A stretch of DNA of 64,000 nt, from NCBI GenBank assembly GCA_964489835.1, contig CAZBBC010000008.1:10992-74991 (forward strand), in the 5' to 3' direction. This document shows positions 1 through 64,000 of the stretch, piece after piece. Below the pieces are notes generated by a model that had not been told where the DNA came from, made no database searches, and saw only the letters and a list, made by a program, of their open reading frames with translations. The DNA is from an uncultured Calditrichota bacterium (GTDB lineage: Bacteria > Calditrichota > Calditrichia > JAJRVZ01). Position 1 is the first letter of the stretch, and each line of letters starts with the position of its first letter. A program made the translations under genes and the position numbers.

Positions 1-1654
1 TATTTCCCGGCCAGTCATATTCCATAAACCGATCGTGTACATCCTCAGATATTTTTCGGATGTTTTTTTCGGTATTACGACTCAGACGTCTGATAAAATA
101 TTTAACTAAAATAGGTATGTCTTCACTTCGTTCCCGCAAGGAAGGCAGGTGGATTTGTACCGTATTCACTCTGTAATAAAGATCCGATCTGAATTTACCC
201 TGTAACATTAAATTCTCCAAATCGTGGTTGGTGGCTGTTACAAGACGAATATCTACTTTCAATGGTTCCGTATTCCCTATCCGTTGAATCTCACGTTCCT
301 GAAGTACACGCAATAGTTTAACCTGAATATTAGGTGGTAGTTCACCGATTTCATCTAGAAATAACGTTCCGCCTGATGCTAACTCGATCAAGCCCTTTTT
401 ATTGGTTAATGCACCGGTAAAAGCCCCTTTCTCATAACCAAACAATTCACTTTCCAGTAGAGTATCAGGAATAGCGCTACAATTAACAGCGATAAAATTA
501 CCTTTTATCCGGGTACTGTTCTTATGAATCGCCCGTGCAATCAGCTCTTTCCCTGTTCCTGTCTCTCCTGATATCAAAATGCTGATATCGGAAGGCGCGA
601 TCCGACGCATTAATTCAAAAACTTTTTGCATTCGCCTATTGGCTGATACGATACCATCAAAAACAAAGCGGTCCTCTGAATAAAACCAGTCATAAAAAGC
701 GGTTATTTCATTTTCAAGAAGATCTTCGATGGATTGCAGATAATCTTTCCTGTTTTTTGTATGTGTTTCGATCAATGACTTTATCTGGATACCGCTTTGT
801 ATAAACAAATTCGGTGTATTTGTTTCCTTAATTTTTGATAGACTTCTGGTAATACAAAAATAAATATATATGGCATCTCTATATTTCCTGGCCATGGGAC
901 CGATGATATCGAGTAAGTTATTTTCTGTATTTTGAAGGTCAATAACAATCAGATGTTGCGCGAGATGGTATTGAAATTGTTTAAAATTAATCGGAATACA
1001 TCCCAGTTTTAAAGCCAACTGGTAGGCTTTGTTAAAATCTTTATGATACACGTATAGTTTTTTAAATTCCCTTTGCTTTACAGATTGTATAATCTCTTCC
1101 AGATCTGAAACCCGGTCACCAATAAATACAAACGGGAAACTATCAAGTTTGCCGGAAATCTTTCTGGCGATATCAAGTAAAACCTCAGGAAAAACGATAC
1201 AATTTTTAACGATGACAGGATCATTTTGAAGGTGATTTCCAAATTCCTCACCCTGCCGGTACATTTTAGTGAGAATGGGTCCGATCGAATCTTCATCGAG
1301 TGCAATATTAAATTCTTCTTTAATACCTGATAATATCAGAGGATCTGCCGGAATTTCACCATTAAGACTTATCAGGTCTTCCAGAAAATGCCGAAGTGCT
1401 TCCTGATCCTTGTACAAATTTTTTATTTTTAATAGCGGATCCGGGGTATTCCCACTCAGACCATTTCTCAGCGCATCCGTGATCGCATCCAATCTTTGTC
1501 CAACCACAAAAACTTCAATAGAGTTTTTCTGCCTCAATAGCAGTATTTCATCGATATCTGAATTTCTAAAGTGGCGGTAACAGTTTTTTAACCACTTGAT
1601 GCTGTGAAGTGTTTCAGATTTTATGGGAAAAACATTAAAAGAATATATATGCAT
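1..1654 (-). CDS. Sigma-54-dependent transcriptional activator. Partial: the C-terminal HTH lies beyond the window start. The N-terminal ~330 aa is not a canonical receiver domain.
   Basis: Manual reverse-strand translation from ATG at 1654 gives an uninterrupted frame to position 1. It contains Walker [16 protein letters not shown], the sigma-54 interaction signature GAFTGA ([15 protein letters not shown]), and [12 protein letters not shown]. The track ORF 1078..1305 lies in another frame inside it. Confidence 0.85.
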
Positions 1655-1661
1655 AATGATA

Positions 1662-2480
1662 TCAATTAAATGAGTGAATACCTGAAAAATACTGGGTAAT
1701 AACCAACATAGAAAAAATAATCCATAAGAACCCGATCAGGCTGATATAGGACAATCTTTTACCATGCCAGCGATAATTTTTCTTTCCTAAAATAGCCAAA
1801 CCATAAAAAATCCAGGTAATTAATACGGAAATTAATTTGGGATCCCAGTCCCAGTATTTTCCCCAGGCAGAAATACCTGTAAATGACCCGGAGATAATAC
1901 CGACCGTGATAAATATAAATCCCACGAGAATCGCCTGGTAATTGATTCTTTCCAAATAAACCAGGGAGGGTAATCGATCATAAAAATATCCTAACTTTTT
2001 ACTCTTTATCTCATGAAATAACAAAATATACATGAATGCAACCAGAAAGGCGGATGAGAATGCAGCATAGCCTATCAAATTGATAATCACATGAATTTCA
2101 AATAGTCGATTATTCAAAACGCTGGGTAATGTTGTGCTGGTAGAAATAAAGAGCATCGATATACTCTGGAATATAAATAAGATCACTGCATAGAATAAGC
2201 CGAGGGAATAATCATCACTTTCGCGTACAAAGATTTTATTTAGTATCGCAAAAAAGAAAATAAAAGTAGACAGCGCTTTAAAAATACCCGTTAAAGGCAG
2301 GTGACCTGTATTCACAGTCAGAATGATAAGTAGCATCAGATGAACACAAATAGCGAGGATATTGAATTTTCTGGCCGTTTTCAAGTTGCCCTGATGCCCT
2401 TTATTAAAGTAAAGAAAGAAATAAACAGCACTCACCAAATAAACCAAAGGCGACAGAATCCTTAAAAGCATAAAAAACAT
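1662..2480 (-). CDS. Cytochrome c assembly protein, CcsA/HemX-like polytopic membrane protein.
   Basis: 272 aa, about 8 TM segments. Tryptophan-rich WWD-type motif GISAWGKYWDWDPKLISVL, characteristic of CcsA/CcmC heme-handling proteins. Confidence 0.65.
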   Translation of the reverse strand: MFFMLLRILSPLVYLVSAVYFFLYFNKGHQGNLKTARKFNILAICVHLMLLIILTVNTGHLPLTGIFKALSTFIFFFAILNKIFVRESDDYSLGLFYAVILFIFQSISMLFISTSTTLPSVLNNRLFEIHVIINLIGYAAFSSAFLVAFMYILLFHEIKSKKLGYFYDRLPSLVYLERINYQAILVGFIFITVGIISGSFTGISAWGKYWDWDPKLISVLITWIFYGLAILGKKNYRWHGKRLSYISLIGFLWIIFSMLVITQYFSGIHSFN

Positions 2481-2627
2481 ATCATTTCCTATGTTTCAAT
2501 ATGGACATAAATGTTTCATTATGGTATTTATTTACGATATAATTTTTAAATTGACGCTTCTAAATTAAGCCTAATTTAATGAATTATTGTCGTTTATAAA
2601 GATTTTTTTTGTTTTTTTCATTTTGGT

Positions 2628-4751
2628 ATGATTTTTGTAGTGTTTTATCCCTTATATTCAGGAGCATTTATGCGTTTTTACTTTTTTGTAATTTTATTCA
2701 TGCTAAATATTTACAATGTTTATTCTTCCGATATCAATGGGCGGGTAATCTCTTCCCTGAATGGAGCTCCTTTAATTGGCGCGAATGTATATTTAGGGGA
2801 TACGAACTATGGTGCAGCTACTGATCACAGGGGAATATTTGTTATTAATGATGTACCTCCGGGTTCTTACACAATAAATGTAACGTATGTTGGATATAAA
2901 TTAAAGGAAAATGTTGAGGTAATCGTTTACAGCGGTGAAAAAGTAAATTGTACGCTGCAAATGGACGAGGATATTTACGATTTGAATGATATCGTTGTAA
3001 CCGGCACAAGGACCAGGCGGCTGATAAAGGACAGTCCTGTGGCTACTGAGGTTATTCATGCCGATGAGATAGAAAACCTTGGGGCAGAAAATGTAGGTGA
3101 AGTATTGGAAGAAAGATCCGGTATTATTATTACACAGGATGGAGCCCGCGGCGGGTTGTTGAGCGCTCAATTGCAGGGTTTGAATGATAACCATACACTG
3201 GTTTTGGTTGATGGAGCGCCGATCATTGGTAGAATTGCCGGAAAACTTGATCTATCAAGAATATCGGTTCAAAATATCGATAGAATTGAAATTGTAAAAG
3301 GAGCGGCATCCTCCCTATATGGCAGTGAAGCAGTAGGTGGTGTTATCAATATCATCACAAAAGATCCAGAAGAAACTCTTAATTATTCTGGTAATTTAAA
3401 TTTTGGAAGTTTTGAGGCCCGGAATGCAAAAACAGATTTTTCTGTTGCCAGCAATAAAACAAGTCTGCTGTTCTCTGCCGAGACACATCGTGCCGATGGG
3501 TATGACTTAGATCCGAGCACAGAAAATACAACCTCTGATGACTATAATAACTATTCGATTTTCTCTAAGATTAAATATCGATCTTCTGAAACCTATTTTC
3601 TGCAGGCTAACGGCCAGTTCTTTAATCAGCGTCAACACGGCTTTGATGGCGGAGAACGTACAACCGATACGAGAAGCTGGTATTTAAATGTTAACAATCA
3701 ATGGGATTTGAACAACCATTCTTCTTTTAAATTCAGATTGTATTACACCTCATATACAAAAGAGATAGATCGTGCCGATGTTTATGTTGACAATATTGAA
3801 TCGCTCAGCCGGGGTGAATTTATTTATAATCGCGTGCTTTTAAATCATATACTCACAGTCGGTGGTGAGGGATCATACAATTTGCTTCAATCAAACCGCC
3901 TGGAAAGCGGTGAAAAATCTGTCAATAATTATTCATTTTATTTACAGGATGAAATATTTTATCAATGGATCGAATTTAATGTGGGATTTCGTGCTGATTT
4001 TCATTCAGAATTTAACTGGAACTATGCACCTAAAGTTGGATTTTTGTTAAAACCAAATGATACATTCCGAGTCCGTGGTTCTTATAGTTACGGATTTCGT
4101 GCACCGGATTTTATTGAATTATATCTTGATCTGGATCATTCCGGCCTTACTTCCCAACCTTATGGTAATTCTAGTCTGCAGCCTGAAACTTCCAGAAGTT
4201 TAAACCTGGGATTTGAGTATCATTATTCAGCACAGACCATCCTTAAAGTAAATTTATTCTATAATCATTTAGATAATATGATAAACAGTATATTTCTGTA
4301 TCAAAATACTGATGGTATACAATATTACACCTATGAAAATCTGGCTGAAGCTGAAACACAGGGGTTTGAATTTGACGGAATTATCAAGTTCTGGAATAAT
4401 TATCGTCTGACCAGCGGCTATACCTACACAGAAACATTCGATTTAGCCAGGGATGAACCCTTTTTTAATCGTCCAAAGCATTCCGCACGTGTGAAATTTG
4501 ACTGGAGATATTCCAAACTTGGATTTTCCGGCAATCTACGCTGGCGATATATCGGTAAACGCTTGTTTGTAAATTTTCAGGGTGAACAAACGACAGCCCC
4601 CTGGTATGCCACATGGAATACGCGTCTGCGTCAGATGATATACCATCCGTTTTCAGTCTATTTTGAAGTCACCAATATATTTGATTATCAAAATCGTAAT
4701 TTTGTCGCCTTACCCGGGCGTTTAATTTTTGTAGGAATTGAACTAAACTAA
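2628..4751 (+). CDS. TonB-dependent outer-membrane receptor with N-terminal carboxypeptidase-regulatory-like domain. True start is probably the MRFYFF signal peptide at about 2670.
   Basis: CarbopepD_reg-like NGRVISSLNGAPLIGANVYLGDTNYGAATDHRGIFVINDVPPGSYTINVTYVGYK. Plug-domain motifs DSPVATEVIHADEIE, LVLVDGAPI, IDRIEIVKGAASSLYGSEAVGGVINIITK. Long beta-barrel ending in aromatic-rich strands. AAGGGAG-like RBS absent at 2628, so the start is uncertain. Confidence 0.85.
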   Translation: MIFVVFYPLYSGAFMRFYFFVILFMLNIYNVYSSDINGRVISSLNGAPLIGANVYLGDTNYGAATDHRGIFVINDVPPGSYTINVTYVGYKLKENVEVIVYSGEKVNCTLQMDEDIYDLNDIVVTGTRTRRLIKDSPVATEVIHADEIENLGAENVGEVLEERSGIIITQDGARGGLLSAQLQGLNDNHTLVLVDGAPIIGRIAGKLDLSRISVQNIDRIEIVKGAASSLYGSEAVGGVINIITKDPEETLNYSGNLNFGSFEARNAKTDFSVASNKTSLLFSAETHRADGYDLDPSTENTTSDDYNNYSIFSKIKYRSSETYFLQANGQFFNQRQHGFDGGERTTDTRSWYLNVNNQWDLNNHSSFKFRLYYTSYTKEIDRADVYVDNIESLSRGEFIYNRVLLNHILTVGGEGSYNLLQSNRLESGEKSVNNYSFYLQDEIFYQWIEFNVGFRADFHSEFNWNYAPKVGFLLKPNDTFRVRGSYSYGFRAPDFIELYLDLDHSGLTSQPYGNSSLQPETSRSLNLGFEYHYSAQTILKVNLFYNHLDNMINSIFLYQNTDGIQYYTYENLAEAETQGFEFDGIIKFWNNYRLTSGYTYTETFDLARDEPFFNRPKHSARVKFDWRYSKLGFSGNLRWRYIGKRLFVNFQGEQTTAPWYATWNTRLRQMIYHPFSVYFEVTNIFDYQNRNFVALPGRLIFVGIELN

Positions 4752-4773
4752 TAACAACATAAGGGAGTCAGTT

Positions 4774-5325
4774 ATGAGGATTTTATCATTATTATTTTTA
4801 ATTGTGCCATTATTGATTCTATTCGGTTGCAGTACGAACGAAAATGATCCGATGGGTCCCGAGGATGAGGGCAGCACCTTAAAATTAACGGTAACAGCAG
4901 CAGAAAAATATTATATCAGCCTTTCAAAGCAGTCTACTATAGAAGTTGTTGATCCATTGACAAATTCTGAATGGGATCTGTCTATCGAGAATTTAACCAC
5001 AATTAAGCTCAATGGCGGTTCCACCGCACCTGGTTCTGTTTATGCTTTTGTCGTGGATGGAATTGCCTTTGAGGATCTAAACAGTGCCCCAGAAACCACG
5101 TATCTGACCGATGATCAAAACGGGCCGTATATTGGCGATAACTGGTATTTTTATGATATTACTACACACACGGTGAATCCACTGGATACGTATTATGTCA
5201 TCCTGGCGATGGATGGACATTTTTACAAGTTCAAAATAACCGACGCAGTCTTTAGCAGTCGAACCGACGGCGAATTAACCATTAAGATTGAAAAATTAGA
5301 TGCACCAGCCAGTTATGATATCTAA
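4774..5325 (+). CDS. Lipoprotein, possibly HmuY-like heme/tetrapyrrole-binding partner of the upstream TonB-dependent receptor.
   Basis: SD AAGGGAG 8 nt upstream. Signal peptide with lipobox LILFGC. Motifs WDLSIENLTTIKLNGGS and the C-terminal YYVILAMDGHFYKFKIT resemble the HmuY family (assigned from memory, not searched). Position immediately 3-prime of the TBDR. Confidence 0.45.
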   Translation: MRILSLLFLIVPLLILFGCSTNENDPMGPEDEGSTLKLTVTAAEKYYISLSKQSTIEVVDPLTNSEWDLSIENLTTIKLNGGSTAPGSVYAFVVDGIAFEDLNSAPETTYLTDDQNGPYIGDNWYFYDITTHTVNPLDTYYVILAMDGHFYKFKITDAVFSSRTDGELTIKIEKLDAPASYDI

Positions 5326-5439
5326 CCAACAACCGGACGGGTCATGCTATCCTTGTTACCATTGTCTTCAGAAGAATCATCCTTTTTTAATTTTAAGGAA
5401 ACAACGGAATAATTGGCAGATCATTCGATTAATTTTGGA

Positions 5440-5486
5440 AACGGTAGGATCAAATTATTTTGATCCTACCGTTTATCATTTTATTC
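5440..5486. terminator. Rho-independent terminator, bidirectional between convergent genes.
   Basis: Perfect 15-bp stem aacggtaggatcaaa / tttgatcctaccgtt with a 4-nt loop, followed by a T-rich tract tatcattttatt. Confidence 0.6.
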
Positions 5487-5498
5487 TGTAGCAACCAT

Positions 5499-6260
5499 TT
5501 ATTTAAGCTCAATCAATGGTGCTTTAATACCAGTCGGCTCTAAATTTTTTGCTTCTTCTCTTCTCAAAATTTCCTGATACTTTTTTTCATCGATGGCTGC
5601 AAAATATTTCGTCGATGCATTTTCTATCTCTCTTCTCTTAGCCAATTTATTATCGACTAATATTTCCACCATTTTTTCCAGCTCATGCATGGTATAATTA
5701 TCTCTGATTTTTACCACGTCATATAATTCCGTTAAAGTCTGTGGACTTTTGCTCCACAATTCTCTCAATACCGGAAGTGCCGTCCTCGATTTTTTAATAT
5801 CTATAGCACTGATTTCTGTCTTTAATTGTACTAACAAATATTGACCGGCTAACTGTAAGGCGATAAAAGCTACCGGCAGTATGGGAAGAAAAGCAGAGTC
5901 CCGTGGCCTGTTCATGATTAAATTTAATTCATCTCTTACCTGACGGGGTATATAACTGGATGATTGTCTAAAATCGAGTTCAAAAGGATTTTTTGGCATG
6001 AAATTCGGAGAAATAAAATTATAAATATCTAGAATCTTTGCGTCATTATTCAAATCAATATATGTATCAGATAAATCTTCCCAGTTCCGGAGAGGTAAGA
6101 TTGGCTTTGAAAATTGCAGGCCGGTTGATTCCGTACCCTCTTTTTCAATTCGGTAGTGAGGAATTTTTAGACCAATCTGTGCAAATGCTATTGAAAAATT
6201 AATAAAAATTATAATCGCACCACACAGGTAATATATGATAGGGTGTTTTTTTCTTTGCAC
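5499..6260 (-). CDS. Hypothetical protein with N-terminal membrane anchor.
   Basis: 253-aa ORF with one N-terminal TM (IIYYLCGAIIIFINFSIAFA). No recognisable catalytic motif. Confidence 0.45.
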   Translation of the reverse strand: MQRKKHPIIYYLCGAIIIFINFSIAFAQIGLKIPHYRIEKEGTESTGLQFSKPILPLRNWEDLSDTYIDLNNDAKILDIYNFISPNFMPKNPFELDFRQSSSYIPRQVRDELNLIMNRPRDSAFLPILPVAFIALQLAGQYLLVQLKTEISAIDIKKSRTALPVLRELWSKSPQTLTELYDVVKIRDNYTMHELEKMVEILVDNKLAKRREIENASTKYFAAIDEKKYQEILRREEAKNLEPTGIKAPLIELK

Positions 6261-6328
6261 GACTTGAACACCTGGCAGATATTCGACTCACAAAAATGAA
6301 TATTAAAGAATAATTGAAAACTTGGAAA

Positions 6329-6541
6329 TTATTTTTCCTCTTCTGATTTTGGTGCTTCACTGGTTTTCAGGTGATCCGTATCATCTATTTTTAATTCTTC
6401 CTGAATTTCAGTACTTGCTTTTTTAAATTCCCGGATACCCTTCCCCAGTCCTTGTGCTAATTCCGGTAACTTTTTTGCACCGAAAATTAATAAGATGATA
6501 AACATGATAATAATGAGTTCAGTGGTTCCTATTCCAAACAT
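6329..6541 (-). CDS. tatA: Twin-arginine translocase subunit TatA/E.
   Basis: [42 protein letters not shown] matches the TatA N-terminal TM plus amphipathic-helix signature, with an acidic C-tail. Confidence 0.9.
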
Positions 6542-6559
6542 TTTATGTCTTCCTTTCTT

Positions 6560-6823
6560 TTAATCTATCCAACGCAACGCATAGGCAGCGACAAGTATCC
6601 CTATCACGCCTGTAATATTTAATTTAAATGAAAATCCAAATGTAAGTGTTAGTAATACAATATCTAAAGTTCCCGGTCCAATACTTGCAGACATCGATTT
6701 CAGGAAAAAGTCCTGGACAACTCCTGATGGAACTAAAATACCTATTACTTCCCCCAACGCAGTTCCGATCATTGCCCCGACAATGATGATAAATATAATA
6801 AAAGACGTACTTTTTTTCCGCAT
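6560..6823 (-). CDS. Small two-TM membrane protein (DUF4321-like).
   Basis: 87 aa, two hydrophobic helices, glycine-rich. Family assignment is from memory only. Confidence 0.45.
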   Translation of the reverse strand: MRKKSTSFIIFIIIVGAMIGTALGEVIGILVPSGVVQDFFLKSMSASIGPGTLDIVLLTLTFGFSFKLNITGVIGILVAAYALRWID

Positions 6824-6826
6824 ACT

Positions 6827-7522
6827 TTAATCCCTTATAAAATCCTGGAGGAGAGAGGCCAGTATTTTTTTACCGTCTGAATTTCCCATTAATTTTTCCG
6901 CATTGCGTTCTGGATGTGGCATCATACCCAAAACGTTACCCGATTGATTAATTATACCTGCAATATTATCAATAGATCCATTTGGATTAGCTTTTGGTAT
7001 AATATCTCCATCAGAAGAACAGTATCGAAATACAATCTGATTATTATCTTTCAAAATATTTAATTCTTCGATGCTACAGTAGTAATTACCCTCACTATGA
7101 GCGATAGGTATCGTCAGGATCTCTTCATCTTTACACAGATGTGTGAATCCCGTTTTATTATTTTCAACACGAAGATATACATCTTTACAGATAAATTTTC
7201 GATTGGTATTCATTATCAGTGCACCGGATAAGAGACCGGACTCTGTTAAAATCTGAAAACCATTGCATATACCGATTATCTTAGTACCGTTTTTTGATTT
7301 TTTAACGATTTCTTTCATTACCGGCGAAAATCTGGCGATAGCGCCACAGCGTAAATAATCCCCATAAGAAAATCCACCCGGCAATACAATAATTTGGTAA
7401 GCTGAAAGATCTGTTTCTTTATGCCAAACAAAATCAGTCGGTTGATTCAAAATTTTCTTGTAGGCAATATAAGCATCATGATCGCAATTTGAACCTGGAA
7501 AGATAATCACTGCGACTTTCAC
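6827..7522 (-). CDS. purQ: Phosphoribosylformylglycinamidine synthase, glutaminase subunit PurQ.
   Basis: MKVAVIIFPGSNCDHDAYIAY, catalytic GICNGFQIL, and HPE near the C-terminus. Class I glutamine amidotransferase. Confidence 0.9.
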   Translation of the reverse strand: MKVAVIIFPGSNCDHDAYIAYKKILNQPTDFVWHKETDLSAYQIIVLPGGFSYGDYLRCGAIARFSPVMKEIVKKSKNGTKIIGICNGFQILTESGLLSGALIMNTNRKFICKDVYLRVENNKTGFTHLCKDEEILTIPIAHSEGNYYCSIEELNILKDNNQIVFRYCSSDGDIIPKANPNGSIDNIAGIINQSGNVLGMMPHPERNAEKLMGNSDGKKILASLLQDFIRD

Positions 7523-7794
7523 GGCTTTTCCTCGATTTGATATTCAAAATTCTCCATTACCGGATTGGATAGAATTTTTTGACAAATTTCCTTCGCTTCC
7601 TTTTCAACCACAATTTTATCCTGATCTTTAAAAGTAAGCTCAATATGCTTACCAATTCGAACGTCCTGGACATTATCAAATTTCAGATCATTGATTGCAT
7701 GTAGAACAGCTTTTCCCTGCGGATCAAGGATTCCTTCTTTTAGCACGACCGTAACTTTTACCTTCAAATTAAACGTCCTTTTCAATAATATCAT
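7519..7794 (-). CDS. purS: Phosphoribosylformylglycinamidine synthase subunit PurS. Start is probably internal (KVKVTVVLKEG).
   Basis: KVTVVLKEGILDPQGKAVLHAINDLKF is the typical PurS motif. It overlaps the purQ start by 4 nt. Confidence 0.8.
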   Translation of the reverse strand: MILLKRTFNLKVKVTVVLKEGILDPQGKAVLHAINDLKFDNVQDVRIGKHIELTFKDQDKIVVEKEAKEICQKILSNPVMENFEYQIEEKP

Positions 7795-8512
7795 CAGTAT
7801 TTAAACGCAAAACCCAGACAATCAATCCAGATAAGATATATAAAACTATTAACGGAAACAACACAATTTGTGGAATTAAAATTAAAAGTATAGCAACAAA
7901 AATTACCACAACCACTTTGATTTTTTCTTTAGATGATCCTTTGAAATTCAATGTGGGCATCGTTTCATAACGTATGGTACTAACCATCAGGATGGAGACC
8001 ACAAATATCAGAATTATCATAATTTTGGGGAATTTAGAAACATCTCCAAAGATATAATCTGAAAAAATGACAAAACTGGTTAAAAGAAGTGCGGCGATTG
8101 GAATGGGTAATCCTAAAAAATAATCTTTATCAAATCCTTTGAGCTGAATATTAAAGCGTGCTAACCGAATACTGCCAAATAAAAGAGGTAGAAAACTTAA
8201 TAAAATGCCGACAAATTTCATATCTCTCATAAATACCATATAGACCAGGATAGAGGGAGCTAAGCCGAATGTGATGATATCGGCAAAAGAATCATACTCT
8301 ACACCGAATTTGCTTGAAGATTTTGTAAAACGAGCGACCTTACCATCCATAGCGTCCAAGAACGCACCGGCAAAAATCATCCATGCGGCCAATGCTATTT
8401 TCCCGTTAAACGCCGAAATGATCGAATAAAAGCCACAAAACATATTACCCACTGTAAAAAAACTGGGCACAATGGAGCGGGATACTTTAACCATTCTATT
8501 TAAACTTCCCAA
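7769..8512 (-). CDS. pssA: CDP-diacylglycerol--serine O-phosphatidyltransferase (phosphatidylserine synthase).
   Basis: CDP-alcohol phosphatidyltransferase motif DAMDGKVARFTKSSSKFGVEYDSFADIITFG in a polytopic membrane protein. Followed by psd. Confidence 0.8.
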   Translation of the reverse strand: MGSLNRMVKVSRSIVPSFFTVGNMFCGFYSIISAFNGKIALAAWMIFAGAFLDAMDGKVARFTKSSSKFGVEYDSFADIITFGLAPSILVYMVFMRDMKFVGILLSFLPLLFGSIRLARFNIQLKGFDKDYFLGLPIPIAALLLTSFVIFSDYIFGDVSKFPKIMIILIFVVSILMVSTIRYETMPTLNFKGSSKEKIKVVVVIFVAILLILIPQIVLFPLIVLYILSGLIVWVLRLNTDDIIEKDV

Positions 8513-9140
8513 TCACCGTTTCACCACCGAATACTTTATCTTTCAAATTTATCTTCAGGTCTACATTATCAGGAAAGAATATATCTACCCTGGAACCATA
8601 TCTTATCAGTCCGAAGCGGTCTCCGGCTGTAACCGAATCTTCTTCTTCAATATGATAAATGATTCTGCGGGCAATAATACCAGCAATTTGTTTAAATAAA
8701 ATTTTCCCCTTGCGGTGCCGGATTCCGATGATCGATTGTTCATTCTCTTCGGATGCTTTATCCACAAAGGCCAGCCTGAATTTACCTTTGATATACCGTA
8801 CTAATTCTATTTTGCCGGTCACGGGAATACGATTGACATGTACATCAAGTATTGAAAGAAAAATACTGACCTTTTTTACTCTGGCATTAAAATAATAGGG
8901 TTCCTCGACCTCACTGATGTCCACCACTGTTCCATCAGCAGGAGAAAGGATTAAATTCTCACCTGCAGGAATTGATCGTTCCGGATCACGGAGAAAATAT
9001 AAATTGAACAAGAAAATAAAGCCAATAATTACTGTTACAACCTTTAAAACACTCAGAGGAAAGAGACAAGAAATTATGATGAATATTCCGAAAATAAGAG
9101 CGGTTATAACAATTACTCGAACACCATCTGTAGCAATCAA
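8496..9140 (-). CDS. psd: Phosphatidylserine decarboxylase family proenzyme (short archaeal-type).
   Basis: 214 aa with N-terminal TM. GSRVD self-cleavage-type site (IRYGSRVDIFFP). Overlaps pssA by 17 nt. Confidence 0.75.
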   Translation of the reverse strand: MIATDGVRVIVITALIFGIFIIISCLFPLSVLKVVTVIIGFIFLFNLYFLRDPERSIPAGENLILSPADGTVVDISEVEEPYYFNARVKKVSIFLSILDVHVNRIPVTGKIELVRYIKGKFRLAFVDKASEENEQSIIGIRHRKGKILFKQIAGIIARRIIYHIEEEDSVTAGDRFGLIRYGSRVDIFFPDNVDLKINLKDKVFGGETVIGKFK

Positions 9141-9144
9141 TATC

Positions 9145-9855
9145 TTATGCTCCTCCCATAATATTAGTCACTAATTTATTATAAGTCTCGTCCAAATTAC
9201 CTTTATCAAAGCGATAGACGTCTTTATCAATGGTATTTTTATTGTCTGTGCCCCAGAATTGACAGGTATCCGGGGTGATCTCATCCCCGATTAGTAGATA
9301 TCCCTTATATCTGCCCAGTTGTAAATGCAATTCAGTTAGAATCAGATTTCTTCGTTCAAAGAATGGTTTGAGTACAGCATTTACTTTCGAGACACTCCTG
9401 CCAAGATGGAATACTTCTTCCTGTGAGATAATTTTCAGTGCGCTGAGGTGTGACTCATTGACCAATGGATTTTTAAATTTATCATTCTTATAATAGTACT
9501 CAATCACCGGCGAATGAAGTAGTTTGCCTTCTTCAAAACCATATCGTTTGCAGAGACTTTTATCAGGTGAATTAGAAATAACCACATCCACGGGCAGAAG
9601 ATTTAGATTTTTTACCTGCATTTCCTTCTCATTCAAATTCGAGATAAAATGTGTCGGTACATTATAGCTCTCGAGATATTCAAAAATCTGACCAGCAATC
9701 GCATTGTTCATCGCCGATTTTCCTTTGATTTTTCCTTGTTGTACTCCATCGGTGGCCATGAAATTGTCAGTAAATGCGAAAATCAGGTGATCTTCAGAAT
9801 CACTCTCGAATACTTTTTTTGCTCCTGCTTCATAAAGAAGTTTTCTACTTGCCAA
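9145..9855 (-). CDS. purC: Phosphoribosylaminoimidazole-succinocarboxamide synthase.
   Basis: N-terminus KLLYEAGAKKVFESD matches the SAICAR synthetase signature KLLYEGKAKK. 236 aa. Confidence 0.9.
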   Translation of the reverse strand: MASRKLLYEAGAKKVFESDSEDHLIFAFTDNFMATDGVQQGKIKGKSAMNNAIAGQIFEYLESYNVPTHFISNLNEKEMQVKNLNLLPVDVVISNSPDKSLCKRYGFEEGKLLHSPVIEYYYKNDKFKNPLVNESHLSALKIISQEEVFHLGRSVSKVNAVLKPFFERRNLILTELHLQLGRYKGYLLIGDEITPDTCQFWGTDNKNTIDKDVYRFDKGNLDETYNKLVTNIMGGA

Positions 9856-9873
9856 TGATACCTCCCGTTATTA

Positions 9874-11169
9874 CTAAATCAATCCAACTTTTTTGAATAT
9901 ATGGTCAAGATTTTTTAGTCGATTTTCCAATTTAAACAATTCGTTGATCTCATTTTTTGATAATGTATGGCCAAGTTCTTTATCATTAAACAACGCTTGC
10001 TTAAATGAGAGTTGTTCATCCCATACCTTCATCGCATTACGCTGGACAATGCGATAGGCATCTTCACGACTCATTCCCTTACGGGTTAAAGCAAGCAATA
10101 CTGCCTGCGAGAATAGCAGACCATGGGTTAAATCCATATTTTTGATCATATTTTCCGGATATAATTTAAGATTTTTTATTAGCCCAATGGTCTTTTTCAA
10201 CATATAAAATAGAGTAATGGTCGAATCCGGCAGAATGACTCTCTCAACGGAAGAATGTGAAATATCTCTTTCATGCCAGAGGGCCATATTTTCCATCGCC
10301 GCTAAAGCATTTCCGCGCAGCAGACGTGACATTCCGCTAATACGTTCACTGATAATCGGATTTTTCTTATGTGGCATAGCAGAAGAACCCTTCTGCCCTT
10401 TCGAAAAGAATTCACTGGCTTCCAGAACCTCGGTTCTCTGTAAATGTCTGATTTCTACGCTTATTTTTTCCAGACTTCCGCCTATAAGTGCAAGTGTGCT
10501 GACATAGTGTGCATGCCGATCACGTTGAAGTATTTGAGAAGAAATGTTAGCGGACCGGAGGCCCAGCTTATCACATACATAATCCTGTATATAGGGATCA
10601 AGATGATCATAGGTTCCCACAGCTCCTGAAATTTGACCTACTCTTATGTTTTCGATCGCCTGCACCAGGCGCTCGAGTTGACGTTGTAGTTCATCATACC
10701 ACAGGGCGAATTTCAGGCCAAAAGTTATCGGTTCTGCGTGAACCCCATGCGAGCGTCCAACCATCACCATATTTTTTGTCTCTATTGCCCGTTTTTTCAG
10801 CACTAAAATCAATTCTTCAAGTTGTTCCCGGATCTTTTCTCCGGCCTGCACCATTTGGACAGCCAATGCCGTATCAAGAACATCAGAAGAGGTCATCCCG
10901 TAATGCATATATCTGGCATCTTCGCCCACATATTCAGCCACATTGGTCAAAAATGCAATGACATCATGTTTTACTTCTTCCTCGATTTCAAGAATGCGAC
11001 TGACCTCGAAATTAGCCTTTTTTTGGATCGTGTCCAATGATGACGAGGGAACAATACCCAAAGCTGACAATGCCTCGACGGCCAGGACTTCAATTTTTAA
11101 CCAGATAGAAAATCTATTTTTATCACTCCAGATATTCCCAATTTCCGGGAGAGTATACCTTTCAATCAT
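9874..11169 (-). CDS. purB: Adenylosuccinate lyase.
   Basis: MIERYTLPEIGNIWSDKNRFSIWLKIEVLAVEA is a typical PurB N-terminus. Fumarate-lyase signature GSSAMPHKKNP. Confidence 0.9.
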   Translation of the reverse strand: MIERYTLPEIGNIWSDKNRFSIWLKIEVLAVEALSALGIVPSSSLDTIQKKANFEVSRILEIEEEVKHDVIAFLTNVAEYVGEDARYMHYGMTSSDVLDTALAVQMVQAGEKIREQLEELILVLKKRAIETKNMVMVGRSHGVHAEPITFGLKFALWYDELQRQLERLVQAIENIRVGQISGAVGTYDHLDPYIQDYVCDKLGLRSANISSQILQRDRHAHYVSTLALIGGSLEKISVEIRHLQRTEVLEASEFFSKGQKGSSAMPHKKNPIISERISGMSRLLRGNALAAMENMALWHERDISHSSVERVILPDSTITLFYMLKKTIGLIKNLKLYPENMIKNMDLTHGLLFSQAVLLALTRKGMSREDAYRIVQRNAMKVWDEQLSFKQALFNDKELGHTLSKNEINELFKLENRLKNLDHIFKKVGLI

Positions 11170-11170
11170 T

Positions 11171-12403
11171 TCAATCGTTCCTGAAACTCTCTAATAAGAG
11201 TTGTTTATCCAGTATTTTACCATCCCGCCAGATTTTAACGGCCATCTTATCCCCAACCCGCAGGTCTTCTTCAAAGATCGCTTCCATTACATTTTCATCA
11301 CTGACTATTTTGGTATTTCCGATCTGTATGATGATATCACCTAATTTCAGACCGGCCTTTTCTGCAGGGCTTTTCCGGTCAATGGAACTAATTATTACAC
11401 CATTGGTTTGCTGATATCCCATTTTTTTAGCAAACATAGGATCCATGTTTTTTACACGGATCCCAATCCAGAAATCTCTATCTATTTTATGGTATTTTTT
11501 TAAATCATCAATCAGATTGGTAATACGATTGATCGGTATTGCAAATCCTATCCCAACCGAACCTTCTCCACTTTTGCTGGATCCTGTAAATATAAAGGCA
11601 TTCATCCCAATAACCTCTCCCATAGCATTTGTCAGTGGTCCTCCACTATTACCATGATTGATCGATGCATCTGTCTGAATCATATCCTGATATACCCGAC
11701 CTTCTATTTCCCCAAAATCCCGGTTTAGTGCGCTAATAACGCCGACAGTAACCGTGGCACGGTTGTTTATCTCAAAGAGTCCAAACGGATTTCCAACAGC
11801 AATTGCCCATTCACCAAGGATTATTTCATCCGAATTACCAAACGTCACTTTGGGCAGGTTTTCTATTTCTATTTTGAGCAAAGCAACATCTGACATTGGA
11901 TCAGTGCCAACAATACTTGCGGGACTCTTCTTGCCACTGGTCATCGTAATCACAATTTCTGTTGCATTTTCCACGACATGTTCGTTCGTAAGGATATATC
12001 CATCCTCAGAAATGATAAATCCCGAGCCTAAGGCGTGCAATTCTTGTGTAAAACGGTGATCTTTAAATAGTTCCGGGTAGTATTCCCTTAACATAGGAGC
12101 CAGAGGCGAGTCATGGTATGAAAAAGGACTCCGTCGAATATATTCCTGAACCTGTGTCACACTGATACCAACAACGGCAGGGCTTAATTCTTTTACTGCC
12201 CGTGTGATGCTGTTCTGCCTGGATTGAGAAATTTCGGCATTTACATCTTCATTTGATGGCGAAGCGTAAAGATTACCCACGTTCAGTGAATCCGTTGTCG
12301 ATGCTGATTCACCGGAAAGCAAACCAAAATTGAGATATAATAATACCCCGGCAATAATGCCAAAGCCAAATACGATTACCGTTCTGATTGATTTTCTTGT
12401 CAT
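11171..12403 (-). CDS. htrA: Periplasmic serine endoprotease DegP/HtrA (trypsin-like domain plus PDZ).
   Basis: GSGFIISEDGYILTNEHVV (His), DVALLKI (Asp), GNSGGPL (Ser), and C-terminal PDZ GVIISSIDRKSPAEKAGLKLGDIIIQIGN. Confidence 0.85.
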   Translation of the reverse strand: MTRKSIRTVIVFGFGIIAGVLLYLNFGLLSGESASTTDSLNVGNLYASPSNEDVNAEISQSRQNSITRAVKELSPAVVGISVTQVQEYIRRSPFSYHDSPLAPMLREYYPELFKDHRFTQELHALGSGFIISEDGYILTNEHVVENATEIVITMTSGKKSPASIVGTDPMSDVALLKIEIENLPKVTFGNSDEIILGEWAIAVGNPFGLFEINNRATVTVGVISALNRDFGEIEGRVYQDMIQTDASINHGNSGGPLTNAMGEVIGMNAFIFTGSSKSGEGSVGIGFAIPINRITNLIDDLKKYHKIDRDFWIGIRVKNMDPMFAKKMGYQQTNGVIISSIDRKSPAEKAGLKLGDIIIQIGNTKIVSDENVMEAIFEEDLRVGDKMAVKIWRDGKILDKQLLLESFRND

Positions 12404-12413
12404 ATAATATTAA

Positions 12414-13064
12414 TTACATCCTTTTTTTTACTTTTTCCCAATCTTTCAGGAAATTTTCAATTCCACGGTCCGTTAACGGATGTTTTGTCAATTGTTCGAT
12501 GACTTTAAAAGGAATGGTAGAAATATCTGCGCCCATCAGAGCGGCATCCAGCACGTGTAAGGGATTGCGTATGCTGGCAACGATAACTTCTGTCTGAATG
12601 CTATAGTTGCGAAATACCTGAACAATCTGTGAGACCGCCTCCATACCGGCGGTGGAAATATCATCGAGGCGCCCTACGAATGGGCTGACAAAACTTGCCC
12701 CGGCGCGGGCGGCTAATAATGCTTGCAACGCGGTAAAAACCAATGTAACATTGGTTCGAATACCATTAGAGGTCAATGCCTTAATTGCCTTCAGACCTTC
12801 TTTTGTAATCGGAATTTTTATCACGATGTTATCATGTATCTTGGCCAGTTCAGTCCCCTCACTCACCATGCCTTTCCAATCCAGAGCAACAACTTCAGCA
12901 CTGATGGGTCCATCAACAATCTGACAGATTTGCTTGAGAATTTCCGTCGGATGTCCTTCCTCCCTGGAGATAAGGGTAGGATTTGTGGTCACACCGTCAA
13001 GAATTCCTATACTTGCCGCTTCCTTAATTTCATCTATGTTAGCCGTATCGATGAAAAACTTCAT
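12414..13064 (-). CDS. tal: Transaldolase / fructose-6-phosphate aldolase (short Tal-Fsa type).
   Basis: [16 protein letters not shown]...GVTTNPTL and a Schiff-base lysine region [11 protein letters not shown]. 216 aa. Confidence 0.85.
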
Positions 13065-13094
13065 TGTACATACTCCTTATGATTATTGTTCTTA

Positions 13095-13820
13095 TCAGTA
13101 ATAGACTTTTTCCAAAATGAGCCCTTTTGCAGGGGCAGACTGACCGGCAAAAGAACGGTCCCGTGATATCAAAATTTCATTTATTTTATCAATTTCACAT
13201 TTTGATCTTCCAATATCAACGAATGTACCCACGAGCGTCCGTACCATACCATGTAGAAAACGATCGGCCTGAATGATAAATATGATAAGATTCTCATCGA
13301 TATGCCATCGCGCTTTTTTAATAGTACAACAGTGGTTTATTACTTCTGATTGAGACCGGCAAAATCCTGTAAAGTCATGATGCCCGATGATTTTATGAGC
13401 TGCTTTATTCATGCGCTTCAAATCCAGAGGATAAGATAAATACCAGGTGTATTCCCGTAAAAACACTGTTTGTACTTTGGATATGTAATAGCAATATTCC
13501 CGTAATTTTGCACTATAGCGGGCATGAAAATCAGCCGATACACTCTCGATAGCGGATACCCGGATATCTCTGCTCAGTATACCATTCAAGGCGAACTTTA
13601 ATTTATATACATCTATAGGGGATGCATAATCAAAATGGGCGACTTGTTCTCTGGCATGCACACCCGCATCTGTTCTTCCGGCACCGATGATTCTTACAGG
13701 TGTACCAAATACCCGGGCCAGCGCTTTCTCAATCTCACCCTGTATAGTTATCTGGCCATTCTGAATTTGCCAACCGGAATAGACAGTACCATCATATTCG
13801 GTTAAGAGGCGAAACCTCAT
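13095..13820 (-). CDS. truA: tRNA pseudouridine(38-40) synthase TruA.
   Basis: MRFRLLTEYDGTVYSGWQIQ and GAGRTDAGVHA (catalytic Asp). Confidence 0.85.
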   Translation of the reverse strand: MRFRLLTEYDGTVYSGWQIQNGQITIQGEIEKALARVFGTPVRIIGAGRTDAGVHAREQVAHFDYASPIDVYKLKFALNGILSRDIRVSAIESVSADFHARYSAKLREYCYYISKVQTVFLREYTWYLSYPLDLKRMNKAAHKIIGHHDFTGFCRSQSEVINHCCTIKKARWHIDENLIIFIIQADRFLHGMVRTLVGTFVDIGRSKCEIDKINEILISRDRSFAGQSAPAKGLILEKVYY

Positions 13821-14017
13821 ATTCTTTGTTTGATATTCTTAAAAAACCAAGCTAAACTTAATCATTCTTTGTACTTATTGCAAATCGATTTGGGAGGATA
13901 TTAACTGCCATAAGTACCTAAATATTCGTTGCTTAGGTTATTTTATCAAACGGTTGGATAATGGGCTGACCCGGGTGATTAATTGAGATTTTTCATCGTA
14001 AGGGATAAATAAAACTT

Positions 14018-14060
14018 GACTTTTTTAGGGTTAAAAAGTAGTTTCTAAACACCTTTTACT
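14018..14060 (+). promoter_or_regulatory. Putative sigma-70-like promoter for the OPT transporter gene.
   Basis: TTGACT, then about 17 nt, then TAGTTT. The -10 is weak. It lies 45-90 nt upstream of the AAGGAG RBS at 14096. Confidence 0.2.
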
Positions 14061-14107
14061 GTTCATACATCCCAATCCTTTCCTTCAATTTAACATAAGG
14101 AGCGCTT

Positions 14108-16069
14108 ATGGAAAAAAAGGCGTTCAAACCATTTGTACCTGCAGATTCAGACATGAAAGAATTCTCATTAAAAGCGATTATACTGGGAATCATTATGGCT
14201 ATTGTCCTTGGTGCCGCGAATGCTTACCTGGGGATGAAAGCTGGTTTAACGGTTGCGGCCACTTTTCCGGCAGCCGTTGTCGCCATGGCTGCATTAAGAA
14301 TTCTGAAGGGTACCGTACTGGAAGAAAATTTGGCAAGAACCACCGCGTCAGTTGGCGAGGCATTGATCGCCGGTGCTATCTTTACAATTCCCGCCTTTGT
14401 TATCAGTGGCGTTTGGAGTGAATTGCATTACTGGGAAAGCACAGCCATCATGCTCATTGGTGGTGTTCTGGGCGTGCTCTTTGTTATTATTCTGCGACGA
14501 TCTTTGGTGGAGGAGGCTGATCTTCCTTTCCCTGAAAGTGTTGCCGCGGCAGAAATCGTAAAAGCCGGTCAGGGAGGGCAAACAGGTGCGGTATACGTTT
14601 TCTCAGCCATGGGTCTGGCCGCCGTTTGGGAATTATTTAAAAATTCAAATGGCGTACATATGGTAATGGATTATGCACGCGATTTTTTTCCTATGGCATC
14701 ATCGAAAATAAATATGTTAGGTAAAGAAATAAACTACACGGGTGGCTTTATCTTTGAAACGCCGGCCGCTTCTCCCGCACTGGTGGGAGTTGGGTTTATT
14801 GTCGGAATGCGCGTTTCTGCAGTACTGTTTGCCGGCGCAGTTTCCGGTTGGTTGTTCCTGGTCCCGGCTTTTCTTTTTTTAAATCCGGATCTGGGCAGTT
14901 TGCTGGCCGCAGGAAACAGTTGGGTGGACATCAGTTTAGAAGTCTGGATGCGCCAGGTCCGGCCATTAGCTGTCGGAACAATGATCGTTGCCGCTTTCTA
15001 TACCCTTTATAATCTTCGCACATCGCTGATAACCGGGATAAAAAAAGCTATCGGTGATATTGCCGCGTCAAAATCGGAATCCAGCGGAACGGTATCCCGT
15101 CTGGAGCTGGATATTGATTTTAAGAAAGTATTGCTTGCCATTGGGATTACCGCTATACCACTATTTATTCTCTATCATTATTTTAGTGATTCTATCGGCG
15201 GATCTTTGATTTTGACCATCGTGATGATAGTCATAGGATTTTTATTCGCTGCAGTTGCCGGCTATCTTGTGGGATTGGTTGGAAGTTCAAATAATCCAAT
15301 CAGCGGTTTGACCCTGTCATCACTACTGATTGCCGCTCTGCTGATGGTCGGTATCGGTGTTACCGGGAATCAGGGCATTATGGCTGTTCTTGGAGTCGCC
15401 GGCGTCGTTTGCTGCGCTGCTGGTATCGCCGGTGATATGATGCAGGATTTAAAAGTTGGACATATTTTAGGCGGCACGCCCTGGCGTATGCAGGTTGGTG
15501 AAATTATCGGTGTGGTTGCTGCCGCTCTCGTACTCATTTGGGCTATGATCGTACTGGATCAGGTCTATCATATTGGTAGCGAGAATCTACCGGCCCCTCA
15601 GGCGGGATTAATGGCGCTTATGGCGAAAGGGATTGTCGGTGGTGAAATGGCCTGGCCGCTGGTTATCGCTGGCATGTTCCTCGCTTTTGGCCTTATTCTG
15701 GTTAAAGCACCTTCACCGATGCTTGTAGCAGTGGGAATGTATTTACCGTTTCACTCCACCGCCGCAATATTTGTCGGCGGTATTATTAAATGGATGCTGG
15801 AAACAATATTGAAGAAAGAAAATGCTTCGGATGCACAGAAAACAAAAGCAGAAAACACCGGTGTTTTACTCTCTTCCGGTCTGATTGCCGGTGAATCATT
15901 GACGGCAGTTATCCTGGCCTTTGTTGTTGCCGGTGTTAGTTTGAGTGAAGGCACCTTTAAGTTAACTGATTACGCCTTATTTTCACCCACCGCTTATCTG
16001 GGTATTCTGGCATTTATAGCTCTATTCTATCTACTAATCAAGATACCACTCAACAAATCCAGGGAATAA
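14108..16069 (+). CDS. OPT-family oligopeptide transporter.
   Basis: 653 aa with about 16 TM segments. AAGGAG RBS. N-terminal region FSLKAIILGIIMAIVLGAANAYLGMKAGLTVAATFPAAV is typical of the OPT superfamily. Confidence 0.75.
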   Translation: MEKKAFKPFVPADSDMKEFSLKAIILGIIMAIVLGAANAYLGMKAGLTVAATFPAAVVAMAALRILKGTVLEENLARTTASVGEALIAGAIFTIPAFVISGVWSELHYWESTAIMLIGGVLGVLFVIILRRSLVEEADLPFPESVAAAEIVKAGQGGQTGAVYVFSAMGLAAVWELFKNSNGVHMVMDYARDFFPMASSKINMLGKEINYTGGFIFETPAASPALVGVGFIVGMRVSAVLFAGAVSGWLFLVPAFLFLNPDLGSLLAAGNSWVDISLEVWMRQVRPLAVGTMIVAAFYTLYNLRTSLITGIKKAIGDIAASKSESSGTVSRLELDIDFKKVLLAIGITAIPLFILYHYFSDSIGGSLILTIVMIVIGFLFAAVAGYLVGLVGSSNNPISGLTLSSLLIAALLMVGIGVTGNQGIMAVLGVAGVVCCAAGIAGDMMQDLKVGHILGGTPWRMQVGEIIGVVAAALVLIWAMIVLDQVYHIGSENLPAPQAGLMALMAKGIVGGEMAWPLVIAGMFLAFGLILVKAPSPMLVAVGMYLPFHSTAAIFVGGIIKWMLETILKKENASDAQKTKAENTGVLLSSGLIAGESLTAVILAFVVAGVSLSEGTFKLTDYALFSPTAYLGILAFIALFYLLIKIPLNKSRE

Positions 16070-16074
16070 ATTAT

Positions 16075-16111
16075 CAAAAAAGGGAGTGAGGGCCATTCAT
16101 TCCCTTTTTTT
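16075..16111. terminator. Rho-independent terminator, bidirectional (A-run, hairpin, T-run).
   Basis: aaaaaa GGGAGTGA gggccat TCATTCCC tttttttt, between convergent genes. Confidence 0.65.
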
Positions 16112-16138
16112 TAAGCAATTAGGAAGTGATAAGACTAA

Positions 16139-17152
16139 TTAAATTGAAATCTTTTCCAAACGTTTAACTATTTCCTGAATGGTCTGTGGTATCACTTTTA
16201 TAAAACCATGAATTAACAGGCTGGTTACGCGGGAATAAGCAAGAGGACCGGTAAAAAAAAGATCGGAAACTGTGGAAGATTCCCCATGTATTTTTATTTT
16301 AGGGAAACTGGTCTGTTGATCCGTAGGGATTTTCATGCTGCCCAATGCCCGCAGATCCGCATGATATCCGGTAGCACAAATAATCGCCTGCGTTTTTAAC
16401 GTTTTATCTTCTAAATAAAGAATATCTCCTTCAATACTGCGAATCAGTGCAAGGGGAATGTGCCGAATAATCTCCATCGCGATCAGTTCCAGCAGATAAC
16501 TCTCCGATATCCCCCGGATATCACATAAATTTTTTGTTTTACTGAAGAATTCCATTGGGTGCCGTGTTAAAAGGTACACCTGTGCATACCCGGCAAGTTT
16601 TATCGCTGTCTCCGCCGCGCTATTACCACTCCCAATAATGATAACACGTTTATTACGGAATGAATTGATCGATTTAAACTGATGCGAATGTGTCACAATC
16701 GGGTTATTCCGTAATCCCGGAATATCAGGAAAAAACGGATTTCCAAAAAATCCGGTGGCGACCACTATAAATTTCGCATAGTAATTTTCTCGCTCTGTTG
16801 TTACTTCGAAAAATTTTTGTTTTTTTTGTACAGAAATAACCGTACAATTTGTTTCAACATTTAGATCGAAATGTTCTCTGAAAAGGCTGAGGTATTTAAC
16901 GAATTCGTTAGCATAGCAGAATGGCCTGGTAACATCCATTTTCCAGATAGGGAAGGAATCAGAAATACTCGTCCAGTCTCTTTGGGGCAAACATGGTGAA
17001 AGCATGATCATATCCTGTCTAATATCTCTCCAGGATTGGGCGACGTTTCCTTTTTCAAGTATCAAATAATCCAGACCGGCTTTTTTTGCTTCTTCAGCGG
17101 TTCTTAATCCGGCCGGTCCGCTACCAATAATCAGGAGATCTTTTTCTATCAT
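16139..17152 (-). CDS. FAD/NAD(P)-binding oxidoreductase (YpdA / flavin-monooxygenase-like). Lacks the CxxC of thioredoxin reductase.
   Basis: Two Rossmann motifs, IIGSGPAGL and VIIIGSGNSAAETA, and ATG..D near the C-terminus. No redox-active CxxC. Confidence 0.65.
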   Translation of the reverse strand: MIEKDLLIIGSGPAGLRTAEEAKKAGLDYLILEKGNVAQSWRDIRQDMIMLSPCLPQRDWTSISDSFPIWKMDVTRPFCYANEFVKYLSLFREHFDLNVETNCTVISVQKKQKFFEVTTERENYYAKFIVVATGFFGNPFFPDIPGLRNNPIVTHSHQFKSINSFRNKRVIIIGSGNSAAETAIKLAGYAQVYLLTRHPMEFFSKTKNLCDIRGISESYLLELIAMEIIRHIPLALIRSIEGDILYLEDKTLKTQAIICATGYHADLRALGSMKIPTDQQTSFPKIKIHGESSTVSDLFFTGPLAYSRVTSLLIHGFIKVIPQTIQEIVKRLEKISI

Positions 17153-17280
17153 ATGATTTCCCTAATACAATCCGCTACGGGAGGATATTGCATAGAAGTG
17201 ATATTATCCTGAAATGTCATTCCTGTCCCTTCCTGTATTGTAAAAAATAACCACCACGCCAATAGGCGGGCAGGCAGAGT

Positions 17281-17470
17281 GCACGAAGGACACGAAGTTT
17301 TTAAATATTATCATAATTTTTGTGCTAACCCCGCTTTAGATTAAAGAATTATCAATAAAAGATCTTCGTGAACTTCGTTTGCTCTGTGGTGAAAGATTTT
17401 TATATGTTCTATTTTGATCGGCCATAGGCCGTCGCTCACCCGAAGGGCAAGCCTAGGGCCTCTGTGGTTG
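17281..17470. repeat. MITE-like element with CACGAAG-type terminal inverted repeats.
   Basis: gcacgaaggacacgaagtt ... gatcttcgtgaacttcgtttgctctgtggt ... cctctgtggttg. The termini match those of the elements at 50621-51010 and 63831-64000. Adjacent gtcattcctgtcccttcctgt (17215) recurs at 18541. Confidence 0.6.
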
Positions 17471-17503
17471 TTTTTTTATTATCCTTTTTATATTTTTTTG
17501 AAT

Positions 17504-18085
17504 CTAATTTGAGCTAACAATATCTTCCAGTATTTCTATTATTTCAGCACGACCGGTTTTTTTACGGGCAGAAAAACGTATAAATTTCTTATCCGGAAAT
17601 TCAGCGCGAATTTTTGAATTAAAAATGCTGAATAGATTATTTGATATCTTATCACTTTTTGTCAGGACAAATATAAAAGGTATTTGATAGAAATTTAACC
17701 AGTCGATCATTATCCGGTCATTTTTCATAAGATCATGACGTGGATCAATAAGCAGGAAAACTAGTTTAAGAAAATTATTATTTTTAAGATAGGACTCTAT
17801 ATTTTTCTGCCATTTATTCTTATCTTCTGCGGATAATCTAGCAAAACCATAGCCGGGTAGATCAACAAAATATAGCTGGTCATCCACTGAAAAATAATTA
17901 ATCAAACGTGTTTTTCCAGGAGTCGAACTTATTTTGGCAAGATTTCTACGATTGAACAATGCATTGATCAATGACGACTTTCCAACATTTGAGCGACCGA
18001 CAACAGCCACTTCAGCCATTTTAGGGAGAGGTCTCTGATCCAAATGAACGGCACTTTTCAGGAATTGAACGTTATGAATGTTCAT
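17504..18085 (-). CDS. engB: Ribosome biogenesis GTP-binding protein EngB/YsxC.
   Basis: G1 GRSNVGKSSLINAL, DLPGYG (G3), LTKSDK (G4). 193 aa. Confidence 0.85.
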   Translation of the reverse strand: MNIHNVQFLKSAVHLDQRPLPKMAEVAVVGRSNVGKSSLINALFNRRNLAKISSTPGKTRLINYFSVDDQLYFVDLPGYGFARLSAEDKNKWQKNIESYLKNNNFLKLVFLLIDPRHDLMKNDRIMIDWLNFYQIPFIFVLTKSDKISNNLFSIFNSKIRAEFPDKKFIRFSARKKTGRAEIIEILEDIVSSN

Positions 18086-18102
18086 GAAAAGCCGAATCAG
18101 GA

Positions 18103-18441
18103 TTAAATATGTTTTTCAATCTTTGATTCCAGCATCGATTTTGGAACGGCACCAACGACCTGATCAACAATCTGTCCATTCTTGAAGATCAATAATGTCG
18201 GAATAGAACGTATACCAAATTTCATGGCGGTATCCGGATTATTGTCGACATCCATTTTTACTACTTTAAGACTACCTTCTCTCTCAGTTGCCAGCTCCTC
18301 AACCATTGGAGCAATCATTCGGCATGGTGCACACCATACGGCCCAGAAATCTACCAAAACCGGTAATTCTGATTTTAGAACCTCTTCTTCAAATGTCGCG
18401 TCGGTGACCTCAAAATATTTTCCCATTGCATCCTCCATCAT
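18103..18441 (-). CDS. trxA: Thioredoxin.
   Basis: [22 protein letters not shown] carries the WCxPC active site. 112 aa. Confidence 0.9.
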
Positions 18442-18454
18442 CTATTGTAATGTA

Positions 18455-18760
18455 TTTTTACTCTTCTATGTTATTTATTTACAATCCTCTAACCCCCTTT
18501 TCTGGGGCTGTTGTAAAACTAGCGAAAAAGACCAAAACTGTCATGCCTGTCCCTTCCTGTCATTCCTGCGAAGGCAGCAATCCAGAAGGGATAAACTCCA
18601 GCAGTGATCCATGTTAACAAACCACCTAAGTGTCTGTTTTTTATGGATTCCTCCCGCTCCATGAGCGGGACGGGAATGAAAGTTCGTTACGCATATTAAC
18701 AAACAAGGTCTGATTTTAAGGGGAGACTTAATGGTCGCCATATGCTATATTTAAAATTCA
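18455..18760. repeat. Composite of intergenic repeat modules (families C and E).
   Basis: ctcttctatgttatttatttacaatcctctaacccccttttct is near-identical to 41516-41560. tgtcatgcctgtcccttcctgtcattcctgcgaagg matches 17215. ttttaaggggagacttaatggtcgccatatgctatatttaaaattcatga matches 61681-61735 and, inverted, 27245-27300. Hairpin tcccgctccatgagcggga. Confidence 0.6.
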
Positions 18761-18916
18761 TGATTTATTTAGACTAACTAATAGTTTTATTATTTACTAA
18801 CTTTTTATAATCATCCATCGTATTAATATTAAAAAACAGGTCAGAAATATACCCAGCATTTTTAAAATCTACAAATTTGACGTTTAATTTTTCAATATGG
18901 TATAAGAGAATTTTCC

Positions 18917-19393
18917 CTACTTCCCTATTTCAAGTATTTTTATTTTTACCCGGGCAACACCTTCCGGTATCATACCCAGATCTTGCGCCGCACGGAAGGA
19001 TAAATCAATCTCTCTACCCTTCACAAACGGTCCCCGGTCATTTATACGAACGATCACAATTTTGTTATTTTTCAGATTGGTCACTTTCAATATTGTGTTA
19101 AAGGGTAAAGATTTATGGGCAGCAGATTTCTTATACATGTCAAATACTTCTCCATTCGCTGTTTTTCGACCATGAAATTCTTCGGCATAATAGGATGCAC
19201 TTCCATAGATGATACTTCCCGCATGATATTTATCCCGGTTTAAATTCTGGTTTTTAATACTATTGGAGGAGAATCTCGCACTTGGCGCACAATTCAGAAC
19301 GGCTAGTACAATATATAATAATATGGAAGTTTTAATAAAAAAAATAGCGGTCAATGGAAGCGCCCTGCGTTGATTTTTATTGCGATGCAACAA
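18917..19393 (-). CDS. Septal-ring lytic transglycosylase RlpA-family protein (double-psi beta-barrel).
   Basis: [21 protein letters not shown]...[28 protein letters not shown] matches the RlpA/DPBB signature. N-terminal signal/TM. Confidence 0.75.
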
Positions 19394-19426
19394 GCTAAAT
19401 GTAAAATAAATAGTATACTAAAATTG

Positions 19427-21598
19427 TTATTTTTTATTATCCAAATCAGATTTTTCCCTTCGATTGTCTATATCCTTTTGTTCGCTTTCTGTTTTATCGT
19501 CAGGAGATTTTATACTTTTATCATTTTCCGGCTTTATAACTTTATTTATATTTTCTTTTTGTAACGTTGAAGATAGAGAGTCTACAGCCGGTTTTGGTGA
19601 AGACAAAGAATCCGCGGCCGCTGGTAGTGGTATATCTTCTTCGACAGGTGGTTCCTTTATCTTGTTCTTGGCAATCTTGCCAATTTCCGAACTAGGATAT
19701 TCTTTCGCTGCCAGGGTATAAGCATCAACAGCACCCTGAATATCCTGAATTTTCGTTTCATATATCCAGGCAATAACATATCTGGACTTCTGTGCGAGCA
19801 TACTGCCGGAATCCTCATTAGCTATCTGTCTGAAAATATCAATCGCTCCAAGATATTTCTCCTCCGAAATCAATTTTTCGCCTTGCAAAAAAAGATTTTT
19901 GTACGTTAATATTTCATCCTCGTCTTCGGTTGTATCCTCTTTTGGTCCAACTAAATAAGCGGCATATGGCGATTCCGGATAATCCAAGAGAATAATTTGT
20001 TTGATCGAATCAGCTTTGTCAAATAATTGCAGACCGTAATTATAAGTATAATAGAGAGAATAATACGCCTTGGGCACCAGAATCGAGTCGTTAGATGATT
20101 TGATGAATTTCTGATATGCTACTGCTGCACTGTCGTAATTAACAAGAGTGAGCAGGAAGAATTCAGCCATGGAAAACATGTTTTTCTTAAGAGATTTTTC
20201 TATATCAGCGGCAAATCTAATCACCGGCTTTTTAGCCGGCTTTGCTGTTTCTTTTCCTTTTATTTTTGTTTCATTTACAGCTTTCTCAAATTCAGATCTA
20301 TCAAATTCAACCGCATTAATTTCAGCTGTATCAATTTCAGCCGCATTAATTTCAGCTGCATTAAGTTCAGCTGCATTAATTTCAGCCGCATTAATTTCAG
20401 CTGCATTAATTTCAGCCGCATTAAGTTCAGCTGTATCAATTTCAGCGTATTCCAGCCCCAATGAATCAAAAGCGAGACTATCGGTATTAATTTTTTCCAA
20501 ATCGGCTAAATCACGTTCAATATTCGTCCTGATCTTCCGATACTTGTCTAAAATGCCCGCTCTTTTATCCGCCTCTTCTTTGAATTCTGTATCTCTGTAT
20601 TCCTTTCCGACCTTTTGATATAATTTTTTTGCAGAATCAATATTCACATAATAAAATTCCATTAACTTTGCCATCCCGTAAGCAGCAATAGCAGATCCTT
20701 CTGTTCGGGGATAGGTTTCCATTACTTCATTATAAACATCGGTCGCCTCGGGAATCTGATCTTTGATGACATAGATATCTCCAATCCGTGCATTGATCAG
20801 GGCTTTTTTATCTAAAAATTTACCTATTTGGGCAATTTCTTCGAGAATTGTTATTGCCCGGTCCTGTTCATCCAGTTCAATCAGGCAATCCACCTTTCTC
20901 ATGTTCGCGTCATAAAGTATTTCAACCGATGTATCAAATTCATTGACACCATCATATCTGGTCAGAGCCTCCGAATAATTCTGTTCATTATAATAGGTTT
21001 CTGCAATAAGGAATTGTGCTTTGGCTTCCAATTCCTCATTACTGGAATTCTCAATGATCTTATCAAATTGAACACGTGCATTTTTGTAGTCTTCATTTTT
21101 ATAATATATTCGTCCCAAATTATGATAGGCCTCAGCAGTCAAATCATCATCATCATCAGAAGAAATCACTCTGTTCAGGTATTCCAGCGCTTCATCATCC
21201 CGATCCATTTCTATCAATGCCATCGCTAACAATAAGTAAGCTTCAGTGATCCACTCACTATTTTTATATTTTGCATTAAACTGTAATAAATATCTTTCTG
21301 CTTTCGGGTACTCTTTAACCTGATAATAGCTCTTTCCAATCAGGAGCAACGCTTCATCCGCATAGCTACTACTATCACTGTAGATATTTATCAGCTTCCA
21401 GCATTTATCAATGGTTTTGTAAAAATCGTTGCGTATATCCGATGTGATTTCGCCATCCCGACTACTTTTTATTTTTTTAACACCTTCCTCATACTTTTCC
21501 TGGGCATTGAAAAGCGTATTATAGTAGGCACATCCAACGATCATCACCAAAGGCATTAAAAATAAATAAATTGTTTTTCGCATTCTCATCATGATCAA
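19427..21598 (-). CDS. TPR-repeat lipoprotein with an internal (N/D)(A/T)AE(I/L) pentapeptide tandem-repeat tract and a Lys/Asp/Pro-rich low-complexity C-terminus.
   Basis: Lipobox MIVGC. Multiple TPR-like helices (AEAYHNLGRIYYKNEDYKNA etc.). Central tract AEIDTAELNAAEINAAEINAAEINAAELNAAEINAAEIDTAEINAVEF. C-terminal PKPAVDSLSS...KSDLDNKK. Confidence 0.7.
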   Translation of the reverse strand: MIMMRMRKTIYLFLMPLVMIVGCAYYNTLFNAQEKYEEGVKKIKSSRDGEITSDIRNDFYKTIDKCWKLINIYSDSSSYADEALLLIGKSYYQVKEYPKAERYLLQFNAKYKNSEWITEAYLLLAMALIEMDRDDEALEYLNRVISSDDDDDLTAEAYHNLGRIYYKNEDYKNARVQFDKIIENSSNEELEAKAQFLIAETYYNEQNYSEALTRYDGVNEFDTSVEILYDANMRKVDCLIELDEQDRAITILEEIAQIGKFLDKKALINARIGDIYVIKDQIPEATDVYNEVMETYPRTEGSAIAAYGMAKLMEFYYVNIDSAKKLYQKVGKEYRDTEFKEEADKRAGILDKYRKIRTNIERDLADLEKINTDSLAFDSLGLEYAEIDTAELNAAEINAAEINAAEINAAELNAAEINAAEIDTAEINAVEFDRSEFEKAVNETKIKGKETAKPAKKPVIRFAADIEKSLKKNMFSMAEFFLLTLVNYDSAAVAYQKFIKSSNDSILVPKAYYSLYYTYNYGLQLFDKADSIKQIILLDYPESPYAAYLVGPKEDTTEDEDEILTYKNLFLQGEKLISEEKYLGAIDIFRQIANEDSGSMLAQKSRYVIAWIYETKIQDIQGAVDAYTLAAKEYPSSEIGKIAKNKIKEPPVEEDIPLPAAADSLSSPKPAVDSLSSTLQKENINKVIKPENDKSIKSPDDKTESEQKDIDNRREKSDLDNKK
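20296..20458. repeat. About 10-11 copies of a 15-bp tandem repeat (consensus TTCAGCYGCATTAAK) inside the TPR-lipoprotein gene.
   Basis: Read directly: ttcagccgcattaatttcagctgcattaagttcagctgcattaatttcagccgcattaatttcagctgcattaatttcagccgcattaag... The repeat is in frame and encodes the AEINA pentapeptide. Confidence 0.9.
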
Positions 21599-21604
21599 TC
21601 AGAA

Positions 21605-22342
21605 TTATGATTGCAGTCTTTCGATAATTATTACCAATGCGGGTAAAAGTTTTCCTGCTGATCCGCGCAAACTTTCATCAGCGTGCTGAGAAAGAGGTGT
21701 TTCTTCAGAATTGATTTCCACAATATAGGCACCGTTTGCTTTAGCTAAATATGGAAGTGATGCGGCAGGTTCAACCACGCTTGAAGTTCCAATAGAAAAA
21801 AAGATCTCACAACCGGCAGCTGCCTCCTGTGATTGCCGGAGAATGTTCTCGTCTAAATTTTCACCAAAGAGAACGATATCTGGCCTGAGCACTCCCCCGC
21901 ATGACTGACAATGATACTGTTCTTTTTTTTCTGTATCATCCTTTTCCTGGCGTCTATTGCACTTCGTGCATTTTGTCCTGAAAATATTACCATGAAGTTC
22001 AATGATCTTGTTATTACCAGCTTCTTGATGGAGATTATCAATATTTTGTGTTATAACCATAAAATCTTCAAAGAGACGCTCAAAATCAACAAGTCCATAA
22101 TGACCTAAATTTGGCTTAACACCATGAATAAGATTTTTCCTCCAATCGTAGAATTTCCAGAACAACTCGGGATTTTTTTCTAAAGCGGCAACCGTTGCCA
22201 ATTCCTTTACATTATGATTTTCCCATAATCCGTCTTTTCCCCTAAAAGTTGGAATCCCGCTATCTGCGGATATACCCGCACCGGTCAAAACAGTTACTGA
22301 AGAAGCATTTTTTAGTCTTGTCAATAATTTCTGGCTCAGCAT
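21605..22342 (-). CDS. cobB: NAD-dependent protein deacylase (Sir2 family).
   Basis: VLTGAGISADSGIPTFRG, QNIDNLH, and the Zn ribbon CxxC...CxxC (CTKCNRR...CQSCGG). Confidence 0.85.
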   Translation of the reverse strand: MLSQKLLTRLKNASSVTVLTGAGISADSGIPTFRGKDGLWENHNVKELATVAALEKNPELFWKFYDWRKNLIHGVKPNLGHYGLVDFERLFEDFMVITQNIDNLHQEAGNNKIIELHGNIFRTKCTKCNRRQEKDDTEKKEQYHCQSCGGVLRPDIVLFGENLDENILRQSQEAAAGCEIFFSIGTSSVVEPAASLPYLAKANGAYIVEINSEETPLSQHADESLRGSAGKLLPALVIIIERLQS

Positions 22343-22517
22343 TCACCCCCCACAAATTTTCAGGTTTCGTCAAATATATCTACTAATAGTCATTCAGATG
22401 TCAGTCATAATCAAAATAGCCAATGTTGTAAGTATACCAAATACCAGGAATCTCCTGGTTACTATAGAGTTTAATGTAATCGAGAAGATGAGGTTCCTTG
22501 ATTTTTTTTATTCTTTC

Positions 22518-22715
22518 TTACCATTCAAGGAAATTATCTTCTTTTTCTTCTAAAAGTAGTTTATAATTGACCTTATTATCGACAACGCATTTTTTTAAAA
22601 GAGAATCAAATTCAGAAATATCGAATTGAGCGAAAAGAATACCGCCAGACAAAAATACACCTAAATTGATCAAAATATATAACAGTGATTGATGATATCT
22701 TATTTTTTTATCCAA
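22518..22715 (-). CDS. Hypothetical small membrane protein (doubtful).
   Basis: 65-aa ORF with one TM, in a 485-bp intergenic spacer. No RBS checked. A flanking repeat word cgtctgcgccgtgcctacc (22751) recurs at 53340. Confidence 0.2.
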   Translation of the reverse strand: MDKKIRYHQSLLYILINLGVFLSGGILFAQFDISEFDSLLKKCVVDNKVNYKLLLEEKEDNFLEW

Positions 22716-22826
22716 TCGTATACCTGATCTATCTATAATTATCTCACGCCCGTCTGCGCCGTGCCTACCTTGGCGGTTCTTTGCGAGAATTATCTAACAT
22801 CGTAAATTAAAAATAATACAAATGTA

Positions 22827-23777
22827 TCAAGCATAGAACCACAGCATGATATTCGGTAAAATGACCAGAATAGAAAAAGCCATTGCTGTAATATAACCAA
22901 TTTTAAATAAAGTGAGGGCTAAGTTTTTGTATTTTACCGGATTTGTAAAATTAGTCATCAGAGAGTACAATATGATGGATGCGACATTACAAAACACGGA
23001 ATAAAGAAATAAAAACATGAATATCCATCCAACATAGGCATAGGGCGCAGAGAAAAGTAAGATCCTGGCAGATATGTTTTCGTTCCAGCCAAATTTGTTT
23101 ATACCGCTGAGGATTGTAAAAATAATCGCCGCGATCAAGAGAAAAAGCAAGACAAGCCAATATTGTTGCAGGATTTTTACCGATCGTTTCAAAATATAAA
23201 AAACAAATAAGGTTGTAAGGCCCGTCAGTAGAATCATGATGATAACCATCAGCAGAACATAATTCTCAGTTAACAGCGTTTCTGTTTGAGCGGTATTGAA
23301 ATCTTTTAGTTTAAAAAAATGATAGTAGCCCTGAAAGTATAAGAGAAGTGTGAACAATATATCGGTAACTGCTACAAATTGTGTATAAAAAAATATCTTT
23401 TTAAAATAGGAAGTTCGATCCTCTAATTTAATTTCTTTTTTTATATGCAAAAAGAACCAAATTAAGGCCCAAAACAGCATAAAAATAAAATTCACGATAA
23501 GGAGATGTATCAATGAAGCAGGTATATAAGCAAAAGTTTTTATTTCTGCCGGAGCAATAATGAAATACAGAAATCTTACTAAAAATATTGTAACGATCAG
23601 GGCAACAACAAAATTATACCACAATTCCAAGCGTGCATTCTTTTTTCTGAATAATTCACCTTTATCCGCGCTTCTGATCATTAATAAATCTTTTAATGAT
23701 TCTGAGCCCAGGGATGAGAAAAAAATGATCAGTGCCAAGGAAAGAAAGGTGACGATCAATAAATATTCAAAAATCAA
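22827..23777 (-). CDS. Hypothetical polytopic integral membrane protein (about 8-9 TM).
   Basis: 316 aa, very hydrophobic, no recognisable family motif. Confidence 0.5.
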   Translation of the reverse strand: MIFEYLLIVTFLSLALIIFFSSLGSESLKDLLMIRSADKGELFRKKNARLELWYNFVVALIVTIFLVRFLYFIIAPAEIKTFAYIPASLIHLLIVNFIFMLFWALIWFFLHIKKEIKLEDRTSYFKKIFFYTQFVAVTDILFTLLLYFQGYYHFFKLKDFNTAQTETLLTENYVLLMVIIMILLTGLTTLFVFYILKRSVKILQQYWLVLLFLLIAAIIFTILSGINKFGWNENISARILLFSAPYAYVGWIFMFLFLYSVFCNVASIILYSLMTNFTNPVKYKNLALTLFKIGYITAMAFSILVILPNIMLWFYA

Positions 23778-23799
23778 ATGGAACCTCTGATTATGATTA

Positions 23800-23841
23800 G
23801 ATGTATACTTGATTTATTCAGATGTATACTTGATTTATTCA
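23800..23841. repeat. Perfect 21-bp tandem direct repeat (x2) immediately upstream of the membrane-protein gene.
   Basis: gatgtatacttgatttattca gatgtatacttgatttattca. Contains the GTATAC palindrome. Lies 23-64 bp upstream of the start codon at 23777 (minus strand). Confidence 0.85.
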
Positions 23842-23880
23842 AAGGAGGAGCCCATGCTGTCCCTCCAAAAGAACTAAAGT

Positions 23881-24000
23881 CCACGAATTACACGAATTAT
23901 ACAAGGATTTCACAAATTTTTGCTATATTATTCATGTCTTTTTTGTTGAATCCAAATAAAACAGTATTAATATATTATTTCTAATTCGTGTAATTCGTGG
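23881..24000. repeat. 120-bp MITE-like element bounded by a perfect 19-bp inverted repeat.
   Basis: ccacgaattacacgaatta ... 82 bp AT-rich ... taattcgtgtaattcgtgg. Same CACGAA/TTCGTG dyad theme as other elements. The track ORF 23778..23984 spans it and is likely spurious. Confidence 0.8.
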
Positions 24001-24049
24001 AAAAAACTCCACACCTGCCTCACATATTACAGTTTTACAAGATTAGCGA

Positions 24050-24730
24050 TCAATTTTGATTATTTATAAGAACCAATTGTGTTTCAGCATCTTTTACGCG
24101 ATTTTCAGTTTTTGCTTCTTCGGCCAGTTGTTGAAACAGGGATCGGGATTTATCTAAATCCCCTGTCTTTTTATACAAGAGTGCGGCAAGATAATAATAG
24201 TTATCCGATTCAGGAAATTGAGGTGCCAAATTTGCCGCCCGTTCATATAATTCGGCTGCTTCCACAAAATTTTTCGATTCCTCGTTGCAAGCGGCCAATC
24301 CGGCATAACCGGAAGCCAATAAAATATTACTACCGGAATAGGCATCGACAAACCGCCCAAAATAATCACGAGCCTGATCATATTTTTTCTGCTGGAATAA
24401 TATATTTGCCATTAAAAACATGGCCTGATCGGCAGCATCTGTACCATCATATTCATCAATTAATTTAATCAGCCGTTCACTTGCTTTTGGAAGGTTCCCG
24501 TTGGCAAATTCAATTTCGGCAATACCCAATTGTGAATTGGCTTCTATATCGGTTTGCTGAGAATTGTAATAATAGAAAATTCCTATAACAATAACAACGC
24601 CTGCAATGACCACTGCTCGCATTATTGTTGGGTAATTTTCATCGATATACGATTTTGTCTGCAGAGAAAATTTTACAAATTTATCTTCCTTCAGATCCTG
24701 TTTTCTGATATTTTTCTTTGGTTTTAACAT
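24050..24730 (-). CDS. Membrane-anchored TPR-like protein (YfgM/YbgF-like).
   Basis: N-terminal basic segment plus one TM (AVVIAGVVIVIGIFYYY), followed by TPR-like helices (QAMFLMANILFQQKKYDQARDYF; AAELYERAANLAP). Confidence 0.55.
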   Translation of the reverse strand: MLKPKKNIRKQDLKEDKFVKFSLQTKSYIDENYPTIMRAVVIAGVVIVIGIFYYYNSQQTDIEANSQLGIAEIEFANGNLPKASERLIKLIDEYDGTDAADQAMFLMANILFQQKKYDQARDYFGRFVDAYSGSNILLASGYAGLAACNEESKNFVEAAELYERAANLAPQFPESDNYYYLAALLYKKTGDLDKSRSLFQQLAEEAKTENRVKDAETQLVLINNQN

Positions 24731-25098
24731 CCTGTCTCCTATTTAAATTAATATTTTTACGTTTTAATTCCTGAATACTACACCGGGCATGGCACGCCGT
24801 GCCCCTCGTTGAGGGAAATCCCAAATCACAAGCACCAAATCCCAAATAATTCCCAATAACCAATCCCCCGATAAGAGATGTCGTCCTCAGACGACTTACC
24901 GGACCTAAATCATGCATGATATAGCAAATTCCTATTCTGAAATCCTGGATGATTTCATCCCGATCATGCCAGTAGGTGGATTCGCCCGCTGTGAATTTGT
25001 TGCCCGGAGGGAATCGTTATCATCGGGGCTAGTTCCCAGTTCCGAGTTCCAAGTTCCAAATATTTGTTTTTTTACTTCCCACTTCCTACTTTAACTGA

Positions 25099-25174
25099 GG
25101 TACCCCAGGAGAGATTCGAACTCCCGACACATGGCTTAGGAAGCCACTGCTCTATCCTGCTGAGCTACTGGGGC
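25099..25174 (-). tRNA. tRNA-Arg (anticodon CCT).
   Basis: Reverse complement reads GCCCCAGTAGCTCAGCAGGATAGAGCAGTGGCTTCCTAAGCCATGTGTCGGGAGTTCGAATCTCTCCTGGGGTACC. 7-bp acceptor stem, D-arm GCTC/GAGC, anticodon loop TTCCTAA, T-arm GGGAG-TTCGAAT-CTCTC. CC of the CCA is encoded. Confidence 0.8.
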
Positions 25175-25242
25175 GAAAAAACAATTTTAAATTATAAATT
25201 GTAAATTTTCAATCACCACTGATCGAAGCCTGTCCCAATGTG

Positions 25243-25283
25243 ACCAAAAACTTTAATTTTGCTATCACTCTGAGGATCCCGAC
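25243..25283 (-). other. Degenerate tRNA-like fragment (5-prime acceptor/D-arm start plus T-arm-like hairpin) upstream of tRNA-Arg.
   Basis: Reverse complement GCCCCGGTAGCTCATCCCTGACTTTGTCGGGATCCTCAG begins like the tRNA-Arg 5-prime end (GCCCCAGTAGCTCAGC) and shares TGTCGGGA with its T-arm, but lacks the anticodon arm and 3-prime acceptor strand. Confidence 0.3.
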
Positions 25284-25613
25284 AAAGTCAGGGATGAGCT
25301 ACCGGGGCAAAAATTAACAATTATTAATTTATTAAAAATAAACTCTTAAGGCAAGGAATGAGAAGGGCTAATATCATATGAAGGAAAGAAATAAAACGGA
25401 GACCGGAGGCCGGATACCGGTAACCGGAAAACTTTCAATGCTATGCCCGGTTCAGGCGGATTCGCACGCCAATTGGCGCATTTTCAACCTACTGGCGAAT
25501 TTCATTTGTCATTGTGGCTTGGGAATTGTGATTTTATTATATCCTGCCCGGCTATTAATAGTTTGCTCGAAACAAAGATGGGTATTTTGTTATGTTATGG
25601 CAGATAATAAGAA

Positions 25614-25739
25614 TTAAGCAGGATCGTAACCTCTTCTTCTGTACTCGGTATCGTTCCGATGAGCTTTTCTCCTCTCACCAATCTTTAACTTACCTCGGAC
25701 TACCTTAGCGAAAGTACGTTTTATTGTTTGGCTAAGCAT
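25614..25739 (-). CDS. Possible small (41-aa) highly basic protein. Hypothetical.
   Basis: Internal ATG of track ORF 25614..25841, preceded by AGGAAAAAATATG. Product MLSQTIKRTFAKVVRGKLKIGERRKAHRNDTEYRRRGYDPA is very Lys/Arg-rich, with no family recognised. Confidence 0.2.
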   Translation of the reverse strand: MLSQTIKRTFAKVVRGKLKIGERRKAHRNDTEYRRRGYDPA

Positions 25740-25928
25740 ATTTTTTCCTTTATGATTAGTGACTGATAGTGACAGAGTGAATAAATTCTTATATGTGTAG
25801 ATAATTCCCCATAAGCTAATTGTGATAAGTACAAATGGCAAGGGATTTTAAAAATCATTTCGATGTTTGATTTAATAAATAAAAATTTATTTTTTCTTTG
25901 CAGTTAGCCGGCGCTGCGAGACAACATT

Positions 25929-27020
25929 TTACCGAAGGAGTATCATTTTCTTTCCATCCTGAAATTCACCAGCCTCAATCCTGTACAGGTAAACGCCACT
26001 TGCGAGATTGCTCCCATCAAACGTATAGGTATGATTTCCCGCCTGTAGTTTCTTATTCACAAGTGAAGCAATTTCTCCTCCAAGAATGTTGTAGATCTTG
26101 AGAGTAAGAAAAACTGACTGGGGTAATGTGAATTCGATAGTGGTTGTTGAATTGAATGGATTTGGGTAGTTCTTTTCTAAAAAATAGATTTCAGGATTAT
26201 GATCATTCGATTGGATACTCAAAGGTGAAGGGCTGCCTGCATTTTCCCATGCTGTTCTCCAGAGACTGGCAAGATCTAATATTGCTTTTTGAATAGAAAC
26301 TGTTGTTAAATGTTCAAGATCTTGCCATAAAATATTATAATAAGTTATATTGAAAGTGGGATCCTGAGCGCTGGCAAGATCATCTGCAATCATAATACTA
26401 TCCACATAGGGATAAATTTCTTCAATATGTAAAAAAACAGTATCAATAACATTTGACCAGTATTTTCCTGTGCCTGTTGCTAAGGGTAGTTGTGAAAGAT
26501 GTGGATTTATCATCTGTGTTTCATATCGTGAATGAATACCATCATTTCCTGTGTGTTGCCCATTATAATTTAAAGTCAGATGCAATGGCTGGTGAGAATC
26601 TGCCACATAATGTCCCAGTTCAGCTGCAATTTGCCAAACATCATCCCATTGACCAGCTGCCATTAATGTGCTTAAACTATCTGTCCACTCTTCAATAATC
26701 CAGGGGATAATGCCGTTATTTTGAACAATTGAAAGGTCGTAAAGCGTTATTAAACTATCCAAATTATGCGGAAGAGTCCCGGTAAAAAATTCCGGATAAT
26801 AATCAATATCAATATAATGATAGTATCCCGGTAATGGATCGGTATCCGGATCGACCGAATGTTGTTGCAGATAATTTCGATGATCCTGAAAAAACGACAT
26901 TTCAGTAGGTAGATAATCTACCGCATGTTCATTTATATAACCATGTGTATCCCATCCCCATTTTTTATTTTGGGCCAATAGTGAGGAACATACCATGAGA
27001 CTTATTAAAAAGTATTTCAC
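25929..27020 (-). CDS. Secreted S1/P1-nuclease / zinc phospholipase-C-superfamily-like protein with type IX secretion (T9SS) C-terminal sorting domain.
   Basis: Signal peptide. N-terminal WGWDTHGYINEHAVDYL resembles the Zn-binding start of P1 nuclease/PLC. C-terminal about 80 aa NYPNPFNSTTTIEFTLPQSVFLTLKIYNILGGEIASLVNKKLQAGNHTYTFDGSNLASGVYLYRIEAGEFQDGKKMILLR is a typical Por_Secre_tail. Confidence 0.7.
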   Translation of the reverse strand: MKYFLISLMVCSSLLAQNKKWGWDTHGYINEHAVDYLPTEMSFFQDHRNYLQQHSVDPDTDPLPGYYHYIDIDYYPEFFTGTLPHNLDSLITLYDLSIVQNNGIIPWIIEEWTDSLSTLMAAGQWDDVWQIAAELGHYVADSHQPLHLTLNYNGQHTGNDGIHSRYETQMINPHLSQLPLATGTGKYWSNVIDTVFLHIEEIYPYVDSIMIADDLASAQDPTFNITYYNILWQDLEHLTTVSIQKAILDLASLWRTAWENAGSPSPLSIQSNDHNPEIYFLEKNYPNPFNSTTTIEFTLPQSVFLTLKIYNILGGEIASLVNKKLQAGNHTYTFDGSNLASGVYLYRIEAGEFQDGKKMILLR

Positions 27021-27239
27021 AATATTTTATCTTTATAATAAATTTTTACTATTCCTGATTTTCGATGGTTCAATTACAATGTGAATCTTATAAGATAAAC
27101 AGCAATTTAACTTTTATTCAAATTTAAATAAATAGAAGTACCGTAAAAAATTACAGGGATTTCCTATTCCAGGTAATAGACGCGATAAAAAGAAAAGTGC
27201 TATTAATTATTTTACTAAAGTCATTGAATTAATAAATCA

Positions 27240-27400
27240 GTTAACCTGGTTAATTCATGAATTTTAAATTCATCAAGTAGCGACAGTAAAATCTCCCCTT
27301 AAAAAAGGGATTAAGGGATTGTAAAATTTCGATTATCCTATAACCTTTTTTGATAGACAACCCCCCGCCCCCTTTTCTAAGGGGGAGTTAAATAATTGAT
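27240..27400. repeat. Intergenic repeat modules of family C (inverted orientation) with a poly-C/poly-G hairpin.
   Basis: ttaattcatgaattttaaattcatcaagtagcgacagtaaaatctccccttaaaa is the reverse complement of the 18700-18740 / 61681-61735 module. ccccccgcccccttttctaagggggag matches 41540-41570. Confidence 0.6.
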
Positions 27401-27661
27401 TTCATGGAAGTTATTGAATCTGACCTTAAGATTTGTGAATAATTCAGGTTAATTGATTTACATTATAATATAAAAAGGTATTGGAATACAGTAAAAATAA
27501 TCGAAATACGCCCATATTTTAGTTCTAAGAGGCTAAAATAGGTGGTGGGAGTATTATATATATATTTATAATCTTGTGTGCATTCTGAGAGAGGTGGTGC
27601 TAATAGCATAATAGGAGGAATAGATCAGATCTTACGGTTATAACTTGTAATTAAGGATAAT

Positions 27662-28681
27662 TCATTTAGCGTCAAAGCATACCACCTTAGCCAGCTGACT
27701 TTTTCCGGGCATTGATATCATTATTTTATTCTCGGTAAATTGAATCACCCGCCAATTATTCGGATCACTACTAAAACCGCCGGTCTCACATTGAACAATT
27801 TTATGCCCGGAAGGAAAATCTATTTGCTCGATAACATTTTTGTGACCATGACCAACAAAAATCGCTTTAATGGTAGTATTCTCGTTGAGTACCTTGAGCA
27901 AACCCTTCGAACAACTCTCTGCATCCGGCCAGTCTAAATCATTTGATTTAAAATAAATGCCATCACCGTTTTTATCGCCAACGGGTAGATAAATATGCAT
28001 ATAAATAACAATCGGTTGGTTACCGGCATCTTTGACCTGATGAACTAACCAGTCCATCTGGGATTTATCGATTTTTCTGGCATCATCATGCAGGCTATAG
28101 CCATTATCGAGGAAAATAAAACGATATTTCGTGGTTCCAACCCCGAAATCACGGGAATAGTAAGTACCATTCTGAAAGCAAGGGATGTTTCGTATCCAGG
28201 TCGCCCGGGCTTTGTTTGCATTTAGCTGAGAATGGGTATATATCTTGGTCGAATCATCCTCATCAACCCAATAACTATTAATATCATGATTTCCCAGAGT
28301 CATATATATTGGAACGGGACAAAAATTATATAGAGGATAAAATTGTTCGATTTGGGTTGCCAGAAAACCACCACCGGATGTTTTTGCTTCATAAAAATCA
28401 ACGATATCCCCTGTCAGGATGACAGCATCGGCCTCTTGACTATCAGGAATGGTGTTAAAAAATGTGATTAGTGGCTTCGTCCCGTCACCATAGTGTTGCC
28501 TGGCATCGATAAATTCGGGTTGATAATTGTTCAGGTTACAAATGTGTGTATCGGTGATATGTAATATTTTCAGAGTATCGGAGGCGTTCTGTCCAAATCC
28601 GGCTGAGAAACATAACAAATTTGATATCAGTACCCAATGCCAATAATATATTCCCTGTGATAAATATTTGTGACGCTCCAT
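27662..28681 (-). CDS. Calcineurin-like metallophosphoesterase, secreted.
   Basis: LHITDTH, GDIVD, GNHD, GHGH metallophosphatase motifs, with N-terminal signal. Confidence 0.8.
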   Translation of the reverse strand: MERHKYLSQGIYYWHWVLISNLLCFSAGFGQNASDTLKILHITDTHICNLNNYQPEFIDARQHYGDGTKPLITFFNTIPDSQEADAVILTGDIVDFYEAKTSGGGFLATQIEQFYPLYNFCPVPIYMTLGNHDINSYWVDEDDSTKIYTHSQLNANKARATWIRNIPCFQNGTYYSRDFGVGTTKYRFIFLDNGYSLHDDARKIDKSQMDWLVHQVKDAGNQPIVIYMHIYLPVGDKNGDGIYFKSNDLDWPDAESCSKGLLKVLNENTTIKAIFVGHGHKNVIEQIDFPSGHKIVQCETGGFSSDPNNWRVIQFTENKIMISMPGKSQLAKVVCFDAK

Positions 28682-28869
28682 TATATCTCCTTCCCGTAAT
28701 TAAATTCTAATAAATATTTTTTGCATTTCTGTTCTACATTTTTATTTATTTGAAACAGATTGATTGACTACCTAATGCTATCTTTGATTTTTATCTGTTA
28801 GAATGCGCGGTTCCGTTTGTTTTCCTTATTATTTAATCCTTTACTTTAAGTTTTCCCCATGTGTCAAGG

Positions 28870-29781
28870 TCAGGAAAGGAGCAGAATGCCTCGCGGACAT
28901 GGGTCGGGATTTTTTGAGCAATCGAGTCGCGGCAGCATTTGGCCATTTTGCGGCATTGAGCAGAAGTGAGAATACCAGATTCCTGACTTTCCTTGCCCTC
29001 TTTTTACTTCGTGAGGAAGATGACCGTCGCTGGACAGTTGGGTATCAATAAAGTACTTCCATCTATCGACACACTTTTGAAAAAGTTTTTCATCTTTCAA
29101 ATATACAGCACATGATGTCGAAAGGACCAAACCCCAATTGCCCCAATTATTCTTACTGTCCATCGTACTCATCGGAAGCGCATTGTATCGCAAGAATGCA
29201 GAGAACTGACGCTGTTGATCTTCCGGCCACACATCCTCGTCTCTAAGTAAATCCGCAGCGAATATTAATGAAGGAATATGATAACTAAAGGAAAGAGTAG
29301 AATCGTCCTCCCGACTCCAGGTTTTTATCTTTGTCGCCCAGGCATTAATGATTTTTACTGCCGCAAACGCATATTTTTCTTGCCCTGTTACTCTATAATA
29401 AAGTGACAAAGCGTAGGCAGCATTTGCATCATCCTGCAAACCATTCTTTGCTTTCCTATGCCCATCAGCATCATTGTAGTATCCGGGCACATACCATTTA
29501 TCCGGTACTACAGGAACACGATCGAGGTTGTTATCTGCCTCCATTTGGAGTGATTGAAATGCTGTATATTTAAACTTTTTTCCCTCAATAGCCTCCTTCA
29601 ATTCCTTGATTGTAGAATCGGATATGAAGATACAATGGTAAGAGTCAGTCTTAGATACGGTTCCATGCACATCAGAATGTGAAAATAAAGCAAATAGAAC
29701 AATGTGAATAACAACAAATGCATATATTCTCGGTGTAAACCTCATAAACATTTCCTTTTTTAAGCTATTTCCATGGTTCAA
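28870..29781 (-). CDS. Secreted polysaccharide-lyase-like protein (alginate-lyase superfamily?). The C-terminus is possibly disrupted.
   Basis: Signal peptide at internal Met (MRFTPRIYAFVVIHIVLFALFS). alpha/alpha-toroid-like helices with NNWGNWGLV and WYSHF. The last 30 aa (PRLDCSKNPDPCPRGILLLS) look non-native, suggesting a possible frameshift. Confidence 0.35.
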   Translation of the reverse strand: MNHGNSLKKEMFMRFTPRIYAFVVIHIVLFALFSHSDVHGTVSKTDSYHCIFISDSTIKELKEAIEGKKFKYTAFQSLQMEADNNLDRVPVVPDKWYVPGYYNDADGHRKAKNGLQDDANAAYALSLYYRVTGQEKYAFAAVKIINAWATKIKTWSREDDSTLSFSYHIPSLIFAADLLRDEDVWPEDQQRQFSAFLRYNALPMSTMDSKNNWGNWGLVLSTSCAVYLKDEKLFQKCVDRWKYFIDTQLSSDGHLPHEVKRGQGKSGIWYSHFCSMPQNGQMLPRLDCSKNPDPCPRGILLLS

Positions 29782-30326
29782 TGGCTCAATTGGCAGCCGA
29801 TGAATTTAAATCCCCGTCGAGAATACATTTACCACTCAACCGTCATAGAATCCAATCGTAACACCGTATAAAATATTTTTTTACCAGTTGTCCAGAGCCA
29901 TTCTCTCATTTTCCACAGTGATTGTTTGCGTTGAAAAGACTTCTTCAGGATTCTTCAGTACAAAATCAAGTTGTAAGAGAGCGTATAGCAGGTAAATGCC
30001 TCTTTCCAATCCGATTTAATTAGAGATCTTCGATTTTCGATTGCAAATATGCACGTGATTTATATTTTTATATAGGTAGTGGCCTTGCTTATAATATTTC
30101 GTCCCTACCGGGACTGTTGAATATTGTATTATAAGATTGCAATAAATATTTTGTCTCTAACGGGACAGATATATCTTGTAATTTACCTCGAATATTCCTT
30201 ATGTTTAACGACAGGGATGCGTTACCGGCCACAAAACTTTGAGAACCTATGGACTTTATATAAAATCACATGCAAGGTTGCTGGGTCTACTGGCAAAATA
30301 TTAAGATTTGATCAGGTATATAATAT

Positions 30327-30360
30327 AAAAAAAAAGGGATGCGTAAGCATCCCTTTTTAT
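30327..30360. terminator. Rho-independent terminator (bidirectional A-run / hairpin / T-run) downstream of the FadL-like gene.
   Basis: aaaaaaaaa GGGATGC gtaa GCATCCC ttttt. Confidence 0.65.
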
Positions 30361-30374
30361 TGGTTTTACAAATA

Positions 30375-31592
30375 TTATTTACCGAAATGGATTACACCAC
30401 CAACGGTTACTCTGAAATCATTGACTGTATAGTCCACATCGGTACCAGCCACTTGAGCTCCGACATAACTGCCGAAAACATACTCGAAAGATCCATCCAG
30501 GATGATATTACCCATAATAATTCCCAAACCGGCGGTCACCGCATTAAAAGAAATCTGATCATCATTTTCATCGATACCTGGAGTTGGCAGTGTATAAAAT
30601 CCAACACGGAGCGGTAAGACATTATTACCTGCCTCAGCAAGATATTCCAGACCGACATGGATGGAATTAGCATTCTCAGCGTCCTCTAGTTTTTCTGTAA
30701 AAACTTCTCCATCGACTTCATATTCCCATTCGGCATTGGACCAGGGACGGCTTCTGTAATCGGCGGCAATGGTTAAATTATCACTGGCCCGTAAAGCCAG
30801 ACCGATACTGAAGGCAAAAGGAACATTTAGCTTATATTCAACATCATCAAAATCTTCCATCTTTGAATTTATCGTTACTGAATAAGGTAAGTTTAAATTG
30901 GCCCCGATCTGGACTGTCGGTGATGGTTTGACCAGTAAACCGATGTCAAATCCCACGCCGGAATATTTTTCCGAAGATTCGTCCTTATCATCACCGATAA
31001 AACCGCTGGTTTCTGATAAATAATCTGTGCTTCCGATTAAAATATTTGCTGCGGCACCAACGGAGATCATCTCATTTAACTGAATACCAAGGGCGGGAGA
31101 GATGGCGTCAACACCGCCTGTATTTTCCACCTTTGTTGTCGCTTCAAAACCCATGGCCTTGAAGGTCATTTCTACATTTTTTGTAAAATCAAACATACGG
31201 CGATAGGCGACACCACCGACGATGTTGATATTGCCGGCACTAAACGGAATCGCCAGACTGGCGAAATTTAACTGAAAAGTCGATCCTGTTTCCACGCTCA
31301 CATCGACATTCTGATAATCCGGATCTAGTGACCCAAAGCCGAAGCGTCCGATCACACTGGCTTCCGGGGAATATAACTGGGTTAAACCGGCCGCATTCCA
31401 GGAAATAGCGGTGGCATCATCGGCCAAACCGGTAAAGGCATTGCCCATACCGGCAGCACGTGCCCCATTACCATTCAGGACATATTGTTGTTCATCCTGT
31501 CCCATTATAACCTGACTTAAGACAAATACTAAAACCACCATGAAAAATAAAGATAAAAATTTCATTCGTTCCTCCCGTTGTACATTTAACAT
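30375..31592 (-). CDS. FadL/TodX/PorV-like outer-membrane beta-barrel protein.
   Basis: Signal peptide, then NGNGARAAGMGNAFTGLADDATAISWNAAGL, the hatch-domain signature of the FadL/Toluene_X/PorV superfamily. Alternating beta-strand pattern. C-terminal aromatic (HFGK). Confidence 0.65.
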   Translation of the reverse strand: MLNVQREERMKFLSLFFMVVLVFVLSQVIMGQDEQQYVLNGNGARAAGMGNAFTGLADDATAISWNAAGLTQLYSPEASVIGRFGFGSLDPDYQNVDVSVETGSTFQLNFASLAIPFSAGNINIVGGVAYRRMFDFTKNVEMTFKAMGFEATTKVENTGGVDAISPALGIQLNEMISVGAAANILIGSTDYLSETSGFIGDDKDESSEKYSGVGFDIGLLVKPSPTVQIGANLNLPYSVTINSKMEDFDDVEYKLNVPFAFSIGLALRASDNLTIAADYRSRPWSNAEWEYEVDGEVFTEKLEDAENANSIHVGLEYLAEAGNNVLPLRVGFYTLPTPGIDENDDQISFNAVTAGLGIIMGNIILDGSFEYVFGSYVGAQVAGTDVDYTVNDFRVTVGGVIHFGK

Positions 31593-31596
31593 TTAG

Positions 31597-32757
31597 TTAT
31601 TTGGTTAAAAATTTATCTCCGATTGATAAAATCCCTCCTTCAGAAGTTAGTTGTTTAGAAACACTGTATTTATCAAAAGCATCCGTTACCAGGACTTCTC
31701 CCAGCACGGTTGTCTCTTTTCCTAAAACTTCACCGGTTATCGGATGCTTGATGGGTGCACCCTCTTTATAAATGACACATTTCATTCCCTTTTTTAACCC
31801 GCCGTTTCGTCCGACATCCAGGATAAGTTGTTGTCCGTCAATTTTTATGATATATCCTTCGACCAGTGGTAGCGACTCGGTAATTTTCCGGGCCAGATTT
31901 TCAATCGCATTCTTTACACTCTGAGCATCGGAGCTGCTGGTGTAGGCATCGTGCGCGACAATAATCGCGGCTGATTCCGTATCAATAACCCGGGCATCTA
32001 TGCTGAGTGCTCCTGAAGCAGTAGCGGCGACACTGCCGATCACGATGGCGTCCACTCCGATACCCTTACCGATCTCTGCGGCCGTAGCCGCATCCAGTAC
32101 GCCCGTCTGGCCCAGTGACTGCTCGGCAATCACCTGGTCCAAAGCCGCCCTCTCCATTACCTTAAACCTATCCTGGTTCCACATCACGGTGATCATTTTA
32201 TCCAGAATAATTTCTCCTAAATCCTTGCTGGCCCCTTTGTTTTCAAACGGTAATACAGCCACTCCCATACGTTCACCGACCAGTTTGATGGTCTGTTTCC
32301 CGACAATCATATCCGTTTCCCTCGTCGATGGGACCATGGGTTTTACATCGGTTTTTTTCAGGGCCTCGGTGGGCTTTTTGGGTGTGGGTGGCGGGACGCC
32401 TCCGCCGATTTGACGAAGATACTCATTGGCACGCTCTGATGGCTCGTCCTGTAAAGATTTTTTCAGTTCCCTTTGTGCACCGGCGGTATCACCAAGATTG
32501 TAAAGGCATATGCCCAGTTCACGGTGCGGAAAATATTCAATAAAATGTAACCCATAGGTTCGCACTTTCTGCTTATCCGTGGGATTCCCTTTGATCGCAT
32601 CTTTAAGTAAAGTGGCAGCCTTCTGGTAATCACCCTTTTCCATTGCTTTTAATCCTTCATCATATACTTTAAACCACTCGCCTCCTGCCTGGAGTTGGGA
32701 AACAAATAAAAAACCCATGACAAGAATTAAAATAACCGGTAACCATTTATGGTTCAT
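31597..32757 (-). CDS. Periplasmic TPR protein fused to a CsgG/LpoB/TolB-N-like alpha/beta domain and a C-terminal beta domain.
   Basis: Signal peptide (cleavage after QLQA). TPR (YDEGLKAMEKGDYQKAATLLKDAIKGNP). Pro-rich linker. GVAVLPFENKGASKDLGEIILDKMITVMWNQDRFKVMERAALDQVIAEQSL...AAEIGKGIGVDAIVIGSV matches the CsgG/LpoB-type fold signature. 4-nt gap to the downstream FadL-like gene. Confidence 0.55.
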   Translation of the reverse strand: MNHKWLPVILILVMGFLFVSQLQAGGEWFKVYDEGLKAMEKGDYQKAATLLKDAIKGNPTDKQKVRTYGLHFIEYFPHRELGICLYNLGDTAGAQRELKKSLQDEPSERANEYLRQIGGGVPPPTPKKPTEALKKTDVKPMVPSTRETDMIVGKQTIKLVGERMGVAVLPFENKGASKDLGEIILDKMITVMWNQDRFKVMERAALDQVIAEQSLGQTGVLDAATAAEIGKGIGVDAIVIGSVAATASGALSIDARVIDTESAAIIVAHDAYTSSSDAQSVKNAIENLARKITESLPLVEGYIIKIDGQQLILDVGRNGGLKKGMKCVIYKEGAPIKHPITGEVLGKETTVLGEVLVTDAFDKYSVSKQLTSEGGILSIGDKFLTK

Positions 32758-33124
32758 TTTTTTACTCCAATAAATTATACTATGTAATTCTAATTATTTT
32801 AAACTTAAAGTCTTATCTCTTTTTTTCTGTATTATTACCACAAAAAACTTGATTATTTAAGCACCCTTTCGATGTCATTCAGTCCGCCGGGAGACGGATC
32901 CGCTTACTGGCCTGAAAGGAATCTTTCAAATTGTTGGCTAAATCCAACAAGAAAAAAGATCCTTACAGGATGACAAAATTAATTATTTTTTGTCTGCAGT
33001 TTTATGCTATTATAGCCAAAAACTTCGTTATTTTTTAAAAAATTTTTTTATTTTAGCAAAATTTTTGCTACTTGGATTATTCATTTCTCGCAGCGGCGCA
33101 GAGACACGACTATTTATAAATAAT

Positions 33125-33240
33125 TATTTTAGTTTTAATCCGTGTTAATTCGTGTCAGTCTTCGCCTGATCCGGCGTAGACGGATAATCCGTGGACAAAT
33201 TCTTTTTTTGATTGCAGCCAACGGCTGCGGTATGAATAAT
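33125..33240. repeat. Family A miniature intergenic repeat element (forward orientation).
   Basis: ttttaatccgtgttaattcgtgtcagtcttcgcctgatccggcgtagacggataatccgtggacaaattctttttttgattgcagccaacggctgcggtatgaata is near-identical to 61762-61868, and inverted to 54508-54615. Confidence 0.85.
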
Positions 33241-33245
33241 TAAGT

Positions 33246-33779
33246 TTAATTATAACAAATCAATGATAATATATCGTATTCGTTTATCAACTCCCGGCCT
33301 TTCAGAAAGCCCAATTCGATCAGGAATAAAATCGCTTCAACTTTCGCCCCTGATCTTTCGATCAAATGACAGGATGCCCGGGCAGTACCGCCGGTTGCCA
33401 GCAGATCATCAACGAGAAGCACTCTTGCACCGTGTTCGATGGCATCGGCGTGGATCTCGACGCTGTCCGTCCCATACTCCAGTGAATATTCTTCACGGAG
33501 AATTTTAGCCGGGAGTTTACCGGGTTTTCTGACAGGAACAAAACTTTTATTCAATTTATAAGCCAAAGCAGATCCAAAAATAAATCCTCTTGATTCAATT
33601 GCCGCGACGATATCAAACGATCTGTTTTTTATCAAATCATGTAACTGATCGATTGATTGAGCGAACAGATCAGCATCCTTTAAAAGCGTTGTGATATCTT
33701 TAAAGATGATACCCTTCTTGGGAAAATCCGGCACATCACGGATGGATGCTTTTAGTCTTACTATTTTATCTTCGTTCAT
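33246..33779 (-). CDS. apt: Adenine phosphoribosyltransferase.
   Basis: PDFPKKGIIFKDIT and PRPP-binding VLLVDDLLATGGTARA. Confidence 0.9.
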   Translation of the reverse strand: MNEDKIVRLKASIRDVPDFPKKGIIFKDITTLLKDADLFAQSIDQLHDLIKNRSFDIVAAIESRGFIFGSALAYKLNKSFVPVRKPGKLPAKILREEYSLEYGTDSVEIHADAIEHGARVLLVDDLLATGGTARASCHLIERSGAKVEAILFLIELGFLKGRELINEYDILSLICYN

Positions 33780-33791
33780 ATTTTGTGTTTT

Positions 33792-34067
33792 TTAATACTC
33801 GACAGAAAATTTTTGATATTTAGCTGTATATGGTTCAAAAGTGAAATCAATATTATCAACCAAAGAAAAACCCGGACCCTGTTCCAATATTGTCTTATAG
33901 TGTTCTATCACTTCTTTTTCGCCTTCAATACGCACTTCAACACTTCCGTCCGCAAGATTTTTAACATATCCCTTCAAACCATAGTCATTGGCGTGGCGCA
34001 TGGCGAAATAGCGAAAACCAACACCCTGAACTCTCCCCACAACCCGGATATGCGCACCTGTCATCAT
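33792..34067 (-). CDS. acyP: Acylphosphatase.
   Basis: VVGRVQGVGFRYF and GYVKNLADGSVEV, the acylphosphatase signatures. 91 aa. Confidence 0.85.
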   Translation of the reverse strand: MMTGAHIRVVGRVQGVGFRYFAMRHANDYGLKGYVKNLADGSVEVRIEGEKEVIEHYKTILEQGPGFSLVDNIDFTFEPYTAKYQKFSVEY

Positions 34068-34528
34068 CGCTTTTGCAGAAATCCGGATATTTTTGTCACT
34101 GCCTCCTGTGGCGTTGACACAGAAAATATTCTATCAGAAACATCCCAGGTATTCAATCCCACGACCGGTTTCTGCAATTGCAGCGCAAATGCTAATTCGG
34201 ATAGTGTACCAAAACCACCATTTACGGCAATTACGCCGGCGGCGGAGCGAATAATGATCAGATTTCTGCTAATCCCCAGACCGGTTGGTATCACGGTATC
34301 CACATAAGGATTGGCATCCTGCGGATCGTCACCGGGCAGAATACCAATCGTTCGACCACCATAATTTTTTGCTCCTTTGCAGGTCGCTTCCATGACACCG
34401 CCCAGGCCACCACAAATCACTATAAAACCGTTTTTTGCCAGCAGGGTCCCCAATTCTTCGCATAGCCGGTACATCTCTTTATCACAGTCTCTGGCGCCAA
34501 TAACGGCAATTGTTTTACTATAGCTCAA
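34064..34528 (-). CDS. LOG-family / TIGR00725 Rossmann-fold nucleotide-binding protein.
   Basis: ICGGLGGVMEA ... NGGFGTLSE matches the LOG (PGGxGTxxE) pattern. 154 aa. Confidence 0.7.
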   Translation of the reverse strand: MSYSKTIAVIGARDCDKEMYRLCEELGTLLAKNGFIVICGGLGGVMEATCKGAKNYGGRTIGILPGDDPQDANPYVDTVIPTGLGISRNLIIIRSAAGVIAVNGGFGTLSELAFALQLQKPVVGLNTWDVSDRIFSVSTPQEAVTKISGFLQKR

Positions 34529-34534
34529 TTTTAT

Positions 34535-34612
34535 ACTTCGTTTCTTTGTTCACGTGCTTCGTGGATTATTTTTTTTGTTTGCAGCATCGCTGCTGTATGA
34601 ATAGAACAGGTT
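34535..34612. repeat. Partial family A repeat (hairpin GCAGCATCGCTGC module plus CGTG dyad).
   Basis: ttcacgtgcttcgtggattattttttttgtttgcagcatcgctgctgtatgaataga matches the right end of the 61801-61870 and 33181-33240 copies. Confidence 0.7.
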
Positions 34613-34620
34613 ACTCTGCA

Positions 34621-35928
34621 TTAGGGATAAATACGCTGCATCAATCTGGGAAACGGAATCGCTTCTCGCAGGTGCTTAATACCGCATATCCAGGCGACAG
34701 TTCGTTCGATGCCTAATCCAAATCCGGAATGGGGTACAGAACCGTATTTCCGAAGGTCCAGGTACCACTGAAAGGCTTCCTCCGGCAACTGGTGTTCGCG
34801 GATACGTTCCAGTAATAGATCATGATCATCTTCTCTCTGTGACCCGCCGATAATTTCACCATAGCCTTCCGGAGCCAGTACATCCATCGCCAAAGCCTGA
34901 TCCTTGATTTCCGGATCTCGCTTCATATAAAAAGCTTTAATCGCCGCCGGATAATGATGGACGATCACCGGACGGTCATATTTCTCTGAGATAACCGTCT
35001 CATCACTTGCCCCAAAATCATCACCGTAAGCAAAATCTACACCCGCCGCTTTTAAAATTTTCACTGCGTCGTCATAATGTAAACGCGGAAACGGGGTTTT
35101 AATTTTCTCAAGTCGGCTGATATCTCTTTCTAGTATATCCAGTTCTTTTTTTCTATTTTTCAATACACTTTTAACAATATGTTCAAGGAAATCTTCAGCA
35201 AGACACATATCATCTGCCAGATCAAAAAAAGCAACTTCCGGCTCGATCATCCAGAATTCCGTTAAATGTCGTCTGGTTTTTGATTTTTCCGCTCTGAAGG
35301 TGGGACCAAAACAATAGATTTTTCCAAAAGCCATCGCTGCTGCTTCCCCGTAGAGCTGCCCGGATTGGGTAAGGAAAGCATTTCTGCCAAAATAATCGGT
35401 TGAGAACAGTGTGGTCGTTCCCTCTGCAGCATTTGGCGTGAAAATAGGTGTATCGATCAGAACAAAATCGCGATCATCGAAAAATTCTCTCGCGGCACGA
35501 ATGATCTCATGACGGATGCGCATGATAGCGTGTGGTCGTGAAGAGCGCAACCAAAGATGTCGATGATCCATTAAAAAATCAACACCATGCTCTTTCTTAC
35601 TGATCGGATAGTCTTTGGATAGTTGGATCATTTCAATCGCTCGGACCTGAATCTCATATCCGAGCGGTGAGCGCTTATCCTGATTGACGATACCGGTGAC
35701 ACGGCAGGAACTTTCCTGCAGCAAATCGTCAGCAGCGGTAAATGATTCTTCTGAAACATCTCCTTTAAAAACAACACATTGTATCGTTTCCGTACCGTCC
35801 CTAACCAGCAAAAATCTCAACTTGCCACTGGATCGCTTGTTATAAACCCATCCCTTAATTGTGACTTCCTTATGATCATAGTCGGCCACATCTTTTATAT
35901 AGATATTGATTGCCATAAGCGGTAACAA
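34621..35928 (-). CDS. asnS: Asparagine--tRNA ligase.
   Basis: Class II aaRS motifs [25 protein letters not shown] and [16 protein letters not shown]-terminal OB fold. 435 aa length fits AsnS rather than AspS. Confidence 0.85.
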
Positions 35929-36267
35929 AACCCTATGTTATAATATTTATCCGGAAACCTTGCAATTTATATATAACTCTATAATCATTCAACCTTATAT
36001 CAGAAAAAGTAAGCGGTAAAATATAAGTGACTAGAGTTAAAAGTGAACAAAAGTGACTAAAGTGTGTCATTCACCTCTCGCGGAGACGCTGAGACGCAAG
36101 GATTTGAATTTAAAGGATTTATGTCAGAACACCTTAACTATTTATTATATTGCTTTCCCGACATGTCGGGACTCGCAATGACGCTTCCATGATTGTCATT
36201 TCGAGGAGTGAAGAATAAACGACCATGAAATCTTTTGTATTTTTTCTTTTGTATTTTGTATTATTTC

Positions 36268-37278
36268 TTATCCCATTTTCCCTTTAATAAATTCTTCAAC
36301 CATCGTTACATCGTATTCACTCCCGATGAATAAAGGCACTCGTTGGTGAATATCTTCCGGAACCATTGGAAGAATATCGCTAGTTCCATTGGTCGCCCTG
36401 CCACCCGCCTGTTCAAGAATAAAGGCCATCGGATTTGCTTCATAGGTAAGACGTAATTTACCTTCCGGAGATCTGGAACTGGCCGGATAAAGAAAAATTC
36501 CACCATAAAGTAGATTGCGGTGTATGTCTGCCACCATTGATCCGATATAACGGGAATTTAATGGACGGTTTGACTTCTTATCGGTCGTTTTTACATATCG
36601 TATATAGCTCTTAATACTCTCATCCCAATAATCGAAATTACTTTCATTCACACTATAAATATTTGCTTTGGATGGAATTTTAATATTGGGATGGGAAAGG
36701 ACAAATTCCCCATAGCTGGGATCCAGCGTAAAACCATGGACACCATTTCCTGTTGTATATACGAGCATGGTGCTCGATCCATAGATTACATAACCGGCGC
36801 ATATTTGCGCATCTCCCGGCTGCAGGCAATCTTCCACCTGTCCGGGTGTACCATGATCAGTGATTCTTTTATAAATTGAAAAAATTGTGCCAACACTAAC
36901 ATTTGCATCGATATTTGACGAACCATCCAGAGGGTCAAATAAACAGACATACTTTCCAATGGGATATTTTTCAGGGATCGGTATTATATTTTCCTCTTCT
37001 TCGGACACCATGCAACACAGGTTCCCTCCATGATCAAGGGCTTTTACCAGCGTTTCGTGTGCGAAAACGTCAAGTTTCTGAACAACCTCCCCCTGAACAT
37101 TAATCATACCCATTTCACCTAAAACATCAAGGAGTCCTGCTTTATTGGTATGATAAGAAATTCTTTTAGCGGCAAAACAAATATCATTCATCAGATTTGT
37201 GAATTCACCGGTAGCTTCCGGGTATAAATGCTGTTGGTTGATAATATGCCTGGTTAATGTGATGATTTTTCCTGACAT
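36268..37278 (-). CDS. fbp: Fructose-1,6-bisphosphatase class 1.
   Basis: DPLDGSSNIDANVSVGTIFSIY metal-binding signature and GKLRLTYEANPMAFILEQAGG. Confidence 0.9.
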   Translation of the reverse strand: MSGKIITLTRHIINQQHLYPEATGEFTNLMNDICFAAKRISYHTNKAGLLDVLGEMGMINVQGEVVQKLDVFAHETLVKALDHGGNLCCMVSEEEENIIPIPEKYPIGKYVCLFDPLDGSSNIDANVSVGTIFSIYKRITDHGTPGQVEDCLQPGDAQICAGYVIYGSSTMLVYTTGNGVHGFTLDPSYGEFVLSHPNIKIPSKANIYSVNESNFDYWDESIKSYIRYVKTTDKKSNRPLNSRYIGSMVADIHRNLLYGGIFLYPASSRSPEGKLRLTYEANPMAFILEQAGGRATNGTSDILPMVPEDIHQRVPLFIGSEYDVTMVEEFIKGKMG

Positions 37279-37283
37279 AATGC

Positions 37284-38165
37284 TTATTTAGATAACAGGA
37301 TAGGTTTTACTGCTCCGCGCATGACCTCTACCGTAGTGCTGCCGAGGATGGCCTCTCTAATTCTTGAATGTCCGTATCTACCCATAATTAAAAGTGTCGG
37401 TTTTGGTGCATCGACAGTAACCTTGGTTAATATTTTACCGACATCACCAACTTCATGACGAAATTTTGATTCAACATCATATGGTTTTAAGTATATGCGT
37501 GCTTCTTCCAACGTTTCCTGCCGTTCTCTCTCATCATCATGAATGGTCAGCACTTCAATGGGAAGATTTAATTCTTCGGCTAAATAAGCCGTCAGTTTTA
37601 ATCCATTGTTGCTTGATTCTCCCCGGTCATATGCACAGGTAATCGACTGAAACGGTTGATACGATTTATCTACGATCATCAATGGGGAAAGAATCTGGCG
37701 TGAAACCGATTCAAGGGTCGCGCCCAGCAAGCGATCACCCCAGCGGGCATAATCGCCGCGAGCCCCTAGAATAACCAGATCCACTTTTCGTGAAATATCG
37801 CAAATAACCTCCTCCGGAGCTCCTTCTAATTTATCTGCTTCAAAGTTTACATTATTTTTCTTCAATTTTTTCCGGAGACTATTTATCAACACTTCTGCTC
37901 TTTCAGTGTGAAACTTATGAGACTCATCATGGAAAACATTTGCCGGAATCACCGGCATATAACCTTCCCCACCGGTATTCAGGACCCATTCATAAATCCT
38001 TATATCGATAACGGTGTAAACACGAAGAAACGCATTCAGTTTTTTGGCGAGATCGATCCCATAATCAATGACCGAATCGGTATAAATAGATCCATCCACT
38101 GCCAATAAAATGGATTTTATCATTTTCACTCCTAAAAAAAAGTTGGTAGTTTGAAAGAAAACCAC
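37284..38165 (-). CDS. Universal stress protein, tandem UspA domains.
   Basis: MIKSILLAVDGS... and a second domain ending GSTTVEVMRGAVKPILLSK. Likely true start at MIKSIL (38124). Confidence 0.8.
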   Translation of the reverse strand: MVFFQTTNFFLGVKMIKSILLAVDGSIYTDSVIDYGIDLAKKLNAFLRVYTVIDIRIYEWVLNTGGEGYMPVIPANVFHDESHKFHTERAEVLINSLRKKLKKNNVNFEADKLEGAPEEVICDISRKVDLVILGARGDYARWGDRLLGATLESVSRQILSPLMIVDKSYQPFQSITCAYDRGESSNNGLKLTAYLAEELNLPIEVLTIHDDERERQETLEEARIYLKPYDVESKFRHEVGDVGKILTKVTVDAPKPTLLIMGRYGHSRIREAILGSTTVEVMRGAVKPILLSK

Positions 38166-38336
38166 AGATTACACGGGGTAATTTATTAATTTTAATTATG
38201 TTAATACTGTTTCTCATTAGCTCAGGAAATTATTTGCCCAATAATATGTTTGAAAGGAAATTCTTTAAGAATTCTCAGAGTAATTCTCTGAGGTCTCTGT
38301 GGTTTTCTAATCCAGTTTTACATATAACTACGAACG

Positions 38337-39338
38337 TTAACTCCAGTCTTCAAGTTTTGAAGCCCGGGTCATCAGTTCCTTCATCGCTTCCACCGGTGGT
38401 TTCTCCTCGAAAAGCGTTTCGTATACCTGTTTCGTAATGGGCATTTCTATATTTTCTCTTTGCGACAGTTCATAAGCTGAAGCTGTGGTTTTAACTCCTT
38501 CTGCGACCATAACCATCTCATTCAGCACATCCTGTAATGTTCTGCCTTTTCCGATCTGTTCCCCAACATATCGGTTTCTGGAGTGCCGGCTCATACAGGT
38601 GACAATAAGATCTCCCATACCCGAAAGACCGGCAAATGTATTCGGATTTGCTCCCAGTTTAACTCCCAAACGGTTGATTTCGACAAGTCCTCTGGTTATT
38701 AATGCTGCTTTTGTGTTATCACCAAACCCGGCCCCATCACAAATACCGGCGGCAACAGCAATGATATTCTTCAAGGCACCGCCTAATTCCACACCGATAA
38801 TATCCAGATTTGCGTATACCCGGAAAAATGACGTCATAAACAGATCCTGCACCAGTGTTGCTGTGTATTTGTCTTTACTGGCTGATACAATCGCCGTTGG
38901 TATTCCCCGGCTGACTTCCTCTGCATGGCTGGGTCCGAATAAAACAGCAATATTATTTTCAGGAATTCCGCCCACCTGGTGAATAACCTCTGAAACGCGC
39001 AGAAGTGAATGATTTTCGATACCTTTCGCTACACTGACCCATATTAAATTTCTTCTGTTATTAAGATCCAGACTTTCAATCACTGATCGTACGGCATGGG
39101 AAGGAATAGCAACAACGATTACTTCTGCCATTGCAATACTTTCCTCCAGATTATTGCTGAATTCAATACCTTCGGGAATAGAAATTCCGGGTAGAAATTT
39201 CTTATTTTCTTTTTCCCTGTTAATGTTTTCCACATCATGTTGATCAAAGGACCAGCAGGTAACCTGATGATTATTCTGATGCAGGATCAATGCCAGGGTT
39301 GTTCCCCAACTCCCGGCGCCCAGGATGGTTACTCTCAA
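38337..39338 (-). CDS. gpsA: NAD(P)H-dependent glycerol-3-phosphate dehydrogenase.
   Basis: MRVTILGAGSWGTTLALIL Rossmann motif and GLVEINRLG, with plsY immediately upstream (classic plsY-gpsA pair). Confidence 0.9.
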   Translation of the reverse strand: MRVTILGAGSWGTTLALILHQNNHQVTCWSFDQHDVENINREKENKKFLPGISIPEGIEFSNNLEESIAMAEVIVVAIPSHAVRSVIESLDLNNRRNLIWVSVAKGIENHSLLRVSEVIHQVGGIPENNIAVLFGPSHAEEVSRGIPTAIVSASKDKYTATLVQDLFMTSFFRVYANLDIIGVELGGALKNIIAVAAGICDGAGFGDNTKAALITRGLVEINRLGVKLGANPNTFAGLSGMGDLIVTCMSRHSRNRYVGEQIGKGRTLQDVLNEMVMVAEGVKTTASAYELSQRENIEMPITKQVYETLFEEKPPVEAMKELMTRASKLEDWS

Positions 39339-40009
39339 AGGTTTGATCCTTTTTTAAATGAAATTTTATTTTCTGTTCCCTGAACCAGCCGGTTAATATT
39401 TTCCCGATGTGTCAGGACGATAAGAATCGACAGAAATAAACCAATAACAATATGAGGGATTGGAACGGTGAGATTGAGGGCAAATTTCTGCACGAATAAT
39501 ATCACCGGTAAAAGAAAAGCTGCGGTCATCGATCCAAGCGATACATACCGGGTGCGGTAGACAATCCCGATAAATACCAGCAGGCAAATGAACACCGGTA
39601 AAGGTTGCAGTCCAAAAAATACACCGGCAGCCGTACCAACACCTTTGCCTCCTTTAAATCCGGCAAATAGTGTTAATATATGACCAATGATGGCTGCAAC
39701 ACCGGCCATAATTTGATATATGGCTTTAGTATTGATATTACTGGTTTCCGGAATAATATTTACCAGCCAGTAAACGACAATAAAACCCTTCAGCATGTCA
39801 ATCAGCATGACCACCAGGGCAGCTTCCCAGCCTAAAACGCGTAAAACATTTGTTGCCCCGGCATTTCCGCTGCCGTGTTTCCGGATATCTATTCCCCTTA
39901 ATATTTTTCCGGCAATAACGGCCGTAGGAAATGAACCAATGAGATAGCTAAGCACAAGAACCAGTATAATTTCTAACATATGTGCTCCTTCAAACGGATA
40001 TTTGGGCAA
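39335..40009 (-). CDS. plsY: Glycerol-3-phosphate acyltransferase PlsY.
   Basis: LIGSFPTAVIAGKILRGIDIRKHGSGNAGATNVLRVLG is the PlsY signature. Overlaps gpsA by 4 nt. Confidence 0.85.
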   Translation of the reverse strand: MPKYPFEGAHMLEIILVLVLSYLIGSFPTAVIAGKILRGIDIRKHGSGNAGATNVLRVLGWEAALVVMLIDMLKGFIVVYWLVNIIPETSNINTKAIYQIMAGVAAIIGHILTLFAGFKGGKGVGTAAGVFFGLQPLPVFICLLVFIGIVYRTRYVSLGSMTAAFLLPVILFVQKFALNLTVPIPHIVIGLFLSILIVLTHRENINRLVQGTENKISFKKGSNL

Positions 40010-40112
40010 TGCTTTATCTTGACTAATCCCCTATTACATGATTGTGTATAATATATAAAATAAAATTGAAAATATCTTAAAAATCGGGGAATGGAAACCG
40101 GCGATTCAATAT

Positions 40113-41021
40113 TTACAGATACATATATTTTTGAAAATGTGCATCTCCAACGTATTTTTTCAAGGCCGTAATTCCTATTAAAGGATTCGTTGCGTAGGGT
40201 AGAAATGAAAAGGATTTCGTCTTGAATATCTTGTTAAATTCATTTTTATTGATCTTATTCCTGAATTTATTGACAATCATTTTATTGATCACCAACCCGA
40301 GTGAATTCAAATGCCTTTCAATATCACCAGATTCTGCAATTGAAAGTTTATCTTCATTTAAAACTACATTAATAGCTGTCTCATTTTCATCACAAAACTT
40401 TGTATGGGTTCTATAATAATCTTTCTGAAGAATTTTTAGCTGTTTGAGGATTTTGTCAGCTTCCGATTTATTCGGTGCCAAATGAATATTTTCAATAATC
40501 TTTTTTTTTGCCAGAATGCTTTGCCGTATCTGAATTAATTTTTCCATCCAGACCAGTGTCAGCTGCGGTAAATTAAAAAATCGCATCGCCAAGGCTGTTG
40601 GCGGCATATCAAATATTCGATAGGTGATGCGATCGTATTTTTTTTGTAACGATTCATAGGCATAGACCAGTGCATATTCTTCCAGCCCCGGAGAGTATCT
40701 TATTACTTGCAAATGTTTTTCGAGACTCAGGGAAGTTAAATACTGGTATGATCTTGAGATCTGTTGCTCTATTGATCTTAGATAGGTTTTGATCCAGTAA
40801 TCAATATCGATCTCTTCAATCGAAAGATGTTTATCTAATATTGTGGAATGCTTCTTTGATTTGATCTGGAAAACATCAAACAAATTATGTGCAGGATCCA
40901 TTGAAATAAGAGCAACCTCTGCTCCTTTTTCAACCAGAGCCAAAGCCGTTAAAGAGGCAATGGTGGTTTTTCCGCTGCCGCCTTTTCCAAGAAAAAAAAT
41001 GTTTTTAGTTTTCAATGTCAA
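40113..41021 (-). CDS. ArsA/GET3-family P-loop ATPase (orphan, no ArsB/ArsD partner in window).
   Basis: Deviant Walker A FFLGKGGSGKTTIAS and the ArsA/Get3 signature DPAHNLFDVF. 302 aa single-domain. Confidence 0.7.
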   Translation of the reverse strand: MTLKTKNIFFLGKGGSGKTTIASLTALALVEKGAEVALISMDPAHNLFDVFQIKSKKHSTILDKHLSIEEIDIDYWIKTYLRSIEQQISRSYQYLTSLSLEKHLQVIRYSPGLEEYALVYAYESLQKKYDRITYRIFDMPPTALAMRFFNLPQLTLVWMEKLIQIRQSILAKKKIIENIHLAPNKSEADKILKQLKILQKDYYRTHTKFCDENETAINVVLNEDKLSIAESGDIERHLNSLGLVINKMIVNKFRNKINKNEFNKIFKTKSFSFLPYATNPLIGITALKKYVGDAHFQKYMYL

Positions 41022-41023
41022 CT

Positions 41024-41305
41024 TTAACCAATATCAAGTTTGGAAAATAAATCAGATATTGGACCGGATGCGGCCGCTACTTTATTCAACATCAGGAGCA
41101 AATCTTCTTCCATATAGGGAAGCAAAGCCAGTGTGATATGTCCCGGCGCCGTGGGAATACCGACAAAAGAACCAAATACCAGCAAAGCAAAAACATTCTC
41201 CAGTTCAGAGGTTTCCCATTCCAGGACATCTGTTGCTTTGTGACGGGCTATCGAATTGAACAGATTACCTTTGTCTTTAAAAAATCCGGATAGTTTTTTA
41301 AGCAT
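41024..41305 (-). CDS. Hypothetical 93-aa protein, translationally coupled upstream of the ArsA-like ATPase.
   Basis: 2-nt gap to the ATPase start. Central hydrophobic segment VFALLVFGSFVGIPTAPGHITLALLPY. No family recognised. Confidence 0.4.
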   Translation of the reverse strand: MLKKLSGFFKDKGNLFNSIARHKATDVLEWETSELENVFALLVFGSFVGIPTAPGHITLALLPYMEEDLLLMLNKVAAASGPISDLFSKLDIG

Positions 41306-41454
41306 TATCTGTATTTTTATTAATTTTTTAATAAGCTACGTTTAAGTTAGTGTCAAAATTAATCACATATATTCTATATAAATTATTATTTTTAAAGAGT
41401 ATGAACTAATTCCCCCTTAGTAGGAATTGTTGCAGATTTGATTTATTGGCACAA

Positions 41455-41700
41455 TTTATCAGAATTGCATGATCTGTCTCCCCCTTGATAAAGGGGGACT
41501 AAGGGGGATATATACTCTTCTATGTTATTTATTTACAACCTCCTAACCCCCTTTTCTAAGGGGGAATAGATTTTACTTAATCGATGTTTCAAATGAACTT
41601 TTTCTAAAAAATAACCTAAACTCCAATAGCCCAATAAATGGGATTAGTCCCCCTTTTCAAAGGAGGAGACAGAGCTTTCATACATCAAAAGCTGCACGAA
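41455..41700. repeat. Family C repeat cluster (poly-C/poly-G hairpin modules).
   Basis: tctcccccttgataaagggggactaagggggat (matches 61585-61620), ctcttctatgttatttatttacaacctcctaacccccttttctaagggggaat (matches 18461-18510), and gattagtcccccttttcaaaggaggagaca. Confidence 0.7.
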
Positions 41701-41771
41701 TAAAGTGAAACTGTAATAGCCCATGGTAATGAAGAGTTATTGATTTTTTTCATAAATCCAGGTATTACTCC

Positions 41772-43511
41772 TTATTCTGATGAGGCTCCAGCTTCCGTCA
41801 AGGTAGTTTTTTCTCGTGTAAAGAATTTCACCAAACCCTCGATAATGATCCAGGTCACAATCAGAATGATGGCCGAATTGATCACCTGGAGAAGAATATT
41901 ATTATCGGCGCCAAATTCGATTTGATTCATTAATGACGCCCAGAGAGTCATTACGGACATAAATACAGCCGGAATACCTGTTATCAACCATTTCAGACCA
42001 TTTTTTTTGCGCAGATACAGCGTGGCCAAAATAAGAGCAAGCGCAGCCAATGTCTGGTTAACCGCTCCGAACAGAGGCCAGAGGGTCAGGGCACCCTTCC
42101 CATCGGCACCTGAGGCAAAAGCCAGCAGAGCAGCGGAAATAACAGCAGCAGAAGTAGCTACATGGCGATTTTCGACATGTTTGATCTTTAAATCAGAACC
42201 CAGCTCACTGATAACATACCTTTGAATTCTGGTGGCCGTATCAAGAGTTGTTCCGGCAAAAGAGGCGACAAAGACACCCATGATGACTACGGCAACACCA
42301 TGAGGAATTCCCAACGCTGAAATCATATTAGCAGCACCGATGACGAAAGCACTGATTTTTGATCCAAGTCCGGCGGCAGCGGTCCAGGAAGAATAGTGAC
42401 TCGACCAGGCGCTGATACCGGTTAAAGTCTCGCCATTGGTTGAGTATCCCATACCAATGCCGGCGGCAACGGCGATAATTACCAGGGTAGCCAGTGCTCC
42501 CTCAATAAGCATCGAACCATAACCAACAAATAAAGAATCGCTTTCATGTTGCACCTGTTTTGCGGATGTTCCCGATGCGACCAAAGAATGGAAACCGGAA
42601 ATTGCCCCGCAAGCGATCGTAATAAAAAGAAATGGCCAAACCGGAGGCGCGTCCGGCGGGGAAAATTGAACCGCCGGGGCAACCATTTCCATCCCACCAA
42701 AAATTGTTGCGATGATAACTCCCAATGCCAGTAAGAACATAGCAATTAGAAGTTGATAAGCATTGATGAAATCTCTTGGTTGTAAAAGTGTTGTCACCGG
42801 CAGGACAGAGGCAATATAAGCATATATAAACAGAATGATCGTCCAAACACCGGTCGCCGGTAATCCGAAGACTGCGGGCATCGTAATGGGTAAATAGCTG
42901 CCGATTATCATCGTGAGATACAATAAAATAACAGCAATAATTGACCAGAAAAATACATCCCTGCCCTTTTTGTAAATCAAATGACCCAGGTAAATGGCAA
43001 TTGGAATTTGCAGCCAAACGGCTAAAACGGAGGTCGGAAACATGCTAAAAATGATCGCTATGACGAGACCAAATATAGCAATAACGATCCATAACGTTAA
43101 AAATACAATCAAAAAAAAGAAGACACGTGTACGCCGGTTAATATATTTCGCAGTAATTTCAGAAATTGATTTACCGTCATTCCGCATGGAAATGATCAAC
43201 GAACTAAAATCATGAACCGCTCCCATAATCGCAGAGCCAAGGAAAACCCAAATCACAGCTGGTATCCATCCCCAAATAATGGCAATGGCCGGTCCAACAA
43301 TAGGGCCGGTGCCGGCAATGGAAGTAAAATGATGACCGAAAATGATTTCCTTGCGCGTGGGGACATAATCGACACCATCCTCCAGCCGGACGGATGGTGG
43401 GATCCGGCTATCTGATATTCCGAATATTTTCTTGCCGATAAATTTCCCGTAAAAACGATAAAAAAGCATATACCCGATAAATGTTAAGATCATTACCGTT
43501 ATGGCTAACAT
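41772..43511 (-). CDS. cstA: Carbon starvation protein A (peptide/pyruvate transporter family).
   Basis: N-terminus ...VDYVPTRKEIIFGHHFTSIAGTGPIVGPAIA is the CstA hallmark. About 16 TM. Confidence 0.85.
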   Translation of the reverse strand: MLAITVMILTFIGYMLFYRFYGKFIGKKIFGISDSRIPPSVRLEDGVDYVPTRKEIIFGHHFTSIAGTGPIVGPAIAIIWGWIPAVIWVFLGSAIMGAVHDFSSLIISMRNDGKSISEITAKYINRRTRVFFFLIVFLTLWIVIAIFGLVIAIIFSMFPTSVLAVWLQIPIAIYLGHLIYKKGRDVFFWSIIAVILLYLTMIIGSYLPITMPAVFGLPATGVWTIILFIYAYIASVLPVTTLLQPRDFINAYQLLIAMFLLALGVIIATIFGGMEMVAPAVQFSPPDAPPVWPFLFITIACGAISGFHSLVASGTSAKQVQHESDSLFVGYGSMLIEGALATLVIIAVAAGIGMGYSTNGETLTGISAWSSHYSSWTAAAGLGSKISAFVIGAANMISALGIPHGVAVVIMGVFVASFAGTTLDTATRIQRYVISELGSDLKIKHVENRHVATSAAVISAALLAFASGADGKGALTLWPLFGAVNQTLAALALILATLYLRKKNGLKWLITGIPAVFMSVMTLWASLMNQIEFGADNNILLQVINSAIILIVTWIIIEGLVKFFTREKTTLTEAGASSE

Positions 43512-43711
43512 ATAGTTCTCACTTTTTTATTTAGAGTAAACTGCAATCAGAAACCAGAAAGCTGAATGACGAAAGCAGAAATCCGTAAGCTAAAAACCGA
43601 AATCCTAACTGCTTACTGCCTTCTGCTCTCGGCTTTCTTACTTCCTACTTCTTACTTATAGTTTCTGCCTATAGTTTCTGCCTATGGCGATATGAAAACC
43701 CCGGTCAATCT

Positions 43712-44713
43712 TTAAATCACCTCACCTACAAAATACGGTGTATGGGATTTTTCTTCCTTTACAAAATCATAAAACGATTGTGCTTCATTTTTTGGAATAA
43801 TAAATACAAGCCCGATGCCCATATTAAAAGCTCTTCTCATTTCTTCTACTGGTACCCTGCCCAATCTTTGTATTAAAGAAAAGACCATTGGAACTGTCCA
43901 GTTTGACCAATTAATAGTCAGAAATAAATCATCCCCAAGCAGACGCTTGGTATTTCCTTCAATTCCACCGCCGGTAATATGAGAAATACCATGAATCTGA
44001 AATTTTTTTATTGCTTTCTGTATTATATTTAAATAACTCAAATGTACCTTCAGTAATTCCTCTCCAATGGTACATCCAAGATCTTCCACATAGGTTTTCA
44101 CTTGATAATGTTGGAACAGTACTTTTCTTGCCAATGAATAGCCGTTAGTATGCAGACCGTTTGATTTGAGGCCGATCAACACGTCGGATTTTGAAATTCG
44201 GCTTCCATCAATCACCCCATTCTTTTCGACAATACCCACAATCGTTCCGGACAGATCATATTCACCTGCCTGGTACATATCGGGCATTTCCGCTGTCTCA
44301 CCGCCAATAAGGGCGCATTGATTATTTTTGCATCCACGAACAAAACCTGATATAACATCATGAAAGACGATTGACTGTAATTTTGCAGTAGCATAATAAT
44401 CCAGGAAAAAGAGGGGTACTGCCCCACTGACCGCTATATCATTGACACAGTGATTGACCAGATCTTCCCCCACCGTATCGTGTTGATCCATTATGAAGGC
44501 AACTTTTAATTTTGTTCCCACACCATCTGTACTGGATACCAATACCGGCTGTTTATATGTATTTATATCCAACAAATACATACCACCAAAACTTCCCAGA
44601 TCGGTCAGGACGTTCTGGTTATGAGTCATTCGTACCTGTGCTTTAATTTCCTTAATGGCTTTTTCCCCTTCTTCAATATCGACGCCGGCTCCTTTATATG
44701 TTTCTTCTGACAC
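43712..44713 (-). CDS. purM: Phosphoribosylformylglycinamidine cyclo-ligase (AIR synthetase).
   Basis: YKGAGVDIEEGEKAIKEIK, DLGSFGGMY, and VLVSSTDGVGTK. Confidence 0.9.
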   Translation of the reverse strand: MSEETYKGAGVDIEEGEKAIKEIKAQVRMTHNQNVLTDLGSFGGMYLLDINTYKQPVLVSSTDGVGTKLKVAFIMDQHDTVGEDLVNHCVNDIAVSGAVPLFFLDYYATAKLQSIVFHDVISGFVRGCKNNQCALIGGETAEMPDMYQAGEYDLSGTIVGIVEKNGVIDGSRISKSDVLIGLKSNGLHTNGYSLARKVLFQHYQVKTYVEDLGCTIGEELLKVHLSYLNIIQKAIKKFQIHGISHITGGGIEGNTKRLLGDDLFLTINWSNWTVPMVFSLIQRLGRVPVEEMRRAFNMGIGLVFIIPKNEAQSFYDFVKEEKSHTPYFVGEVI

Positions 44714-44749
44714 GGATACCTCCGAATTCTGATTATTCGAATATACGGA

Positions 44750-45286
44750 CTAGTAAATCACTTCACTCAATTGTTCCAGATACCTTTTTCTGATGGCATT
44801 AAAAAACCTGATATTTTCTTTATTCTGATAATCCGGATAGGTCCAGGGTTGGGATTGAAACGTTCCATTGCAAAACTGAAGGTGAATATCACCATATATA
44901 TTTTTATTCAAATAAATGCGATGGCTATAATTCTTTGTTGTCGCTAAGACCAGTTTTGCCGGACAGATATAACCGGGATCAATATTTACCAGGCGTTTTT
45001 TATTTACCGTAAATATTTTTTCCACCTTATTTGTGATTATTTTTACAAAAGGAAGCTTTTCAGGTTTCATCAATTCAGAGAAACAAATAAACATTTTATT
45101 CAGTTGATTGCCCATTTCTTCCTGATAATAAGAGGTATATGCTGAGAATTCATAGACATTCGACTTTATCTCAATTGTGGAAAATTTATTTTCCAGATCA
45201 GAGAATAATATTCCAGGATTAAAAGACGGGCAATAGGTAACGGCAGCGAAATATTTTACCGGCGGGTGTAATCTTAGCGTCCCCAT
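44750..45286 (-). CDS. Conserved hypothetical protein (DUF4416-like?).
   Basis: 178-aa soluble ORF. Family assignment from memory only. 36-nt gap to purM suggests co-transcription. Confidence 0.4.
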   Translation of the reverse strand: MGTLRLHPPVKYFAAVTYCPSFNPGILFSDLENKFSTIEIKSNVYEFSAYTSYYQEEMGNQLNKMFICFSELMKPEKLPFVKIITNKVEKIFTVNKKRLVNIDPGYICPAKLVLATTKNYSHRIYLNKNIYGDIHLQFCNGTFQSQPWTYPDYQNKENIRFFNAIRKRYLEQLSEVIY

Positions 45287-45474
45287 GAGCGTTCAATTGG
45301 TCATTATTAGGCTTTTAATTTATTAGTATAATCGATTTATAATACCAGGGATGCATATAATATAAATACAGTGCGACTGCCAATTTCTCTGATGTATAGG
45401 ATTCACAGTCTTCCCTGACATAGTGTATGACTCAGATGGCCTCCACGCTTTGGGTGTAATCCCTATAGTTAGAA

Positions 45475-47277
45475 TTAACCTAACGATGAATCACTGTACA
45501 TCTCCTCTATCTGATCAGCGAATTTTTCCAGAACCACTTTTCTTTTTACCTTCAACGAGGGTGTCAGCTCTCCGGTTTCAATAGAAAATGAAGCATCGGC
45601 AAGAACAAATTCTTTCACGGTTTCATAACTGGCCAGATGATTATTTACTTCCTCGACATCTTTTTTTATCAGTTCTTTGACCTCGGGCATTTTTGCCAGA
45701 TCCCTGGTATTGGCATAGGAAATATTTTTCTCCTTGGCCCATTTCTCAAGGGATTCGAAGGCCGGAACAACTACTGCCGTACAATATTTGCGTTTGTCCC
45801 CGATAACCATCGCTTGTTCAATGTATTTGCAGGTTACCAGTTTATTTTCAATAGGTTGCGGAGCGATATTTTTTCCCCCGGATGTAACGATGATATTTTT
45901 CTTCCGGTCTGTAATCGTTAAACAACCATCATCATCAATAAAACCGATATCACCGGTATGGAACCATCCTTCTTCATCGATTGCTTCTTTTGTTTCCGCT
46001 TCTTTCTTAAAATATCCAACCATTACATGGGGTCCACGCGTCAGAATTTCACCATCATCAGAGATCTTTACTTCAATATTCGAAATAATCGGACCAACGG
46101 TTCCAAATTTAAAAAGTTCAGTCTTATTGACAGCGATGACAGGAGATGTCTCAGTCAAGCCATAACCCTCATAGATGATTAAACCGGCAGCACCAAAAAA
46201 TTCTGCAATTTCTTTTGCCAAAGGCGCTCCACCGGATATAAAGAAGCGGAGTTTGCCGCCAACGCGCTCGGCAAGTTTACTAAAAACAAGTTTATAGGCA
46301 ATATTTCGCTTAAAATTCAGACCACCGCTGATTGTCTTTTTATACATGACATTGTTTATATATTCACTGCCGACACCCAATGCCCAGTGAAATATCTTTC
46401 TTTTTATCGGTGATCCGGTCTCCACATTTTCAATAATACGGGTATAAATCTTTTCATATAACCGGGGTACACTGACCATGATGGTCGGTCTCACTTCTCC
46501 CATATTTTCCGCTACCGAATCAATACTAACCGCATAAGCAATGGTGCTTCCGGTATAATTCGCCAGAAAATGTCCGGCCATTCGTTCAAATACATGCGAC
46601 AGAGGTAAGAAAGAGAGAAAAAGATCATTCTCGTCAACATGCAAACATTCCAGTGCCGCTTCGATATTACTTAAAAAATTATTATGTGTTAAAATGGCCC
46701 CTTTTGGTTCGCCGGTCGTTCCAGAGGTATAGATAATTGTCGCGATATTATCCGGTTGTATTTTTTTTACCTGACTGGTAAGAAATCCGGAATTCTGGGT
46801 AAGATAGGCCTCCCCCTGATCCATTAACTTTTTTAATGAAATATGTTTGCTATCTTCCTTCACCGTTTCAAATGTAACCACCGACTGTATGGCCGGACAT
46901 GTATTCCTGGATGCATTCACTTTCGCGTATTGTTCCTCATCAGAACAGAGAACGGTAACGGCTTCACAATCATTGAGGATGTATTGTACATGTTCAGGAA
47001 GAAGAGAAGGATAAACAGGGACGGTAATTGCTCCAAGTGAGAGAATCGCAAAATCCGACCAGGCCCATTCATAACGATTGGCTGATAGTAAAGCAACCTT
47101 ATCCCCTGATTTTACTCCTAAGGTAGTTAAACCAGCAGCAATTTTTTCAACACTGTTTTTTGCATCATCAAAACTAAGAGAAAGATATTCATTTTCAAGC
47201 TTATACATATAGCCCGTACGATCACCAAACTTCTCTGCGGTGCTGAAAAACATTTCAGCCAGATTGTTGTAACGCAT
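45475..47277 (-). CDS. Long-chain-fatty-acid--CoA ligase (AMP-dependent synthetase).
   Basis: AMP-binding signature IIYTSGTTGEPKGAILTHNNF, GYGLTET, and a C-terminal domain. 600 aa. Confidence 0.85.
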   Translation of the reverse strand: MRYNNLAEMFFSTAEKFGDRTGYMYKLENEYLSLSFDDAKNSVEKIAAGLTTLGVKSGDKVALLSANRYEWAWSDFAILSLGAITVPVYPSLLPEHVQYILNDCEAVTVLCSDEEQYAKVNASRNTCPAIQSVVTFETVKEDSKHISLKKLMDQGEAYLTQNSGFLTSQVKKIQPDNIATIIYTSGTTGEPKGAILTHNNFLSNIEAALECLHVDENDLFLSFLPLSHVFERMAGHFLANYTGSTIAYAVSIDSVAENMGEVRPTIMVSVPRLYEKIYTRIIENVETGSPIKRKIFHWALGVGSEYINNVMYKKTISGGLNFKRNIAYKLVFSKLAERVGGKLRFFISGGAPLAKEIAEFFGAAGLIIYEGYGLTETSPVIAVNKTELFKFGTVGPIISNIEVKISDDGEILTRGPHVMVGYFKKEAETKEAIDEEGWFHTGDIGFIDDDGCLTITDRKKNIIVTSGGKNIAPQPIENKLVTCKYIEQAMVIGDKRKYCTAVVVPAFESLEKWAKEKNISYANTRDLAKMPEVKELIKKDVEEVNNHLASYETVKEFVLADASFSIETGELTPSLKVKRKVVLEKFADQIEEMYSDSSLG

Positions 47278-47439
47278 GATACCTCCATAATCAGATGATA
47301 TATCGGTGGGATTATTAGAATATAATTGGGAATTTAGGCAAGGATAAGCAAGGAAGCAATAAGAATATGATCCAATTGCCCCGACTTTTAGATATTGTGG
47401 GAGAAATATTATTTACCACGGAAATACACGGAAAATACA

Positions 47440-47545
47440 TAATAGAGAATAACTTATTTGTATAAATTTATCTATTGTTAAATAATTTTTTAATAATTCT
47501 GTTTCAGTCCGTGCAAATCCGTGGTTGATTTTTAATTTTTATACA
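47440..47545. repeat. CGTG-dyad repeat modules.
   Basis: ccacggaaatacacggaaaatac (47415-47437) and cagtccgtgcaaatccgtggttg (47506-47528, as in 61770 ttaatccgtgcaaatcagtg). Confidence 0.5.
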
Positions 47546-47749
47546 ACTTCTTTAAGTTGGGGCAAATTAGTGTTCAACTTGCCTGATACCATTAGGAGCG
47601 ATGACTAAATCTTTACCGGCAATATCCATCCAGGAATACAATTGAAAGGTCTGGTTATCCGACATTGCTACAAACAATCCTGCCAGAAACTGGTCATTAA
47701 AAACAGCATTGGATACCACAACTGCTTCGAGTAGAATATTCACAAAAAA

Positions 47750-48565
47750 TTATATTTGCGAAAATGACGTCGGTTTTAAAATAATGTCTGTTATATTTGA
47801 TACGGTATCTTTGTATTGGGCATCGGCTTTGAGTTTTAGCCAGTCCGGGTCACTGCGGAAGATATCCCACTTCTTATTGCGACTTTCTATGTTTTCAAAA
47901 ACCAGCATATAGGAGAGATTAGGCATTTGATTTCCGATAATTGTTTCAGCAAAAAATACAGGCTTAAGTCCTGTCTTTCGAAATATGGCGATTTCTCCTC
48001 CCTGATTAAACATCTCAATCTTCTTTTTTCCGGCAATCTGACTATGACTTTCATATATTCGCAACTCATAGATCCGCGATTGATTGTTTAATAATGATGT
48101 GGGTATTTCTAACGTTGGCATATATTTGAAGGCCTTAAGTAACCTTTTTTCCATTCGCACATAGGCAGAATCTGATAAGGGGGCATTTAGAAAGGGCTCA
48201 CCGGAAACCAGATATTCCTTATCTTCGATAAGTCTTTCGGATACAGAAATTATTGACTGAAGAGATTTATGCGGAATGAGTACATATAGTGAAGGATCAT
48301 TCGGTCCGTATAGAACATTAAATACTCCGACCGTATTTATTCCCAATCGATTTAATGCAGGAATTGCCGAATCACGGTAAAAATCACTGACCATATTTTT
48401 TTTCTTGCCCACATGCAAATGAAATTTTATTAATTCAAAATATTCAACATCTTTTCCTGTTGACTTATCGTCCTGAGACTTACCCGCGAATGAGGTTATT
48501 GGTATAACCGCGGCGGTTCCTAACGATAATAAAAAATTTCTTCTTTTCATATTTATGCCCTTCAA
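47750..48565 (-). CDS. Tat-signal protein with tandem NIPSNAP-like domains.
   Basis: MKRRNFLLSLGTAAV twin-arginine motif. YFELIKFHL and IYELRIYES beta-strand starts are typical of NIPSNAP/dimeric alpha-beta-barrel domains. Confidence 0.55.
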   Translation of the reverse strand: MKGINMKRRNFLLSLGTAAVIPITSFAGKSQDDKSTGKDVEYFELIKFHLHVGKKKNMVSDFYRDSAIPALNRLGINTVGVFNVLYGPNDPSLYVLIPHKSLQSIISVSERLIEDKEYLVSGEPFLNAPLSDSAYVRMEKRLLKAFKYMPTLEIPTSLLNNQSRIYELRIYESHSQIAGKKKIEMFNQGGEIAIFRKTGLKPVFFAETIIGNQMPNLSYMLVFENIESRNKKWDIFRSDPDWLKLKADAQYKDTVSNITDIILKPTSFSQI

Positions 48566-48593
48566 AAATTTATGATAGTGTCAAACGTTTGTA

Positions 48594-49244
48594 TTATTTT
48601 AATAGTAGAGCCAGATTGACCACATCATCGGCCTGGGTGGGAAGTTGCGTTTGTTCACCTTCATCGGTTTCTAAATAGGTATTTAACTGATGGGTCCAGT
48701 TAACCAGGAGACCAAATTCAGGTAATCCGACAAAATCCAACTGCCTCTGGATGGAGACTTCTATACCATTGACAAAACCTGTGCCCAAATTTTGCATCTG
48801 TGTTACCTGATCCACCTTGAAACCATTAAATTCCCTGTCAGCTGGGGCAAAAGAAATTTCCTGTTGTACATTCGAAAGCGTCTTATTGAAATAGCCGACA
48901 GACATATGGGCGGCCAGACTGGGCGCATAATGTTCCAGGATGATGTCAAAATTTGTGGCTCGTGTTGGATCCAAATCAGAATTACCGGTCATAGTCAGTC
49001 AGATTATAAAATGAATAATAAGCCTTTAGGTTGAATTTGTAACCTAAAGATGGTTTGTATAAGATGGCGTATTGACGCCACCTTTAAATTCTTCGGTTTC
49101 AGTTGGTGCATCACGATAGTATCGACGACCTACATCGATCGGATTTCCATTGATATCGACATAGGACTCTTCTAGTTCATCATCTTCCCAATTCCAGTCA
49201 TTTCGCTTATCTCTTTCCGAGAATGACGATAACAACACCGTCAT
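48594..49244 (-). pseudogene. Fragments of a TonB-dependent-receptor-like beta-barrel (two short ORFs, probably a decayed gene).
   Basis: 48594..48992 translates to alternating beta-strand sequence (GFKVDQVTQMQNLGTGFVNGIEVSIQRQL...GLLVNWTH) without plug or N-terminus. 49044..49244 is a second short fragment. No signal peptide. Confidence 0.35.
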
Positions 49245-49411
49245 TGCGAATAACGAAAAATGAGTAGCCTGCTCGCCTACCCTGTAAAACGGGGTCTACG
49301 ACGCGGCGGGACGAAACAATCTCTTGTAGTTATTGGTGTTATGTCAATTTTTACGGATTAAATGTTAGGGGTACTCCAGTTAATATATTAAGTACCCATT
49401 TCAAACAAAAT

Positions 49412-50587
49412 TCAATTAAGTGTCACTAAATGCATTAAAGTGTAATCACCCCCACTGGTATCATCGCGGTATATTTCAACCTTTACTTCATCATCGCCGG
49501 TGATAATTCTCAAAAAAGTACTTCTGGCAAGATTGGCGTTAACCCGGAAGGTCTTTTGGTAACTCTCCCGTAAAGCCTCATTCTCAGTAAATTGTTTATA
49601 ATATATGGAAAGGATATCCAAGGCCGTTTTATCATCAATTTTTTTATAAGAAATTCCGTTGGTCAGATCGGTATAATAGAGGATCTTCTTGGCCTCATAG
49701 GCATTTTCTTCAAAGTAGGCGGCAATCGATTTTTCTTCCCCCAACCCTTTTATTCTTCCGTACTCAATTTTTTCCGATATTCCCTTGATAATTAGTGATG
49801 GAATGGTTGCCTCGAGCCCCCGGGCATGCCCGACATCTATCTGCCAGAGACCATTAATTTTTGCAACAGAGGCATTGTGTGTATGTCCGCAAAAATAGGC
49901 TTTCACCTTGAATTGACGAAGTAACTGGTGAAATCGAAAGCTACTTTTTGGATATTTATCCAGTGAATCCCCCTGGTGCCGGATGCGTCCATTATCGATA
50001 TCCGGTATAGCCACCAGCGGTTCATGACCAAAAATAAAGATATATTTCTTTTTGTTGATCGTTAAATCTTCCTTCAGCCATTTCATTAATTCGGGCACGA
50101 TCTCACCATCAGTTCCTTTATCCGACTGCCCATCATAATATTGATTAAGAACAATAAAGTGATTATCTCCCCAATCAAAAGAATAGGTTGTCTCCTCACA
50201 ACCGGGAGGACCTTTCCGCACGATATTTGGAAGAGATGTACCGCCTTCATTATAAGCACGCAGGTATTCTAGATCAGCGTCCGGTTCCAATTCATGATTT
50301 CCAACTACCGGATACCAGGGATATGTTTCACCTAAGACAAGTGAAATAACTTCCCGTATGGCGTACGGTGGATCAATATCTCCCGGGCTTACCATAAAGG
50401 CTCCTTTACCCGCTTTTTTTATCGCTTCACAGGCGCCAAGGAAATATTGTGATGTTCGATATTCCGGCATTGCTTTTTCGCGCATATCTGCGGCAACGAT
50501 AAAGGTAAACTCACCGTCATTCTTTTCGCAGCAGTGCGCAAAAAACACACATGATAGTAGTAGTAATAATAATACTCTTTTCTTCAT
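49412..50587 (-). CDS. Calcineurin-like metallophosphoesterase, lipoprotein. Start at MKKRVLLLL; the track ORF extends to 50659.
   Basis: Signal/lipobox LLLLSCVFFAHCC. GNHE and GHTHN metallophosphatase motifs. Confidence 0.75.
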   Translation of the reverse strand: MKKRVLLLLLLSCVFFAHCCEKNDGEFTFIVAADMREKAMPEYRTSQYFLGACEAIKKAGKGAFMVSPGDIDPPYAIREVISLVLGETYPWYPVVGNHELEPDADLEYLRAYNEGGTSLPNIVRKGPPGCEETTYSFDWGDNHFIVLNQYYDGQSDKGTDGEIVPELMKWLKEDLTINKKKYIFIFGHEPLVAIPDIDNGRIRHQGDSLDKYPKSSFRFHQLLRQFKVKAYFCGHTHNASVAKINGLWQIDVGHARGLEATIPSLIIKGISEKIEYGRIKGLGEEKSIAAYFEENAYEAKKILYYTDLTNGISYKKIDDKTALDILSIYYKQFTENEALRESYQKTFRVNANLARSTFLRIITGDDEVKVEIYRDDTSGGDYTLMHLVTLN

Positions 50588-50620
50588 CTCCCACCTAATA
50601 TTTAGTATTAACCCAGTGAA

Positions 50621-51010
50621 TTTATAAACCACAGAGGACACGAAGGAAGCAAATAACAATATTTAAACCATTCAATCATTTTAATAATCATTTTCTGATT
50701 ATGTCCTTAACTCCACAAAAATCCTATAGATTGCTTTCCGCCTCAGCGGATCAGCCGAGGCTGACGCTAACGTTCGCAATGACGATAATGAGTTGGTCAG
50801 TGCGAATCTCGAATAGTGAATATTTGGCCTGTCATCTGGGAAGGACCTTCTTATGTGATCGTATCATACCGACACTTTAAAAGATCCCTACGGGATGACA
50901 GGAATGCTTTCACATGTGGCGTTTCACGTCTGACGTTTGACGTCTCACTATAAATTTAATTATTCAATATTCTTTCTTTTCTTCGTGAACTTCGTGCACT
51001 TCGTGGTTGC
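50621..51010. repeat. About 390-bp composite MITE-like element with terminal inverted repeats.
   Basis: Left end tttataaaccacagaggacacgaaggaagc. Right end cttcgtgaacttcgtgcacttcgtggttgc (inverted). The interior carries family E modules (gtcatctgggaagg ... gggatgacaggaatg) and gtttcacgtctgacgtttgacgtctcac. Confidence 0.65.
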
Positions 51011-51895
51011 TTATCGCTTATAATTCTTTTTAATAAATGCTTCGACCTCCTCCATTTTCCTGAGAATGGGTCCTTCGGCCTCCATTTTCAGACTGGTGAC
51101 AGCAGCTGACCAGATAATCGCTTCTTCGGGTGGTGCCGTCAGACGTTTTGCCATATAGGAAGCGATACAGGTGTCACCTCTGCCGCTGCGGCCGACCATT
51201 TCTGCTGGTAAAAATGGCGCTTCAAAATATCGCCCCCCGGCAAAGACAAGAAGCCCATCACGGTGTGTGAGAACAATTTCCTTTGGACCCCACCCCTCTA
51301 AAATCTGTGCCGCTTTGCGAATATCTTTCTCCCCTGTCAGAAATGCTGCTTCCACCGCATCTGCTTTAAAAACATCAATTAATCCCAGCACCTGTTTCTT
51401 CTCAGGCCAGGGTGCATGAATCAGTCGATTGTCCCAATTAATGATTCTGACAAATCCCTGTGCATCGGCGACAAGATAACCGCTTTTAATACGCAGGAAT
51501 TCAACGACTTTTAAAGGGACTTCGTCACGGATCGAGGCATTGATCAGGAAAGCTTTTGCCTGAATTTTTTCAAACTGATCTACGGTATAGGAACCAGCAG
51601 TAACAGGGCATGTGAGAATACGCTCGTCCACATTTTCCGTAGGATATTCGAGTCGCATATGTGTCGAAGATGGTGTTACCACAGGATATACATCAACACC
51701 GATGGCTATAAGTTTATCTACCACATGTTTGTCGTCCTGTGCCAGCCGGGTGACGGCTGCCACTTTAAGACCTGATATGACCGCGGCATGGGCGCCATAA
51801 TTAAATCCGCCGCCATCGACATACCTTGTTCCTGCTGCCGATACGATTGTATCCTTCGTATAATTACCCAGTATTACTATATCGTACACACTCAT
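51011..51895 (-). CDS. PfkB-family carbohydrate kinase.
   Basis: Ribokinase-like fold: N-terminal IVILGNYTKDTIV and C-terminal ATP-site GRSGRGDTCIASYMA (the DTxGAGD-type motif). Confidence 0.8.
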   Translation of the reverse strand: MSVYDIVILGNYTKDTIVSAAGTRYVDGGGFNYGAHAAVISGLKVAAVTRLAQDDKHVVDKLIAIGVDVYPVVTPSSTHMRLEYPTENVDERILTCPVTAGSYTVDQFEKIQAKAFLINASIRDEVPLKVVEFLRIKSGYLVADAQGFVRIINWDNRLIHAPWPEKKQVLGLIDVFKADAVEAAFLTGEKDIRKAAQILEGWGPKEIVLTHRDGLLVFAGGRYFEAPFLPAEMVGRSGRGDTCIASYMAKRLTAPPEEAIIWSAAVTSLKMEAEGPILRKMEEVEAFIKKNYKR

Positions 51896-51913
51896 TTCAG
51901 TCTCCGTATATAA

Positions 51914-53251
51914 TTAGTCCATGATCTTGGCACGCCATAACGTACTGGCTAAAATTAATGATACTATCGAACCGCCAATCCAGAATAAAATGGCATTCGT
52001 AAAATCATAATGGCGTACACCATCGACCATTGTGGTCCCCTGTCCAATCAGGTAACCACTGATCTGATCCTGCACCCCGGCTGCAAGATAACTGAAAACC
52101 CCGATAAATCCCATGGCGGCACCGGCTGCATTTTTAGGCGAAATATCGATGGCGAACAACCCTCCCAAGGCCGCCAGCAAACCGCTGAGCATAAAACCAT
52201 ATAGAAAAAAGGCAGATGTTAGTAATACCGGTTGTCCCGGTGCCGCGAAAAAGATGACCAGAAGGGCGATGATCTCAAGAATTCCAAATATGAGTGTCAC
52301 CGGTGGGCGTTTGGCTTTAAATAGTTTATCGGAGATATATCCATAGGCGACACAACCGATCAGACCGGCAAATGTATTCAGCCCAAGAATACTACCAGCT
52401 TCAATTAAGGTATAACCCTTAGCCTCCTGGAGATAGAGAATGCCCCAGCTGTTTATGGCATACCGGGTGACGTATATCGTGGCACTTGATAATCCCAATA
52501 TCCAAATAGTTGGTCTTTTTAAAATTGACAGCTGTGCCTGCCAAGTTTTTTCTTCTTTTTTCTCTTCACCGTGGTCATTTTTCCAGTCTGCAATAGTCGG
52601 TAAACCCATGGTCCTTGGTCTGTCCTGTACCAGCAGATAAATAGCGAGAGCAACAAAAATGCATAGTACACCGGGGCCCCAGAAACCGGCCTGCCAGCCA
52701 AAGAAACTGACCAGGGCACCTGATCCAACAAATGTCAAACCTTCTCCAATAGCATGACCGGTACTCCAAAGACCATAAAACCTGCCCCGTTCTTTATTAC
52801 TAAACCACTGAGAAAGGGCTACCGCTCCTGTCGGTGCTCCATAACCCTGAAACCAACCATTAAAACACCAGAGAACCACCCATATCCAGAGCACATCCGT
52901 TCTTCCCATAAGCAGATTTACGAATGCCGAGAAAAGTACTCCAAATGCAAAAAATCTTTTTATATTGGCATGATCCGCTAAGAAACCGTTGGTTAATTTT
53001 CCGAAAGCATATCCATAGAATAAGGCAGATCCAATCAATCCAAGATCCTCTGCCGACATAATACCTCCATCGATCAAAGGTTTCTTGACAACAGAAAGAG
53101 CCAGACGACAGGTATAGGCAATACCATAGCCCACTGTTATCGCCATCATCACCCTGAATCGATGTTTTCTGTAAAGATGATCGACTTCTTTTTGATCCTC
53201 GATTACTGGTTTATCTTCCCCGGTGGTAAAAAAGTGCAAAATTCTGTTCAT
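51914..53251 (-). CDS. MFS transporter (organophosphate:Pi antiporter / sugar-acid type).
   Basis: 12 TM. MFS loop motifs GKLTNGFLADHANIKRF and GRFYGLWSTGHAIG. Confidence 0.75.
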   Translation of the reverse strand: MNRILHFFTTGEDKPVIEDQKEVDHLYRKHRFRVMMAITVGYGIAYTCRLALSVVKKPLIDGGIMSAEDLGLIGSALFYGYAFGKLTNGFLADHANIKRFFAFGVLFSAFVNLLMGRTDVLWIWVVLWCFNGWFQGYGAPTGAVALSQWFSNKERGRFYGLWSTGHAIGEGLTFVGSGALVSFFGWQAGFWGPGVLCIFVALAIYLLVQDRPRTMGLPTIADWKNDHGEEKKEEKTWQAQLSILKRPTIWILGLSSATIYVTRYAINSWGILYLQEAKGYTLIEAGSILGLNTFAGLIGCVAYGYISDKLFKAKRPPVTLIFGILEIIALLVIFFAAPGQPVLLTSAFFLYGFMLSGLLAALGGLFAIDISPKNAAGAAMGFIGVFSYLAAGVQDQISGYLIGQGTTMVDGVRHYDFTNAILFWIGGSIVSLILASTLWRAKIMD

Positions 53252-53294
53252 CAGCGTTCCTTCTAACGGGTGAGTTAGAATTTACAGAGATAAT

Positions 53295-53375
53295 AGATCC
53301 ACGGATTATCCGTCGCAGCCGGATCCCGTCATAGCCACGTCTGCGCCGCGCCTGCCGCGTCGTAGACCCTTTTTG
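53295..53375. repeat. Partial family A repeat plus GC-rich word.
   Basis: gatccacggattatccgtcgcagccggatcc, and cgtctgcgccgcgcctgccgcgtcgtagaccc (matches 22751 and inverted 49290-49315). Confidence 0.65.
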
Positions 53376-53408
53376 ACACTACCTCGGATTAAAATAACTT
53401 ACAAAGAC

Positions 53409-54452
53409 TTAGGGTTTCAATACTATTTTCATCGCCTTTTTTGGAATTGGTTTGAGCGTTTTCAGATCCAGGCCCAATTTCTCAAAAGCATTAACGCCTT
53501 CTTCAATACCAAGAGTCTCAGTAAAAAATGGACGAAGGTCTAATTTTCCGGCCCGAAATATTTTTATTGCCGGTAAACAGGTGTTCTGGCCAATATAAGT
53601 ACCCAAGATCTTAATCGCTTTTCGAGTAACCGTATTCGGAACCAGCGTTGCCTGGGCACTGGTGTCCATTCCAAAGGCCAGTATCTTGCCCCCCGGGGTA
53701 ACATAATTGATCGCATTCTCTAGCTGCGTACCGACCGCATCAATAACGATATCGGCTTTTTCACCTTTTGTAAATTCCAGAACAGATTCCTCTATATCAC
53801 ATTCATTGGGATTGAAGACAGGAAGACCCAACTGTTTTGCCACTTCAATTCGAAACGGATCAATTTCGGTTACCGCTGCCTGGGCAGCAACATGTTTTGC
53901 CAATGCAGAAAATAAATAGCCGATGGGCCCACAGCCTAAAATTAATACTGAATCCCAAGGCTGCATCTGTACCGTATTCATACCGTTTAACACGGTTCCC
54001 AAGGTCTCCACCTGAGTACCAACAATGTCATCAATTTCCTCAGGTAATTTATAACAGGCATTTTCAGGCACAACACAGTAATCCGCATAACCGCCATTTT
54101 GAAAAATACCTACGGATTTGTCTTTCAACCACACACACTGGCTGCTAAAACCCATACGACAGGCATCGCACAACCCACAACGAAGACTGTTATCTATAGC
54201 TACCCGATCTCCCACTTTGAGTGTGGTTACTCCTGTACCAACATCCTCCACGCTACCATTGAATTCATGGCCTAAAACCGTATTTTCTTTATAGGCATGT
54301 TTACCTTGTAATATTTTTACATCCGTACCACAAATTCCACAAGCGGCAACTTTTATCAATACTTCATTGGCTTGCGCAACTTCCGGAACAGGAATTTGCT
54401 CCATGCCAATTTTGCCAATATTCCTGAAAACCAGTGCTTTCATTGTACTCAT
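53409..54452 (-). CDS. Zinc-dependent alcohol/polyol dehydrogenase (MDR family).
   Basis: Catalytic Zn CGICGTD...GHEFNG, structural Zn CGLCDACRMGFSSQC, and Rossmann LILGCGPIG. Confidence 0.85.
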   Translation of the reverse strand: MSTMKALVFRNIGKIGMEQIPVPEVAQANEVLIKVAACGICGTDVKILQGKHAYKENTVLGHEFNGSVEDVGTGVTTLKVGDRVAIDNSLRCGLCDACRMGFSSQCVWLKDKSVGIFQNGGYADYCVVPENACYKLPEEIDDIVGTQVETLGTVLNGMNTVQMQPWDSVLILGCGPIGYLFSALAKHVAAQAAVTEIDPFRIEVAKQLGLPVFNPNECDIEESVLEFTKGEKADIVIDAVGTQLENAINYVTPGGKILAFGMDTSAQATLVPNTVTRKAIKILGTYIGQNTCLPAIKIFRAGKLDLRPFFTETLGIEEGVNAFEKLGLDLKTLKPIPKKAMKIVLKP

Positions 54453-54507
54453 TTATTCCTCCAGAATTAAACTTTTAAAATATCTATATGCATAATTAGC
54501 CTAACCT

Positions 54508-54700
54508 ATTCATACCGCAGCATATTGCTGCAATCAAAGAAAAAAATAGTCCACGGATTATCCGTCTACGCCGGATCAGGCGAAGACTGACACGAATTAG
54601 CACGGATTAAAACTAAAATAATATTAATTTTTATTTAAAATCTGTGTCAATCCGTGAAATCTGTGGATAAAAAACGCTGCGCCGCTTTGAGAGACGAATT
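54508..54700. repeat. Family A repeat element (inverted orientation) plus adjacent CGTG-dyad module.
   Basis: 54508-54615 is the reverse complement of 33131-33236 (cataccgcagcatattgctgcaatcaaag...gtccacggattatccgtctacgccggatcaggcgaagactgacacgaattagcacggattaaaac), followed by tctgtgtcaatccgtgaaatctgtggat. Confidence 0.85.
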
Positions 54701-54719
54701 GACCGAATTTGTAAATTAT

Positions 54720-57572
54720 TCACCTCTCCTGCTGATACGATTGATTCAATAGTACAATCGGATGGATGGTATCAATCCCGGTTCCCTTGGTGAGCTGTAT
54801 CTGACAGGTACCACACCCCGATACCAGCGTATCCGGTTTTACTTCATTAATTTGTGAAAATAAAGGTTGACCCATCTTCATGGAAATTTCATAGTTTTCT
54901 TTTTTCATGCCATAAGTTCCGGCAATACCACAACAGCTATCTTCTACATCGATAATATTCAGAGCAGGGATTAATTTTAGCAGATCAATGGGCCCATACT
55001 CATTTTGCTGGGATTTCAGGTGACACGGTTCATGGTAAACAATTCTTGAGTTCAGTGGAGCGAATTTTCCGGTAAATTCCCCCTGATGATAAGCTTTCAT
55101 CAAAAAATCATGGATATCAACCGATTCTGCGGCAATGGTCCGGAGATCTTTATCATTCGGAAAATAATTATCGTATTCTTTCATAAAGGCATAACCGCAG
55201 GAGGCGCTTGAAAAGATGACAGGTATCTTCTTTTTTGCTAATGGAAGCAGTATTCTGATATTGTAGTCAATATCAGATCGGGCTCCGCTGATATTTCCAT
55301 AAGAGATTTTAGCAATATTACAACAACGCCAGGAGGGAATAATTACCTTATAACCGAGTTTCTGCAATAGTTGGACAGTTTGCTGATGTTCTCCTTCCGG
55401 ATCACTATACTGGGCGGAACAGCCACTCCATAAGACAACATTCTTGCCATTCCCGGCTTGAAATTTCTCCATTCGTGTTGTCCCGACCGAAAATCTTGAA
55501 AAAAGTGGAAAATCCCGTCGTTTATCAATTCCGGCAATTTTTTCCATTAGGCATCGAATCAATCGAAAGCGTAACACACGGTTACTCAAAGGAGCGGTTA
55601 ATGCGGCAATCTTGCTGACAATTTTCCCATTCTGCAGTAATTTTTCGTTTATTTTAAAGGGTCGTTTTTGATGTAATTTCTCTTTTGCTGCTATCGCCAT
55701 TCCCGGTATATCAACGCTGGTCGGACAATCAGTCAGGCATTGTCCGCAATTCAAACAGTAATCCATAATTGTAAAGAAGTGATCGGTGTCGATAGCGTTT
55801 AGAGCGGTCTTTCCGGATATGATTCCACGTAAAATATTTGCTTTTGCCCGAGCCGTTGCTTCCTCCTCACCGGTTGCAACAAAAACCGGACAATATTCAC
55901 GGCAGGTCCCGCAACCATGACATTTTTCAATTTCTGAACGCCATTTATCCTCATCAAGACGGGAGTCGGTATCAATATATTCATCCGATGGCGAATAACG
56001 CCAATCGGCATTCCATTTTATTGGTTCCCTGGGTACAATAATATCCGGATTCATAATGCGCGAAGGATCAAAAATATCTTTAATTTCCCTAAATAGCGGC
56101 ATTAATTCCGGGAATCGTTTGGGAAGAAAGGGCGAGCGAAGCCGCCCGTCACCGTGCTCTCCGGTTAGGCTGCCGTTATATTGAATAACCAGATCGACAA
56201 ATTCATCCATAAATTTTTCGATCAGCACCATCGTTTTTTCGTCTTTTATATCAATCAAAGGGCGTAAATGAAGGTTTCCATCGCCGGCATGTCCATAGAT
56301 AACATACTTAAAGTCGAATTTTTTCAGCAAAGAACCGGCGTCACGTAAAAAATCAGGAAAAACATCCGGATGAATCGCGGTATCTTCTACAAATGGAATC
56401 GGTTTATTTTTTCCGTTAATTTTGTTCAGAATAATGGTGGCTGCTTTCCGCAGGGTGAAAATTTTTTCAATTTCAGATTCATTGGTCGAATAGGCACCTT
56501 TCTGTCCAAGTTCCCGTTGATTCACAATCTCGTTAATCGCCTTTTGAAAAGAGTCATGAATGGATTCAACCGTTGTCCCTTCAAATTCAACAAAAAGTAA
56601 ATAACGTACACCACTGGGTAAAAATTTACTGAGGTCGGGTTGATATTCGAGGGCAAGCACCATAAACGACTGGTCGACAAACTCTATGGCTGAGGCACCC
56701 AAACGTCGTAAAACCTGAACCGCCTTACCCATATCCTCAAGTTCAGAGAAATAAAGAGAAATGATACCTCTCTCCGGTTTCAGGGGAATGATATTCAATA
56801 GAGCTTCGGTAAAAACTCCCAAAGTACCCTCACTGCCAACAAACAGTGAGGCCATATTCAACCGTTCTGTTGTAAGAATATCCCATACCTGATACCCTGA
56901 GGCACTTTTTGTTACCCGGGGACGACTGTTTTTAATTCTATGGGCATAGTTTTTGAAAAGTTCATGAATTTTTTCATAATAGGGCCGGTGAAAGTCATCC
57001 AACCCGGCAATATCTGTGATCGCTATATTTTTAGCCCGAAACAATTTGCCATTGGCCAAAATAACCGACACCTCATCGACATGTTTGTACATACTACCAT
57101 GAAGAATCGTGTGCGGTCCGCCGCTGTTGTTACCTAACATTCCGCCAATCACACAGATATTGCCGCTACTGGGATCCGGGCCGAACTTACACCCTTTTTC
57201 CTTTATAGCTTTCTGTAACTGGTTTAATACAACCCCAACCCCCACCCTGGCCTGGCTGTCAGAGAGGATATCAATGCATTGAAAATGATGAGTTAAATCC
57301 AGAATTACTGCTCTTCCCACGGCATTACCGGCCAGACTGGATCCGGCACCTCTGGGCAAAACGGGAATATTATAAGTCTGGCAGATATTGACCGCCTGAA
57401 CAATATCATCCACTGTTTCCGGTATCATCACCGCCAATGGTGTGATATCATAGATGCAGGCCGCCGTACTATACAGTTGTAAGGTGACCGGATCCCAGCG
57501 AACTTTAGCGTTCAGATTTTCCCTAAAAGCTCTCTGCCAATCTTCCAGAGGATCTTGTATTTGAATCAACAT
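54720..57572 (-). CDS. Large FAD-binding oxidoreductase fused to a 4Fe-4S ferredoxin and tandem CCG (cysteine-rich) domains (YdiJ / GlcD-GlcF-fusion type).
   Basis: FAD PCMH domain (PRGAGSSLAGNAVG). Fe-S motifs CHGCGTCREYCP and CLNCGQCLTDCP. C-terminal CCG-type cysteine clusters (WSGCSAQY..., HEPCHLK...DSCCGIAGTYG). 950 aa. Confidence 0.8.
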   Translation of the reverse strand: MLIQIQDPLEDWQRAFRENLNAKVRWDPVTLQLYSTAACIYDITPLAVMIPETVDDIVQAVNICQTYNIPVLPRGAGSSLAGNAVGRAVILDLTHHFQCIDILSDSQARVGVGVVLNQLQKAIKEKGCKFGPDPSSGNICVIGGMLGNNSGGPHTILHGSMYKHVDEVSVILANGKLFRAKNIAITDIAGLDDFHRPYYEKIHELFKNYAHRIKNSRPRVTKSASGYQVWDILTTERLNMASLFVGSEGTLGVFTEALLNIIPLKPERGIISLYFSELEDMGKAVQVLRRLGASAIEFVDQSFMVLALEYQPDLSKFLPSGVRYLLFVEFEGTTVESIHDSFQKAINEIVNQRELGQKGAYSTNESEIEKIFTLRKAATIILNKINGKNKPIPFVEDTAIHPDVFPDFLRDAGSLLKKFDFKYVIYGHAGDGNLHLRPLIDIKDEKTMVLIEKFMDEFVDLVIQYNGSLTGEHGDGRLRSPFLPKRFPELMPLFREIKDIFDPSRIMNPDIIVPREPIKWNADWRYSPSDEYIDTDSRLDEDKWRSEIEKCHGCGTCREYCPVFVATGEEEATARAKANILRGIISGKTALNAIDTDHFFTIMDYCLNCGQCLTDCPTSVDIPGMAIAAKEKLHQKRPFKINEKLLQNGKIVSKIAALTAPLSNRVLRFRLIRCLMEKIAGIDKRRDFPLFSRFSVGTTRMEKFQAGNGKNVVLWSGCSAQYSDPEGEHQQTVQLLQKLGYKVIIPSWRCCNIAKISYGNISGARSDIDYNIRILLPLAKKKIPVIFSSASCGYAFMKEYDNYFPNDKDLRTIAAESVDIHDFLMKAYHQGEFTGKFAPLNSRIVYHEPCHLKSQQNEYGPIDLLKLIPALNIIDVEDSCCGIAGTYGMKKENYEISMKMGQPLFSQINEVKPDTLVSGCGTCQIQLTKGTGIDTIHPIVLLNQSYQQER

Positions 57573-57677
57573 ATCGTTTTTATTTCTTCCAGAGTGGATT
57601 TGAACCCGACTTCTATTTTCAATGGATATTTATTATACTTCTCTTTGCCTTTATCTGTTCTAAAAATCATCCGGGTG

Positions 57678-58643
57678 TTATGGATTAGGCTTCGACGTAT
57701 TATCCACATTTTCTTTAGTGACTAAATCGATGCCAACCGGGATTTCTTCCGGTATACTTTTTCCCTGTATTAGTTGAATCGCATTATTCATGGCAATTTT
57801 TCCCATGATATATGAGTGTTGGGCAATTGACCCTTGCATTTTTCCCTCCCGGATAGCATCTCGTGCATCCTTCAGGGCATCAAATCCAACAACGATGATC
57901 TCCCCGGTTTTTCCGGCAGCGGAAATAGCTTCAACAGCACCGAGGGCCATCAGATCACTACAGGCGAAAAGAGCCTGAACTCCTGGATATGACTGCATCA
58001 TATTTTGAAAAACATTAAATCCCTGATCTCTCTCCCAGTTGGCCGTCTGTGAGGTTAAAATTTGAATCTCCGGTTGTGAATCGAGGGCTTTACGAAATCC
58101 ACGTATTCTTGCATCACCGGTTTCGTGTCCCGGAATACCTTCCAAAATAGCCACGTTTCCCTTTCCATTGAGCAGACTCTTTATATATTCACCGGCAATC
58201 CGACCACCCTCATAATTATCAGATCCGATAAAAGTGGCAATTTGACCGCCGGATTCCGCTAATGCCACAGAATCTACACGGGTATCAATAATAATAACCG
58301 GTATATTTGCCCGGTTTGCTTTCAAAATAGCCGGTATAATTTCCTTTGAGCCACTCGGCGTTACACAAAGTACATCCACACGGGTCTGAATCAGATTCTC
58401 AACGATTTGCATTTGTTTTTCAACATCAACTTCCCGTTCAGCCGCCTGAAGGATCAGGTTGATGCCCAATTCTTTTGCCTGATATTCAGCGCCACTCTGC
58501 ATATCGATAAAATAAGGATTATTAAGCGTCTTCATGACCAGGGCTACGGTTGGTCCGCTTAGTACTGATTTTTCTCCTCTCTGGCAGGCTATGATTGAAA
58601 ATACGAAAAGTATTAGCACAAACAGACATTTGATGTGTTTCAT
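57678..58643 (-). CDS. Sugar ABC transporter periplasmic substrate-binding lipoprotein (RbsB-like). Start at MKHIKCLFVL; the track ORF extends to 58796.
   Basis: Signal/lipobox FSIIAC. TVALVMKTLNNPYFIDMQSGAEYQAKELGINL matches periplasmic-binding-protein type I (ribose/xylose family). Confidence 0.8.
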   Translation of the reverse strand: MKHIKCLFVLILFVFSIIACQRGEKSVLSGPTVALVMKTLNNPYFIDMQSGAEYQAKELGINLILQAAEREVDVEKQMQIVENLIQTRVDVLCVTPSGSKEIIPAILKANRANIPVIIIDTRVDSVALAESGGQIATFIGSDNYEGGRIAGEYIKSLLNGKGNVAILEGIPGHETGDARIRGFRKALDSQPEIQILTSQTANWERDQGFNVFQNMMQSYPGVQALFACSDLMALGAVEAISAAGKTGEIIVVGFDALKDARDAIREGKMQGSIAQHSYIMGKIAMNNAIQLIQGKSIPEEIPVGIDLVTKENVDNTSKPNP

Positions 58644-58764
58644 CGCTTTTAAACTCCATAGTTGATTATTATTTTGACAGGATAAGAGGAATACTCTCTT
58701 GCTGCCGATATTTCGGGAAAATCTTACAGATACATATGTAATAAACCGAAAATATTCATCTTGC

Positions 58765-58890
58765 AGAGACACGGAGACGCAGCGTTTTTTGTCCACGGAT
58801 TATCCGGCTTCGACGAAAAATCTGTTAATCAATTCGTGAAATTCGTGGATATATTTCTCTGCGGCTTTGCGGCTCTGCGAGAGATAGTAT
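58765..58890. repeat. Partial family A repeat (inverted) with CGTG dyad.
   Basis: cacggagacgcagcgttttttgtccacggattatccggcttcgacgaaaaatctgttaatcaattcgtgaaattcgtggat. The first part also resembles 36075 (cggagacgctgagacgc). Confidence 0.7.
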
Positions 58891-58971
58891 ATATCATAAA
58901 GTTTAGTGCCATTGGAAAAATTTTGCTTTATGTATTCTGTTTATCTTGTCTAATTTTTTTCTTATCAAAAT

Positions 58972-59919
58972 CTAACTTCTCTGCTTTTTGAGTGCCATAT
59001 CAACCAGCACGGCGATAATTATCACTGAACCTATGACTGTTTGCTGAACAAAAGAAGAAACGCCCAGTAAATTCAATCCATTTCGGAGTACTCCCATGAT
59101 CAACGCACCGATCAATGTTCCGAGGATCCTTCCTTCTCCACCCATCAAACTCGTTCCACCTATCACGGTCGCTGCAATGGCATCAAGTTCATACATAATG
59201 CCGGCGATTGGCTGGGCGGAATTCAACCGGGCGGTTAATATAATGGCGGCGACACCACTGAGCAGCCCGCACATACCATAAACCACTGTCTTATATAATT
59301 TTACATTTATGCCTGAAAGGGTCGCTGCTTCTTCATTACCGCCCATGGCATAGGTATATCGACCCAACTTAGTATGTGAAAGCACAAAATAGCCAATAAG
59401 ATAGACAACACCCATAATAATGACAGGCATGGGGATGCTTAATATCTCACCTGTTGCTAGAAAACGAAAATCTTCCGAAAATCCGGAAATCGGTCTTCCT
59501 TCTGTATACAATAATGCCGCTCCCCGGGCGACACTCATCATCCCTAATGTTGAGATAAATGGTGGTAAATTACCGTAAGTGATCAGGACTCCGTTTACTA
59601 CCCCGCATAACAAGCCGATCCCTAATCCAAGGAGTAAAGCCAAAGGAAGAGGTATTCCGGCATTCAAGGCACTTGCCAGAACAACACCGGCGAAGGCCAT
59701 TATCGATCCAACGGACAGATCAATACCAGCCGCAATAATGACGAAAGTCATTCCTACGGCAATAATGGCATTTATCGATGTTTGCTGGGTGATATTCAAA
59801 AGATTAGAAATGGTTAAAAAATGTGGCGTCATGATCCAGAGGATAATACATAAGATCAACAGGCCAATCAACGTTCCGAATTGTCGTGCATTGTGTAACA
59901 AAAAATCTCTATATCGCAT
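58972..59919 (-). CDS. Sugar ABC transporter permease (RbsC-like).
   Basis: 10 TM, typical branched-chain/ribose-type permease. 1-nt gap to the ATPase. Confidence 0.85.
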   Translation of the reverse strand: MRYRDFLLHNARQFGTLIGLLILCIILWIMTPHFLTISNLLNITQQTSINAIIAVGMTFVIIAAGIDLSVGSIMAFAGVVLASALNAGIPLPLALLLGLGIGLLCGVVNGVLITYGNLPPFISTLGMMSVARGAALLYTEGRPISGFSEDFRFLATGEILSIPMPVIIMGVVYLIGYFVLSHTKLGRYTYAMGGNEEAATLSGINVKLYKTVVYGMCGLLSGVAAIILTARLNSAQPIAGIMYELDAIAATVIGGTSLMGGEGRILGTLIGALIMGVLRNGLNLLGVSSFVQQTVIGSVIIIAVLVDMALKKQRS

Positions 59920-59920
59920 A

Positions 59921-61414
59921 TTAAGCCGCTCCTAACGCACTATGAAGAATTTTTTCCTGCGACGCCTCAGCAGAGAGATACTCATCAACAATTTTCCCTT
60001 CATGCATCACAAGGATTCGGTCACTCATTCCCAGAATCTCAGGCAAATCCGACGAAATCATCAGTATAGCGGCACCTTCAGCCGTCAAAGTGTTCATCAG
60101 CTGATAGATTTCCACCTTGGAACCGACATCAATCCCGCGGGTCGGTTCATCAAAAATGAGTATATCCGCCTTTGAGCAGAGCCATTTACTCATCACCACT
60201 TTTTGTTGATTACCACCACTTAAATACATTACTTTTTGATCCGGACCGGGTGTTTTGATCCTTAACTCGTTAATATATTTTTTTGCGGCTTCACGCTCTT
60301 TTTTACTTTCAACAATACCAAATCGGGAGAATCTTTCGACACTGGGTAAACAAACATTTTCCTTTAAAGAAAGGTTCAGCACAAGCCCTTGCTTCTTTCG
60401 ATCCTCTGTCAGATAACCGATCTTTAAATTAATCGCCTTACGGGGAGAAGTAATTTTCTGTGCTTTACCCTCCACATATATTTTACCAGAGTCGATTCTG
60501 TCAGCACCAAATATGGCACGGGCTAATTCCGTTCGGCCGGAACCAAGAAGACCGGCAATCCCTAATATCTCACCCTTATACAGGCAAAAACTAATATTTT
60601 TTAATCTTTTATGGGTACAAATATCTTCAACATGAAGGATTTCTTCACCTCTGGTAACGGCTTGTCGCGGATACTGTTCCTTTAACTCCCTGTTGACCAT
60701 CATCCGGATCAATTCCGCTTCAGTGACTTCAGAAATCAGATGGGTTGAAACATAATGTCCGTCGCGCAGTACCGTTACCCTGTCCCCGATTTCGAACAAC
60801 TCTTCCAGGCGATGGGAGATATAAATAATTGAAACACCTTTTTCTTTGAGTCGCCGGATAGTGGTGAAAAGTTCTTTAATTTCATTTTCACTCAGGGCAG
60901 AGGTTGGTTCATCCATGATCAATATATTGGCATTGAGAGACAGGGCCTTGGCCACTTCAACCATCTGTTGCTGGGCAATACCCAGCGTGTTGATGGTACT
61001 TTTTGGATCGATCTTGATACCAAGATCATCCAATATTTTCATGGCCTCAGTATTCATTTTCTTCTCATTAATAATCCCTGTCAACCAGTAAAACTCACGA
61101 CCAAGAAAAATATTCTCTGATACCGTCAGGTGAGGGATCAGATTAAACTCCTGATATATAATCCCTATACCTAATTGCTGGGCATGTCTGGGACTTTTTA
61201 CCTCTATTTTTTCACCATGCAGGGATATTTCACCGCTTGTTTTTTGATAGGCTCCGCTTAAAATTTTAACCAGTGTTGATTTTCCGGCACCGTTCTCACC
61301 AAGCAGGATATGTACCTCACCCCTTGTTAAATCAAAATTTACATTATCAAGGGCTACCACTCCGGGAAATGTTTTCCGGATATGGCGCATTTTTAGAACA
61401 TTTTCACTTTTCAT
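59921..61414 (-). CDS. Sugar ABC transporter ATP-binding protein (duplicated NBD, RbsA-like).
   Basis: Two Walker A motifs (GENGAGKST; second degenerate), LSGGNQQKV signature, two Walker B. 497 aa. Confidence 0.9.
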   Translation of the reverse strand: MKSENVLKMRHIRKTFPGVVALDNVNFDLTRGEVHILLGENGAGKSTLVKILSGAYQKTSGEISLHGEKIEVKSPRHAQQLGIGIIYQEFNLIPHLTVSENIFLGREFYWLTGIINEKKMNTEAMKILDDLGIKIDPKSTINTLGIAQQQMVEVAKALSLNANILIMDEPTSALSENEIKELFTTIRRLKEKGVSIIYISHRLEELFEIGDRVTVLRDGHYVSTHLISEVTEAELIRMMVNRELKEQYPRQAVTRGEEILHVEDICTHKRLKNISFCLYKGEILGIAGLLGSGRTELARAIFGADRIDSGKIYVEGKAQKITSPRKAINLKIGYLTEDRKKQGLVLNLSLKENVCLPSVERFSRFGIVESKKEREAAKKYINELRIKTPGPDQKVMYLSGGNQQKVVMSKWLCSKADILIFDEPTRGIDVGSKVEIYQLMNTLTAEGAAILMISSDLPEILGMSDRILVMHEGKIVDEYLSAEASQEKILHSALGAA

Positions 61415-61480
61415 TCGATAAAATTTGTGAGATTATATGTTATTCTAACCAAAAACTTTGTTATTTCCGCCCCAGCGATT

Positions 61481-61870
61481 AGCAAAAATTTTAAAAACTT
61501 TTATCCACGGATTTCACGGATTTTATTTAGCCTGAATTATTCATAAAATTAAATATTTAAGTCTATAAATAACCTAAAATCAATGAGTTAATTCCCCCTT
61601 AATAAAGGGGGTTAGGGGGATGTTTTAAACGTAATATTTTAAATTATATCAATGTTTTACAACCCCTTAGTCCCCTTTTTTTTAAGGGAAGACTTAATTG
61701 TCGCTATATGATAGATCTAAAATTCATGAATTAATCAGGTTAGAAATAATATTTATTTTAATTTTAATCCGTGCAAATCAGTGTCAGCCAATCACTTGAT
61801 CCGGCTTCGACGGATAATCCGTGGACAAAATCTTTTTTTTATCGCAGCATCGCTGCGTTATGTATTTATC
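61481..61870. repeat. Mosaic of all three repeat families in one spacer.
   Basis: ttatccacggatttcacggatt (CGTG dyad). aattcccccttaataaagggggttagggggat (family C). ttttaagggaagacttaattgtcgctatatgatagatctaaaattcatgaatta (family C module). 61762-61868 is a full family A copy (ttttaatccgtgcaaatcagtgtcagcc...cgacggataatccgtggacaaaatcttttttttatcgcagcatcgctgcgttatg). Confidence 0.85.
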
Positions 61871-61884
61871 AGGGTAATCCGGGG

Positions 61885-62694
61885 TCATCTTCGCCCGACA
61901 ATTTTTCTCATATTCTTAATCGTTTCCACTGCCGCAGTGTCAGAATCCGGATAAGGCAAAATCTCAGCTGAGACAAATCCGGTATAATTGATTTTTTCGA
62001 GACTATCGATAACGTTTTTAAAATCAATATGGCCGGCACCAGGATACCACCGGTTAGAATCGGCAATATGAAAATGGAAGAGATGCTTTTTAGCGGCAAT
62101 GATACTTTCGGTGATTGAGGGCTCTTCAATATTCATATGAAACGTATCGAGCAGAAGACCAACATTCTTCATATTTACTTTTTCTAGTATGCGCATACCA
62201 TCACCGACCGTATTGATCAGATTCGTTTCATACCGGTTAATTGGTTCAATGGCCAGCGGTACCGACGCATTTTCATCGGCACATTCCTGTAAAGCCTCTA
62301 TCAGCCAGGTTTCAGCCCGCTGATTTTCTGTTTCGGGCGTTCTTGTTCCGCGGATAAGCCCGATAATGACGGTGGTCTTTAGCAGATCTGCCAAATGCAC
62401 CTGTGATTTGATACGGTTAATCGCTTTTGTCCTAATATTGACATCCGCGTTTGTGAAGGACAATCCTTCTTCACCATAGGCCTGGCCGGTTCCCAGGGCC
62501 GGAACCGGCAGATCATTCACTGAGAGTAATGACTGTAATTCTTTTAAATTCAGAGATTCGGGATCACGTACGGCTAGTTCCACACCATCATAGCCCAGAT
62601 CTTTAATTTTCTTTATATTTTCAGCCATCTGGCCTTTGTAGGCTAAAGCGGAAAAGGATGCCGGTTGTACCGATAGGACAATACTCAATTTCAA
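61885..62694 (-). CDS. Sugar phosphate isomerase/epimerase (xylose-isomerase-like TIM barrel).
   Basis: 269 aa. LGYDGVEL..., metal-binding HxD...E...H...D...E pattern (VGLLLDTFHMNIEE, HFHIADSNR). Confidence 0.75.
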   Translation of the reverse strand: MKLSIVLSVQPASFSALAYKGQMAENIKKIKDLGYDGVELAVRDPESLNLKELQSLLSVNDLPVPALGTGQAYGEEGLSFTNADVNIRTKAINRIKSQVHLADLLKTTVIIGLIRGTRTPETENQRAETWLIEALQECADENASVPLAIEPINRYETNLINTVGDGMRILEKVNMKNVGLLLDTFHMNIEEPSITESIIAAKKHLFHFHIADSNRWYPGAGHIDFKNVIDSLEKINYTGFVSAEILPYPDSDTAAVETIKNMRKIVGRR

Positions 62695-62697
62695 CAG

Positions 62698-63792
62698 TTA
62701 TAGCCCCATTTTGTTGATCGCATATATCGGACGCCAACCTTTTGTAAAAGGTTCTTTCATAAAAGGTTCCATTTCAGATTCGGTTCTCATCGTCGTTTTT
62801 TCAATAGGAGGTACTTTACCGGCCGGGAATGCTTCCAATATTTCGTCATGCACCAGTGTTAAATAAGATAAAATCGCTGCAATCGTCCGTCTTGCTTTTT
62901 TCGCATCTCCAAGGGTTGGACGTCCCACAACCCCTTCCGGTATGGATCCCATCTCTGTAGGAAAATGACCCTGGCCTTCTGACCATTTACTGGGACGGGC
63001 AAAGGGATCCACGGCTTTGTCAAAATGTCCGTCGGGCAGATATCCCTCGACCTTTGTCTCTTCAGCGTGGTGCATCTCTACAAATTGGGGACCAAGCAGC
63101 AACATTACCGAGGTTTCGGCCTCATCGGCATGAACAAAATTATCATCCCAATCACCACCCCGGTCCTTGGTACGGAAAAATTCCCGAACAGCCCGATGCC
63201 AGTCGATGACACGAAAAATTCCCGGTAAATTCCATGTTTTTTGAAGCTCCTGAATCGCGGCCTCCAACAACCATTGATGTCCGTGATTGTTGATAAGGAT
63301 CATCTTCCGGAAACCATCATTCCAGAATCCTACCATAACATCAATAAGGATACGTTTGAGAACTTCATCTTCAATATGAATGGTCCCGGGCATACCGATA
63401 TGGTGATGCGGATGTCCGCCAAAATTAAGTGGTGTCCAGGTCAGATTAACCGCATTACCACGTTTTGCCGTAAATCGGCGCACACCCTCAAGAATTTGAG
63501 TGACCATGAAAGTATCAAGAGCCGTTACCGTATGCAAGCCGTGTAATTCGGTACAACCCACCGGAATAAATAATATATCGTTCCTTTTTCTGTTCTCGAC
63601 GACTTGATGCCGAATGGTGGTTTGTATATATGTACCCGGATTTCCAAGTTCCGGGGGGCTGGGGATTCCATAATCAGCGAGTATTTTCGTAATTTCATCC
63701 TCCGATGCTTCCCATATCTTCTTTTTTAAACGACCCACCGTTGTATCTTCAAAAAAAAGATCTTCCCGGTTTGTTTTTAACCACTTCTCCAT
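62698..63792 (-). CDS. Creatininase-family amidohydrolase.
   Basis: ILFIPVGCTELHGLH, NFGGHPHHHIGMPGTIHI, ILINNHGHQ and HADEAETSVML parallel the creatininase motifs (PVGxxEQHGPH, VNGHGGN, HAGExETS). Family assignment from memory. Confidence 0.55.
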   Translation of the reverse strand: MEKWLKTNREDLFFEDTTVGRLKKKIWEASEDEITKILADYGIPSPPELGNPGTYIQTTIRHQVVENRKRNDILFIPVGCTELHGLHTVTALDTFMVTQILEGVRRFTAKRGNAVNLTWTPLNFGGHPHHHIGMPGTIHIEDEVLKRILIDVMVGFWNDGFRKMILINNHGHQWLLEAAIQELQKTWNLPGIFRVIDWHRAVREFFRTKDRGGDWDDNFVHADEAETSVMLLLGPQFVEMHHAEETKVEGYLPDGHFDKAVDPFARPSKWSEGQGHFPTEMGSIPEGVVGRPTLGDAKKARRTIAAILSYLTLVHDEILEAFPAGKVPPIEKTTMRTESEMEPFMKEPFTKGWRPIYAINKMGL

Positions 63793-63830
63793 CGTTTTCC
63801 TCCGCTATTTTATTATTGACTTGATCTATT

Positions 63831-64000
63831 TATAAACCACGAAGCACACTAAGGACACGAAGTTAAAAAACAATTAAGAATTTAGAATTATAAATTTGAA
63901 CAAGAAGTAATAGGCGCTAACGTTATGTCATTAATATCTTCACATTCTTAATTCGTAATTTTTAATTCTTAATTTCGAGAAGACCTTCGTGTGCTTCGTG
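63831..64000. repeat. MITE-like element with CACGAAG terminal inverted repeats (may continue past window end).
   Basis: tataaaccacgaagcacactaaggacacgaagtt ... AT-rich interior ... gaagaccttcgtgtgcttcgtg. Left end is near-identical to 50621-50650. Confidence 0.75.

Follow-up and report, generated by a model that had tools for sequence, protein, structure and literature searches.

The region between positions 51,011 and 63,792 of the DNA analysed here (a 64,000-nt stretch from a Calditrichia bacterium, called the window below) appears, with a probability of about 0.8, to be the distal part of a large locus for inositol and inositol phosphate utilisation by Thermotoga-type ring cleavage. About two-thirds of the conserved cluster is visible within the window, and the locus is partly decayed. 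Its gene content is as the initial annotation had described it: nine intact open reading frames (ORFs), all on the minus strand, as are the features listed below unless indicated otherwise, encode exactly the Pfam domains named (PfkB; MFS_1; ADH_N and ADH_zinc_N; FAD_binding_4, FAD-oxidase_C, Fer4 and CCG; Peripla_BP_4; BPD_transp_2; two ABC_tran; AP_endonuc_2; Creatininase). A tenth ORF, at 49412–50584, encodes a phosphoesterase. L001, a Calditrichia MAG with 95% nucleotide identity, has the same gene order; judged against it, two listed ORF starts (binding protein and phosphoesterase) are over-extended. None of these ten genes is truncated, and all are under purifying selection (dN/dS 0.04–0.19 against L001).

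Ring-cleavage enzymes and the expected upstream block

The creatininase-family protein (364 aa; 62698–63792) reaches 315 bits with the NCBIfam equivalog NF041098 (IolN, 3-dehydro-scyllo-inosose, or diketo-inositol, hydrolase; cutoff 245), and the TIM-barrel protein (269 aa; 61885–62694) scores 362 bits against NF041099 (IolO, 5-keto-L-gluconate 4-epimerase; cutoff 300). On the strength of these curated models, IolN is predicted to hydrolyse 3-dehydro-scyllo-inosose to 5-keto-L-gluconate and IolO to convert the latter to D-tagaturonate, both being steps of the published Thermotoga maritima inositol pathway. IolN (dN/dS 0.07) is at least 79% identical to its best 120 database homologues, several of which are named 3-dehydro-scyllo-inosose hydrolase by NCBI. 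IolO follows IolN in 73 of 80 loci, here after a gap of 3 nt. With both cutoffs passed and a kinase homologous to TM0415 of T. maritima (see below), the substrate is no longer the mystery it had been taken for; likewise, the combination of creatininase, TIM barrel and Zn-dependent alcohol dehydrogenase (ADH), noted as unusual, has a precedent in the T. maritima pathway.

IolM lies immediately upstream of IolN in all 74 loci with enough upstream DNA, usually at a gap of ~26 nt (maximum 358). Here only 208 nt of the window remain upstream of IolN, and tblastn across the whole 64 kb found no homologue of the GntR-type regulator, IolG or IolM. By synteny, the regulator (GntR-HTH/sugar-binding), IolG and IolM would be located just beyond base 64,000; their rearrangement or loss in this genome is conceivable. 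The reported absence of a regulator holds for the window, but it probably reflects the window stopping before the expected place of this gene.

Conservation of the cluster

About 80 loci in Calditrichia, KSB1, Ignavibacteria, Marinimicrobia, Bacteroidota and Acidobacteriota share a common order: regulator, IolG, IolM, IolN, IolO, ABC importer, FAD/Fe-S enzyme, second Zn-dependent ADH, GlpT-like MFS transporter, pyrophosphate (PPi)-dependent kinase, phosphoesterase, TonB-dependent receptor and beta-propeller phytase. Family counts among 80 loci were 32 for the MFS transporter, 30 for the second ADH (ADH347), 26 for the kinase, 13 for the FAD/Fe-S enzyme, 10 each for the receptor and the phytase, and 4 for UxaE. 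Full loci, from regulator through phytase, are present in L004, L170 and L171, with UxaE also in L170. The true IolM of L004 scores 492 bits (cutoff 450) and its IolG 336 bits (cutoff 355); Pfam searches in relatives also confirmed Phytase (384 and 158 bits), UxaE (509 bits) and the TonB receptor. Conserved co-occurrence in relatives, the check proposed in the initial annotation, thus showed the genes to be syntenic and supports its claim of one co-inherited polyol-catabolic locus; as the same order recurs in ~80 loci, the attempted refutation by chance juxtaposition fails.

Transporters, kinase and phosphoesterase

The ABC importer consists of an ATPase (CUT2/RbsA type with two ABC_tran domains, 497 aa; 59921–61414), a permease (RbsC type with BPD_transp_2, syntenic, 315 aa; 58972–59919) and a lipoprotein solute-binding protein (RbsB-like CUT2 with Peripla_BP_4, 321 aa; 57678–58643), proposed to bind inositol. 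The ATPase is under the cutoff of all named sugar ATPase models, and an importer ATPase occupies the equivalent position in 44 of the 80 iol loci. The listed binding-protein ORF extends to 58796 by reading through a repeat; the true start is 58643, with the lipoprotein signal MKHIKCLFVLILFVFSIIAC, which gives the same length as the 321-aa L001 gene. The binding protein matches 2IOY best in the PDB (238 bits); with 238 bits for ribose and 225 bits for allose binders, but 97 bits for the Caulobacter inositol binder 4IRX, it lies nearer to the first two. Four of the ten ribose-contact residues of the E. coli protein are altered (F15Y, R90T with a 7-aa insertion, F164W and N190S). This partial replacement was counted for the inositol reading, and the closeness to ribose and allose binders against it.

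The MFS transporter (445 aa; 51914–53251) is of the organophosphate:phosphate antiporter type (GlpT/UhpC-like). Its scores with the UhpC (280 bits) and GlpT (238 bits) models are both under cutoff; its best structural match is GlpT (PDB 1PW4, 185 bits), of which R45, K80, H165 and R269 are kept as R49, K85, H166 and R263. The adjacent ribokinase-family (PfkB) protein (294 aa; 51011–51895) is, by homology to a characterised protein, a predicted TM0415-type PPi-dependent kinase (PDB 5YSP/1VK4, E 2e-39, 34% identity), TM0415 being the PPi-dependent inositol kinase of the T. maritima iol operon. All five PPi-signature residues are kept (K177, F228, R236, R239 and M271), and the RXGRGD motif is present as RSGRGD. 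The acceptor pocket carries N78L, S89L and L116S, the same as in the Levilinea homologue No. 49, which phosphorylated inositol non-specifically and is suspected by its authors to use a different, non-inositol acceptor (PMC5931981). In 24 of the 26 loci with such a kinase, the MFS gene is at most two genes away. Free inositol does not support growth of T. maritima (PMC3750489), and the Km of TM0415 for inositol is 12 mM (PMC5931981), both of which fit a phosphorylated physiological substrate.

The tenth gene encodes a secreted calcineurin-like phosphoesterase with a lipoprotein-type signal (390 aa; true start at 50584 by comparison with L001), found after the kinase in 15 loci. The Metallophos call was made in relatives; no NCBIfam model matched the protein, and its PDB matches to purple acid phosphatases are weak (E 1e-4) and indicate a distant likeness.

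Oxidoreductases

ADH347, the second Zn-dependent medium-chain dehydrogenase (347 aa, ADH_N and ADH_zinc_N; 53409–54452), is the labelled gene preceding the MFS gene in 22 of 32 loci, a Gfo/Idh/MocA paralogue taking this place in 8. It was rejected as IolM because it scores 183 bits with that model (cutoff 450) and shares 28% identity with the 395-aa protein that is the true IolM in relatives; with the Tdh model it scores 184 bits.

The 950-aa enzyme (54720–57572) has a YdiJ/Dld-II architecture, combining in one chain a VAO-type FAD domain (D-2-hydroxyacid dehydrogenase class) with two [4Fe-4S] motifs and a CCG domain. It is below the cutoff of the YdiJ model (358 bits against 1350), and only its C-terminal half matches, and passes, the GlpC model (309 bits, cutoff 278), a domain-level match common to YdiJ, GlcF and LdhH. 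Its homologues are listed by many sources as 'anaerobic glycerol-3-phosphate dehydrogenase subunit C'. PDB matches are glycolate oxidase 9QGZ, LctD 7QH2, LDHD and D2HGDH, and the FAD domain, which is not of the GlpA/GlpD type, retains the His-His-Glu metal triad and the carboxylate-binding Arg. Relatives with at least 59% identity were inside iol loci in six of seven independent look-ups; across all ten look-ups (51–95% identity) eight were beside iol-cluster genes, and two relatives (L088/L169 and L168) are located away from them. Wherever enough sequence is visible, every locus with the enzyme has the MFS gene as well; in Marinimicrobia loci an LctD/EtfAB-type lactate dehydrogenase occupies its position. 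This flavoenzyme fits no published step of the inositol pathway, in line with the initial remark that its combination with the other genes is not a textbook pathway; it is conserved in the cluster. The roles of four conserved cluster genes (FAD/Fe-S enzyme, second ADH, MFS transporter and phosphoesterase) are putative.

Gene remnants and spacer repeats

When the intact 918-aa L001 receptor was used as tblastn query, only aa 324–383 and 683–810 matched, in TonB-dependent receptor pseudogene remnants at 48606–49228; blastn against L001 revealed three deletions in this region (1690, 889 and 615 nt). A C-terminal remnant of a beta-propeller phytase, 39 codons long (47600–47716), is 56% identical to aa 331–369 of the L030 phytase (tblastn, E 1e-9). 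An intact phytase is next after the TonB receptor in L087, L170 and L171. Synteny suggests that in the ancestral locus the phosphoesterase gene was followed by genes for a TonB-dependent receptor and a beta-propeller phytase, which have both decayed here; as the L001 receptor is intact, the losses are recent and partial.

MITEs had been described in every spacer. Copies or fragments of dispersed repeats are indeed present in four of the eight junctions (53252–53408, 54453–54719, 58644–58971 and 61415–61884), but of the other four, three are only 1–18 nt long and 57573–57677 is unique sequence that the 95%-identical relative has as well. The spacer repeats are candidate MITEs; neither terminal inverted repeats nor target-site duplications were clearly seen for them. 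The repeat core, the 16-mer GTCCACGGATTATCCG, occurs five times in the window against 0.43 expected. The spacer between the FAD enzyme and ADH genes (222 nt, against 119 nt in L001) holds a ~130-nt copy of family A (54492–54622, plus strand), 89% identical to 33123–33253 and 77% to 61744–61878. A composite repeat (61527–61878) in the IolO/ATPase spacer joins family B (61527–61742, 74% identical to 27242–27452) to family A (61744–61878), and 435 nt of this spacer do not align, compared with 94 nt in L001. Between the ADH and MFS genes, an unstranded ~121-nt insertion relative to L001 (53279–53402), a clean indel in the pairwise alignment, carries the core at 53297. The low-end flanking spacer (50585–51010) exceeds the corresponding one of L001 by 131 nt (195 against 64 nt unaligned); it contains short heptamer-like motifs (CTTCGTG three times) and no copy of the repeat families. 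The long spacers are lineage-specific insertions, and differ by insertions or deletions from the 95%-identical relative.

Alternative explanations

The kinase might instead act forward on a pathway intermediate (5-keto-L-gluconate, D-tagaturonate or inosose), like IolC of the Bacillus pathway, preparing aldolase cleavage, with the MFS transporter, ADH347 and flavoenzyme processing the resulting acids, e.g., tartronate semialdehyde, glycerate or lactate. The pocket shared with homologue No. 49 agrees with this, and such a branch would supply a 2-hydroxyacid dehydrogenase with substrate; however, no conserved aldolase was found among ~90 loci, several loci have UxaE, SDR, 6PGD and LarA-like genes, which indicate a non-phosphorylated tagaturonate-to-fructuronate route, and the pairing of the kinase with an organophosphate antiporter better fits a transported phospho-substrate, so that we regard a forward kinase as rather unlikely. 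Utilisation of glycerophosphoinositol, a phospholipid head-group, is a still more doubtful proposition. Here the secreted phosphoesterase would be a phosphodiesterase splitting this compound, the MFS transporter would import glycerol-3-phosphate, the 950-aa enzyme would oxidise it to DHAP with electrons passing to quinone, and inositol would follow the ABC importer and IolGMNO. The GlpT match with all four substrate-site residues kept, the GlpC match and naming, and the confinement of the flavoenzyme to MFS-carrying loci are in its favour. However, the FAD domain belongs to the D-lactate/glycolate/D-2-hydroxyglutarate dehydrogenase class, the GlpC match is not specific, in the full loci a phytase and a TonB receptor are found in place of a GlpQ-type diesterase, the Marinimicrobia replacement is a lactate dehydrogenase, and the PPi-kinase is left unexplained.

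It is also improbable that the locus is decaying and non-functional here, its operon broken by repeats and the IolG/IolM/regulator block perhaps lost. The receptor and phytase remnants, a stretch of 208 nt or more of non-coding DNA with repeats where IolM normally ends, and contigs of two close relatives that also break upstream of IolN would agree with decay; set against them are the full length and purifying selection of the ten genes, the intact L001 receptor, and the fact that repeats are expected to break assembly contigs. Finally, the best generic annotation of each gene alone (ribose importer, D-lactate dehydrogenase, threonine-dehydrogenase-like ADH, sugar-phosphate transporter, sugar kinase) leads to different pathways, and long repeat-filled spacers separate the genes; yet the same genes and order are found in L004, with spacers of 13–52 nt, and in at least six phylum-level lineages, and the long spacers are specific to this lineage, leaving chance juxtaposition with hardly any probability.

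Proposed pathway

In the inositol phosphate pathway that we favour, extracytoplasmic phosphoesterases would remove phosphate from phytate-derived inositol phosphates, a step served in relatives by a phytase and a purple-acid-phosphatase-like enzyme, of which only the latter is intact here. Free inositol would be admitted by the RbsABC-like importer; the MFS ligand, we infer, is inositol monophosphate, brought in by the GlpT-like antiporter in exchange for phosphate. The adjacent kinase would interconvert inositol phosphate plus Pi and inositol plus PPi, most plausibly towards inositol and PPi. Inositol would then be oxidised twice, its ring opened and the product epimerised to D-tagaturonate, which would enter hexuronate catabolism. 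For ADH347, the likeliest role is that of a second dehydrogenase acting on cyclitols or of one acting on keto-sugar acids, and the flavo-iron-sulfur protein would be a quinone-linked 2-hydroxyacid-type dehydrogenase. With this cluster, Calditrichia and related bacteria would take up inositol, and probably also phytate-derived inositol phosphates, and open the ring by the route originally discovered in Thermotoga. Since only pseudogenes of the receptor and phytase are left in this organism, its entry substrate is probably phytate itself no longer.

Gene content and predicted substrate of the locus

The gene list that the initial annotation gave for positions 51011-63792 was confirmed: nine ORFs lie in the interval, each of them intact and on the minus strand, and their Pfam domains are exactly those named, i.e., PfkB, MFS_1, ADH_N/ADH_zinc_N, FAD_binding_4 with FAD-oxidase_C, Fer4 and CCG, Peripla_BP_4, BPD_transp_2, two ABC_tran, AP_endonuc_2 and Creatininase. 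A tenth gene, encoding a secreted calcineurin-like phosphoesterase (49412-50584, minus strand), follows the kinase gene here and in relatives. Alignment with L001, the closest related locus, placed the true 5' starts of the binding protein and phosphoesterase genes at 58643 and 50584, the original ORF calls being too long. The dN/dS ratio was 0.04-0.19 for all eleven genes common to the window and L001, indicating that these genes are maintained. The dS values are mosaic (0.09-0.17 from IolN through the flavoenzyme vs 0.26-0.39 from the alcohol dehydrogenase through the NIPSNAP gene), a pattern suggestive of recombination between close lineages inside the locus. Further downstream, the region 34621-47277 encodes an acyl-CoA synthetase, a DUF4416 protein, an AIR-synthase-like protein, CstA, an ArsA-like ATPase, PlsY, GpsA, Usp, FBPase and a class II aminoacyl-tRNA synthetase; these genes, housekeeping or unrelated, show where the locus ends.

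The creatininase-family protein is IolN, 3-dehydro-scyllo-inosose hydrolase (NF041098 equivalog, 315 bits for a cutoff of 245, profile positions 6-306 of 307), and the TIM barrel is IolO, 5-keto-L-gluconate epimerase (NF041099 equivalog, 362 bits for a cutoff of 300, full length). Both steps were reportedly described in Thermotoga maritima by Rodionova et al. in 2013 (Environ Microbiol 15:2254). The combination of a YdiJ-type enzyme and a creatininase-family protein with an isomerase and a polyol DH had been taken as foreign to any textbook pathway and the substrate as unknown; NCBI curated models identify the creatininase-family protein and the TIM barrel as known T. maritima inositol steps. 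The core pathway is known and its substrate is inositol. The predicted conversion, by IolG, IolM, IolN and IolO, is that of inositol to D-tagaturonate.

No homologue of IolG, IolM (searched by tblastn) or the regulator was found in the whole 64 kb. The earlier statement that the locus has no regulator gene is correct within the window; however, the window stops 208 nt upstream of IolN, and in relatives the regulator lies upstream. By synteny, IolG, IolM and the regulator are expected just outside, beyond base 64000. In L004, a related Calditrichia locus, the true IolM (a ~390-aa Zn-ADH, scyllo-inosose 3-dehydrogenase) reaches 492 bits for a cutoff of 450, and IolG, a Gfo/Idh/MocA myo-inositol 2-dehydrogenase located upstream in relatives, scores 336 bits against TIGR04380 (cutoff 355).

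As outlined in PMC5931981, PMC12632266 and PMC3750489, which cite Rodionova et al. 2013, the T. maritima iol operon TM0411-TM0416 comprises IolR, IolM, IolN, IolG, TM0415 and IolO, together with the InoEFGK transporter. The present locus shares its ring-opening chemistry (IolN and IolO above equivalog cutoffs, IolG and IolM in relatives), a TM0415-type kinase within the locus and, in several related loci, UxaE as the next step. However, the T. maritima regulator belongs to the ROK family (PMC3750489), whereas relatives of the present locus carry a regulator with a GntR-type HTH and a sugar-binding domain; InoEFGK is replaced here by an RbsABC-type importer and a GlpT-like MFS protein; conserved extras are found (a second Zn-ADH, a 950-aa flavo-Fe-S dehydrogenase, a secreted phosphoesterase, a TonB-dependent receptor and a beta-propeller phytase); and the host is a mesophilic FCB-group bacterium. 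The classical pathway encoded by Bacillus subtilis iolABCDEFGHIJ likewise meets inositol with the Gfo/Idh/MocA dehydrogenase IolG and includes a PfkB-family kinase, but homologues of IolE, IolD, IolB, IolJ and IolA are absent from the window and from related loci. The B. subtilis route leads to DHAP and malonate semialdehyde, whereas here a second oxidation followed by hydrolytic ring opening would yield a hexuronate.

The locus is a co-inherited unit

Loss of synteny in relatives had been named as the outcome that would point to unrelated operons lying side by side by chance. Comparative genomics showed the opposite, the same genes recurring in a conserved order. L001, on a Calditrichia MAG contig with ~95% nucleotide identity, has an identical gene order up to the contig end, 86 nt upstream of IolN. 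L004 encodes, with spacers of 13-52 nt, the GntR-HTH/sugar-binding regulator, IolG, IolM, IolN, IolO, the ABC ATPase, permease and binding protein, the FAD/Fe-S enzyme, the ADH, the MFS protein and the kinase. In L170 (Melioribacteraceae) and L171 (Ignavibacteriales) the locus runs on into phosphoesterase gene(s), a TonB-dependent receptor and a beta-propeller phytase, and L170 also carries UxaE. Scanning species-representative genomes with the IolN profile yielded 80 loci, which belong to Calditrichia, KSB1, Ignavibacteria/Melioribacteraceae, Neomarinimicrobiota/Fidelibacterota, Bacteroidota, Acidobacteriota and a few Firmicutes. By tblastn and ORF clustering, besides IolN (80), these encode IolO (73), IolM (71), the regulator (58), a Gfo/Idh/MocA protein (52), the ABC ATPase (44), the MFS protein (32), the 347-aa Zn-ADH (30), the kinase (26), the phosphoesterase (15), the FAD/Fe-S enzyme (13), the TonB receptor (10), the phytase (10), an LctD-like protein (5) and UxaE (4). 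Wherever sufficient upstream DNA was available, IolM lies directly upstream of IolN (74/74 loci; median gap ~26 nt, maximum 358 nt). Shared gene order and family counts thus define a co-inherited unit rather than a chance juxtaposition.

Two further features were seen in subsets of the loci. L167, L173, L025 and L042 share a downstream module encoding UxaE, an SDR, 6-phosphogluconate dehydrogenase, a homologue of LarA-like nickel-pincer racemases/epimerases, a second PfkB kinase of 360 aa and a HAD hydrolase, which hints that some lineages take tagaturonate to 6-phosphogluconate by way of fructuronate, mannonate and gluconate; this UxaE/SDR/6-phosphogluconate dehydrogenase module is absent from the window. 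A family of ~250-aa secreted proteins matching no Pfam model is encoded between IolO and the 347-aa ADH or the ABC genes in L015, L027, L060, L067 and L070.

A search of the literature, by IolM, IolN and IolO enzyme names and by phytase, TonB and inositol catabolism, returned no description of the extended locus. As far as the searchable literature shows, the whole locus is an undescribed, widespread variant of the Thermotoga-type system, to whose core are added an organophosphate antiporter, a second Zn-ADH, a flavo-Fe-S dehydrogenase, secreted phosphoesterases and, in relatives, the receptor and the phytase.

The second Zn-dependent dehydrogenase and the transporters

The 347-aa Zn-ADH of the window (53409-54452; hereafter ADH347) is not IolM: it scores 183 bits where the IolM model requires 450, and its identity with the true IolM of relatives is 28%. 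Where the gene preceding the MFS gene could be labelled, 22 loci have ADH347 there and 8 have a Gfo/Idh/MocA paralogue. Because the two swap at this position, the comparison points to ADH347 as a second cyclitol dehydrogenase, a keto-sugar-acid reductase being the alternative. Eight loci (L020, L021, L023, L030, L036, L046, L047 and L049) have neither an upstream IolG nor ADH347 and carry two Gfo/Idh/MocA paralogues between the ABC binding protein and the MFS genes.

The best structural match of the MFS protein is GlpT (1PW4, 185 bits), whose substrate-site residues R45, K80, H165 and R269 are kept as R49, K85, H166 and R263. The protein has the features of the organophosphate:phosphate antiporter (OPA) family. 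It differs from E. coli GlpT, UhpT and UhpC in falling under every equivalog cutoff (UhpC, 280 vs 564; GlpT, 238 vs 633), and its genomic context predicts an inositol phosphate as ligand. The ABC system is likewise distinct from the ribose importer RbsABC, with scores below the cutoffs for RbsB (223 vs 337 bits), RbsC (350 vs 398) and RbsA (601 vs 745) and an altered ligand site: the binding protein resembles ribose/allose binders, and four of its ten ribose-contact residues are changed (F15Y, R90T, F164W and N190S).

A flavo-Fe-S dehydrogenase clade associated with inositol loci

The 950-aa FAD/Fe-S/CCG protein (54720-57572) had been flagged as YdiJ-type and as part of a combination outside any textbook pathway. 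That remark stands, as none of the published inositol-pathway steps calls for an enzyme of this kind. The N-terminal half falls in the D-2-hydroxyacid dehydrogenase class of VAO flavoproteins (FAD_binding_4 and FAD-oxidase_C, 120 and 181 bits), the best solved relatives being a glycolate oxidase, LctD, mouse LDHD and human D2HGDH. The motifs GH428AGDGNLH435 and E472-H-G-D-G and residue R375 align with their counterparts in 9QGZ, 7QH2_C, 8JDC and 6LPN; by analogy with the LDHD and D2HGDH structures, these conserved residues are the His-His-Glu metal site and the carboxylate-binding Arg. Of the D2HGDH residues compared as clues to the substrate, R386 and T390 align with R375 and T379, and K401 falls at an insertion. 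The C-terminal half is a GlpC/GlcF-type Fe-S and CCG module (GlpC model, 309 bits for a cutoff of 278).

The GlpC match would fit the anaerobic glycerol-3-phosphate dehydrogenase GlpABC, but it is confined to the C-terminal half, GlpA and GlpB are missing and the FAD domain is of the VAO type. The fused architecture (VAO-type FAD domain, two [4Fe-4S] and CCG) is that of E. coli YdiJ, a D-2-hydroxyglutarate dehydrogenase, and of the Shewanella D-lactate dehydrogenase Dld-II (SO1521), and one source labels a homologue with 61% identity 'homolog of lactate dehydrogenase SO1521'. However, the YdiJ model NF049975 gives 358 bits for a cutoff of 1350 and covers residues 33-583 only, and the flavoenzyme forms a clade of its own (56-95% identity) that sits within iol loci, a setting which relatives at ≤35% identity do not share.

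To counter the bias of the IolN-anchored set, genomic contexts were also searched from the flavoenzyme itself. Among ten independent contexts, iol-cluster genes adjoin it in eight: L001, L002, L087, L170, L171 and L172 (59-95% identity) and L167 and L173 (51-52%); L088/L169 and L168 have no iol neighbours. A metagenome scan with the flavoenzyme profile, which brought up mostly relatives at ≤35% identity, served as a negative control: none of ~78 loci with such relatives has iol neighbours. In Marinimicrobia-type loci (L052, L060, L067, L070 and L071, and also L037 and L076), EtfB-EtfA and an LctD-like, lactate-dehydrogenase-type flavoprotein scoring 376 bits to Acetobacterium woodii LctD (7QH2_C) follow the ABC binding protein and precede the regulator, in a slot equivalent to that of the flavoenzyme in Calditrichia and Ignavibacteria. 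The combination resembles A. woodii LctBCD and looks like a non-orthologous replacement of the flavoenzyme, which argues that a lactate-dehydrogenase-like flavoprotein activity is part of the pathway.

The kinase has the signature of a pyrophosphate-dependent group

The kinase (51011-51895) matches Pfam PfkB with only 45 bits, yet it matches the TM0415 crystal structures with an E value of 2e-39 and is 34% identical to TM0415. TM0415, encoded inside the T. maritima iol operon, is pyrophosphate-dependent (Nagata et al. 2018, PMC5931981), and the donor-selectivity residues defined for PPi-dependent ribokinase-family kinases are K171, F221, R229, R232 and M266, together with an RXGRGD motif (PMC5931981). 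All five are present in the window kinase (K177, F228, R236, R239 and M271), as is the motif (R236-S-G-R-G-D241), which places it in the TM0415 group with PPi as the predicted donor. In the acceptor pocket, D15, Q146 and R150 (TM0415 D11, Q141 and R145) and the catalytic Asp are kept, and N78L, S89L, L116S and I76M are changed. The triple substitution N78L, S89L and L116S is that of homologue No. 49, from Levilinea saccharolytica, a PPi user that produced several inositol monophosphates non-specifically and whose true acceptor was concluded to be another compound (PMC5931981). In contrast to TM0415 and No. 49, for which no such link has been remarked, the present kinase is genetically coupled to an organophosphate antiporter: the MFS gene lies at most two genes from the kinase gene in 24/26 loci.

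Three observations, none of them proof, favour a kinase running in the PPi-forming direction: its constant pairing with the antiporter; the lack of any conserved cytoplasmic phosphatase in the iol loci; and the Km of TM0415 for inositol, 12 mM (PMC5931981), taken together with the absence of growth of T. maritima on inositol (PMC3750489).

Receptor and phytase genes have decayed in the window

Downstream of the phosphoesterase gene lie remnants of a TonB-dependent receptor (48606-49228). They cover only aa 324-383 and 683-810 of an orthologue of 918 aa, and alignment with L001 shows three deletions (1690, 889 and 615 nt); a 132-aa ORF at 48594-48992 is one such fragment. A beta-propeller phytase is reduced to its last 39 codons, the C-terminal end (47600-47716), with the NIPSNAP gene on one side and the acyl-CoA synthetase gene on the other. 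The NIPSNAP-domain protein (47750-48565), which has a twin-arginine-like signal (MKRRNFLLSLGTAAV), is encoded between the two remnants and also accompanies the locus in L001 and L009. Cassettes of a TonB-dependent receptor and a beta-propeller phytase are said to have been described in aquatic and soil bacteria by Cheng and Lim in 2006 and by Lim et al. in 2007. The same gene pair adjoins the locus in 10/80 genome loci and in L170, L171 and L087. It differs from the cassettes in being joined physically to a complete inositol-ring pathway and to genes for handling inositol phosphates, and the window differs in having mere remnants of both genes. Their decay suggests that direct phytate acquisition has probably been lost in this organism, with uptake and catabolism kept.

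Dispersed repeats in about half of the spacers

The window and L001 are collinear, and all alignment breaks fall within spacers, of which four are longer in the window: IolO/ATPase (435 vs 94 nt), flavoenzyme/ADH (222 vs 119), ADH/MFS (124 vs 3, a clean ~121-nt indel) and kinase/phosphoesterase (195 vs 64). Repeat family A (~130 nt) has three copies in the 64 kb (33123-33253, 54492-54622 and 61744-61878) and fragments at 53298-53325 and 58787-58806; family B (~215 nt) has two to three, 61527-61742 being linked with 27242-27452. A core 16-mer occurs five times for 0.43 expected; L001 excepted, the other iol loci (1.26 Mb) contain no copy of the core motif. The repeats are lineage-specific, dispersed and insertion-polymorphic between close relatives. 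Neither terminal inverted repeats nor target duplications were found, and inspection of the clean indel (53279-53402) revealed none that was convincing; the repeat core contains only a short internal palindrome, CGGATTATCCG. The claim of MITEs in every spacer hence holds in part: MITE-like repeats occupy about half of the spacers, and junctions of 1, 3 and 18 nt are too short to hold any element. Repeat insertions account for the apparently numerous transcription units in this genome, relatives having a compact operon, and for the contig breaks of related MAGs just upstream of IolN.

A reading of the palindrome as the operator of the regulator was rejected: CGGATTATCCG is absent from all other iol loci except that of the 95% relative, and it lies within 116-131-nt repeats that occur outside the locus too. 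Other short elements were noted: CCCCCTT...AAGGGGG hairpins, a third short repeat type, at 18459-18503, 41513-41557 and 61591-61623 (the last inside the IolO/ATPase spacer), and heptamer-like CTTCGTG/CACGAAG runs upstream of IolN and of the phosphoesterase gene (50962-51008 and 63835-63881; 50601-50647 and 63809-63855), 74% alike over 47 nt. Rfam identified no RNA family in the spacers, the sole match in the 64 kb being a tRNA (25101-25174, minus strand). A scan for sigma-70 promoters was at chance (43 found vs 43.5 expected), and terminator-like hairpins, modestly enriched (28 vs 15), lie mostly within genes.

A model for inositol phosphate utilization

The most economical model, which also draws on the phytase, TonB receptor and secreted phosphoesterases of full loci, has four parts. 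Inositol phosphates would lose phosphate outside the cytoplasm; inositol would then enter via the ABC system and inositol monophosphate via the antiporter; the kinase would interconvert InsP + Pi and inositol + PPi; and IolG, IolM, IolN and IolO would convert inositol to D-tagaturonate. A bolder reading, to which we give roughly one chance in four, is that ADH347, the GlpT-like antiporter and the PPi-kinase form an energy-conserving entry route for inositol monophosphate, and that the flavo-Fe-S enzyme, or its LctD/EtfAB stand-in in Marinimicrobia, carries out an unrecognised respiratory-linked step of inositol/hexuronate catabolism. Inositol monophosphate would cross the membrane in exchange for Pi, and the TM0415-type enzyme, working backwards, would then 'phosphorolyse' it (InsP + Pi to inositol + PPi). 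If so, the phosphoester bond would be saved as pyrophosphate rather than lost to a phosphatase, and the long-standing puzzle of TM0415 would be explained, namely its position in a catabolic operon, its Km of 12 mM for inositol and the failure of T. maritima to grow on free inositol.

The copy of the locus in the window is itself more modest, being partly decayed and repeat-invaded, with its upstream third out of view. Inositol phosphates, phytate among them, make up a major pool of the organic phosphorus found in soils and sediments; to our knowledge, the consumers of the carbon ring after phosphate removal are poorly known. In this locus a TonB receptor, a phytase and secreted phosphatases are physically linked with the uptake of inositol and inositol phosphate and with a complete ring-cleavage pathway. 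Spread over many uncultured FCB lineages (Calditrichia, KSB1, Ignavibacteria, Marinimicrobia and Bacteroidota), it is a usable genomic marker for this trait, and it shows the 'Thermotoga' inositol pathway to be widespread among mesophiles. It also marks a clade of YdiJ-like flavo-Fe-S dehydrogenases and a second Zn-ADH as enzymes associated with the pathway, and it sets the enigmatic PPi-dependent inositol kinase in a concrete physiological context that can be tested.
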